From Tubulanus polymorphus (taxonomy: Eukaryota; Animalia; Nemertea): a DNA stretch of 64,000 nucleotides. Shown here one piece after another: positions 1 through 64,000 of the stretch. The stretch spans positions 13,390,050 to 13,454,049 of the forward strand of contig NC_134026.1 in the NCBI RefSeq assembly GCF_964204645.1. Reading direction: 5' to 3'. The translations under genes and the position numbers were made by a program. Each line of letters begins with the position of its first letter. Positions within the stretch are counted from its first letter, which is position 1. The notes under the pieces were generated by a model. The model had not been told where the DNA came from, searched no databases, and saw only the letters and a program-made list of their open reading frames with translations.

Positions 1-223
1 ATAGAAGAGGCGCGAACCAAGTGTATAGGGGTAAAATTTCCGATTCAATATGTTCTAAGGAGAGGTTAGCTAAAATCGGCGAGAGGGGGTCAACCATAGC
101 GAAACCATATATTTGCTCAAAGAAAATGCCATAACATTGAAAATAGTAAAATCTTTTATGTAATAATTCATCTCCAAAATGAATTTAAAAAAAGCAAAAA
201 AGCAATTTAAAAAAGCAAAAAAA

Positions 224-488
224 ATACTTTAAATTCTCGCGTTGTACTAACATTACAGTAACTTAAATTTGCTGATATTTTATCTCCATATTTAGTTTTT
301 ACCTTTTCTAATTTTAATATTTTATGATCAATTTCTTTTGTTACATCGACTAACTTTTTCAAATTGTCTTTTTGCTGGTGTTATTCTGTTATTTATTGTC
401 GCTAAGAATCTCCCATTTACTGCTTGTGATGATGAGTGGTGTGTCGCCCTCTCGTCCTCTCCTCTGAAGCCCTGATTTTCCAATTACT
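224..488 (-). mobile_element. Decayed Polinton terminus: short TIR plus pseudogene of the terminal 108-aa ORF
   Basis: The minus strand from 488 reads AGTAATTGGAAAATCAGGGCTTCAG...CACCACTCATCA, like the ends at 13505 and 27703. 224-416 is a frameshifted homolog of ORF 28042-28368 (KKLVDVTKEIDHKILKLEKVKTKYGDKISANLSYCNVSTTREFKVF). Confidence 0.85.
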
Positions 489-1397
489 TCCAGCTATCAG
501 TGGCGTTTCGTGAATCGCGTTTACAAGTAGATGCGGATGGAGCGGATACCAAGTCCAACACCACACATGGGGAATTATTTGTTATGGCCAATTACAATTT
601 TCTATTCCGAACGTTCCAATTACCCCACGAGTGTACTTATAATGAATAAATAACAATGGGTATGAAAGAGATGATTTTTAGGGATCAATAGTTTAAAAGG
701 GAAATATATCTATACCGTTATTGGTGGCTCGCACCTCAGCGGTCACCTAGCACTTGGGTGCAAATATCGCTGTATTAAAGCATTTCTCGCAGTTTAACTG
801 GTTCCTTCGAGCTCTGGTCGTTGGATGTTTCGGATCGTGGGCCATAGGAACATGTGTTGTAAGTTGGAAATTTTACTGTATTTTTGTCACTTTGAATTTA
901 TACTTTAGTAGCTAGTGCAACTGAGAAATGTAGTATTTTACGTGGTTTAAGGCACTTTCGTTACCTATTATTAACGTGTATTCTTATTTAGTTGTTAATT
1001 AGACCGAAGTCGTTTTCAATTGTGTTACCTTCAAAGTAACGCCATACTTGGCAATATTTGCTATTAAGTCTGTTTATTGCATGCATTCTTTGAGACGTTA
1101 TTGTTCTAACATCAATGTCTTTAGCTTAGTATTTATCAAGGGAAATAAAGATTAATACATCATTATTCACCAACAAGACGCGTTAATCAATTATGGTCGG
1201 GGATTGCCATCGCCCACTATACCACCCCACGCCCCCCCCCCCAACCCACACACACACCTAATACGAATCCGAGGATCCAACAGGGTACTAATGTGAATGA
1301 ATTTAGATTTTCATATTCAAACATCCTTAAGATCGGCCTGCATTTTTAATGGGACACCCAGTAATAAAGATCATATATTGGCCAATCAGGGTCTTAC

Positions 1398-4300
1398 CGT
1401 TACTGATAAATTTGGCCACATATCCGTTTTTGTACTCCACGCATTGGAAAAATCGACAATTTTCTCCCCAGGTTGCGTCGACTTGAACACAGGTCCCGTT
1501 ATTTGTTTGACATCCTAAAATACATGGTATGGTACAGTTAAGTTTATATATATTTTCCTCGGACACCGAGGTTTAAATTCAGTATCCGTTATTTCTATAT
1601 ATACATCTATGATTTTTCTTTTTCGTTCGTTATCACTAAAGCTAGGTAGAGCTTAGTAAATGATGTTGGCTTTTCGGCATTTACCGTCCAATGGGCATGG
1701 TTCCTTTTTTTCTACAGATATACGGTGTATTTTCACGATTTTGAGCTGTTTTTGCGAGGATTTGTGCTGTTCAATATTATTTCTAATATTTGGTATACAA
1801 CTTTAACATAATTTGGGGTAATATAATGGGGAACCCGAACTGCTACTTTGGCTATCGAGGATTCCACGTATGGCAGGCGAGGATCCGTGAGGTAGATGGT
1901 TGGTTTTCCGCGTTCAATTTCCTTCTACATTTCGATTAAATCTGAATGAACATTTCCCTTAAATGAATCAATTATTCATGAAAAATATTATCGAAATCGG
2001 ATAAGAAGAATTCTCATAATTGGCGAGTCCTGTGATGATTGCATGTGGATTCAGGGGTCTAAAAATCAAGTTCAAAGTTAATCGAAAATGAACTAATGTT
2101 GACAATGAGCAGCATACTGCTCGTCGCGCCATCTGGTGGGATAGCTCGTTTTGCGGGCACCCCATTTAAAATAGGTAAGTTTCAATAAGTTTTGTATTTC
2201 TTTCATTTCTCACCACCAATGGATTTCTGCATCGATAATATGCCCGTTTGATTGATGCATTTATATCTAATGCATTTAATTGTGATGAGACTATTTTCTT
2301 TTAAGCAGGTCCCATCTGATTGCAAACATCCTGATAAAAGAGAATACAGAATTATTAATTGAGGTGAACCACAAACTGTTACGCATATAGGACAAGCTGT
2401 ACAACCACTGGCCAAATTGACTAGTGCTACTGGTAAGCACGCTCGTTTTCTGCTTACGCCACCAGGGTTCGGTCACCAGTTAGTCTGTGTAATTGCATTG
2501 AAACATCTCTTGGTCGTTACACCACCATCTTCAATTCCACAAATAAATAAACTTGTCTCGACATCACTTGCATAATCATTGCATTCATGTCCAGAAATGG
2601 GGAACTGGCACCGCTTCTGTGGCAATCGAGGATTCCACGTATGACAGGAGAGGATCCGCCAGGATCGCTTGTAGTTACTCGGTAACCACACTTCGATTTC
2701 TTCCACATTTCAATTAAACTTTAGTCAACTTTTCTCATTAGTAAATCAATTTCTAATAAAACTATATCACACACTTATTAGGAACGTCAATCTTTTTGAT
2801 GACAGTATTTGACTTTTCCTTTTCGCAGCCTAAAAATCCTATTCAAAGTTCATTGAAAATGAACTTTTCTTCACTACGTATAACTGAGTGTATTGTAGCG
2901 CCATCTGGTTTATGCCGATACCCCATTCCACAGAACAGAACGTCCGAAATATCTGAAGGATTTTTTCTCCAATTAAGCCGGAAATTTCCCTGAAGATTAT
3001 TTGCCGGGGATCCAGATTTCTGGAGGATTTTTCAGCAAGATTTTTGGCTGGGGTTGAGGCGGACATGCAGAATTCCGGGCGAACAACAAAGTATTGAATC
3101 AAAGTATCGAAATGGTCTAGAGGGCAGGGTTTAGAGTCGTAGGGTTTGGATGTTATCTGCCGGCATTTTCCAGAAGTTTCCGGAAAATTTCCGTACTCAT
3201 TAACCATAGCTGCATCGTTCTATTTATTGTACATGTATCGTTGACAACTACGTACGTTCATCAATAGCCGATAATGCAAATTGTAAACGTTATATAATTG
3301 AGCTAGATACGTCTACATCTCCAGGGGGCGTAAACAACTCCAAATTTTACAAACAAATACAATGTGAAATACATAGCTGGAAATCAGTGATAATGAATGG
3401 TTAAATATGTCATATGCTCTGATTTTCTGAACAATTGTAGGCTTGTAGAAAAATGTATCTAGATGCCCGATTAGACATAATGATAAGTGTTACAGGTAAC
3501 GGAATATCCAGTCGACGGAGTAGCCTAGGGACGATTAGGGTCAGATACATTCCATTCTCTACATGTATCCTATTTTTGCGTTATGTTATATACGAATACA
3601 ATATGCTTTTAAACTCATCAAAAGATATTTGACTAAACACCTCTTATTCTCATTGACATACCTGCTTTGACAATCACTGCATGGTAGAAATTCCGGCTTT
3701 TCCTACATTCAAGTGTCGTGCAATGCTTTTTTGATGTCCATCGATCTCCAACTTTACGACAAGAGCCTTTATCGTCAATGCATCCTGTATCATGAAAATT
3801 AACCGATATCGTAGTTTCGTTAAGGGTTTATGTTTTGGTTATCTCGATTTATAAAGATTCGTATACTATCAGTTATACCGTTACTGATGAATCTGGCCAC
3901 ATATCCTCTATTGTCCTCTATGCACTGAAATAGTTTACATTTCTCTTCCCACGTTCCATTGAGGTTGACACATGTGGTCGCATTTGTTGGGCATCCTAAG
4001 ATGAATTGAGCATAGATATGTTTAAATACTCATTCACCATCGATAAAGGACTCATACGACGACGGTGTACTCATATTATATCATAATAAACGCTTTAAAC
4101 AATAAATGATTGGAACGAAAAATCATATTTTCCTGAAAAAAATTGTTAATTCTCACCGCCATTGATTTTTTCCATAATGAATTTTCCTGTTTTGTTGCTA
4201 CATTTATAATCAATGCAGTTGATCCTGATGACGCCATTTTCTTTTAGGCACATCCCATCTGCCTGTAAACATCCTGATGAAGACAATTTGTGACTTGAGC

Positions 4301-7300
4301 GAGCATGGAATGAATTTGCTAATGCCATTAGTACAATAGAGAGCTCAACGTTTACCATACAGTAGTGGAAGAGAGGCCACAAATATCGACTTGCCGATAC
4401 GCGGCAGCAGAGGCAACTCTGTCCACCAAGTATACGCGGAGACAATTAAGAAAAGGACCTTCTTTCAATTAATTGAATTGTCGTTAAAGATAATGCGTGC
4501 ATCGAAACGTTGTATGCATTTACGTGGGGATAGATGAGCTCATGCTATCTGATAAAAAGTGCTGCCTGGATAATTGCAGTTAGGGGAGGAGAAATTTCGT
4601 ATAGATTATCGACCAAACACTCAGGGGTTTGTTCTAAGCATTTTTGATGATAATTATTCTACAATACAATACAATACAATACAATACAATACAATACAAT
4701 TAACAAATACATGTCAAATATCTTTTTACGGCTAAGATACCTTTTTTCTTCTAATCAATTTAATCAATCATTTTGTGAACTGCACTAAAATTTGTGATCA
4801 GTTAATTTCTATAACTGGTGTGTTTTATCGGTATCAATTTTTTAACCAAACTTCAGCTCATCACCTCAATGCCATTAGTAGATTTGTTGTTAGGCGTTTG
4901 AACGATACTAGCCAGCATACAACATACACCAGCATATACATATATTAGCCTTTTCGCTGCCCTGGTACTGCCGCTGGTGTATTCATCAAACTAATATAAA
5001 GATTAGTGTTTTATTGCTTGGTCTGTGTATCTTTAGTTCTGACACATAGAATTTTTCATCCTGCGAATGTATATACTTGGTTGCTTGTATTTTGGTCATT
5101 CCGCCTGACGATGGCTGTAAGTCAACAGCCCAAACAATTTGGTTTTAAAGTAATAAATAATAAAATATAGCTGCAAGCAGCGATAACGGGTCGTTCAGGG
5201 ATGCGAGCAAAGATCTCACCCGAAATCAGTTCGTTACATTCCGTTCAGTTCGTTACATTCCGTTTTTTGAAAGAGTGCCACCTAGGGGTCAACTCACAAC
5301 ATGGATACGTTGACCCACATGTGCTACTACGCGCATGTGCTACTACGCGCAAAGTTCTAATGTGCCAGGTTTTGGGGGAAATAACATCGAGAAGAACGAA
5401 GCTACGGTGTTTTTACCATTCTCTAGTGACAGTTTAAGCGCATATTTGGTTATTATTAGTTCCAAAAAAAAGTCGACTAGATAATAAAACCGAATTTGGC
5501 CCAAAGCACAAAGTTGGCCTATAGGGTAAACTATGCAGGAGGGAAGACCTTATAGTGTTACTATTAGTAGAGGAGTGACAAGTCAGTCTGACTGACAAGT
5601 CAAGCGATCAGATGGGGACTACAATTCACATATGAAATTGACGTCCAATAACCATTATAAAAACATAATCACGAACGGTACCATCACTCCCCATTACTGC
5701 AAGTTATGTGATGTTTCAGAGCATCCACGAAACAACCAACGCGCACGCGCGAATACGCGGGACTTGGCCAATTCTAAGAGATATCCACGAAAATTGGGAT
5801 TCGAACACGCAAGCACGAGAGTGCTAGCCTAACGTTTCCCCTCAGCGCTATTGCCGAAGCTACGTGGAAACGCAACTTTTTAACTACTTATAGCCTCATC
5901 CTCACCCTACCCTATTATAATATGTAACGGAACGTAACCCTAACAATAACCCTTCCCCTAACCCTAACCCTCTGGACCCTAAAACCCTGGACCCTAAACC
6001 CTATCCATTCTGCTATTCAAAAAGCCGCCATTTTGTACCTTTCCAATATCACTTCCGTTCTAAAACTGCTCTAAAAATGCTCAAAAACATTGCGTCCAAC
6101 AATTTCTTACTTATATTCGCGATTGTATTTCAGCACCCCTTCCCCAGTTTGCCCTTCTTTAATTCTGTTTAGCCTGTAACTTTTTAACGTGGCACATTGT
6201 GATGCTGGATTTTTCTCATTCACAGAGATGACACGAAGCAGGTATACGAGACACAGCTATGTCGAGTATACACAAAAGATATGCCAAATGATGTAGCTCT
6301 ACACCTGGCCCTGGAACATAATTATTCAAATAAACGCGTATTGGACACGGAGTTCGTCGACTTCGTAAAAACAATGCGCATTGCATTGTTCTCAAAAGCT
6401 AACTTAAGAAATATAGGGCTGGACCCACCATCTGACCAAAGGACGATACAGAATTGGAAGATATCCCTTGAAGTTTTCTTTGGAATGCAGGTTACAATCG
6501 TTTACGTCAAATGCTTCTTGAAATTATTCGCATATTCAATGTTTTATTAAAAGCTTTTAATGGTATTGTTTACTTATTTATAGAGAAAACAACTAAACAA
6601 CACTTATCGAATCCATATGCGAGCCGCTTAGTTTAACTCAGAGATTTGGAAGTTGTGGGTTGATTTTTACACAAAGTGGAGTGAAGGGGATCTGATAGGC
6701 CAACTTTATGATTCCAAAGGCTATATGGATGAGCGCCCGTTAAGACCAATTACGGTGAAAACCGTTACCCCATTAATGCGGCTAGACAATAAACAAATGG
6801 AGTATACCCTCAGGAAACTTATCGACCGCAAATTAGAGATTAAGAATATTACTCTGCATGTATCTGAAATGTAAGAACTGTCGTAATCGAAGTTGTAAAT
6901 CAAATAGTAAATTAATCAATACCATCCGATGTACAATTTTATTACACCACAATTAAAAACGTACAAATTTTCGGACTCTCATTCAGGTTTGTTTGAATCG
7001 TTTCAAGGGGTATGGGATGAGGAATGTTTAGTAAAAGAGTGAGCGAAATTTAGAGCGTAATTTACGCACGAGAAGGAGTCGCTATTCTTTTTCCGCTATT
7101 CTACCAGTTAATAAATTAGCTTATAAAGATAGTTAATTGATTTTAAAACCTTGAGCTGTCATTAGATAATATTCTGATTTTCAGGCTGAAGTCAAGTGCA
7201 CAGGTACCCCAGAAAGTACCTAGTTCTAAGGTACGGTTTAAATCAACGTAACTATTACGACTTATGCGTTTTTCCGTGAAATTATGAATAACAAGAATCG

Positions 7301-10300
7301 TTTCTTACAGATAAATTTGCATAGTGGAATGGAGTTCGAAACCACTCGTAATGAAGACGGCAAAAGAAACATTTAAAAAAAAATCTATCCCACCTCCCCT
7401 ATTCACTCAAAGATGGGTCCGCTCATTATTATTTCTATTTCCACACAGAGTACACGACTAAATTACGTTGACTCAGAACCGACAACCAACTTGAGTCTCG
7501 AGATCTCCGAAATTCCAGTGCACCAGGGTGAAACAATGGATAGTCTTTCATCTGAGCTTGACGCAATTAAGGTAAAGCATCCATCAATATTCATAGTAAA
7601 ATGCTATGAGAAGCCAAATATGCAACACAAATATTTTATTCTAATGTATATATCCGCATATTTCAAGGAAAAGTCTTCCATGCTGGAACGGACAGTAGAG
7701 AAATTTAGAAAAAAAGAGCAATCTGAAGTATGCTACCCGGTGTTCTACTGAAAAAATCTCCATTAATTCACTACATAAATATTTTAACTTAAAAACTTGG
7801 TATTTAGGAGTCATTGCGTGTACTGAAAGTTAAAAATATATGTTTAGAGGATGAATTAAAGCGACTGAAGGTACCAATACTGGTTTAATGATTAAACATT
7901 ATCTTCTAAAATGTCGCTTGTAATGCTTCTTTAGAAATTTAATTCATAGAATTATTCAAACATATCTTATGTTTTTATAGCAAAGTCATACTGAGATAAG
8001 GAAATAAGACATTTAAAAAAGGTGGGCATGAGCTGGATTTATGGTTTATTATTGTAATGCATTAAATCAAAGTTAATTGTGATGAGTTAAATTTTTCGTT
8101 TACCTGTGAATTTACAAACACTATTTCAATTTCGATTGTTATTTCAGATTGAATCAGCTGCAAAAAAAACGAAAAATCCAGGCAGGAGAAGTCGTTATGT
8201 CACCGTAATATTATTCGGAAGTTTTAGCACCTTAAGCTGCTGTGTAGTGAATTTTCAAATATTTATTCTTGGAAGTTATCTAATTTGATAATTCTAATTA
8301 ATATTTTCTGATTTTCATATATCAATCTCAATTCATGATATTCAAATCCTTTCACTCATTGATTTGATGAATAAAACATTGGACCTATATAATGAATCGT
8401 GATAAACACATTTTATTACGATATTTCTTAATATAGTCGAGATGGTTAATATAAGTGTCGTGTCAACAGATTTCGACAAAAGCCTTTCTCTGTACGACGT
8501 TGGCGATGATTCCCTAGCAACAGAGGTATGATACGACTCTACGTTAAAATATGTATTTGATTGCATCTGAATAAGCTTTATTTTTTTATCTTAACTTATT
8601 CTTTATTTCTATTTCCGGATTCAAGAAGGTGATGTCTTGTTGGTTGATTGGGTCGGGTATGGCATATATTCAGCTGTATATAAGGATGGAATGCTGTGGA
8701 ATGCGAAGAAGCCAGTTTATAAGAATAACCGACATGTCAGTAATTCAGAAGATTATTTATTATTGAATGCTGAAGATAAACAAGAACTGAAATGTGCAAG
8801 GAAGACTTGTATATGTAAAGTTCCAGCTTCACTGGACGATGTTGAATCATCAATAATTGGAGTAAAAGATGCTTGGATTTACCTAATGGTGAAAAAATAT
8901 ATACAGAGTAAAATGTAAATATATCTATTTAGCCCAATATTTAGCCGTTATAAAGACTTGATTTAGACACCGATAATACCGATTAGACGCGGATATTGTC
9001 ACGAAGAATAACTCAATGTGCATACTTCAGATCACTGCTGGATATTCATAACACTTGAAAGTCAGAGCATTCATTGAACACTGTAGTTGGTTTATTTGCT
9101 AGTCTAGATTACTATTCGAACACTATCAAATTGCCACGATTTAGCGGAAATCCACCCACTTAAAGTGGATTACCATGAATTAAACCGAAGAACGCATACC
9201 AACGCTATAATCCCGGAGTGACAATATATCAATATTATATATTAATATACGTAATTGCTAGGCCTATATTAATATACATAATTGCTAGGCCTATATTAAT
9301 ATACATAATTGCTAGGCCTATATAATTTCATACCAGTTAATTTTTTATCAATATGTGTTTGGTTATTTTTACGTTCCTGTAGGGTAGAATAGAATATTGA
9401 GTGTTGAGTCTGAACCGAATATTGTTCATTGTCTAATAAAGTTAGCTGCGCATTTTTGAAATTTTTGCTTTGTTTTCTACTTTCTTGAAGTCGATTATTT
9501 GGTGGATTTTAGAATTCTTATTTCGTGTTGAAATGAGGTCCGCATATCACAGTATTTGAGTCTATTTTGGTCAGAGGCTTGGATTTTGACATTCCATGCC
9601 AAAATGAGTTCCCAGAACTCACTGTTGCTGGGTTTTTGGTAACGCTAGCCATCGAGGATAGGAATTTGATAATACCGGTGTCCGCTGTGCGTAAATCAAT
9701 GACATAATAACAAAACATTGCCGATTCTAAGCCGGCTTGAAAATGAGGTTAAGTGGCTCCCGTGGCTTCAATTCAAAGAAAACAGGTTCTCACCTACTGC
9801 AAATTTAAGCCCAAAACAGGGAAATTAACTGTATCTTCCTTATTTGTCGCATACATGCTTATAACCGAATATGCGCTTAAACTGTTACTGTTATTTCCCC
9901 CAAAACCTGGAGCATTAGTACTTTGCGCGTAGTAGCACATGTGGCCGTGGGTCAACATATCCATGTTGTGAGTTGACCCCTAGGTGGCACTCTTTCAAAA
10001 AAATGGAATGTAACGAACTGATTTCGGGTGAAATCTATGCTCGCATCCCTGAACGACATTCTATCCAGAAAGGCAGAAACCCGTTATCGCTGCTTGCAGC
10101 TATATTTAACTTAATATTTTTACTCAACATTCTGCATATCTTCAGGTACTGACGGATTGCAGCGTCAAATGAAAAAAAAAAACTTCCAACCGGGGAAGAT
10201 GTATTAGACGACAAACCTTTCCGCAGCAAAAAGACACTACAGTTGGCGTAGAAAAGAGGCACTTAGAAAACTTTATCGCGAAAAGAAGACCGGCTCAACC

Positions 10301-13300
10301 AGCAATGGGTGATGCTGTCAACACCTCATGTACGTCGGATCCGAGGAGATTGAGTGAAGCCCACAATACAATTATGGATTGAGCAAAAAGGCAACAATTT
10401 CCTTATCTGAGCTGACTCTTTACATCCCTATAAGCCATAATTGATTTCAGTAGTCGGATGAGACACTCAAATCCGTGTACACTGTAGATAATCGAAGAAG
10501 TCCCACGGTTCGAATTTACATATGGTATGCTTTGTTTAAACGAAACCACAATGTTTGGATGAACAGAACAAGCAGTTAAACAACAAATGATACCACAACA
10601 ACCACAAAATTCTTAACAGTTCATAATCAATTGATATTATGGGACGAGGTAGAGTAGAAGTGGTCGAGATATCAGAATGAGACATGATGACATTAACCAA
10701 AATCTAATTAAGAAATGATATGTCTAAATTAATTGCAATAATTGATTCTGTGGAGAAATGAAAAAACTATTATTAGAAATATAGCTGCAGAGCAACGATA
10801 GAGGGTTCTGTCTTGCTGAATTTCTTTCCTGGGAGCCTTGGAAGATTTCGTCAAAATAAGTTCATAATAACGTACGGCTTTATTAGGCGGTGTTGTCATA
10901 TCGCGGAAAGACGAAATCGCGGAATTTTCCAAAAACGCGGAATTTCTTCATTTTTACTATAAATAGTAAACGGGTTTTCCCACGGGGATACCCACTGTCG
11001 GACAGGGCACCGGACCCAGGTTTTCAACACCGGGAATTAGTATTTGATAATTTATGATATCGCCAGTCAACAACTTAACGATACTGTTCCAAATAATGGA
11101 GAACCTAGGCAATACGTGCTTTGCGAATTCAGTGATACAGAGTATCGCTGCATTAACTGAAGGAATACAAATCGATGGTACGTAAACGTGGGATTTGTGA
11201 TGACACAATGGGTCATTCTCCAGGACTCAGTTCCGAGTTAAGATTTGACTCTGGTCTCTGGATTTAAAACATTGGAAATGAATTGATACTAAGTAACTCA
11301 GAGTTAACTCACAACTGTGGAACTGGATCGATGTCAGACGAAAATAAATAGACATTATGTATATTTCATTCTGGCTTAGGATTGTTCATGCGTGTTGTGT
11401 GTCTACATTGTTGTTATAAGCGAATGTGGTTTATCTTTTAGAATTAAATGAAATGAAAGATTATAAAATGGTTTCGTTTTTTTTAATGTTGACTTTGTGA
11501 CTGCTATAACATATACGTTCCTATGCTGATTATTTGGATCAAAAGAATCTTATTTTTACCGGTACTGGACGGCCGTAAAATTATAATAATTTCAAAGGAA
11601 TTTGAACCGGTACTTGTTTGGTCGTAGGATTTCATGTTTGCAACCACCTACAACTACGGTCCGACACCGCGAACGTGCTCAATATTCATCTGATAATATT
11701 CGTTTCTGAAGTTCTCAAAAAGTCGATGAACTTCGATAACCGAAGTTTGCCTAGTAGAAATAGACATTAGGTGCCTGGTCTCTTTCACCCCACTTGATTC
11801 TGACTTCTTCTACAGGTGGCAGCCAGTCAACGGTATCGTAATATAATAATTCCATATAAAATTGCCTGCAAATAATGGGATTCGAACCTAACTCGTTGCA
11901 TCGATCGGTCCCGTGCCCTGTCCGACAGTGGGTATCCCCGTGGGGAAACCCGTTTACTATTTAAAGTAAAAATGAAGAAATTCCGCGTTTTTGGAAAATT
12001 CCGCGATTCCGTCTTTCCGCGATATGACAACACCGTTTATTAGGAGCACCACGTAGGAATCTACACATACTGTATATGTGGATGCATAATTGCTACCACG
12101 TAAAAAGTACTGATGTACCAAATTTGGGAAAATAGCTTTGAGGATAACGAAGATATGGTAGTTACACAGTCCCCTGGTGGTAGTTGTATAAACTAATCAT
12201 GCAGGCTGGCATGGTAAGCATATGTATTTACTTACAAAGTTCTATGTAAAATGACTGAATTAAAAAAGCGGATTATGATATGAGTTTTTAAAATAAGCCA
12301 GCTAGTGGTTAAATCGGGAAATAATTATGTGAGGAGATGGTCGTATACGTGTAGGACCTAAGAAATTCTAGGCCGTAGGATCGGGGTATGCAATCAAAAA
12401 ACAAAAGAAAAAGGACCTATCGGTCGGTGGAGCAAACCTTTCTGTGTGTGTAACCCAAATCGTTTCATTTGGGTCGAAAGGTACGACCACACTCTGAGCA
12501 TTTCAATAAGGCTATTTTGAAATGGAAACACTTTCTTGTTTCACTTTCTTTAATGTTTAATTTATTGGCTCTACATGCAACACGCATACAATTAGTACAT
12601 AGCTGTTGTTCCCCAAACAAGGTCAAGGACGGAAGTGCACATTAGGTTAAAATTCGTCGCTTTGAGCATCTATTGCACCCCTTTAAACACCACTTACCAC
12701 GTCTTAGCTCAAATTGACTGTTCTCTAATCTAATGAAAGTTAACTATTGTTTTACCATGAATTTTACCATGAATTTATAATCCCAAGTAGCTTTTGGTGG
12801 TCGTAGTAACTCAAAACATTTGACTAGTCGCGACAGAACGCAAGGCAGCTTTGAATGGTGGGAGTTGAATGATGGGAGTGTAAATTACGGTCTCTGACTT
12901 GACCTTGGACTGACATTACCAATGCAGATATATTCTCCTTGTTTCAAATTATAAAGGTACAAATCACCAAAAATTACATCTAGAGTAATCTTAGATAGAC
13001 ATAATCTAACATTTTATCAATTTAGTCCTTATTGATTTTGTCGCTAAATCCAATTCATATCAAATCAATCACTTCATCAAAAATATTGATATAAAATACG
13101 TTTTCAAAAGGCAAAAAGGTAACTATTTAATGAAATTTAGTAAAGGTTTGATATGACACTAAACTCATTGCATTGCAAGAAACCGAGTTAACTTCGATAT
13201 GACAGTTTAGCGTCAGATGTTCCATGGGAACCCGTAACAACGACTTGTATTTAGTCTAGCATGCATTGTAAGCATGCTCCCAGATTAACGCTACGACGCC

Positions 13301-16300
13301 CTTTAAACCAAATGAAATGGTTTGAAATGAATTCAAACCAAACGCAACGATTTTGACAGTCTTGTCTAGCCAGGATGATTATTCCACATAAAATTGAAGG
13401 TCATCGTTGTGTGCGATAAATGTGTTAACGGCAAACCTGATGAGATATACTATACTGTACGAAATACTGGAATGGACATGCCGATTGCCATTTCCGCTGC
13501 TGTTAGTAATTAGAAAATCAGGGTTTCAGGCCAGAGTACGAGAGTACGACACATCACTCATCACCACTTTTAATTTGTTTTCCTTATCAATGGGAGAGAG
13601 TGACTACCAATGAAAATATTATTTTCCATATTATAAAAAATACGTCAATAAATCAAATAAATCTCATCATGAAAAAACTGTAAATCATTTAAAAAAATCT
13701 AATAGATTTTGAAACCCCAGAAAATTCCAATGAAAGAAAAGAACGATTAAATGGAATGAAAAAAGATGAAATTAAATGTGATGTTTGTAATGAATTTATA
13801 GTAAAAAGGAATTATAAAAGACATCTTGAATCACAAAAACACCAACAAAATTTAATTAAAACTATTTTAGGAACAGAATATTTTGATGATCAATCTCAAG
13901 TAAAAAAACCAGTTTCAAAAACTAACCCTATTTCAAATAAACCTCATAAGGAAAATGTTAGAAATTACATTTATTCACTAGAAATAAAAGATACAATTGA
14001 AATTTTAGAAACATTACGTGGTAAAATTGGACCTGCAGCTTGAATATTTAGATGTTTTAAAGGCACAACAATAGAAGATTATAGTAAATTTATTGAAATA
14101 ATGGAAAGAAATAATGGATTTTGTAATATATGTCGAATATTCAAAAATAAGTATTGCTGGAAAAGTGAGTTTTATAAAATCAGAAGAATAGATGGAGTAT
14201 AATATTCAAACACATTCTGAAGAAATAATTCCAAAAACACATATAAAAATTAGAAAAAAAATATTTAATGAATTTGAAGAAAGATATTTGGAAGGTTCTG
14301 GTTTAACATTGAATGAAATTATATTTTTAGATTTATATATTTATAATACAAAAGGAATAAAAAATCATTAAGTGGTTTATTATGTTTTACATCTGCCTGC
14401 AAATGTTCTATGACGATGTTGATTGGGAGGACCACAGACTTAAGGTCAATATGTGTTAGTACGATTTCATTTATGCTGAAAATGAATTTCACTTTTCTGC
14501 CGAACAATTAAGCCTAGGTTATTTGTACTGTTAAACCTCATTAATGCGATTCTGTTAAAAAGACGAAACTAGGTTATTCTGATGTTTTCCATCATGTCCC
14601 AGCCAAGATATTTATATCATTCAAGATTTGGATACAACCGCCCATTTTTTTCGCATGAACTGTTAGGCCCTACCGAATAATTACACCAAAAACAGAACGA
14701 GTTTTCTGAATGCATAACAGGTACACAGCCAGCAGGACGCGAACCCACTTGTCGTCACTTGTTTTCGGCGTACTTAACAATGATATTTTCCTCCAATAAA
14801 CAACTCTGGTAAAATTTAATGAAATGATCTATCTTTATCGGTGATATCGTATCAAGTCGATGGCCTACCGTTTACCGTTTGATGTTTCGTGTCATCATGA
14901 AATGGTTTTAACTTTAGTAAAGGCGTTCCCGCACGATCAAATAACTTTACGGGTTTCAGCCAAGAGTAGGCCTGCCGTTCCACTGCCCTAGAAATATGTA
15001 TTCTGACGCGGAGAATCAATCCCAATTAATCCCATAGCTACAGATAGTTGGAATAAAAGTGATATTCAATCACTTTGATATTCATAAATCGGAGGTACAT
15101 AGTTTTATGTTTATCTATTCAGAACAGGCCAATCCCAATTATTCATTGTCAATGTCAACGCGAACGTATCACTACGCGATTATTTAACCCGTTCTCGTCT
15201 ACCACATAACTAACGAGAAAAATGCGATAGAATAACTTTTTGGACCATTGAATCAGCACGTGAGAATTGTAACTTACAAGCTAAGAAAATCAATTTTGTT
15301 CAAGTTATATTTCATAATTTATCAGGGTATGATGCACATTTATTTGTCAAACAGCTATGTCATAAAATAGAAGAAATCAATAACGAAATAGAAAGATTAA
15401 ATTCAAATAATCAAAAGATGTTGCTAAAATACCAACTTATGAATTTAAAATGTTAGCTAAAATATCTGAGAATTATATATGTTTCCAATTTGGATGTCTA
15501 AGATTTATAGATTCATACAGATTTTTAAGTAGTTCATAAGACAATTTATCAAAATCATTAGTTGATGATGAATTAAAAATATTAAAACAACATTATCCAA
15601 ATAATGATGATTTTCAATTAATGAGATATAAAAGCGCGATTCCATATTCATTTTATAAAACTCATAATGATTTTTATATAACTGAATTATTAAAAGAACA
15701 ATTTTATGATGAATTAAGATCCGTATATGTTAAAGATGAAGTTTATAATGGAACATTGAATATTCGGAATCATTTCAACACAAAAAATCATGGACAATTA
15801 GTAGATTTATATTTAAAATCAGATGTATCATTATTAACTGATATATTTGAAAGGTTTAGAGATGTAAATCTAAAATATTTTAATATTGATCCATGTCATT
15901 GTCATTCTAGCCCAGGATTAACTTGGGATTGTGGTTTAAAATTTACAGATATAAAAATGGATTTATAAACAAATATAGATCAATTATTATTATTTGAAAA
16001 ATGTATAAGAGTAGGAGTTTCTGGTGTATTAGGTGATAGATATTTTAATTATTTTTAGGTGATTATCATTTAAATTCAAAATATCTTGGAGCTGCTCATA
16101 AAGATTGTAATTCACAAGCTAAAAAAGTAAATTTCGTACCAATATTATTTCATAATTTATCAGGATATGGTACTCATCTATTAATAAAACAATTATCAGG
16201 AAAATTAGGCGCATTTAATCAAGAAATAGAAGAATATAATGCTATAAATGACGCAAATATGAGAAAATGTGATTTTAAACTACTAGCTAAGACATCTAAA

Positions 16301-19300
16301 AATTACATTTCATTTCAATTTGGTTGTTTGAGATTTTTAGATTCTTATAGATTTTTAGCAAGTTCATCAGATATTTTAGCAAAAGGTTTAAGTGATACTG
16401 ATTTTGTAATGTGTGATTTTGTATGATTTTTGAGGTGCAATTCCTTATTCATTTTATAAAACACCTGATGATTTTAATGTAACAGAATTATCAAAAGAAC
16501 AATTTTATGATCAATTAAAAGAGGAGTACGTGAAAGATGAAGTTTTTAATAGAACAATACATATTTGGATCATTTTAAGATAAAAAATCATGGTGAATTA
16601 GTAGATTTATACTTAAAATCACATGTTATGATATTGGCTGATATATTTGAAAAAATTAAGAAAGTTAATTTAAATCATTATAATGTTGATCCTTGTTATT
16701 GTTATTCAAGTCCTGGTTTAACTGCAATGTGGTTTAAAATATACAAATGATATACAAATACAATTAGATGTTTTAAAAGAATTTTAGAAGATTTTACCCA
16801 AGAATGAATCATATGTCATTTGATGAAATAATCGACAATATTTATAATATAGAACCAGAAACATTAGAAGAAAAAGATTATTTTATTAAAGGATTTCTTA
16901 TGGGAGATGGTTCAGCAGGTTTGTATAATTATGTTTGGAACAGTTTGTAAGATCAGTACCCGAATTATCGTACATTATCAAAGAAACACTGGATTTTGTT
17001 TTTACACAGCATTGTCATCTTCTGTCAGATTTACACAGAGAGTGGATAATGATTTTTATATAACTGAATTATTAAAAGAACAATTTTATGATGAATTAAG
17101 ATCCGTATATGTTAAAGATGAAGTTTATAATGGAACATTGAATATTCGGAATCATTTCAACACAAAAAATCATGGACAATTAGTAGATTTATATTTAAAA
17201 TCAGATGTATCATTATTAACTGATATATTTGAAAGGTTTAGAGATGTAAATCTAAAATATTTTAATATTGATCCATGTCATTGTCATTCTAGCCCAGGAT
17301 TAACTTGGGATTGTGGTTTAAAATTTACAGATATAAAAATGGATTTATAAACAAATATAGATCAATTATTATTATTTGAAAAATGTATAAGAGTAGGAGT
17401 TTCTGGTGTATTAGGTGATAGATATTTTAATTATTTTTAGGTGATTATCATTTAAATTCAAAATATCTTGGAGCTGCTCATAAAGATTGTAATTCACAAG
17501 CTAAAAAAGTAAATTTCGTACCAATATTATTTCATAATTTATCAGGATATGGTACTCATCTATTAATAAAACAATTATCAGGAAAATTAGGCGCATTTAA
17601 TCAAGAAATAGAAGAATATAATGCTATAAATGACGCAAATATGAGAAAATGTGATTTTAAACTACTAGCTAAGACATCTAAAAATTACATTTCATTTCAA
17701 TTTGGTTGTTTGAGATTTTTAGATTCTTATAGATTTTTAGCAAGTTCATCAGATATTTTAGCAAAAGGTTTAAGTGATACTGATTTTGTAATGTGTGATT
17801 TTGTATGATTTTTGAGGTGCAATTCCTTATTCATTTTATAAAACACCTGATGATTTTAATGTAACAGAATTATCAAAAGAACAATTTTATGATCAATTAA
17901 AAGAGGAGTACGTGAAAGATGAAGTTTTTAATAGAACAATACATATTTGGATCATTTTAAGATAAAAAATCATGGTGAATTAGTAGATTTATACTTAAAA
18001 TCACATGTTATGATATTGGCTGATATATTTGAAAAAATTAAGAAAGTTAATTTAAATCATTATAATGTTGATCCTTGTTATTGTTATTCAAGTCCTGGTT
18101 TAACTGCAATGTGGTTTAAAATATACAAATGATATACAAATACAATTAGATGTTTTAAAAGAACCAGACATGGTTTTATTATTTGAAAAATCAATTAGAG
18201 GTGGAATTAGTGGTGTTATGGGAGATAGGTATTTTAAAGCAAATGATGAATATAAATTATTATATATTGACGCCAATAATTTATATGGTTGGGCAATGAT
18301 GCAACCTCAACCATATAAAAATTTTATATTAACAGAAGTTGAAAATAATAAAACTAATTGGGAAAGCGCAATTATGAGTTTAGAAGATGATGCTCCAATT
18401 GGTTATTTCTTTGTATTTGATTTAGAATATCCTGAAAATATAAAGTTTAAAACAAGAAACTTACCTTATTGCCCAGAACATTTAGCCGTAGATGATAGTT
18501 ATCTAAGTGAATATCAGAAAAAAATAAAACCGAAAGACCATGTTTTTACAGAAAAATTATCATTAACACAAAATAATAAATATATTGTTCATTATAGAAT
18601 GTTAAAATTTTATCTAAAACAAGGAATGGAATACAAGAAAGTGCATAGATATATTGAATTTAATCAATCGAAGTGGTTAGAAAAATATATAGATTTCAAT
18701 ACTCAACAGAGAACAATATCTAAAGCAGATTTTGAAAAAGATTCTTTTTAATTAATGAATAATAGTTTTTTAAGGCAAAACATGTGAAAATATTAGAAAT
18801 ATTAATGATATTGAATAAGTAAATAATTCTGAACGATTGAGACATTTACAATCAAGTCCTAGACACTTAGGAAATAAAAGATTTGAAGATTATTTATCAG
18901 CAGTAAAGTTAAAAAGAACGTCAATGAAATTTAATAAACCTATATTCATTGGTTCAAATGTTTTAGAAATATCATAATTATCAATGTATGATTTTTATTA
19001 TAATGTTTTACAACCACTTTTTGGGGAAAACATATTGAAATATTATATTTTGATTCTGTAACAGCTGATACCCCAATTTTATTAAAATATAATAATCAAA
19101 TGTAAATTAGAAGAATTTCAGAAATAATTCCTAAACAAAATGAACGTTATATTTCATATGGTAAAAAAGAATACAAATAAATGGATTAATGGATGTTTGG
19201 ACAAGAAATGGATGGAAAAAATTAAAGAATATTATTAGGCATAAAACGAATAAGAAAATTTATAGAGTTAGAACTAAGTTAGGGTTTGTAGATGTTACTG

Positions 19301-22300
19301 GAGATCACAGTTTAATTAAACAAAATTGTGATGAAATAAAACCAACTGATATAAAAATTGGAGATGAATTATTACATAAAAGATTTTACCCAAGAATGAA
19401 TCATATGTCATTTGATGAAATAATCGACAATATTTATAATATAGAACCAGAAACATTAGAAGAAAAAGATTATTTTATTAAAGGATTTCTTATGGGAGAT
19501 GGTTCAGCAGGTTTGTATAATTATGTTTGGAACAGTTTGTAAGATCAGTACCCGAATTATCGTACATTATCAAAGAAACACTGGATTTTGTTTTTACACA
19601 GCATTGTCATCTTCTGTCAGATTTACACAGAGAGTGGTTTGACCTATCTCATCTAGTTAGTTATGCTACTGCAATTTCAATTAAAGGAGCCCCTCTACAG
19701 AATTGCTGGGGTTTCATCGATGGGACTGTCCGTTCAATTTGTCGCCCAAAATATAATCAGAATATCGTTTACAATGGCAATAAAAGAACTCACGCGGTGA
19801 ATTTTCTAGCCACAACTATACCAAACGGTATAATAGCCAAAATGTGGGGGCCTATTGAAGGCAGATGGCATGACTCTGGTATGCTCAGGGAGAGTTGGAT
19901 TTTGCCTGTAATCCAGGCAAGAATGAATGATGGAAACCGTAGGCCTATGTGTTTGTATGGGGATGCGGCTTACCCATCGTCTGATTATCTAATAGGCCCT
20001 TATAAAGGAGCTGTGCTTAATGAACCGGAGACGCAATTCAAGACAGATGTCAATTGTAAGAGTTCCCGTCAAATGGACGTTTAGTCAAATTGTCTTTGGA
20101 TTTTTAGATTTTAAGAAGAACGTAAAGCTGTATTTGCAGCCTGAGGGCAAATTATATTTAGTGGGGACTTTTCTTAGTAACTGCCGAACCTGCATATATG
20201 GCAACGAAACATTATCTTACTTTGAAATGCAGCCGCCAACATTAGACCGATATGTTAATGGATAAAATTTTGTGTTATAAAACGCAAAAATTGTAATCAT
20301 ACAATGAAAAATGACATTTTATTCACTTTTGTTTTCAATTAAATATTCACATTTTTGAAATTATGTCTTTTCAATTATTTTTGAAAGCAGCTGCAACATC
20401 ATGTCGTCCTTTTTTGCCTGGGCTTCCTTTTCTTTTCTTTCCATCTCCATCGTTCTTGCTGCAGTTTAAGTTATGTTTTTCTCAGTTCAAACTCCCGGTC
20501 AATCTTTGTACGCAAATAATCTAGAGCTGCTGATGTTGAGGACACTTGTATATTCTGCTTCACCCGTTTTGAACTTTCACCTTCTTCAAAAAAAGAAAAG
20601 GGTCATATAAATGTTATTGTAGCCAATTATTAGAATGAAAGGAATCACTAATATAAGATACTACACTAAGTTACACATCACTTTCTGATCCAATCATGCA
20701 TGTTTCACGGATAATATTTTTACAGTACTACAGTTTTTGCGCAGAATATTTTATTTCAATATATGCAATTTGGTTGATGTTTGCCTGTGAACGGAATGAA
20801 GCGGTACCGTGAATAATAGTACCAGGTTCAACATTCACCATTCATTGCTAATGTTACTTCTACAGATCTAATCCCGGTACCACAAGCGCGTCATTCGAAA
20901 TCTATCCAGGGTTCATAGATGCAGTGCAGGAGTAAGTCAAATTGGCACCGTATAGTTTGGTGCAGCTGAAAAGTAGCGATGTCTTTCAGAATTTCTCTGA
21001 CCTTTTTGGGCACAAAAATATTAACTTGCAGGAAATCTTCTTCCGAGTGATTTTCGAGTGATTTAAGCTATCATAAGTTAGAACGAATCTGGAAAGATTT
21101 GCCGAACGTACCTTCGGTACGTTAAACGAAATTTGATATTAGGCTAACTAGCTTTTCTGGTAATTTAAAACTGTCATTATGTTGATATATCATACAAATG
21201 ATAATTCAGGCGAGTTTGAATGTTTCTTAAAAGGTTGTTTTGTGATATTTCATTTTAGGTTTGTCGTGCTACGTGCCCGTGTTCACTTTCACGGAATGAG
21301 TAACTCCACTACCAATGTACCACCGGGGCCAGTTGCTCAAAAGTTGGTTACAGTTAACCAGTGGATAGTTGACATAGTGACGATTGAAATATCATTGTTG
21401 CTATGGTATTTATCCGCCGGTTGTCTTTAACCAATTTTTGAGCAACTGGCCCCAGAAATTGACACATCAGGGGGTGTTATGATTATTCAAAGAAATTTTG
21501 AATGTATAGGGTTTTCGAAGTCGGACCTCGCCTCAATAGGCCTAATTTCAACTTCCCGATTCCGACTCCTGTTCGATCCTAGCTTGAAATCGAGAAACAA
21601 CAGTCAATCGTCCTTTAGTTGTGGTTAGAGTATTAGACTAGAAAAATAAAACCGAATTATTTCATTATCTTTAGATGCATTTGTAGATGTTGATTTAATA
21701 TTCCGCGTAGGAGAGAATTAGTACTTTTCAGAAAACGGTTGCTTATTCAAAGTTGGACTTCTAAGTCGGGGAATATTTCTTGGTCGCAAACTACGTACAC
21801 GTGGACCGACAGTTTACGCATGGTCTACCGTTCTCTGCATTGGGCACGGACGAATAGCTCTGTACTCTTCTACATCTCCCCTATTTTTTTGCCATGAAGG
21901 TACTACAAAAATTGCACACCAGGCAGGAACTGATTTCAAATCTGATTGCAGTTTACAAATTAAGAATAATTCCAGCTGATTATGAGAAACAACGTATCAT
22001 TAAGCCCAACGCACACGGCACCGAAAAAACGTTTTTTCCTCGTGAAAAAACGTTTTCGATGTTTTTTTTGTTATGCCGTGTGCGGGGGAGGCAAAACAAA
22101 ACGCCGAACTTAAAATCGTTTTTCACTAGCAAAAAACGTTTCCTGAAAAACGTTTCTGTTTCTGCGAAACAAATGTTTTGCCGTGTGCGCTGGGCTTTAG
22201 CCGATACAAAAACTGATTTCGGTTGATGTCAAATGATAACTCACATGATAGTTTACAGTTTATTTTTATTATAAGTCGCACTGATTTTAGTTCTATGTGC

Positions 22301-25300
22301 ATTAGATATAGGTTTAAAACCCATTGATTCACGATACGAAATCCATTTATTAGGATAATTTTCCGTGAGGCTTTAGAAGGCACCATGGTGCTTTCTAAAA
22401 TGATTTCGTCTTGGTGTAGGGCCGGTAGGCCTACTGTAAATTAATAACATTAAATCAAAGAAATGGACAACAGTTCACTAACATATTTCTGATATCGTAC
22501 GATGATTTTAATAATTGAAAATTGGGCTAGGTGAGAGTCAAAATTGCGTTGTTACCATCAATTAAAGTATATAAATCGTTTAATTCGGCTCGGTTTACAT
22601 TCGGATTTTCACATATTTCGGACTAAAATTCAAGTCCCTTTACTAGGTTATTTCTGTTCAAATGAAAACACATTATTTGCATTTCGTCCAATTGACTGAA
22701 TTTCCCATCCCCTGCTGGTGATCCGAATTTAGCGAATTTTCTAATCTTTTGAGCAACTTTAATCGTTTTTATTTTGATTATTTTCCAGTTTTTGTTTTTT
22801 ATGTATTTTGCTATACATTTTTCTTATTGATAAAATAAATTTCAAACGTGAAAAAGTATTACTGTATTGTTTCGATCTTCACTTACAGGTTCAGTCGTGT
22901 GGGTAGATGGTCCAATTCTCTAAAATTCCGTGTATTCTATTCTCCACGGCCAGAACCAAAATCAAACTTTTGGGGTTTAATTAAACAACGGCAATAACGT
23001 TGCATGAGTGGAAATTACAGTTGGATGCTCTGATTGCACACCCGCTATGAACAGACCGCAAAGTAGGTATAAATTGCGTCCGAAGCATAATATGGAATTT
23101 GAACCTACTCACACTGTATGGCATTAGCTCGTCAAAAGATTCCGTTCACAAGCAAACATCAACCAAATTGCTCAATATATATGTTCCGTATATGTTCGGA
23201 GGTCTTCAGCCACGACAATAATTGTTGAGCTTCTGATTTTAATATAAGGCGGTCTTTTCACTTTACTGCAATATGAGTTACAATTTAACTAATAATAAGC
23301 TAATTGCTAGTGAACTTGCTGACACGATATTCCATGGCTCGATTGCGTATGTCCATCCCTCTTTCATCTATGCGCACTGCGTCTTGCTTCTTTTCGATCT
23401 TTGCAGTTTTTAACTCCAAATTTTCCTCAGTTTTAGGGTCTATTATTTCATATAATTCTGCGATTTCTCTGTGATATCCTCTTCAATTCCTGACCTAAAA
23501 ATATGAATGATTTAAAAAGAAATCCATTCTAAAAAATATCAAAAAGCATAGTTGTATCCTACTATGGCATGATTTTTAGGAATAACTTTCAATTTTCAAT
23601 TAGCAATTTAGAATACCAAACTTTTATTTCTTTAGAAACTCATAATGTCGGTAGTTATCATAGTTATATACTCACGCTTTAAAATTATCGCTATTTTCTT
23701 TTTTTCGTTTATCCGTCAGTAGGATTATACGCTCTCTAGCTCGCCCTGCGTCGATCAAAAAATCATCTTTACTTTGCCCACTTTCTGGGATCCGGATATG
23801 GATTGCTGGCTGCCTAATTTTAACAGCCTCCTGTCATCTTCCTCCGAGAATCTGACAGGAGTTTTTTTTACCCGTGGCCATTTTAGTAACGGTTGTCGTT
23901 ATATTAAAAAGGAACTAAATTTCATTTCGTAACGCGAACGTATAGAAATGGACCGTAGGGGCGACTGCTAGTAAAGGACTTTTTAACAAAAGACTGACCA
24001 ATCCTTCATATTGATACGCCTCGAGATGAGTTGCCGCATCCCGATGATTTCAACCCAAGTTTTAAATTCGCACACTTAAATATTCAAAACGTAACAACCA
24101 AAAGTCATCTATTAATTAATTATTCTGTTCGATCGATCTAGAAAGGCGTAATTTTGATTTTTCGATGGTTTTAGTAGCATAAAACCACATTCCCTGGAGC
24201 AAACGACATATCGGCCACCATACTATTTCAGACGTTTACGTTGGCGTTCACGTTGCCCGTGCTTAAACTCTGTATTGACATTTTTGCAACATGTTCGCGT
24301 TATGAATAGATACAACGCTATTGAAGTTTTCAGTTTCAAGCATTTTCTAGTCGGAACACTACTCTTAAGATGATGATTTATGACCAATACAATATATAGC
24401 CAAGTTAATAAGATTCCAAGGGTAATCCAAATGGCAGAGTAAATGGTAGAAATTTGGCAAATAGTTGTTAAGAATAAAACTGCATCCAGTTTTCGCGGAA
24501 TGTATTCCTATAGCTGCCCCATAGAAACTCAAATCAATACCCATGCAGGATGGAAATGCGAAAGATTTAAGAGACAGCAAAGCCAGGAATAGGAGTTATT
24601 TACTGTTAAGATTATCGACAATACATAAAAAGCTATAACTGTATATATAAAGTTAATATGAAATGAACCATGAAAATGGGTGGCATGAGATTAGATGTTA
24701 AACATATGAAGTAGGCTAAATTTCCCTACATTGACCATTATGTTAGTTTTAAAAAGCTGACATACACTAGAATTTATGCAATAGGGGGTAACATAATATA
24801 TAACTGGGTAACTAGGATTTGAGTTAAATCACTCACGTATTGGTGAAAGCCTTACCTCCAGATACTTTTATCAGCTGAAACGTATTAGCACTTGATCTAT
24901 TCGAGCACATATATTGGTGACATCTTTTGCTGTACCTTCCATACGGCTGAATACATGTCCCATCCGGTGTCTGGCAACCTGAAGTAGTTGCATAGTTAGT
25001 AGCCAGGTAAGTATTTGCTTAAAAGGCTTACACCTGGGACAAATTGCAACAGGTTTGTTTCTATTTCGGTACTGGTAATTGTTAGGTAATTGTTTTGAAA
25101 CGAGATTGTGGATATCAGCATTACTGAATTATGCAGTTACTCTAAGTGAGGTAAATAGAGAATATGTTGACAAATTTGTTCAGTAGCTAAAAGAACAATA
25201 TGATAGATAGGTAGAAGAGCAATATCTTCCATATAATTTATCCATGTACACAATGGCTTGCATAGATTTTCTAAACTTGATTTGACAAAAAGTTATCAGT

Positions 25301-28300
25301 AACAATTAGCTGACGAAAAGCTTGAACACTTGAAACTAAGTGAATGTAATTAACTTTTGCAGGTAGAAATGACCATGGGAACATACGCAATGTATGAAAA
25401 TATTCTAGACCTAAAGGCTAAAGGATAATCATGTTCAGGTTATTATGTTTACTACATGTATTCATTTACAGTGCATGTTGGTTATTATTTTCCGTACAAT
25501 TGTGTGGGAAGTAAGATAAACCAGTGACTGGCATAATCGGTTTTTTAAAACATGTACATGAGTAATGAATTTTCCAATTCCAACAAATAAGGTAAATATT
25601 TTTATGAGGGTGCTAGAAGGCTCAGCCTACCTCAAAATTACTGTTTTAATGAAAATTGTGATTTCCTGATGAAACTTATCTCTTGATACTGATCTTACTA
25701 GGCTTAGCCTCAAAATCTATTTCGATTTTGAAAATACGTACTTTATTACGCTTCAATTTGTGCCGCATCGGCGACGAACGAGAGAGCTATTATGACGACT
25801 AGCCAAGAACTCGTCCAAGGACGGGTTTTATCGCGATCGATTTGATAACTTTGCTTCTCGTGGAAAACACAGGTATTAATTCATCTTAAAATTGGCCCCT
25901 CTTAATTTTTTGATTGGTAGATTTGACTTGACTTGATTTCAAGGAAACTTCGGCTACCTTGCGCTTGATACAAAAGCACACAGCCCGCCCGAACCCGTAA
26001 TAAAGTTTCGCAGTTATCCGTATGAATGGTATAATTATAGGTATGAATGTTATGCGGTATGTGATCTAGTGCCTGTAGATGCCATATTGAATCTCGGGAT
26101 TGTTACCATATTCGCATTCATAATAAGCCCACAATCATCCTTTTATGAAACGAGCGGGATAATGATGACTTCCGTATGTCCCGGCGAAATAAAGCACAAA
26201 TTATCTTGAAGAACATCAGTTTAATGAGACAAACAATTCGTTAACTCGACGAAAGAGTACTATTCTTAAGACTCTATTCCCTAGCAAATCAATGCGGTTA
26301 ATACGATTGCTAATCGAGCCACACTGATATGCTGTACGTCTGATTTTAAATGTTCGGTTGACATTTATTTTACCTAAACTCTTCAAACGATCTATTTTCA
26401 ATTCCCGTACACCATAATGAGCTAAGGCAGTATATAAAAGATTCTCGCAGCTGATAAATTTCCGAGAGTAAATTCCACTTTTTAATTTAAACAACATCAG
26501 CATTGCGTTTGTTCGGAATCACCGAAATTATTTCGATCATACATGGACGGTGTTTTGCAAAAGTCAGCTATGCCACAAGATGAAAAGTTTTGATAACAGC
26601 TGCTGGGGTAAGTATCGAATCATTTTTGTGTATTCCATTTTGCAATATAAGCTTACCTACATCGTTCCACGTATTGTGGTGGATAATGATTTCAGATGAT
26701 TGTTAGTTTCAGGTTGAGTATCGTAAGTCCTATTTTGCAAAGAAAGCTGTGTGGGTTAGATGGTTTTATGTAAAATTATACTTGATGGGTGATGGAATTT
26801 GCCTTACATTTCGTATAACCCTCCACGCCTCATACCTTTGAAGGAGTAAGGAATAGTGCAATGCTATTTTTTGCAGTGAACAGCCCTTGAAATCTGAGTC
26901 TGAGTGCTGTTCATCGGGATCGTCATAGTTCATAGTTTACAACGACGTCGATGAAGCACGTAGCCAGAGAACACGTCTTGTGGCACCACCTGTAATTGCG
27001 GTGCCCCCTGTTATTTTCCGTCATTCGTTTATGTTCATTTACTATTGGTTCGCGATTTTGAATTTCATTTTCCAAAATGGTTATCTTACTTATGATATCT
27101 ATATACCGATTATCTATAAATCAGTGAAATAAGTTGATTTTGAAAAACGAAGAAAATGCCATGCCAAAGGCCAAATGCCATGCCATGCCAGGATTAGAAC
27201 TTGCACATAAAAAAACTTTGTCATATAAAATAAGTTCTTATTTTCATATAATAAAATCTCAAAATGATGATTTTAGGGTTAGCTGACTTCCATGTAACAC
27301 CATTCAGATATTCTCGCTTACCATTTGGTTGAATTATCCATCCAATATTTTGTACGTAAAAATCACTTTCGATTCTTTGGTTATGATCAAAACGACCTGT
27401 TGTAAAGTCGTTTTTGCTACTGAATTCGTCGGTTGTAATTTAGTTTAGGACTAGTACTTAGGATCTGTACCTCATCACTCTCATCACTAAGCTTATTCAA
27501 TCTGATTGTTATTAAGTTCCTGGTGCATTAGATGTAGAGTATGATTGCCTCGCAGTTGTTGAGTGTTCGTCTTTTTGTGGAGAAATCTCTGCTTGTTCAT
27601 TTCCATGTTTTGTAGAAGACCGGTATTGTCCGGCATTAATATCGTTTCGTGGTACTTTTTATAATTGCTTGTCGAGGTTTGCAACCCGGCCTGTATAGTA
27701 GCAGTAATTAGAAGATGGCGTTTTCAGATCAGAGGTCGAGAGGTCGAGACACCACTCATCAAAGCTAGGCTCTAGTGAGAACGGACGATTGCTCTGTGAC
27801 ACACATATACAGTGAGTGCGCGTAACAACAACTGCGCGTGGATAGATCGATACAGTGAGTCTCTACTGAGAACGGTTATTAACGCGTGTGCTATTACTGT
27901 AGTAGTACAGTGATTGCGTGTCAACTGTACCCGGATAAATAGATGCTGTGAGGCTTGGGTGAGAACGGTTAATAGCGTGTTTGTTATATACAGGGGAAGT
28001 AATCCCCACTCATCACCACAAGTAATTTGTTTTCCTTATAAATGGGAGATAGAAAAGCATTCTTAGCAACAATAAATAACAGAATAAAACCAGCAAAAAA
28101 ACAATTTGAAATAAAAAAGTTAGTTGATGTTACAAAAGAAATTGAACATAAAATATTGAAATTAGAAAAGATAAAAACTAAATATGGAGAGAAAGTATCA
28201 GCGAATTTAAGCTACTGTAATGTTAGTACATCACGAGAATTTAAAGTGTTTTTACCCGATAAATGGGTTTCATTGAGTACAGAGGAATTGAAAGATTTAG

Positions 28301-31300
28301 TAGGATTTAAAATAATATATCATGGAAAAAATGAAGACGGCCATCATGATTTAGAAATTGTTGATTAAATTTAAAAAAAATAAATTAATAAAAATAATGA
28401 ATATCTAGAATCCGAAATGACTTATCTGGACAATTTAATTGCTCCGCATAGATGGTGCCATAAACGGCACCCACACAGTGATAAACAAAAGTAGTGAGAT
28501 ATTCAATTAATTAAAAAAAATTATTTTTTTTTGCTTTTTTTCTAAAATATTAATCCATTTTTTTTTTATTATCAATTTTGGAATTTCAGAAGTATTTTCA
28601 TTTTTGATAGCAGTTGTTTCAGGATTATCAATATCATGAATTTTATTTGATTTCTTATACCAATTACACCCAATTAAAATGAATACAATTACAAATCCAA
28701 CTGTAAAATATAAATATTTCTCAAATATTCTATTATCAGAAGGAGTAGAAATAACAATATTTTCACCATTTTTATTAACATTTTTATTACTTATTTTTTC
28801 TTTTACAGCTTTTTTATATTCTTGTGATTTAATTCCTAATCGTCGAGACCATTCAATTTGTTTCTGAGTTCTCGGTTTTTTCTTCACAGTTAATTCCTTC
28901 ACTTCTTTCACCTCGCTCATTTATTATAGAAATATTTTTACTTTCAATATTTGAAAATGTTATAACCCCAGTTGATAATAATGTCATAAATCCTCCTAAT
29001 TGAAACGATAAATATCCAATCCATTTATTTAATTCAGTCATAACTAAATAATCATTTTTTAAATCGGAATATAATCTATTTTCATCTTCAATTGGTAGTA
29101 TATAATTACATAATTTACTATAACCTTTTACTACATTTTCTGATATCGCGTCATTAATTTTAGCTGTTCTCGCGGCTTCATAAATCTTAAATAATCTAAT
29201 AATTTCAACTGATTTCATTGTATCTAATTCATTATAAGTTAAATTTTTATCAACAAATTTTTTACATTTTCCAGATGCTATTAATATTTCTAATTGATGT
29301 TTGCAATAAAGATAATATTCATAATTATTATTTGTTGTAACATTATTTAAAGCACCATCATCTGGAGTTAATTTGTTTTCTGTTATTCCTAAATCATCTA
29401 AAGTTTTTTCAATTGGAACATCACCATTTTTAGATTTTATTTTCTTTTCACCTACCATTTATATAACAAAAAAATTAATTGTGTTATGTTGCAACTAGAA
29501 TTTAACTAGAATGTAACTAGAATTCAACTAGATTAACAAGCTACTTGCAATATTGTTGTTTTTGTTGATTTCTTGTTAAATCTAGTTGATTTTTGTTTCA
29601 ACTACTAACAACTAGAATTCAACTAGAATGTAAATAGAATTAAACTAGATTAACAAGCTAGTTAAAATATTGTTAAATCTATTTGATTTTTGTTACAAAT
29701 ACTAATAACTAGAATTCAACTAGATTAACAAACTAATTGAATTTGAATAAATTCATATTTAAATGGGTGTTGTAATCTAAATAATAATTTTGATCTTTTA
29801 ATATTTTTCAACTTATCCATATATTCATTATGTAAATCATGTGGAATAATATCATTTTCCTCAAGTGCATTTTTCATCGATTTTCTATCTTTATTGTAGA
29901 ATAAAACTAGAAATCTAATGTTTTCTCTAAAGTCTTTAACAATTGAATTATATTTTTGATTTAAAACCCAAGTTGTTATCCCAAAATGGCTCCCAGATAA
30001 AGCTAAATAGCATAACTCACTTTCTCTAACTTTTGAATCATGTAGATTAGCACAATCATCTATAATGAATAATGTATTTGATCCTTTATAAATATCAATT
30101 GCTATTTTAATACAATTATCTAAATTTTCTTTTACTGTTTTAGGATCTAATATAATAAATTTATTATTCCTAGTAATATTTCTATCATAAGTTTGATTAA
30201 ATTCACATGTTGGGCAAAATAATACTATATTATCAAAATAGTTTTCATAAACAGTTTCTAATAAATTTAATATAAAATAAGTTTTTCCACAATTTGTTAC
30301 ACCAGAAATTAACATATTATGAGGCTCAAATATGAATAATTCCTTATTCATTTATATATTTTTAATTTTAGTTGATAATATCCATTCATTGAATTTATCT
30401 GGCCATCCAACCCATTTTACTAAAGAATATTTTTTTCTTTTAATAGTTTTTGTTTTTAATACTTTTTCAATTTTATATTCTTGTTCTAGATTTTCAGTAG
30501 TTAAACTTAATTCTTCTTCGTAAAAGTAGCCATGAACTTCTTCACCATCTAAATCTTCTAATTTATAGACATATGGTTTTGTTGTTATTACCTTTTTTAT
30601 TTTATATATTTCCCTAGTAAAATTTCGATCGTATCCTTTATCAAATATCTTTTTATACTTAGAAATTCTAACATTTTGACCAACTTTAAATTTAGGTTCA
30701 CCAAAATCATCTACAAGAAATGCTCCATATGAATTATTCCAAACAATTTCAGCATTTTCAGGTTTTCTAGCATCAATAGGTTTCATTCCAATAGAAGAAT
30801 GATAAGAATTATTATATCCTTCTATCAATTTTGGTAAAACATCAATCCATTTAAAAGTATTATTTGCTGTAAAATATTTCCACATTCTTGTTCTTAATGT
30901 TCTATTAAATCGTTCAACAACTGCTGCTTTTTTATCTGATTTTGTTGAAAAATATTTAATATTATGATTGTCTAAGAGTTCATGAACAAGTGAATTATCA
31001 AACTCTTTTCCATCATCAAATTGTATTTTTTCTGGTTTTAGTTTATCATCCAAAAGAAATTTTCTTAAAACATTTGATGTTTGTACAGCATCTTTTCTAT
31101 AAAGTGGGAAGCTCCATACATAACGACTAAAAATATCAATTATATTCAATAACCACCAATAATCATCATTATCTTTCTTAACATATTTCATATCAATTAA
31201 ATCTCCTTGCCACTGTTGATCTACATAACTTACCATAGTTTTACGAGTTTTATATTTTCTAACAATTTTTTTATGTGTTGTATATGTTGGTTGTTCTAAC

Positions 31301-34300
31301 ATAAATTCATTTATATCTTTATATTTAACTAAATTTTGTGGGATTATCTTATCTAATTTATCTTGTTTTACTTTACGCCATATATTTTTAGTAGAAGAAT
31401 AAGCAACCGAACTCTCAGGGTTGTAATATAAATTTCTTAAATATTGTTCTTTAGTATTAGGAGTTTTTTTTACCACCCATTTATATATCCTTAATTTTAA
31501 CTTTATATTTCTAATATTGAATACTATCTTATTGTGAATTTACAATATTTAATTGCGCGTCAGATATAATATAAATATGCATTTTAAAATTTAAGCTTCC
31601 TTTATTCTTTGTCATGAATAATTGTATTCCATCTTTAGTGTTCTGTAGTTTTTTCCCAGAACCATGTAATGAATTATCCTCTGTTGTTCTAAAATCTAAC
31701 CATAATGCATATTTATTGCCGGTATAATAATCAATTTGATTAATATTACAATTTTCAAATGATTTTACTTTTTCATTCATAAAATGTTTTCTAATTTCTG
31801 GCCACTGATCTATCATTCTCATTCCTTGGCAAAATATTTTATTTGCTATTCCTTCGATAGTTATTTCTACTTTTGTTATTTCAGGATTATAATAATTGTC
31901 TACCTTTATTGCACCATTAGAATATGTTGCAATAGTAAAAAATATTAATATTCTTTTAATAGATCTTCTTGGGAAGTTAATATTCTCATTCATTATTTCA
32001 TCATTTGCATTAATAGTTACAGTTTTAAATTTATCAATATAATCATATAATAATGAAAATCCTTGATTGTATTGAGTTTGAATTATACTTGAAATATTTT
32101 CATCAGTTACTGTATCATATTCTAAACATATATTCGATAATTTATAACTCATATCTTTAACAACGCTAGATAATACAATTTCATTTACAGGAGCAAATGT
32201 TATCTCAAATATAATATCTTCTTGAATTGCGTATTTATATAAAGGTGCATTATTATTTATCAATTCAAAATCTAATGGAATTTTATATTTGTTTCCATAA
32301 ATCTTTTTAATCAAATTATCTGTGGCACGAGTTACTATTGCGTCATTAGCTCCTGATCTTAATTTATTATGGTTTTCCGATTGGATGCCTTGAAATATCA
32401 TATTATTTCTATTTTCTTTAGTTAACCATAAATCTTTATAATGCATAAATAAATTATAATCATCTAATGAGAAAACTGTTTCCGGACCAATCTTTATAGT
32501 TAATTTTTTAATCAAATATCTTCCAACATTATCAACAACATAATTGTTATCATGGCCAGTACTTTTATATCGGCTGATAAATAAATACTATTTGGAACAT
32601 AAAAAGTATTTTGTGTTAATCTAGGAATTCTAACATATAAAGTTTCATCGGGATTAATATTTGAAGGGTTATGAGTAATTATACGATGTGATCTTTCTGC
32701 TTTAATAGCATTAGATATTCTAGAAATCTTCGAAGGACTTATATAACTCCCACTCATTAATTAAACATAAAAATTAATTATTTATTTTTTATTATTTTTT
32801 TCTTGATATCTTTTTGATATCATATTTACTAACCCAAAAATAATAGCACTTACAACTGTGATTAAGAATAAAATAATATGTTCAGCAGCAAAGTTAAGAA
32901 TATTCCCAGCAGATTTCAATATAAAACCAACAATTGATGCAATAACTCCAGGTAAAGCTGCAGCAGATTTTTTAGATAGTTCCCATAAATATTTGCTAAT
33001 TTCTTTAAACCATCTTTAACTTTATCTTGTATAGAATTATTATCATTCGGGGGTTTATCCGGTTTATTGGGAGTAGGTGTAGATTTCAAAGCATTTGATA
33101 TTGCTAAACCAATTTTTGTAAATAACATAGTTACAGCTGTTAGAATTGAAAGAATTGTTATTCCTTCTAATCTAAATAATAACTTTATTCTATCTTTTAA
33201 TGATATTTCAGAATTTGGTTTAATCAACAAATCTTTAAAAATAACTTTTAATCTATTAATATTATAATCATATGATTTTAACAATAATTTAATTTCTTCT
33301 TTTTGTAATTCTATGTTATATTCTAAATCATCTTTTTCTTTTTCTAAACGTAATTCTCTTTGCCTATATTCTATTTCATCAATTACTTGATGATCTAAAT
33401 CAGACTTTAATTGTTCTATTTCTTTATTTTTATCAGTTAATTCTTTTTCTAAAGTTCTAATTTTAAAATCTCTTATACTTTTATCATGCGCAATTTTATT
33501 AGATGCAAGTCTTATACTCATAATTTCTCTAATTGCTTTATCAGAAAATATATCTAAATCTTCTAATTCTTGATCTGTTGCATCAATTAATCCATTCGGT
33601 AAAAGTTTTTCAATTGGAACTTTATTTGATTTAAGTTCACTATTTTTGGAAGTTATATTCTGTTCAGAAGTTGTTTCTGTTTCTGATTTCTTTTTGATTA
33701 TTTCAAATAATTCATTAATTCTTTGTTTAAATACATCTATATTATCATCTATTTCTTTTTGTGTAACATCAGTTATTTCATTACTATTACTTATTATTTT
33801 AATTCTATCTGGTTTTAATTTTTCTAAAGTTGATTCTGATAATATTTTATTTTTATTATTTTTATAAGTGATATCAATATAATAATCACCTTTCAAACGA
33901 TAATAACATTTACCATTATCTAAAATTTTTAATTGATCTGCTAAAAGTCCAACGTCTTCATCATTTATGTTAAGTTTAGATTTTTCAATTAAATCTTCTA
34001 ATTTAGGTATTTTGTTTAAATTATCTAAATCTTGTTTTACTAAATCTGGGTCTAAATTTTCAGGATTTAATTGTGATTCAGCATTTTTAATATAATCAGG
34101 CATATTCAAATTATTATTATATTCTGGCTCATTACCATCTTTAAAACTTGTTTCATCAAAATCAGGTGGTTGTTCATCAGTTATACCAGGTTCATCAAAA
34201 GGATCCATTCCAATATCTTCTCCACCTTCTACATCCATTTATATAGTAAAAAAATTAAAATTTAAAATATAATATTCCTCCTATAACAATTCCTATACAA

Positions 34301-37300
34301 GTTATAGCTAATTTAGTATTTTCATGGGATTTATTGTCATTATCAGTTTTAATTATATCATGTTGAATATTATCAGTTTTAATATTTTCTGTAGTATTGT
34401 AATCTTTTATTTTGGAATCATTATCCAATTTAATATTCTTAGTTTTAGTTTCTGTTGATTGAATATGTTTTTTATTTTTTTCACCTTCCATTAATTTTGG
34501 AGCAGTGATAATCTTTTTATTTATATCATTTAACCCAAATGAATTATTTATTGTCGCAGTTTTAATTAGATTATTATAACCAATTATGTTTCCCATCTTT
34601 AATACTAAATCATTAGAAATAATTAATAGATTAGGGCCTATACAATAATTTAATCTAATATGTGATTTATCTAAATAATTTTGATATCTTATAATGTTTT
34701 CTGGAATCGATCTATTTTTATCATTATGTATGGAATCTTCAAATAATACTTTGAATTGTTTCTGTGTATCAAATGATGTATTCAAATTTCCAATTATCGG
34801 TGATCTTGTTTCAACTTGCGCACCTAAAATACATATCAAATAAGTTCTAATAGATTGATTTATTCTTTGTATACCTGATTTTGTAAAACCTTCATTATTT
34901 TCTAAAATGAAATAAACCCAACCATTATTGTTTTCTTGTTTTAAATTATCATAAAATTTCGGTAATTTATTGAAATTTAATGTTTCTAAATCCTTTGTTT
35001 CTATTTTACCATAACCTAATTTATTATTATAGATATTATAAAAACTATTAGATGGTATGGGAAGTGCACAATATTCTGCAATCTTTTTAGGGCAAGGAAG
35101 TGATCTTATTGTTCCAATTTTTGTTCTAAAATCAGAATTATTTATATCTATATTAAATTCATTGCAAATTTTATAAGACTTTGATAAATTAATATTATTA
35201 TCTAATTCTTTAAAATATCTAGATCCTGGTAAAGCGCACTCTAATTCATTTAATATTATTCTGATTTGAAAGTATGTATGAAATATAAATAAACTTTGAA
35301 TTAATTTATATTTAGAATTATTCAAATGATCATTCCAACTAATTCCACAACCTGTTGTTGCACAATAAACAGCAAAATTTAATTGGTTCTGCCAATACTT
35401 CATATTAGATTTTCATAACCATTGTTTTTCATCTTTCAATTTTTTAAAATTAATTAAATATATATGAAATATATTTTCCATCTTTGCATTAAAATTATTA
35501 GTTTCAGTAACATAAATTTCTAAATTAGTTAATGAATCTAAAACTTCATTTCTATATGTAATATCTTTATTAAAATCTATTGCTGGAATATTATATTTAA
35601 TTGATTTATTATATTGGAAAGCTTTTGGAAAACTATCTACCATTTATATAATTAAAAAATTAATAATTTATTAATTCTTTTAATAATTTATCCTTTTCTT
35701 CAACTGTTATATGACCATTTAAACTTATGATATAATCTAGTGTGTTCTTTAATTTATTAATTTCTTTTATATTAGATTTTATTTTTTCTTTATTACTTTT
35801 TATATTCAATTTTGAACTTATTCCGGTTAAAACACTTGAACTTAATCCTAACACACCAATTGATATAGCTAAAGGTGTTAATGGACTGAATATTGCTAGA
35901 AATGTTATTACAGAACTAATTGTAACCGAACCACTAATAATAAGATAATATATAATTTTACTTTTTAAATATTTTTTCTTTTTTATCTTTAAGTCACTTT
36001 CAAATTCTAATATTTGTTTTTCTAAATATATTTTCAATTTAGTTTTATTTATATCATGAGGAATAATATCAATACTATCAACTTTATCTTCCATTTATTT
36101 AGAAAAAAAAATTACTAATTAGTAAACTTATAAGCAACAAATATAACAATAACAGTTCCACCTAAAATCCATATTATTTCATATTTCTGTTGTTCTTTAC
36201 TTGGGGTATAATAATCTGATAATTTAGGTTTGTATAGATGTAATTTTTCTTTATTGGTTACCGCGTTATATAAACTCATTGCATCATCAACTGATTGAAA
36301 ATCTCTATGTGAAATCTTCTGATCATATAATTCCTTGTTAATGTAATCCATATAGTTTTGTCTCTTTTCTCTATATTCTTCTGCAGCTTTATTATATTTC
36401 TCTAACGCTAAGTTATGTCTTCTTTGTTCTCCTAATGAACTATTTTTATCAATATGTTTAAATAAATATCCACCACCAGTAAATGCCAAAGCGTTAACAA
36501 TTGCCGATCCTATAATAGTTATAATTGCAGAAGCCATTTATTTAGCAAAAAAATTATGTATTTATATGGGAGGAATATATTTTTGTTTTTCCAAATAATC
36601 AATTGTTAAATTAGATAAAGTAACTGCTAACGTTAATTTTAAAATATCATTTATATCAAATCTATCAACATTAACACTTCCCATTTTGAATACTTTTTTT
36701 AATACCATTGAATAACCAACAGTTCCAACTGAAAGTAATGCTCCATTATATAATCCAGTTATTATCCACTTATTATCACTCATTTATTTATCAAAAAAAT
36801 CACTATCTTCAAAATATTTAGTTATCTTAGTGATGATTAATTCAACATTTATTTTATTACTAGTTTCATTTGTATATATTTCAATTATTATTTTTCTAAT
36901 ATCATCGATGATAAAATCTTCATCTAATTCATAAAATCTTAAAGATTCTCTAATTAAATTAGTAATCTTTTCTACATTTAAAGTTTCTTTATCTATTGTT
37001 GTTTCATACTTAAATGTTGTTTCATTAGAAAATGCAATATTTTTGATATGTGTAATTACATCATTCATGTTAAATTTCATTTCTTTCTCACGTTTAAAAT
37101 CAAACCCAAAACATATACTCGGTCCAACAGTTATATTCATTTATATATCAAAAAAATTACTCTTTACATCTTATAACTAATTCATATATCACAGGAAAAT
37201 TATTCAAATCAATTAAATAACCATTATGATTTCCTATTTCTAATTTAAAATTATTGAAATGTGGAATACAAGGTTTAAAATCACATTCAGCTAAATTATA

Positions 37301-40300
37301 ATTTATTTGCGTTCCAAATTGTTTAACGTTCTTCAATGATAAAATATTTAATATACTAGAATTACATGTTGTATCTTTAGTTGCTTCGAATGTTTTTGTA
37401 GGATCGATTAAATTGCAATAAATATAAAAGTGTGTAAAAGGTATTATATTTGAGTTACCGTGTATGTTTACACCAATAAAATTATTTGGAGTAATTCCTA
37501 ACAGTTTAGCAAAAGGTTTTTTTATCGTGTAAGTATGTCTTTTTGTCATCAATGTATCAGATTTAACAAGTTTAATAAGTTCATCATCAAACTTTATTTT
37601 AATTTTATTAGAGCTCTCACTTTTTATGAATTTAATATTAAATTTAGAATTACCATTACCTAATCTAATCCGAGCTTTTCTATTAATTTCTTGCTCTAAT
37701 GTTTCTAAATTATATAATCCTGGTGTAAGCATAAGTTGAATCCATTTTTGTTCAAGTTTATCAAAAATAAGAAGGCTTCTATGTTCATCAGTTTTATCTG
37801 ATATATTGTAAAATGAGTTACATAAACTTATATTTACTAATTTTAAATCAAAACGGCATTGTTATTTTGGACTCTAACGAATATTTCGATAAATTAGATA
37901 AAATTGTATTTGATAAAAGTAAATTTACTGAAATCAAAAATGTGAGAAAGAATCACCCTGTCATATCTAATGAAACCAAAATCTGCGGATTTCTGAGAAA
38001 ACATGTGAAACAGTATGTAAGTTCAGAAATATTTGATTCTATCTACCCAAGCGGTAGCCAACCTGGTAAATTATATGGTTTTTGCAAAGTGCATAAAGAT
38101 AACTTTCCATTTCGACCCGTTGTATCAATGATCGACACTGCTGAATATAACCTGGCCAAATATCTCGATAAAATCATTAAACCACATATACCGTCTAAAT
38201 TCATGTTAAATAGCACTTGGGAGTTCCTTAAAAAACTGAAACAATTCGTTTTTAAACCTTCTGATATTCTAATAAGTTTTGATGTAGAGTCACTTTTCAC
38301 TAATGTTCCATTGAAAGAAACCATTGATATAGTTTCCGATTATATATATGCTTCCGACTCTAAACCTACATATGATCAGGCTACATTCAAAGAATTACTT
38401 AAAATCGCAACTTCGGGTTTGTTTATGTACAATGATCGTATTTTCAAGCAAGTTGATGGGGTCACCATGGGCAGCCCCTTAGGCCCAACCTTAGCGAACT
38501 TTTGTCTTGCCCATTTTGAAAACTTGCTCCTCTCCAAAACTAATTACAAACCGACATTATACCTGAGATACGTGGACGATATTTACGGCATATTTCGTAA
38601 TGTATCCAGTTATAGACTATTTTTTGAAGAATTGAATCGCCTCCATTCTAACCTTAAATTCACTTTTGAACTAGGTCCTAATCTATTACCTTTTCTCGAT
38701 ACCGAAATACAAATTCCGTTAGAAACCGGTGGTGACTTTATATCTCGAGTGTACAGGAAAGCTTCCAACACAGGCCTACTGTTGAACTTCAACGCCATGT
38801 GTCCGTATAAATGGAAAATAGGACTCATCAATACCATGCTTTTTCGTGCCTACAATATTTGCAGTGATTGGACCATCTTTTCAGAAGAAATCAATTTCTT
38901 GAAAAATCTGTTTAAATCTAATGCGTTTCCTATTCATGTCATCGATCAATGTATTAATAGATTTTTGAAATCAGAACAGAACTCAGAACCTCAACCGAAA
39001 CCTGTTGAAGATGGAATTGATCTATTCATTTCATTACCGTATATTGGTAACCCGTCAATCCTATTTGCCCGAAAATTAAAATATCTATTTAAAAGGAATT
39101 TTGAAATCAACTTGAAATGTGCATTCACTACGACCAAAATTAAGAATTTTTTCTCTTTGAAATGTGCTACCCCTAAATCGCTGAAGGCTAAAGTCATATA
39201 TAAATTTAATTGTTTATGTGATATAAACACTTCCTATATTGGGAAAACTAAACGACATTTGGCCATCAGGATTAAGGAACACAGATCAAAGACTTCAGCG
39301 ATTGGACAACATCTCGCAATTTGTCACACTTGTGATCAGGAATTCAGTAACAACAAATTCAAAATTCTAGACAAAGGTTCATCTGATCTCGACTGTAAAA
39401 TTAGGGAGGCCCTGTTTATTAAAGCGTAACGACCCTCTTTAAATCAACAATTATTTCAAAACGGCTCATCCTTTATCCTAAATGTATTAAAATAATTAGT
39501 TTGTAATTAAATACTTGGTTTGTAATTAGCTTAGAATTTAGCACTTGTAATTTTGTAACTTATGTTGTATATAAACCTGTAGTTTAATCATTTGATTCAC
39601 TTGTATTTCACCTGATGAGGGGATATGATCCCGAAAACGTTCGTGTTAATAAACTGTATTTACTCATTAGAAAATGAGGTTTTTAATGTTATCGCTTCTA
39701 TGGTTATTCGGATATTTGAACTCTCTTCCTAAGATCTAATTCTGCTGAAGTTGAACCTGAAGTTATTTGGAAAAGACCTTTCTTATTCTATGATAAGGAT
39801 AATATAAAAGATCATTTCTGCGAGCCTTGTCGAATAAAATATAGCCCTGAAAATATAGAAGATTGGGAGAATCATCAATTTCGTAAAGTACATATAGATA
39901 AAATTTATAATAAATTTGAAACTGAACTTAATGAAAGAAAAAATAATTTATTAGAAAAAATAAAATATGAGAAAACGTTACCAGATAATGAAGAAACAGT
40001 TGAAAAGTTAGAAAAACAATATAATGAATTAACAAGAAAAACATACTATTGTAAATATTGTAAATTGATTATTACAACAAGTAATTCAAATCTACATAAT
40101 AGAACAATAAAACATAAAGAAAACGTAAGAAAATACCAAGAGCTTAATGAAGATCTATTACCAATAAATTATAAACAAAAATGCCCACAATGTATTTATG
40201 CGTCCTTAAGACAAGAAGGTACTGTGTTATTTTGTAATGAATGTGGATGGCAAAAGAATTTATTGGGTGAAGAAAAAACTAGAGATTTTCTCATAGATCC

Positions 40301-43300
40301 AAAATTAAATTATCTTGATGAAATTTTTAAAATATTTTCTATAGAAGATCATACACCAGAATATATGCAATGGCTTGAAAAAATGAAAATAATAGAAAAT
40401 GAAAATGGTGAAATAACTAAAAGAGATATTATAAAAACAATTATTCCGTCAACATTTAACACAAAAGAAAAGAAAATGTATTTATATTTATTATTTAACG
40501 ATTATTATGAAAAACCTAAATTAACAGAAGAAGATATGGAAAATATAAAAAAAATATTCAAACAAATATTAATGTATCATTTGGAAAAAAGAATAACAGA
40601 TTCAATAAATTATGAATTCTTTTTAAATAAGATTGTAAATTATTTAAACCTAGATATTATAATTCCATTTGACGAATTAACAAACAAAAAGAAACAAAGA
40701 GAGCGAGATGAAATGTGGAACAAGATAGAACTTTATTTAAATGAGAAAAATGGAATGGAAGAAGAACCTGAACAATTAAATGAAACTGAAGAAGCCAATA
40801 GTGATTTCGAGTATGATGATATTGATTTTATGTTTTAATGACCATAAGGTAATGTTTTTATACCATCATCTAAAATATGTCTTTTATCATCAAATGGATT
40901 TAAACTAGTTTTTTCAACTTCATTAATGTACATCTCATGATCTTCTGATCTTAAACAATTCATTTTGTGTTTCATTACAATTGATTTATATAAACACTTT
41001 ATATAATCTTGAAATTCTATATGTTTATCAACCACATGTTTTGTTATTCCTTTTAACTTTTTAGCTTCATGATCTTTTGTTCTGTAACTATACATTTTAC
41101 TTCTTATCCCAACAAATTCAATCATTTCATCACCCCCTAATTCATCTTTAAATTTACCAGGAATCTTTTTATTATCATTGCTAAATAGTTCATGATCTTT
41201 GGGATAATTGCTAAAATCAAAATGATGTTTTAATGTTTTTAAGTCTTTTGTTATGTCATTTGTCTTGATTTTTAGTATGTAGGCGTCCGTATTTTTTTGG
41301 ATTAATGGGAACCCAGAATTGAATGTTCCATCATCTGTTGATAAATCATAAACATAGTCAGTTGCGTTATATATTTCAAATAAATCTTTAACTTCTTCAG
41401 TTAAATCTTTTTCTGTGTGGCTTAAATTAAAGCAATTCTGTTTAGATTTAATCAATCCAATATTCATATTGAAGCCTAATGAATTACATAATATATTTAA
41501 CCCTGATATAGCAACTTTTCCTTTCTGTGCAAAGGTTATCTTTTTATCCTTTGTAAATTTTTTAGCACCATCTGCTGCGTAGAATCCAATGAAGAACCAT
41601 TTTCTTAAATTATTTTTTGCATTTAATACATAATCTGGTACTATCTTTTCTTTAGTTGAAGTATTACTTTTCACTATTGCATGAATATAGAATTCATCAT
41701 TATATTTTATAGCAAAATCTTTAGGATTATTTACAAGTATTCTTTAAACTGCTGATGATTTCATATGATCCATGATTTTAAATGTTTTATTTGGATAAAC
41801 TTCTTCACAGAATTTCTTTATTCTTTCTAATAATTTTGAGTCTTGATTGCATAAATACCAGCAATATTGAGTGCGATTAACATATTTATACACACCTGCT
41901 GAACCATCACCCATGAAAAATCCTTTGATAAAATATTCTTTTTCTTCTAATGTTTCGGGTTCTATATTATAAATATTATCAATAATTTCATCAAATGACA
42001 TATGATTCATTCTTGGGTAAAATCTTTTATGTAATAATTCATCTCCAATTTTTATATCAGTTGGTTTTATTTCATCGCCATTTCGTTTAATTAAACTATG
42101 ATCTTCTGTAACATCTACAAATCCTAATTTAGTTCTAACTCTATAGATTTTCTTATTTGTTTTATGTCTGATAATATTCTTTAATTTTTTCCATCCATTT
42201 CTTGTCCAAACATCCATTAAACCATTTATTTGTATTAATTCTTTTTCTCCATATGAAATATAACATTCATTTTGTTTTGGAATTATTTCTGAAATTCTTC
42301 TTATCAATATTTTATCATTACATTTTAATAATATTGGGGTGTCAGCTGTTACAGAATCAAAATATAATATTTCAATATGCTTTTCCCCAAAAAGTGGTTG
42401 TAAAACATTATAATAAAAATCATACATTAATAATTTTGATACTTCTAAAACAGTCGAACCAATAAATATAGGTTTATTAAATTTCATTGATGTTCTTTTT
42501 AATTTAACTGCTGTTAAATAATCTTCAAATCTTTTATTTCCTAAATGTCTAGGACTTGATTGTAAATGTCTTAATCTTTCAGAATTATTCACTAATTCAA
42601 TATCATTTCTATTTCTAATATTTTCACATGTTTTACCATAAATCTATTATTCATTAATTTGAAGAAATCTTTTTCAAAATCTGTTTTTGATATTGTTCTC
42701 TGTTGAGTATTAAAATCTATATATTTTTCTAACCACTTCGATTGATTAAATTCAATATATCTATGTACTTTCTTTAATTTCATTCCTTGTTTTAGATAAA
42801 ATTTTAACATTCTATAATGAACAATATAATTGTATTTATTATTTTGAGTAAGTATTAATTTTTCTGTAAAAACATGATCTTTCGGTTTTATTTTCTTCTG
42901 GTATTCACTTAAATAACTATCATCTACAGTTAAATGTTCTGGGCAATAAGGTAAGTTTCTTGTTTTAAACTTTATATTTTCAGGATATTCTAAATCAACT
43001 ACAAAGAAATAACCAATTGGTGCTTCATCTTCTAAACTCATAATTGCGCTTTCCCAATTAGTTTTATCATCACTTTCAACTTCTGTTTATATAAAATTTT
43101 TATATGGTTGAGGTTGCATCAATGCCCAACCATATAAATTATTGGCGTCAATATATAATAATTTATATTCATCATTTGCTTTAAAATACCTTTAAAAGAT
43201 TTTATATCTCCCATAACACCACTAATTCCACCTCTAATTGATTTTTCAAATAATAAAACCATGTCTGGTTCTTTTAATAAATCTAATTCTACATTTGTAT

Positions 43301-46300
43301 ATTTTAAACCACATTGCCAGGTTAAACCAGGACTTGAATAACAATAACAAGGATCAACATTAAAATGATTCAAATTAACTTCTCTAAATTTTTCAAATAT
43401 GTCAGCCAATATCATAACGTCTGATTTTAAATATAAATCAACTAATTCACCATGATTTTTCATCTTAAAATGGTTCCAAATATTTAATGTTCTATTACAC
43501 ACTTCGTCTTTCACATACTCCTCTTTTAATTGATCATAAAATTGACCTTTTAATAATTCTGTTACATTAAAATCATTGTGTGTTTTATAAAATGAATGAG
43601 GAATTGCGCCTTTATATCTCAATAATTTAAAATCTTGTTCATTTGGATAATAATATCGAGTTATAACAAAATCATTATCAACTAAACTTTTTGATAAATT
43701 ATCTAATGAACTTGCTAGAAATCTATAAGAATCTAAAAATCTAATGCAACCAAATTGAAATGAAATATAATTTTCAGATGTTTTAGCTAATAGTTTAAAA
43801 CCATATTTTCTTACATTTGCTTCATTCATAGCATTATATTCTTCTATTTCTTGATTAATTGCACCCAATTTTCCCGATAATTGTTTTATAAATAGATGGG
43901 TATCATATCCTGATAAATTATGAAATAATATTGGTACGAAATTTACTTTTTTAGCTTGTAAATTGCAATCTTCATGAGCAGCTCCACGATATTTTGAATT
44001 CAAATGATCATGATCTCTAACTTTTTTATCAAATGAATAAAAACGTTTTTCACAATAACAACAATGAGTTGTATAATTAAAATCAATTTCATCTTCTTTT
44101 GTCATAACTATTCTCTTATTTTTGTTTAATAATTTTGCAAAATCACTTTCTAATTCAATCATTTTAACACAAAAATCATTAACTACATTTTCACCTCTAA
44201 AAGAAATATATTGACTTTCATATAATTCGGGATAATTTGATTTGATGTAAATTCCATAAGCAGCAGCTCTTTGATGAACTTTTTTAATTGTATTTATAAT
44301 TGGTGGGTCTTGTATTGTGTCTTCATTTAATTCATTTCCTTTATCCATTGATTTTAATAATTGCTTTTTGTTATATATTTCTTTTCTATCTTGATCAGTT
44401 AATTCTTTATTCAACGATTCAAAATCCCCATAAATTACAAATGGAACAATATTTTTAAATTTATGATTAGTAAATTTCAATTTCAATCTTTTTCTGTTGG
44501 CATTATTAATTTACAAAAATCTTTATTATCACATAATTCTTTATGTTTTAGTAACGCATTCTCAGTTCTAAATTTAGATAAATATTTTCTACATAGATAA
44601 ATTTTATGGCTGTTAAAATCACTTTCTGTTCTAAAGAATAAATCAATTTGTTTTAACCACATATAATGTTCATTTTCATCTTTTTTGTAATATAACAAAT
44701 CTATAGCATTTTCATCATCATAATATTCTGTTAAATATAAAGCTTCCAATGTATAATCTTTAATATTTTCACCTTTTGTCTTTGGTAATTGCATTAATTT
44801 TTATTACATTTATTTTTAAATTATTAATTTTTTCTATTTTGGGTATCATTTTTATAGTTACTGGATATTGATCAATTTTATATAATGTTTCATATTTCCG
44901 ATAATCTGTTATTCTACAAACATTTTCCTGTGTTGGATGTAAGCAACTAATAATTGACCATAGAAAACATTTATTATCTTCATTTTGAATATTTATTACT
45001 GCTTTTGTCGTAAATGGTAATTTAATATAAGATGATGCTTTAATATCCTTTTCTGTTGTAAAGTTTGAATCATTTTTAAACATTGTTTTACTTTTTGATG
45101 TTTTATTTCTTTTTGTATTGTAAACATTTAAATCTAAATATATAATTTCATTCAATGTTAAGCCAGAACCCTCAAAATATCTTTCTTCAATATGACGTTT
45201 AAATTCATTTAATATTTTTTCTAACTTCTCTTTTATTTGTGTTTTTGAAATAATTTCTTCAGAGAGTGTTTGAATATTATAATTCATTTTTTCTTCTGAC
45301 TTTATAAAACTTACTTTCCCAGAGATACTAATTTTTGGATATTCAACATCTGTTATCAAATCTAGTATTTTTTCTATTATATCATTAAATTTACTATAAT
45401 CTTCTATTGTTGTACCTTTAAAGAATCTAAATATAATAGCCGCAGGACCAATTTTACTATGTAATGTTTCTAAAATTTCAATTGTATCTTTTATTTCTAG
45501 TGAATCAATATAATTTCTAACATTTTCCATGTAAGGTTTATTTGAAATGGATTTAGTTTTTGAAGTTGGTTTTTTTACTTTTTGAGGTTTATCATCGAAA
45601 TAATCTTTTCCTAAAACATTATTACTCAAATTTTGATGGTGTTTTTGTGATTCGAGATGTCTATCATAATTCCTTTTTACTATAAATTCATTACAAACTT
45701 CACATTTTGTTTCATCCACATTCATATTTTCTAATCGTTCTTTTCTTTCATTGGAATTTTCTGGAGTTTCAAAATCTATTACGTTTTTATATGATTTGAA
45801 GACTTTTCATGACGCGATTTTTGAAATTTATCAATGTATTTTTTACAATATGGACAATGATATTGATTTTCATTAACATCAATTTGTTCTGTCTTATTCT
45901 CTTCCATTTATAAGGAAAAAAAATTACTTGTGGTGATGAGTGGGGATTACTTCCCCCTGTATATAACAAACACGCTATTAACCGTTCTCACCCAAGCCTC
46001 ACAGCATCTATTTATCCGGGTACAGTTGACACGCAATCACTGTACTACTACAGTAATAGCACACGCGTTAATAACCGTTCTCAGTAGAGACTCACTGTAT
46101 CGATCTATCCACGCGCAGTTGTTGTTACGCGCACTCACTGTATATGTGTGTCACAGAGCAATCGTCCGTTCTCACTAGAGCCTAGCTGTGATGAGTGGTG
46201 TCTCGACCTCTCGACCTCTGATCTGAAAACGCCATCTTCTAATTACTAGTAGCGCCTGTGCGAGTATTGGCCATTGTGGTTTCTTCAGTTGATGGAAATC

Positions 46301-48083
46301 TGGAATGGAAACATTTTTTGTCTAATCGCCCCCCCCCCCTAACTTTTGCATACGTTACCAAGAATAGCCAAACTCGTTGGATTATATTTCTGTAAAACTG
46401 TGTATTTTCTGGCCTATACCGCCACTCACTGAATAGCAGGGCCGTTCATAGCAGGACAGGGAGGAGTGCAAATATCATTGTTATATCCAATAAATTTATT
46501 TAGAATTCTCCACTCGGAATCGAGAAGCATTATTGTTAAGAGCCGAAAATGTTTTTTTTCTTTCAGGACATAGCAATATGAGAAGAAGCATTATACCGCT
46601 GTGACCCAAGGCCAGCGGAGCTGATGGGTTGGGGATGAGCCGTCGGCGTACGACTGTCCGTCCCTCAACTTTTACTTTAAATCGCAACTAGTCCTAAAGT
46701 GCTAGTTGGATCATTTCCAAAATTAGTATGAATATTTTATGGTAAGACCAACAACAATATTGTGCCATTTTTGGTTTTGACCCCCAGGGGATGCTCTACG
46801 GGTGGGGCCCATATTTTAAAGAATCGCTACTTGCCCTACAGTTTTAGTTGGATCAAGATAAAACTTGGTACCGATGATTTTTTTACCTAAGGCCTAAAAC
46901 AATATAGAGCCGTTTTTTGGATTTGACCCCCTAGGGGTTGCCTACAGCCGGGGGCCAATATTTCTATGAATCGCTACTAGTCCTACAGTTTTGATCAGAT
47001 CAATATATGGCTTTGTACCCCATGTACCCCCGTATATACCCCTCGTTTGGGGTTTTCGATGGCTTGGGTTGTTCTATTGGGAAAACCTATATTTTCTATG
47101 ATTTATGGAGATATATCATCCGACAGGCTGATTATACTTCATTTAAAACCGCCTTTTTGTGTTTGTCTGCCCCACCCTCATATCCAATTCCTAGTAACAA
47201 CAAATAATATGTATGCCAATTATAATTATTTACGTAACATACAATCATCAAAGTACCAACCTGATTTAGTTTTCGCCAGCGACGGTTTATAGTTGACATC
47301 ATAACCACAAACAAATGTATCACAATTATATGAAGTTAGCTGGCCAATATCAATGCAGCCACTTTTGAAGTCCCTGCACCCTGTGAACATTTTTTATCAA
47401 TTATTAGGTAGCTAAGGTAATTCTTACATTTTTATGTAAAACTGAGACCTCTCAGGTCGCAAACATTTCGTTATTCAATTTTCAGCCTTGTCAACGAATG
47501 TGGGATTTTGTGTTTTTCTTTTTCCCAACATTCATGAAAAATTACTAGAATCTACGTCCGGTGGAGCATGTATAGAATCTTCCTTCGCTACCTACATAAT
47601 CAAACCAAAGTTTCGGATGAAAAAGAAACCACTTACTCTATTCACTTTTTCCATATACCCTAGTTCCTACCTGACTTAACTTTCGTGAAGTAGTACGAGG
47701 ACTTGTTCTGAGAGCAGCGATATGTTTCGCAGTTGACTATTAGATCATTTGCTTTTGGTATACATTTTTTCGGATTGTGCCTGGTCATGCATCCTACATT
47801 CAGAAAGAAAGAGGTAGATGGCTTACTGGTTAACTAAAGTCAAATGACAAGATTACAGATCGTATGTACTGGTTATCAAATCTGCACCGTTCGATATTAA
47901 CTAAATGATGATCTCAGAAATGTTTGGCGATAGATAAACAAATAAGATGCATGTTTTTAAAAAACTTACCTCCTCCTGAATGTGATGTTATTTTGCCATC
48001 AATACATGTATAATTTGCGCATTGGGTGGATATTGAGTCTCCAGACTTGTAACTTGTGTTGGAAAACGTACAAGGTTTCTTTG
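1398..48083 (-). CDS. Host multi-exon gene for a cysteine-repeat, probably extracellular protein. Seven exons seen: 48083-47970, 24978-24856, 4273-4157, 3995-3879, 3784-3662, 2330-2214, 1514-1398
   Basis: Each exon has an AG acceptor and GT donor, is phase 1-1 and is 114-123 nt with no stop. Six encode a 4-Cys repeat such as GCQTPDGTCIQPYGRYSKRCHQYMC or GCQTNNGTCVQVDATWGENCRFFQC; the first has 3 Cys. Start and stop exons were not identified. Confidence 0.85.
1650..1810 (-). pseudogene. Small Penelope-like retroelement remnant (RT/GIY-YIG linker)
   Basis: Frameshifted peptides SCIPNIRNNIEQHKS and KKEPCPLDGKCRKANIIY resemble the CxC..CPLxGxC linker that precedes GIY-YIG in Penelope-like elements. 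Confidence 0.55.
4660..4700. repeat. (ACAAT)n microsatellite
   Basis: About 8 perfect units. Confidence 0.95.
6225..6870 (+). pseudogene. Spliced gene fragment of unknown function inside the inverted-repeat segment
   Basis: An open frame after an AG acceptor (..LCRVYTKDMPNDVALHLALEHN..FVDFVKTMR..) ends at a GT near 6491. A second coding-like block ends at GTAAG near 6870. Confidence 0.4.
9238..9322. repeat. 27-bp tandem repeat, ~3 copies
   Basis: Unit TATATTAATATACATAATTGCTAGGCC. Confidence 0.9.
10888..12035. mobile_element. Non-autonomous TIR transposon, 9-bp TSD (MULE-like)
   Basis: ~130-bp TIRs begin CGGTGTTGTCATATCGCGGAAAGAC. TSD TTTATTAGG at 10879-10887 and 12036-12044. Confidence 0.9.
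15664..18163 (+). repeat. Near-perfect direct duplication: 15664-16781 = 17046-18163, and 16789-17045 = 19381-19637
   Basis: Identical ORFs are offset by 1382 nt (16565/17947; ORF ends 15968/17350). The intervening 257 bp repeats at an offset of 2592. Confidence 0.92.
19055..19526 (+). pseudogene. Truncated second copy of the pPolB intein
   Basis: YFD|SVTADTPILLK at 19055, then VDVTGDHSL and FIKGFLMGDGS. The copy is cut off by Harbinger transposase sequence. Confidence 0.9.
19527..20265 (+). pseudogene. PIF/Harbinger transposase (DDE_Tnp_4/HARBI1-like), 5'-truncated and frameshifted
   Basis: Motifs CWGFIDGT, YNGNKRTH, GRWHDSGM, LYGDAAYP and MSIVRVPVKWTF. Confidence 0.9.
21326..21452. mobile_element. 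Short palindromic MITE
   Basis: Inverted ends GGGCCAGTTGCTCAAAAGTTGGTTA ... TAACCAATTTTTGAGCAACTGGCCC, with flanks CCG/CAG. Confidence 0.8.
22003..22196. mobile_element. Harbinger/Tourist-type MITE
   Basis: TIRs AGCCCAACGCACACGGCA / TGCCGTGTGCGCTGGGCT, with a TTA TSD on both sides. Confidence 0.85.
27703..28045 (+). repeat. Polinton left TIR (343 bp)
   Basis: Reverse complement of 45904-46247; I saw two mismatches and one 1-nt indel. Confidence 0.97.
28042..28368 (+). CDS. 108-aa Polinton protein, possible OB-fold ssDNA-binding protein
   Basis: Intact ORF with a TAAATG start inside the TIR. The beta-rich pattern KILKLEKIKTKYGEKV..KVFLP..IIYHGK suggests the fold (inference). Homolog at 224-416. 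Confidence 0.75.
   Translation: MGDRKAFLATINNRIKPAKKQFEIKKLVDVTKEIEHKILKLEKIKTKYGEKVSANLSYCNVSTSREFKVFLPDKWVSLSTEELKDLVGFKIIYHGKNEDGHHDLEIVD
28507..28920 (-). CDS. Single-pass membrane protein with a basic N-terminus
   Basis: TAAATG start; hydrophobic segment YLYFTVGFVIVFILIGCNWY. Confidence 0.75.
   Translation of the reverse strand: MSEVKEVKELTVKKKPRTQKQIEWSRRLGIKSQEYKKAVKEKISNKNVNKNGENIVISTPSDNRIFEKYLYFTVGFVIVFILIGCNWYKKSNKIHDIDNPETTAIKNENTSEIPKLIIKKKWINILEKKQKKIIFFN
28853..29458 (-). CDS. 201-aa Polinton protein of unknown function
   Basis: TAAATG start, intact ORF, C-terminal hydrophobic stretch WIGYLSFQLGGFMTLLSTGVITF. Confidence 0.75.
   Translation of the reverse strand: MVGEKKIKSKNGDVPIEKTLDDLGITENKLTPDDGALNNVTTNNNYEYYLYCKHQLEILIASGKCKKFVDKNLTYNELDTMKSVEIIRLFKIYEAARTAKINDAISENVVKGYSKLCNYILPIEDENRLYSDLKNDYLVMTELNKWIGYLSFQLGGFMTLLSTGVITFSNIESKNISIINERGERSEGINCEEKTENSETN
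29491..29731. repeat. Internal AACTAGA-rich tandem and inverted repeat region of the Polinton
   Basis: Repeated CAACTAGAATTCAACTAGATTAACAA units about 110-120 bp apart, with TCTAGTTG on the same strand giving fold-back potential. Confidence 0.85.
29725..30351 (-). CDS. A32/FtsK-like DNA packaging ATPase
   Basis: Walker A GVTNCGKT, Walker B LFIIDD, downstream NQKY...RENIR motif. Confidence 0.93.
   Translation of the reverse strand: MNKELFIFEPHNMLISGVTNCGKTYFILNLLETVYENYFDNIVLFCPTCEFNQTYDRNITRNNKFIILDPKTVKENLDNCIKIAIDIYKGSNTLFIIDDCANLHDSKVRESELCYLALSGSHFGITTWVLNQKYNSIVKDFRENIRFLVLFYNKDRKSMKNALEENDIIPHDLHNEYMDKLKNIKRSKLLFRLQHPFKYEFIQIQLVC
30352..31480 (-). CDS. Retroviral-like (rve) DDE integrase with a C-terminal chromodomain
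   Basis: WQGDLID, IDIFSRY, FDDGKEF, VERFNRTLR and chromodomain YSLVKWVGWPDKFNEWI. The likely true start is TAAATG at 31480, followed by a +1 slip in an A8 run. Confidence 0.95.
31529..32757 (-). CDS. Major capsid protein (double jelly-roll), one frameshift near 32550
   Basis: Two overlapping ORFs (81 + 328 aa) form a ~410-aa beta-rich protein (NPSNINPDETLYVRIP, YKIPLDF, YKLSNICLEYDTV, PRRSIKRILIFF). Position and size fit a Polinton MCP; recognised by pattern only. Confidence 0.75.
32790..34238 (-). CDS. Coiled-coil protein with C-terminal membrane segments (frameshift near 32990)
   Basis: Acidic N-terminus, long heptad region and hydrophobic GITILSILTAVTMLFTKIGLAI. The shifted frame continues LWELSKKSAAALPGVIASIVGFIL...IILFLITVVSAIIFGLV. 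Confidence 0.8.
34255..35643 (-). CDS. Polinton protein with a C-terminal membrane anchor, split by a frameshift into 76 + 382 aa
   Basis: TAAATG start at 35643 but none at 35403. Motif YWQNQLNFAVYCATTGCGIS; C-terminus LAITCIGIVIGGILYFKF. Confidence 0.75.
35660..36094 (-). CDS. 144-aa two-TM-helix protein
   Basis: TAAATG start; hydrophobic hairpin flanked by Lys-rich helices. Confidence 0.78.
   Translation of the reverse strand: MEDKVDSIDIIPHDINKTKLKIYLEKQILEFESDLKIKKKKYLKSKIIYYLIISGSVTISSVITFLAIFSPLTPLAISIGVLGLSSSVLTGISSKLNIKSNKEKIKSNIKEINKLKNTLDYIISLNGHITVEEKDKLLKELINY
36115..36537 (-). CDS. 140-aa protein with N- and C-terminal hydrophobic segments
   Basis: MASAIITIIGSAIVNALAFTGGGYLF...IIWILGGTVIVIFVAY; TAAATG start. 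Confidence 0.8.
   Translation of the reverse strand: MASAIITIIGSAIVNALAFTGGGYLFKHIDKNSSLGEQRRHNLALEKYNKAAEEYREKRQNYMDYINKELYDQKISHRDFQSVDDAMSLYNAVTNKEKLHLYKPKLSDYYTPSKEQQKYEIIWILGGTVIVIFVAYKFTN
36562..36783 (-). CDS. 73-aa hydrophobic protein
   Basis: TAAATG start overlaps the upstream stop codon; two hydrophobic helices. Confidence 0.72.
   Translation of the reverse strand: MSDNKWIITGLYNGALLSVGTVGYSMVLKKVFKMGSVNVDRFDINDILKLTLAVTLSNLTIDYLEKQKYIPPI
36784..37140 (-). CDS. 118-aa protein of unknown function
   Basis: TAAATG start, intact ORF. Confidence 0.7.
   Translation of the reverse strand: MNITVGPSICFGFDFKREKEMKFNMNDVITHIKNIAFSNETTFKYETTIDKETLNVEKITNLIRESLRFYELDEDFIIDDIRKIIIEIYTNETSNKINVELIITKITKYFEDSDFFDK
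37157..37850 (-). CDS. Minor capsid (penton) protein, N-terminus removed at the Penelope junction
   Basis: The frame stays open upstream of the annotated Met (DLKLVNISLCNSFYNIS...LTPGLYNLETLEQEIN). It also has FYIYCNLI and NGYLIDLNN, typical of single jelly-roll pentons. Confidence 0.78.
37851..39731 (+). mobile_element. 5'-truncated Penelope-like retroelement (RT + GIY-YIG ORF ending 39429) nested in the Polinton
   Basis: LYGFCKVHK, RPVVS, SFDVESLFTNVP, GVTMGSPLGP, YLRYVDD and GIY-YIG VIYKFNC..YIGKT.RHL..RIKEH. GC content is higher than the flanks. Boundaries are approximate. Confidence 0.95.
39609..39645 (+). ncRNA. Minimal type I hammerhead ribozyme in the Penelope 3' region
   Basis: cac CTGATGA g gggat-atg-atccc GAAA acgt TC gtg: intact core, helix II, palindromic mini helix III, and a cac/gtg helix I. 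Confidence 0.8.
39732..40838 (+). CDS. Poxvirus late transcription factor VLTF3 (A2)-like protein with two N-terminal C2H2-like fingers; start codon lost
   Basis: Frame open from ~39732. It has CEPC..H..H, CKYC..H..H, a Zn ribbon CPQC..EGTVLFCNECG and a C-terminal INYEFFLNKI...KQRERDEMWNKI that resembles the VLTF3 signature. Confidence 0.75.
   Translation, partial: RSNSAEVEPEVIWKRPFLFYDKDNIKDHFCEPCRIKYSPENIEDWENHQFRKVHIDKIYNKFETELNERKNNLLEKIKYEKTLPDNEETVEKLEKQYNELTRKTYYCKYCKLIITTSNSNLHNRTIKHKENVRKYQELNEDLLPINYKQKCPQCIYASLRQEGTVLFCNECGWQKNLLGEEKTRDFLIDPKLNYLDEIFKIFSIEDHTPEYMQWLEKMKIIENENGEITKRDIIKTIIPSTFNTKEKKMYLYLLFNDYYEKPKLTEEDMENIKKIFKQILMYHLEKRITDSINYEFFLNKIVNYLNLDIIIPFDELTNKKKQRERDEMWNKIELYLNEKNGMEEEPEQLNETEEANSDFEYDDIDFMF
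40835..45907 (-). CDS. polB: Protein-primed DNA polymerase B with intein; several frameshifts and one nonsense codon
   Basis: Exo YGDFES, FHNLSGYD and YLKSDV; Pol YIDANNLYG, KLMNN, YFD|TDA, KMYS and KKLKG. The start TAAATG lies within the right TIR. Confidence 0.96.
41291..42355 (-). other. Intein (Hint domain + LAGLIDADG homing endonuclease), 355 codons, in pPolB motif C
   Basis: Block A SVTADTPI, block B VTEDHSL, LAGLIDADG motifs FIKGFFMGDGS and FFIGFYAADGA, block F YVYDLST, C-terminus QKN|T. There is an in-frame TAA at 41744-41746. Confidence 0.95.
45904..46247 (-). repeat. Polinton right TIR (344 bp)
   Basis: Reverse complement of 27703-28045. Confidence 0.97.
46680..47002. repeat. Diverged ~145-bp tandem repeat, ~2.2 copies
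   Basis: AATCGCTACTAGTCCTACAGTTTT-like motif at ~46680, ~46822 and ~46969; TTTTTGG(T/A)TTTGACCCC twice. Confidence 0.7.
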
Positions 48084-49049
48084 CTGTAGTAAGAAATAAT
48101 CAGAACAATAGAACATGCGACAACGGTTCTCGGGCTCAGGCTCGAACGCGAAATCTGAATTTACCATGCTTTAGTTTCCATATACTTTTGGATATGATGT
48201 ACCTAGGGCCAGTAGCCAAATTTTGCCAAGACAGTTTTTCAATCTCGACCCCGTTCGCAGGCTTGCAAGCCCATCTTGCTATCACAGATATTGATAACTT
48301 GCTTTGGAAGTCGTTAACTTTGGTTAGAAACTCTCTTGGCGTCTGATATTTACACACATTTAATGCAGTAATAAAATGTAGGTTCCTTTCGTATATTGGC
48401 TATATCGGTTGTCGTTTTCTTTGTTTTATGATTTCATATATCGGTTTTGTTATCTCAACAGCGCACGCCAACCTTGGGTGAGCGTGCGTGATTGGTCTTG
48501 AAATAGATATTCATGCGTGGCATAGTGCTGATGATAATTCAACTCATTGTTTATTGACACAATTAGAATTTTACAATAAAATATTTTCACGTTTTTAAAA
48601 ATCCTTTTAATTTTACTTTCACTGGGTGTTTGCATTATGTATTAATTATTTCAGCACAAGCATAAGTAACCTAGCGATTATCTAAATACGAGAGATTCCG
48701 AAACGACACCACAATATTCAAATAACAACCATCTAAAAGCTTGCACTAGCTTTGTCCATGTCTACAAAAAACCGATTCCCAGTCAGTGGGTGTATGATAT
48801 TTCATGTAACATTAAAAGACAACATTTATTCCTCAGCTCTTTAAAAAGTATCTTTTATCAGTTCGATTAATTTTACTACAGAAATACAGAACCACCAAGT
48901 TTTCAGTACACACATGTCAGCAAAAGAAAAAGAAGAAATATGGCGGCCTAGTATGTGCACGTTCAAAAATAGATCTCGTACTAGATTGATATTTGCTGTG
49001 GTTCCGAGTGAATTTTGATTTAACTAATCATGGATTGTAGCGGATTAAA

Positions 49050-52000
49050 TAGAGACCATTCGGTTCTCATTTGGACACTTTGAACGCACTTCGAGATCAA
49101 ATCGATGCGAGTGAAATTCTATCGCCTCATAAATGGAACTTCGATCTTCACGGGAACGAGATATTAATAGATGCGTACTTTCAATGTAGTCGTACCAAAT
49201 TTCACTAAGATTGGAGTCTATAATGTAGGTATAAACTGCGATTCGATCAATCAGATTTATTTGAACAGTGATCACAGATTAAATAACTGCCCCGTACGGT
49301 TAAATGAACGGTTGGGTGAACTCCCATGCCATGTATGCAAGTCACCCGATCACATCAAACGCGATTGCCCGCTCAATAAAGAAAGCAACTCAGGTTTTCA
49401 ACACGTTGAAAGTACCGAGAGTCCTGAACAAGTTAAAATCTCTAATAAACAGCTTTTCAATTGAAATCGCCTAGTGTAAATATAAATTTTGATTCAAATT
49501 TAATGAGTTACATGAATTGTTATCAAAAAAAGTCGAACGAATCATTTGAAAAATCAATTGAAACAGGATTAATTAGAATCGAAATAACTAGTATTTCATT
49601 TAAAGGATGATTAAAAATGATGGAAAAAATAAAACAATAATTGAAAAAAGCTAAATTTACCTGCACATAAAACTCTGAACAGGAACAGCACAAACAAACG
49701 AAACGAGTGCAGGTTTTGGGCGATTCCAACATGAGAGAATTCCCAAACGACAACGGCTTAGTTCTTTATCAATCTGGTACCACATTCGAAAATATAGATC
49801 CGTTGCTTGATAAAGTTGACTTCCTAGTTAACGATTTAACTGCAAAAACCGAGGTCGTTGTGCATTTAGGCACTAACGATAGGCACAAATCAGATCCCGA
49901 CGATATCAAGGTTAATACTACGTTAGGATGAGCCAAAGTTGCCAAGAAGTTCCCTTAAGCAAAACTCTGCCTATCGAGTGTCATCATGAAATGTATGAAT
50001 AACAATACAAAAGATCTTAATTCCACTGCTAGTATGATCAATAAAAACATGGATAAGTTTTGTTCTAGACGGAACATTCTGTTTATCAACATTGATGTAA
50101 TTTTAAAATCATCAGGAACTATCAGAGACAGATACTACAATCAGAGTGACTCAAGCGGGACCCACCTGAATAAACTGGGAAAATCGGCCCTCGCTAAGCA
50201 CTTCAATGACATGTTGCTCTCTGACAACCAGTCTGAGATTTTCAGTACTCCAGCCAACAAGCACGTAAAAAGATCCAAAGAAAGCCAATGTTGGTGACAG
50301 TTAAACTCTTTAATGAATATGTCGGAAGATTTATTTGAACCGGAATACATTAACTGTGACTATTATCATTTACATTATTTACATTATGTGATGGAAAACT
50401 GCTGAATGTATTTCATACAAACATCCGAAATGCCAGGAAGAACTTCGATAACTTCAGTGATTACCTTCAAACTCTGAACCATCAATTCTCTTTAATTGGA
50501 TTACCCGAAAAATGGACTGACGAGAATATCGCCCAAATGAATCCTCGTATCACATTCCAAACTATACTAGCGTTTTTCGAAGCAGACCAAATTAAAAGGG
50601 TGGCGATGTAGGTATCTAAATAAACGATACTATTCGATATGAGATTAGGTAGGATTTAGTTATTGGTGAATCTATATTTGCTGAATTATCTTAATTTAGT
50701 AAAAAGACTATCGTTGGTGTTTTGTATTGTGCCCCTGATTCTGATTTAACAAATTTCATTGATGAATTTAATTATCAGTTTAACAAGGAGAATTTGAATA
50801 TTATATTAACTATAATATGGACTTAAGCAATGTTGTGAAAAGTTCTTTGTATGAGAGTTTCATAAATATTGCGAGTTCTAATTCATTTTCACCTCTTATC
50901 AATTTAACCACTAGAGTTACTGAGCAATCTGCTACGATTATAGATAACATATTGATTAATTTTGGCCACGGGTCTATCACAGATCATTACCCATTTTTGC
51001 TGTCATGGACATATTTAATGAGATATGTAACCTCAATTCCCCTATAATTCAGAACCGTGATATAAATCCAAGGTCAATCAAAGAGTTTTCGCGGTCATTG
51101 TTAGCTAGGGATTGGCAGTGTATTTATAGTAGCAATTGTCCAGCGAAGTCTTGTAGTGAATTCTATAATATTGTAAATACATGTTATGAAGCATATTTTC
51201 CGTTTAGGTGTATTACACCCAGACAACGCAACAAACAATGGACTACAGCGGGGATCAAAACGTTTATCAAAATCAAAGATAAATTACATAGAAAATATGT
51301 AGGTAAAAAAAGTATTGAGAGCAAAGCCCAGTATTGTAAATATAGTAACTTATTGAACTCTTCACTTAGAAAAAGTAAGTAAAGCTATTACAAAGAGAAC
51401 TTTTTATCGTGTCACTGTGATCCTGAGGAAACTTGGAAATTAGTTTTTTCATGACTGTAGTGTTTATTGATGTACGTTTCGTTCTGTGTGTTATTCAAGT
51501 TTCTGAGTTACATTCGACCGGAAGAGGTTTTGAGGAGAATAAAGCATGGCTGATCTGTAATTCTATGTGTTGACTTGGTGTATGGTTTAATCCGGCCTGA
51601 TCAAGGCGAAATACGACAATTACTAAACAAGACTAAGAATAAGTGTAATCCCGAGTTTTACACAATAACAGGGTTATTATTGATGCAGTAGAAATTACAA
51701 AACAGTTAGATGATTATTTTGAAAATATTGCTTCATCTCTTTTGTCTAAAATTCCAAAATTCCATTCACGATTTTAAGCAATATCTCGGCGAGAAAACCG
51801 ACGAAAACTTTTTTCTTTCACCTACCTACCCCTCAGAAGTTGAGGAAATTGTGTCTAAATTCCAAAGTAATCAATCTTGTGGGTGTGACAATATCAGCCA
51901 CAAATTACTAAAATCAATTATTTCCGCTATTTCAATAAAAATAAAATATTAAATCTTAAATGATCGGCAGTTTGGTTTCAGGACTAAGTATTCAACTTCC

Positions 52001-52120
52001 TCAGGATTAACGTACATCACTGATAAGAAAGAAAACTCTTTAGATAATGGTCTTATAACCGCTGGTGTTTTCATAGATGTATCAAAAGCCTTTGATACAA
52101 TTAATCACAATATCTTAAAT
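49050..52120 (+). pseudogene. Decayed CR1/L2-group LINE: ORF1 with Zn knuckle and SGNH esterase, ORF2 with APE and the start of RT
   Basis: CHVCKSPDHIKRDC; LGDSN, HLGTND and GTHLN (SGNH); TRVTEQSATIIDNI and TDHYP (APE); QFGFR and FIDVSKAFDTINH (RT). Confidence 0.85.
51456..51618. mobile_element. Probable solo LTR inserted in the LINE
   Basis: 163-bp TGTAGTGTTT...AAATACGACA with TG..CA ends, internal AATAAA, and 5-bp flanks ATGAC/ATTAC. Confidence 0.6.
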
Positions 52121-54258
52121 CTATTTGTTTTCATATTTATTACAACAATTCTTGGCCATATTTTCTGCATTGATCCGCAACAGAATGTTAGGCTTTTTCA
52201 CCATTCAGTCCTCATACATACTCCCTCCGTCATTCAGTTTTCCGAGTTTAGAGAACTACCCAGAATGGAACTAAATGCATCTAAATTTTCAAATATCTCG
52301 GATTTTCGACTCAATAGGATTCGAGTTCCCTACAGCAAGAGGACTTTAAGTCCCGAAGAGTCCCGTACAAATAGGCACATCGATAGGTAAACTATGAAAA
52401 AATGAATGGTTTGTAAATATAATAATACATCTAATAGATATGTGAATAGTACTTTGTAGTTAGTAGGAGTTGATTATTCCATTTTAGGAGTCAGTTTAAA
52501 GTGTTATCATCGGTTGGGGTTTTGACAATGCAAAAATAAAACAGCCAACCCAGTAATAACCAATGGAAAACTTAAAACCGTGAAAACATTTATTAGTTAA
52601 TCGAACGTAGCCACCTGACACGGTTGATAAAACACCGTGTGGTGACTATAGTATAACGATAATCCCATAATATTCATGAAAAATTAAGTACGAAAACGTT
52701 TCCTTGAACTGGCAGTTCTTTTCAAAATTTCAACCATATACTGATACTCATCTTCTCAGGAATGCTGAGTTACAAACAGAAGCGATGAAATATCAATCCA
52801 GGTGTGATAAACCGTGAAGTCTCTGTCAAATATTTCTTTAAAGCTCTTCATATCCTAAAAATAAAGAAACATAAAATATTATGCGCGGGATATCAAAGGT
52901 AGACTTTGAAGACAGAAATTGTTTGAGACATTGTTGAATAAAATGTCGGTGCTATTGAATTATTCCATTCACTAGCTGGCTTTCGTTGAAGTAGTTAATC
53001 AAAAGTCAGAGGAATATCCGTTACGCCTATTCAGATACATAGAAGTATTAAAATAGTTTTTCTTAATTTGTCAGTTTGCATTGCGAACGTGGTAATGTTA
53101 TCGTTTATATCAACCACCATCGACGAATTGAGGTGCGAAGCTGCGCTTGTCAATCACATCTTAATCGGTTCATACGCTAAAAATGCGCTATAACAAGAAA
53201 TAGACGCAACCAATTTCGGGAATAATTTCTTTTCATCAGGTAAATTGATCTACCAAGTACTTACAGCATCTGATACAGTTGCACTTAACTTAAGACTATG
53301 ATGAAAAAGCTTGATAAGGAACGTACCCTTGCACACTGTGGTTTAAATTTATTTCCACCAGCTGCAAGAATCCACAAAGGAATAAAAGACCGTTGTGACC
53401 AGTTCATTCCACGAATAATAGCTGGAAAGAAAGTAATCGAAATAAAAAGTTGTAAATATAAGCGTTAATCTGCCCCTTACTACCTACCACTGGCTCTAAA
53501 CACTACATTAAGGGCCTAAATCTATCTGTTCTTGGCGTATCCCCCAAAAAGGTTAGGTAAAGTAGCTAGCCAACAACGATCATTGCTTCACGGAGTAATC
53601 ATTTGCTACCATATGTACTAATATTATAAAGAAATAACGTAAAACATTCCCTGGTTAACGGATTCTCACCTTAACTTACATAAACTCTGCTGTCGATGTC
53701 ATCAATCCGAGTCGTCAAGTGAACGCGGAAGTAAAATTCCGTATGGGAATTCCTACCATTTCTGTCCATATTACATTGATTTGAGCCAGAGATCTTCAGG
53801 AAATAGTAGCCAACGTAAAGTGATTTACGAATAGAATTAATCAATTGCCTCATTTTAGGGCGTTTTTAAACACGTGATAAATTTGCGCCGAAAATGATCC
53901 GCCATGTTGTTTCATTAATAAGACATTGTTCGCAGGAAATGTTCGGATTGGGTATTTTACAGAGATGTCATCCTGAATCTATCGGTTCCCAACAGTGCCG
54001 TGACTGCTTTTGTACGCCTATCCCACCCGGAATTATGTTCTCACTCAAATTAGACTTATTAAATACACGTTGATTCAAATATAGTTGCTCCCTGTTGAAA
54101 CTCACACCAACACAAAATCTGTCCCCAGAACGTTACTGGGGTTTTACTCCAGTCAACGATTCTTTGGGTAAACAGGTTGCTTCTAAGTGACCACTATATA
54201 TCTAGCGAATCAGATGTTTGGTATTGATAGAGCGAACCTGCCAGTGAGACTGGCAAAA

Positions 54259-55040
54259 CATAGTGTCAGGAAAGTGGTAACAGACCCAGTCTAACTTTGT
54301 GGTCACACCACGCCTGAGTTAGTGAGGCTGGCATACCTCTTTGACGATAGGCGGTACACCTCCAATCATTACCAGTATAATACCACTCAAAGAAGAATTC
54401 GAAATTTACCTCGTGGCATCGGGCAAGATCTATGCATGCGCCAAACAGATAATCAGACTCTTATAGTATACTCTCGGTCGAGAATATCCGAAAGTGTTCA
54501 ATACATTTGGTTTGACAGAAGAAGACCAAAACAACTACGATAAGGTTTATGGAGCCTTATTTTCGTGCAACACACGCTGAAAATGGATATATAATAATTT
54601 TTCAAAAAAAACGGAAACTAAACGAATGTGAGACAATTCTTGAATATATAACATCTGTGAAAGAACTTGCCGAATCATATGACTTTGAAGGACCAGACTC
54701 TACACAACTCAGTGTCACTTTTATTAACCGCGTCACGGACTCAAGACTACGAGACAAGCTTTGGAATGAAGATTTGTCATTAGAAAATATAATCAAAAAG
54801 GCCCTGTTATATTAACAACAGCGAGAACTAAGAACTATATTCAGATTAATCCACACCAACAACGGTGAATTAATTACATCCGTGGTCGTAGCAACTACGG
54901 TGGACGGTAAGCCGAAGCCACGCTTCGCTGAGACCACAGGCACAGTAAAAGTAACAGAATAGTCGTTACCAAGGGCGGCAGAGAGAATCATATCGTGGTA
55001 CGAAGCAAACCCTGAGTCGTACTAGTTGTGGTGCATGTGG
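54259..55040 (+). pseudogene. Gypsy-type LTR retrotransposon remnant: PBS-like site and gag
   Basis: ..AACA TAGTGTCAGGAAGTGG PBS-like site; gag-like ETILEYITSVKELAESYDF..RLRDKLW..LSLENII. Confidence 0.7.
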
Positions 55041-55696
55041 CAGGGGCGGATCTAGGGGGTCTAAGGGGTCCGGACCCCTGCCTTCCCTTTTGGGATGCCC
55101 CTGTCTTTTTCGTTGAAAATTTTTTTTTTACCTAGTTTCTTAAAACAATGAATCGATAATATGCCTTCTCCTCTACGTAACTTGTGAGTCAAGATACGCA
55201 GAGGAGACTTAGTCCGGTCTCGACTTGTAGCATTTCCCTCAAAAGGCCGACGTTCAAAGGCACCTAAAATCCGGTGGTATAGCACCTGAGATTTCCAGTG
55301 TAGGTCACATCCCACAGTCAGTTGTTTGGTTTATAATGTTTACGTGAACATCTGGCTGACACTAGTTTCACATAGTATCACAGTTGACGAAATAAGAAAA
55401 CTTTTTTTCATATTTCTTAAATTATATTTTTAACATAGTATTCTTCATAATTACAGTATGCTGATTCTGTAGGTGTTTTTTGATGAAAATTGCCCCATTA
55501 ATAAAGGATTTTACAAAAAAAATCTGTTTTAGCAAATTTTCCGATTTTTGTTCGATTTTGATGAAATTTGGACACAATATTACTGATTGTGAGCTGAGAT
55601 AATACTGAAAGTTTCAGTTTGTTACAATTAATAAGAAAGTTTTCTAATCACAAAAATTATGCACTAGTGAGCTGCGACTGATTGCCCTTGCTGGAC

Positions 55697-58600
55697 CGGT
55701 TCCTGAACTTCGCTGAAAAAGCTGAAACACTGAAACGCTGAATCGCTGAAATAAAAACGCTGAAATTTCAGGGAATTTCCGAAAAACGCCGAAATTTCAG
55801 GGAATTCCCGAAAAACGCTGAAATCGTGCTAGGTACCGACAATACTCGTTTTGAAATATTTTCCGGGCCGGTGTCCGCTGCCGAGTCCTGAACCGTGTTT
55901 TGCATGGGCAGTATGTGTGGAGTATACTTCTAGAGGGCCACTTGTTGGACAAATTAATTCGCTTGAAATCCGGATTTTTAATGCATACAGGCAGCATGAT
56001 GAGGAAAACCCATTCACAAACCGTGCAAGCCAACTTAAACACTATGCTCAATATTCCAAGAATATGGTTTACTTCTGCAAGACGTAACGTTCATTCATGT
56101 ATAAAACAGGATTATGAGCAACTTTTCTTTTGTCAACACGTTGATGGGCGACGGACTATGGTATTCTCTGAAGGAGGTAAATTAAATTTGACAGCTAGTT
56201 ATATAAATGATGCAGCTTTTGGACAAAAGGGATCTAACTAAATTTCTTTTTTATTCACCGTGGAATGGAATGGATTGACGCCAATGACATGCAGTAGGCC
56301 CCTACTTATAGGTCATACCAATTAGCGTCAACCAATTAATCTAAATCGGGCAAACCATTCAACACCTGTAATTTATTTGCTGTGGTGTGATAATAATAAG
56401 TTTTTTTTTGAAAAAATGACATACCAACTGTTAGAAAAATTTACCGATTCTTATTTTTAGACTACTACGGTAATACCGATATAGATAATCTATAAAAGGA
56501 GGAGTCATAGACAAAGTTGATTTGCCTAGCTGGACACACTTCTTGTCCAGTTCATCATCTCAAGTATTGGGTGTTTTGTAAGTTGTTTCAGTATTTATTT
56601 ACAAAGTGCTGTTCCCTCGGACCTCAGTGCTTTCAAACTAGGCCCACCCCATAGGCTATATCTCCAGGGTGTATTAGCCACTACTCTTTTATTTCCTACT
56701 TTAAATGCACTTTTTTCAATTTTTAGACTCGGGCTAAGAATGTGCAAATTTGAGATACTGAGAAATCAGATAGCACTAGTTAACTTCAACTGCGAAATTT
56801 ACAGCAGGATAGCTGAACGACACAATTTTTAAAAACAAAATGGCTATTTGAATGCTATTTCAGTAATAACTTGATTCAACCAGAGAGAAATAAGTCAATT
56901 GCGGATGTACAGTACACCCACTTTACTTATCCGTTTTCCTGGTACCAAATTTGTTATCTTAAGCTAAGCAATATTCTTAGGTATGCTAGTGAATTTCATT
57001 AGAATATGAAGCAATGGAACCAGAATTCAAGCCCGAGTTAAGCGAACTATTGATTCTGATATAATGTAAGAACTGATTTCTTTTGTGTACTCTTGCAGAA
57101 TGTGTTAAGTATTATTTTAAGCTGTTAAATGATATAGTTAGACAAACGTCCAATTATTGGATCTTTCTTGTTGACTCGTTTAATTTTGTGAGTTTAGAGT
57201 TCCAGTCAATCCACAATGTGTAGTGCCTAGCCTTCATCTAGTACTCAAGCCAAGCCTGTGTATGGGAAAACGTTGTTCGACTCTCATAAGCCAGACAAAT
57301 CAAAGCATGCAATACATTGCAGATAGTAGTATCCAGCAAGTAGACAGAGAAAGTAAACCAGGTTTTACCCTGTACCCTACCCGGCATCTTCACCTGTCAA
57401 GGGATTCGAACCCACTACACTAAAGCTGTTCTCCGAACCGCTTGACCTCACGAGTCGTTACTAGCCGACCAGAATCAGGTCGGGCCAATCACAGCGCTTG
57501 TTACAAATGACATTGGGCATCTGTGGAATTTCCCGGTAAATGGACCAATCAGCGAACACGTAGCGAAGGGGAAGTATTGTCGCGTGTTGATATATGACGT
57601 CATGCTCAAAAGCGCCGGTAATGAAATCGCGCGTCGTGAGGCCAGGGGGCTGCTGGAAGCGAGTTTGGGAGCAATACTGGTCTCCTGGCAAGCGAGGATG
57701 CCTACCCGGGAACGAAAGACACTTCAATACTCCTTTCTTGTAGAGATTGTAGAAATATGGCACCCAATCGTAGTAATGCTAAGTACCAGTATACTATGAC
57801 GGTTGAACCTTTATTCACACCGAAATAGAATCAAAGTAGTCATAAGTTCCATGCTAGCACTTAATTTGGGTTATCAGGTTCAGCCTAACTAGCTGTACTT
57901 TCATTCAGCTACTACTTTTGTATGAGAATTGGCAATGATAAGTTGCAAGAAATCACCAAACATAAGAAAAAATATTGAGAATTAATATTACTGTAATTAA
58001 GAATTTATTCAAATGAAGTGATAATTTCATTGTTAGATCGTACCGGTATATGCGCATAAAACAAAAAACACATCTAACAATCCACGCAATCCGCAATGCA
58101 AAAACCGTAAAGTTTCCCAAGTCTCTGTTTATAACGCATGCGCATTAGGAAGTGTTGGGGAAATCCTCTAAGTCTAGAAACTGGTCGCGTGCGCATGCGT
58201 CGCTACATGTGTATTTTTTCCTAAACTGGGTCATGTCAGAACGCTGAAACATAGAACTATAACGGACTGAACTTGCGTGAACTTATGCGCAGCGGGAAGG
58301 CGCAGTTTGTTTGGTCACTTACGAGGATCATTTGTATTTTTTGGAATGACAGGTGTTCAAGTGGTCTTGCCATAAGCTGAAAATCTAAGATATATATCGG
58401 TATATTAAAAAGGATGAATGTATTTTTCTGCTACACATTCGGGATTCGAACCTAATAGCACTTAAAAGTAAATCCTGTCTATTTTATGTTCATTGTTTCA
58501 TATTCGGGATGCTGTAACTTTTTCCTTGGCAAACAATAACCCAGCGACACTTTAATCATCAAAGTTCATGTCGTAACGCTTGAAATACGATCAGTAATTT

Positions 58601-59110
58601 TCGGATTTCGAACCTGATAGCGCCGCTTAAGATGAACAGCGTAAATAAGATCAATATTTTTACGGGATTCGAACCTAATGGAAACTACAGTGACTATTAG
58701 TCATTAAAGTTCACATGCAGTTCACATGTAGTGCCGCATGCGCAATGTGCCGATTTCGCGACTAAGAGCAATTCCAGCACTGACTAATGCGCATGCGTTA
58801 GGTAGAAACGGAGACTTGGGAAACTTAACGGTTTTTGCATCCGCAATCGATCAAGTCGAACATGACGACGACCTCAAGGCATGTCTCTGTAACCGAAGGT
58901 AGAGACTAAAACGGTTCAGGACTCGGCAGCGGACACCGGCCCTGAAAGAATTTCAAAACGTGTATTGTCGGTACCTAGCACGATTTCAGCGTTTTTCGGG
59001 AATTCCCTGAAATTTCGGCGTTTTTCGGAAATTCCCTGAAATTTCAGCATTTTTATTTCAGCGTTTCAGCTTTTCAGTGTTTCAGCTTTTTCAGCGAAGT
59101 TCAGGAACCG
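55697..59110. mobile_element. Non-autonomous long-TIR element (MULE/foldback-like)
   Basis: ~200-bp TIRs begin CGGTTCCTGAACTTCGCTGAAAAAGC and are rich in GCTGAAA repeats. Flanks CTTGCTGGAC/CTTACCGGAC match at 8 of 10. Confidence 0.88.
58098..58838. mobile_element. MULE-like MITE nested in the long-TIR element
   Basis: ~50-bp TIRs GCAAAAACCGT(A/T)AAGTTTCCCAAGTCTC; perfect 9-bp TSD ATCCGCAAT. Confidence 0.88.
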
Positions 59111-59699
59111 CTTACCGGACGTCAGACTTTAAACGCTGTAAAAAATCACGAATACATTATCCGCGAGCGACGTACAGTAATCTGTGTATTTCTAGATATT
59201 TCTTCGTTTGTGTATCAAAAGGAAACTTCTTTTAATATGCCTTGAGTTTAGTCAGGTTAAACCTCTGCTATTGCAGATGTGGAGCCGATGAATCTGATAA
59301 AAATGAACAAGGGTCATCATCAGTCGAATCCCCAAGTACTGCTAGTGCTGCAGCGTTTATGCCTACCGCTGATCCCCGAGCAACAATGAGACGAGTATTG
59401 AATGTATTAATTCCACTCTAACCAATGCTGATGGTAATTTTAGTGTTTTTCGTTGAAGAAATGATTTGGTTACTAGAAAATGGACTCGTATTTTGAAACG
59501 TAGATAAACGTTGAATTGCAAGAAATTGGAATTTTTGAAATTTTACATTTCCTAGAAAAACCCGTGGTTATTTTCAGAAATTCCTATTCAAGATATTGGA
59601 TCTATAGCGGCTCTAAGCGATTATGAAAGGCTTGCAATGAATACTGGCTTGAAATACAAGTTGCTGACCAATTCCATCGCCCCTGAAAACGATGATTTG

Positions 59700-62266
59700 T
59701 TCCTTAAAGTTTAAGTAAAGGTTGGGGATATTATAAAAACCTTGTCATGGCAAAGAAAATGGTTTGATACTTTTAAGTGGTTGGCATACTCGACAGTAAA
59801 AGGGGGTGGTTCTTGCAAATATTGCGTCCTATTTGCAACATCGGAAAGTTACAAAAATATGAAACGAGGAGTATTAGTCGTAACCCCGTTTACAAAAATA
59901 AAATGTGCCATTGGAAAAAAGATGGAGTTCTTACATGTCATGACAGGGCAGACTACCATATTATGGCAAAAGAGGCAGTCGAAAATATTCTGCACAACCA
60001 TGAATAGCCAGAGCATCGAGTTGATAATCTTATGTGTGATGGAAACATCTTCGAAAAAAATGAAAACGTTTTGAAATCCCTCATTAATTGGACTGGTCTA
60101 TCTTGGTAGACATAACATTCCAATAAGAGGACATCGCGATGATGCCCTTAAGCCCTCACCATCGAAGGGAAATTATATTGATTAGTTAGATCTACTGTCA
60201 GTTCATTATGAAGATCTTCGAAACCATCTTACCAACTGCAAGAAAAATGGCCATTACACGTCAAAAACAATACAAAATCGAATAATAGGGATCGTTCGTG
60301 GCCAAATTGCTAAAAACATAACTAGCGATATTGAAAGAATTAAGTGGTTTTCTGTGATTGCAGACGAAGTGACTGACAGTAGGCCTATAAGTAACAAGGG
60401 GTATATCACCGTCTGTGTCAGATATGTAAAAGTAGTAGAATCTATTGGACCAAGAATTAATGAGAGATTTCTTGAATTTGGTGAGCTAAAAGAGTGACGG
60501 GGGAGGCTTTGGCATCACGTATTATAGTCATCTTATAGAAACTTGACCTGAAAATCGAAAACATTAGAGGTCAAGCATACGACCCTACTTCACGCATGTC
60601 ATCCGCGAACGTCGGCGTCCAAGCCCGAATTAAAGAGGTTTCTCCAAATGCTCCCTGTAATTCACACCTGCTGAACCTTACTATCGCGAGCTCGACTAAC
60701 ATTCCAGAAATAAAGAATGTGATATCTGTTGTAAACTCGTGTTTTCAGTTTTTTGACAACTCTCAAAAGAGGAATGCGTTTTTATTCGATGTAATTGCCG
60801 TACACGCTCCTGAAACGAAACATCGAAAATTGCTTGGTCTTTGCAAGACTCGCTGGGTGGAGCGTCATACTGCCTTAGCAACATTTCATGAATTGTACAC
60901 GTGTATTGTTGTTTGCTTCGAGGCTATCCTGTTTCCTGCAACTCATCAAGAGATTAAGGAAGTTGATTCTTGTAAATGGGATTCGGAAACCAGAACAAAA
61001 GCACAGGGGCTATATGGAAGTTTGAAGAGCTTTCCTAACATGGTAGCCTTCGTCATGTTGAAGAATTGTATTGATCCAATGAGAGGCCTTGCGGCAAAGT
61101 TACAGAAGCGTGATATCGATATAGTTCACGCTTATAACATGATACAGGACGTGCAAAGCAATTTAAATGAAATACGTGACAACATCAATGAAAGGTTTAC
61201 GGAAGTGGTACTCGTCTTGTTTGCAACTTGCTGATGATGTTGGCACTGTTGAATCAAAGCCTCGGACTGCCGGACGCCAAACGCTCAGGACCAACGTACC
61301 GGGGGACTCAATATCTTCGTATTGGTGCCCCTCCATAGCTATACCACTGATTGACCAAATGCTTGCCCAAATGCAGAGCCGGTTTTCACCACAAGACACA
61401 TCAATGACAAGTAACTTATTCAAGTTAGTCCCTTCGTACATTGCTACTGCTGCTGGCGTTACTGACATCACTGATGGATTGAAAATGTACTCAAATGATA
61501 CACCAGATATAGGTTCATTAAAAGTAAGTTTCGTGTGGTCATTACGGTGAGAGCAATAAATGGTTCGGGCAATTTTGAGCCGAGCCATACCAAATCTGTA
61601 CCCGGGCAACATTTTACATCTTCCCTATACTACAGTAGCTGCATTAACTTCGTCGGATGCATGGAATATTTCTGGCCTCAATTTCTGGATTATGGGTATA
61701 ATTTCATTTCACTTTTCAGAATGAATTTGATGCTTGGTATCGAAAATGGAAAAATGCTGATAGCGTTGGCAGACCTGTTTCGTTAACTGCTGCACTTGTT
61801 AACGCAGATGAAGACTTCTATCCAAATATCCGAGAGTTATTGATAATAGGTAAATAGAAAATACAAATAAGGTGATGCTTTATCCTCCAAAAATAAGAAA
61901 TGAATGATGAACAAACACTATAAATATATTTCCAGGGTGTACATTACCAGTTGGATCGTGTGAGGCAGAAAGATCGTTCTCCTACTTACGTCGATTGAAG
62001 CGTTTTCTTCGAAGTACAATGGGCGAAGAAAGACTGTCATCACTGGCACTCATGGCTGTCCATCCTGACATTCCAGTAGGTTTATACTCTTTGGGATTCA
62101 ATTCAAATGAATTTTAATATTCAAATATCATAACATTTCAGTTTAGGCTACATTAAACCCAAGTCACTTGGCTCGTTTTTTTCAGGTCAATGTACAATAA
62201 ATAATTGCGGAGTTTAAAGCCCAACACCCACGACGACTTTCCGACAATTGTTTGCTTGATAAATAA
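59700..62266 (+). pseudogene. hAT transposase (TTF-type Zn finger, DUF4371-like region, hAT dimerisation domain) with 3' introns
   Basis: WFDTFKWLAYS..CKYC, RGHRDD, FSVIADEVTD, CNSHLLNL, CKTRWVERH and SCEAERSFSYLRRLKRFLRSTMGEERLSSLALM. Confidence 0.9.
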
Positions 62267-62329
62267 TAATTAATATCAAAATAACATTCATATTGTTGTT
62301 CTAAGCGGAAAGTGGATCGTATGAGTTTC

Positions 62330-62535
62330 AACTAGATGCAAGTTACGATGATAGTTCAAACGCACAGTTTGATGACAGCAACCTGGATTTTGAACAGCTG
62401 ACTCTCTACAGGGTGAGTAATAATAAACTGTCGAGTTGTCGAGTTGTAGTAATCAGTGGAAAGTCATCTTTACACAATATGGAAAAGTGACATTCAAAAT
62501 TGATACAGGAGCGGAAGCGAATGCGATATCACATA
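62330..62535 (+). pseudogene. Gypsy aspartic protease remnant
   Basis: VTFKIDTGAEANAIS at ~62487-62531. Confidence 0.7.
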
Positions 62536-62579
62536 GGCTAAATGCAATCAGTCAATGGAAATTTTGAACTAAAATTTTG

Positions 62580-62695
<116 letters not shown>

Positions 62696-62969
62696 ATTTC
62701 AAAATTTTAGATTCAGTACGAAATCATACCAGAAGCTTCTGAGATAATATCAAATGAATATATACCGCGAACTCATAAATTTATATTGACATTTTGTAGA
62801 GAAATCGTGATTTTATATCCCGTATCTCGTATCTGGTATCTCGTATCAGGTATTATGTCACATGCCTAGAAAGAGCGATTGATGCCCTCCGTTGTCCCTT
62901 CCGAGCCTCAGAGTTCTGTTGCTGAGGACTTCTTTACATATAAGGGTCGCAATTACTTGATAATAACTG

Positions 62970-63185
62970 GCCAATGTAATTTATGAATTCAAATGTTTGC
63001 GTGATGCAAATAACACATACATTGGTAAAACAATGCGACATTTTGCCACAAGGGTAAAGGAGCGTGGAACTTCGCCTTCAGCAATTAAGGAACATTTAAC
63101 ATCATGTAAAAAATTGTGCATCAAATTTTTCTTGATTCTGGAGAAAATGACTTTGAAATCACCATCAAAGAGGCATATATACGCA
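62970..63185 (+). pseudogene. Penelope-like GIY-YIG endonuclease remnant
   Basis: ANVIYEFKCLRDANNTYIGKTMRHFATRVKE, homologous to the C-terminus of the Penelope ORF ending at 39429. Confidence 0.8.
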
Positions 63186-64000
63186 GAACGAACGGTATTT
63201 ACTGCGACACATTATAGGGATATTAATACATGTATTGAAACGTCATTTTACTGATGCTTAATACCAGTTTTTCCCGTCATCAAGTTACATGTTTCAAACA
63301 GATTGGTGGTCCGAGGGAGTCACAATATTCATTCTAAGCCCGGGCTACAATTTAGTTAAAAAGATGTGTTCGCCATCTAACAGTAAAGTACCATACTATG
63401 CTTCTGTAGTAGTACTATAGTAATTTACTGACCCGACCGACTTGAGATACACAACGAGGCACCAGAACGGTACATGACACAGTTCTCTCAACACTGATTT
63501 GTGTCTCAGTTGTTTAAAAACATTGGTTAAGACATTCATCACACGTAATCTTTGGATCAAAATTAATATGATTGGACTTGGCGATATGTTCTGACCGTGT
63601 TGCCTGCCCATACGCTGCGGCTCAGAATGGTTCTTGAAGGGGGACAGGCCCATTGCGCAGTTTTTCAGAATGGTTCCATACCACAGATAGGTTACTGGCT
63701 GATAGGGAGGCCCAAACGCAGCCTCTCGGAATGGCTCTGGGGCTGCCGATGCGTGCGTTCGTGGTAAATTTCAAATACATGTAGTACATACGGATTCTGG
63801 GGAAGGGTAAACAAATATAAAACTTTGTACGGGGAGTGGGTCAAAACAAAATGTACTACTATTCTGACAGGAGCTGTCTTAAGAAAATGTATGTATATAT
63901 GAGAGATATCAAAAAATAATGTCAAACAGTAATATAAAATACAGAATCCTAATATCATCGTCGAGCGACTATCTCGGCAATTTCCAATTAATAGTCCCTC

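Follow-up and report, generated by a model that had tools for sequence, protein, structure and literature searches.

A Pol-c LAGLIDADG intein in the protein-primed DNA polymerase of a Polinton in the genome of Tubulanus polymorphus

The locus

The stretch of DNA analysed here, referred to as the window, comprises 64 kb (64,000 nucleotides) of a Tubulanus polymorphus contig and is rich in transposons. Polintons are characterised by long terminal inverted repeats, AG...CT ends and a 6-bp target duplication, and all of these delimit one element of the window, a Polinton/Maverick which also carries a protein-primed family-B DNA polymerase (pPolB) and a retroviral-type integrase (Table 1). The original prediction, made from the sequence alone, had placed an intein in a Polinton pPolB, and in fact the integrase, the packaging ATPase, the pPolB and the terminal repeats all lie in this one element. 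The presence of an adenovirus-type cysteine protease is variable among Polintons; no Pfam protease match was obtained among the 21 window proteins scanned. The pPolB of the window copy is spread over six ORF pieces (five breaks), which means that this copy is dead. The reverse-transcriptase element nested in the Polinton is presumably Penelope-like, to judge by its motifs. Upstream of several minus-strand Polinton genes (29452, 34232, 35637, 37134, 45901) a 28-nt motif was observed beside the ATG, resembling a TATA box (repeat family D9). In addition, the terminal inverted repeats contain internal 66-nt repeats (27829-27987 and 45963-46121), and reads indicate that many sister copies are without about 250 nt of this internal-repeat stretch.

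The Polinton is flanked by five minus-strand phase-1 exons (two on its right, three on its left) that resemble one another, are rich in Cys and carry AG/GT signals; the same scan returned a few less convincing minus-strand candidates and none on the plus strand. Since like exons occur on both sides and on the same strand, the Polinton most likely sits in an intron of a host gene, which is where the original prediction had put it. This candidate gene (2214-48083, minus strand) would be built of repeated phase-1 exons, each encoding a three-Cys module of about 40 aa, and its introns would reach about 23 kb. No significant family match was found for these exons in Pfam, or in the ESM Atlas for the one exon searched there, and a VWC match was weak (E 0.067). 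The window also holds a second relic of the same Polinton family, with a more distant pPolB fragment (75-78%) and an intein cut off by a DDE_Tnp_4 transposase.

Table 1. Features of the 64-kb window (positions relative to its first nucleotide)
Feature	Positions	Strand	Basis or remarks
Pol-c intein, 355 codons (1065 nt)	41291..42355	-	Split Hint splicing domain around two-motif LAGLIDADG endonuclease; bounds from empty-allele reads
In-frame TAA, intein codon 204, private to window copy	41744..41746	-	Translation; 183/185 run X6 reads differ at 41744
pPolB N-extein piece, in frame with intein, ends YFD	42356..42643	-	71-76% identity to intein-less pPolBs P0356/P0358/P0359
pPolB C-extein, from TDA to the stop of the gene	40835..41290	-	75-81% identity to P0356/P0358/P0359
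Remaining pPolB, four ORF pieces, endonuclease-VII-like domain	42592..45806	-	DNA_pol_B_2 E 6e-9; Endonuclease_7 E 0.005
Whole Polinton/Maverick, 18,545 nt, ends AG...CT, about 23% GC	27703..46247		Terminal repeats and target duplication
Left terminal inverted repeat, 347 nt	27703..28049		98.9% to right repeat
Right terminal inverted repeat	45900..46247		98.9% to left repeat
Target-site duplication AGTAGC (6 bp, perfect), left	27697..27702	+	Repeat comparison
Target-site duplication AGTAGC, right	46248..46253	+	Repeat comparison
A32-type packaging ATPase	29725..30351	-	Pox_A32 E 1e-11
Retroviral-type integrase with chromodomain	30352..31539	-	rve E 2e-10; Chromo E 0.001
Probable major capsid protein	31529..32587	-	Weak Capsid_N match, E 0.012
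Reverse-transcriptase element nested in Polinton	37771..39429	+	RVT_1 E 4e-10; GC higher
Zinc-finger ORF of the Polinton (U1-type and Cys-rich fingers), convergent with pPolB	39720-40838	+	Profile search
Two phase-1 Cys-rich host exons upstream of Polinton	48083-47970, 47793-47671	-	Putative, by splice signals and similarity of the repeats
Phase-1 Cys-rich host exon downstream of Polinton	24856..24978	-	Splice signals; similar at 4273-4157 and 2330-2214
Second Polinton relic, decayed, same family	about 13.5-19.5 kb (13500-19530)	+	1382-nt tandem duplication, truncated intein
5' part of same intein in second Polinton relic	19055..19527	+	92% nt identity in intein part, 94% in extein
Third remnant, related Polinton end	220-488		Repeat comparison

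Anatomy of the intein

Along the minus-strand frame 42643-40835, the polymerase reads from pPolB motif B to ...KHIEILYFD, continues into 355 codons that start with S-V-T and end with K-N, and resumes with TDAYILK... and the polymerase C-terminus, so that the insert separates YFD from TDA within a single pPolB frame. Motif scanning and translation reproduce the architecture originally described for this insert, which splits motif C: the splicing residues are S1, T83-x-x-H86 of block B, D337 of block F, N355 and the +1 Thr, and two LAGLIDADG motifs with the acidic residues D150 and D262 enclose the stop of the window copy. The insert is confirmed as a Pol-c-allele LAGLIDADG intein in motif C of a Polinton pPolB.

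The penultimate residue is Lys instead of His, and block F is likewise devoid of its His. A penultimate His is common in class-1 inteins and is not universal. Among 227 related inteins, 84 end in K-N and 111 in H-N, so that the lack of the penultimate His is normal variation of this allele.

The profile search that had been proposed as a check placed the insert above the cut-offs of NCBIfam TIGR01445 intein_Nterm (30.9 bits against 24.5) and Pfam LAGLIDADG_3 (27 bits against 22.5), and below that of Pfam Intein_splicing (E 1.6e-6, 28.4 bits against 35.8). A Hint fold, the absence of which was to speak against an intein, is predicted by an AlphaFold2 model based on an 86-row alignment (pLDDT 95.3, pTM 0.93), the best PDB matches of which are solved homing-endonuclease inteins, i.e. 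TliVMA, PI-PkoII, PhoVMA, PI-PfuI and PI-SceI (E 1e-16 to 6e-11), and the best named matches of which in the viral collection BFVD are giant-virus PolBs. A single-sequence fold (pLDDT 36) was discarded. In the ESM Atlas, the intein of another pPolB, P0095, retrieved generic LAGLIDADG/intein clusters.

Full and empty alleles within the species

Raw genomic reads with the same species label, produced in another study (run X6), were compared with the window at 85% likeness, with about 12% of the run covered; run X5, a marine metagenome with a small share, was left out of the evidence. Seventy-eight of them are without a net 1065 nt, i.e. 355 codons: in 46 reads 1074 nt are skipped with 9 between, in 29 reads 1070 with 5, and in 3 reads 1077 with 12. 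Reads without exactly the length of the intein imply that full and empty alleles coexist in the species, intein-less alleles being what the original prediction had suggested looking for, and the exact removal of the insert restores the conserved motif YFDTDA from YFD and TDA. Moreover, read depth is 136-263 inside the intein versus about 310-570 in nearby extein bins, which means that roughly a third to half of the related copies carry the intein. The stop codon, from which nearly all reads differ (Table 1), is thus private to the window copy.

At 90% likeness the depth is 114-241 in the intein, whereas the host exon region averages close to 10, which would correspond to roughly 12-25 intein copies if that region is single-copy. 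Runs X7 and X8 contributed no matching reads. At this likeness the empty-site joint is absent among the 15 joints listed, beyond which there are 40 others.

Related inteins in other protein-primed polymerases

Uninterrupted full-length pPolBs with a related intein are P0094 (63% identical in the intein), P0095, P0097, P0102, P0104 and P0063, besides which protein searches returned many fragments of intein-bearing pPolBs. These carriers are putatively assigned to Polintons by the type of their polymerase. Both catalytic Asp residues of the LAGLIDADG motifs are kept in all 11 Polinton inteins. The nearest exteins to that of the window (71-81%) are empty, only 2 intein carriers occur among the best 120 extein matches, and the nearest extein relatives with a eukaryote name belong to molluscs and a spider. 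Such relatives, the long introns and repeated Cys-rich exons of the candidate host gene and the wealth of transposons agree with an animal host, a non-animal one such as a protist being improbable. The DNA context of the other intein-bearing pPolBs gave no match in IMG/VR or GTDB, no protein-primed carrier was present among the parsed junctions of 80 metagenome loci, and a phage collection gave two weak matches (25-27%).

Full and empty alleles are also found side by side in these proteins, with exteins 94-99% identical in the P0095 and P0099 clusters. Among the 15 listed of the 136 members of the P0095 cluster, 7 are full, 6 are without exactly 346 aa and 2 are too short, the exteins of the empty alleles being 94-98% identical to those of the full ones. 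Full and empty P0095 alleles show 12 near-fixed differences over 1191 extein positions, 10 of which fall at -7 to +44 of the site, and none of 100,000 permutations was as extreme. Homing with co-conversion would be expected to leave such clustering, which could also result from one ordinary recombination event. A full and an empty allele compared in the P0099 cluster do not differ around the site. The empty P0095 alleles differ strongly at the catalytic motif (YFDTDAM, YTDCDSM, YGDTDAM), which could represent escape from the endonuclease. A motif flagged in P0377 in the cluster comparison was rejected as a false call.

In the extein tree (102 rows), the 9 carriers need 7 changes. Among carriers of the endonuclease-VII type, intein and extein identity run in parallel (58/58 vs 63, 67/70 vs 66, 78/85 vs 77), which points to an old acquisition followed by long co-descent. 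P0097, a pPolB of the VSR type, is 14-26% identical to the other carriers in the extein and 42-50% in the intein; a close intein in a distant extein suggests transfer from one Polinton type to another, distant one.

Intein trees and the question of the donor

The same site, YxD/TD followed by S, G or A (the slash marks the insertion point), is occupied in at least 118 RNA-primed PolB homologues. For tree building, 233 inteins were extracted by motif from 350 proteins, and 6 were dropped as same-family duplicates or doubtful parses. The remaining 227 rows were analysed with FastTree, which groups the 11 pPolB inteins in a single clade (99) situated deep within the inteins of RNA-primed PolBs. 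In the IQ-TREE analysis (LG+G4) of 56 rows chosen from the FastTree neighbourhood, the 10 pPolB inteins included again form one clade (100/100), the sister of which (89/93) is a 19-row clade sharing the end FNxG[FYT]PLI. Three of these 19 rows are 99.7-100% identical to GVMAG polymerases. Furthermore, a DNA pattern for the C-terminal junction of the sister clade was matched by 10 of 10 GVMAG contigs in IMG/VR, with 0 matches in GTDB genomes.

A giant virus is therefore the donor favoured by these comparisons, and the acquisition would most likely have been from Nucleocytoviricota. An unlikely alternative, which concerns the origin only and overlaps with the mechanism proposed below, is that the donor was a cellular, delta-like polymerase or that of a T4-like phage. 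In fact, FastTree places the Pol-delta-like P0108 and P0329 beside the Polinton clade, this grouping is not rejected by an AU test (p = 0.34), and an intein in Pol delta of Chloropicon appears in the available text of PMC10710043. Nevertheless, IQ-TREE prefers the clade that includes the GVMAG-identical polymerases, and the FNxG[FYT]PLI signature of that clade is absent from P0108, a polymerase closest to Pol delta and bearing a C4 zinc finger. As regards phages, P0105, the one member tested of a four-row subgroup of the sister clade with the same intein allele (P0105, P0106, P0112, P0227), is T4/RB69 gp43-like; phage-type rows are, however, nested within the sister clade, and the BFVD matches mentioned above again point to giant viruses. 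The Pol-c allele seems to have entered phage polymerases as well.

The favoured giant-virus origin agrees in part with the original prediction of a transfer from a giant virus into a pPolB. Of the separate intein and extein trees suggested there, the intein trees show the Polinton inteins nested among those of RNA-primed PolBs, and the kinship to giant-virus PolB inteins holds in the trees and in BFVD, whereas a direct donor does not follow from a sister relation of 89/93, an RB69-like member in the sister clade and an AU test at the value given. The notion of a one-off jump into the window element has to be abandoned: an old intein lineage extends across several Polinton-type polymerases, and the transfer to Polinton pPolBs is ancient and not an event of the window copy.

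Two further groups of related inteins were observed. P0098, P0174, P0183, P0198, P0208, P0212, P0239 and P0328 are type II topoisomerases, whose eight inteins form one clade at a D[QA]D/xDG site resembling motif C; this is a non-allelic jump between similar motifs. A Pol-c intein is also present in P0108, P0302 and P0336, Pol-delta-like polymerases from metagenome contigs, all uninterrupted and with a C4 zinc finger at the C-terminus.

Proposed mechanism

We consider it quite probable that the motif-C Pol-c intein, broken in the window copy, is predicted correctly to self-splice in intact copies, and that it persists by homing into empty ones. Splicing and cleavage are here proposed by analogy. 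By the established chemistry of class-1 inteins, Ser1 would undergo an N-O acyl shift helped by T83 and H86, after which transfer to the +1 Thr and cyclisation of Asn355 would rejoin YFD and TD, restoring motif C, so that a working polymerase would come only from copies whose intein splices. Once excised, the intein would cut the empty motif-C site of a second Polinton copy. With a full copy as template, repair would then move the intein together with flanking codons into the cut copy; a multi-copy element would offer many targets within one nucleus. Over longer times, an RNA-primed PolB would have supplied the intein once, long ago; endonuclease-VII-type pPolBs would then have carried it through a long shared descent with repeated gain and loss, and a distant pPolB of the VSR type would have received it in at least one jump. 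Since related inteins occur beside empty copies in other Polinton-type polymerases, spread by cutting and copying in is likely, and the sequence comparisons provide good evidence that mobility may be ongoing.

It is, on the other hand, improbable that the intein is real and has lost homing, having been gained once and inherited vertically, with empty copies that never had it or lost it by precise recombination. Much of the pattern does fit vertical descent with loss, since intein identity tracks extein identity in the endonuclease-VII-type carriers, and the change counts on the extein tree are blind to gain versus loss. Against this stand the conserved catalytic Asp residues, the near identity of full and empty exteins, the clustering of P0095 differences at the site and the discordance of P0097, all of which are in favour of homing. 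An assembly artefact or contamination is refuted, its probability being negligible, by the second intein copy within the window, an intein depth of over 100 in same-species reads from another study, a GC content matching that of the extein (0.256 vs 0.258) and uninterrupted homologues in other assemblies.

Beyond homing within one element family, we lean slightly towards the wider reading that animals carry a giant-virus-derived LAGLIDADG intein in Polinton pPolBs, acting as a germ-line homing drive among endogenous virus copies that has jumped between two deeply split pPolB types. If so, the intein testifies to former encounters of giant viruses with Polintons within a single cell, and could be used to trace the exchange of DNA between RNA-primed and protein-primed lineages of polymerases as well as between distant Polintons. 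Moreover, as a multi-copy element presents full and empty alleles in one genome, the homing cycle becomes readable from its copies (invasion, co-conversion, resistant targets and decay) and directly testable. There is also a practical consequence, in that annotation pipelines would misjudge intein-bearing polymerases as having no motif C.

Comparison with known systems

The intein allele itself is already known, and what appears to be new is the class of host protein and the genomic setting. In the accessible part of the open full-text literature (supplements, subscription journals and Repbase reports being outside this scope), no description of an intein in a Polinton polymerase was found. 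The setting matters since animal genomes have been said to contain no inteins, as stated for metazoan genomes in the available text of PMC5784728.

Insertion of nucleases into Polinton pPolBs is itself known, and HNH and VSR domains have been described there (Jeong 2023, 10.1101/2023.08.22.554363; Krupovic 2024, PMC11071308); the available text of the latter suggests that these inserts stem from intein invasions. Unlike those fused domains, for which no Hint is described in the available texts, a complete Hint and LAGLIDADG intein interrupts motif C here. The word "intein" has 0 occurrences in the main text of Jeong 2023.

Nuclear inteins of Anaeramoeba and Chloropicon, and those of algal endogenous viral PolBs, resemble the present case in that family-B polymerases on nuclear chromosomes are concerned and viruses are proposed as vectors; according to the available text of PMC10710043, Pol delta/zeta of Chloropicon contains inteins, as do viral-like polymerases located on nuclear scaffolds of algae. 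The carriers in that text are, however, protists and algae with cellular or viral-like polymerases, in contrast to the Polinton case, and its main text nowhere uses the words "animal", "metazoa" or "transposon".

Among solved structures, TliVMA (7qsu), PI-PkoII (2cw7), PI-PfuI (1dq3) and PI-SceI (1vde) share with the intein model a Hint domain and a two-domain LAGLIDADG endonuclease (TM-score 0.41-0.66), although their identity is 12-18% and they reside in other host proteins. The PolB inteins of GVMAGs (P0113, P0116, P0129) are closer, with about 40% identity, the end FNxGFPLI.[KH]N and the position of sister clade in IQ-TREE. They differ in their exteins, which are RNA-primed PolBs (PF00136 and PF03104), and the sister relation is that of 89/93.

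The Pol-c site was originally said to be shared with archaeal and giant-virus PolBs, and the available text of Ogata 2005 (PMC549080) indeed gives YGD/TDS as the pol-c site for both mimivirus and archaea, the mimivirus PolB intein having 351 aa and the form Ser...Asn/Thr. The present intein is like these Pol-c inteins in its YxD/TDx site, Ser1, terminal Asn, +1 Thr, TxxH block, LAGLIDADG motifs and length of about 350 aa. Unlike them, it is housed in a Polinton pPolB on a eukaryotic chromosome, in an element present in many copies, with full and empty alleles in one genome.
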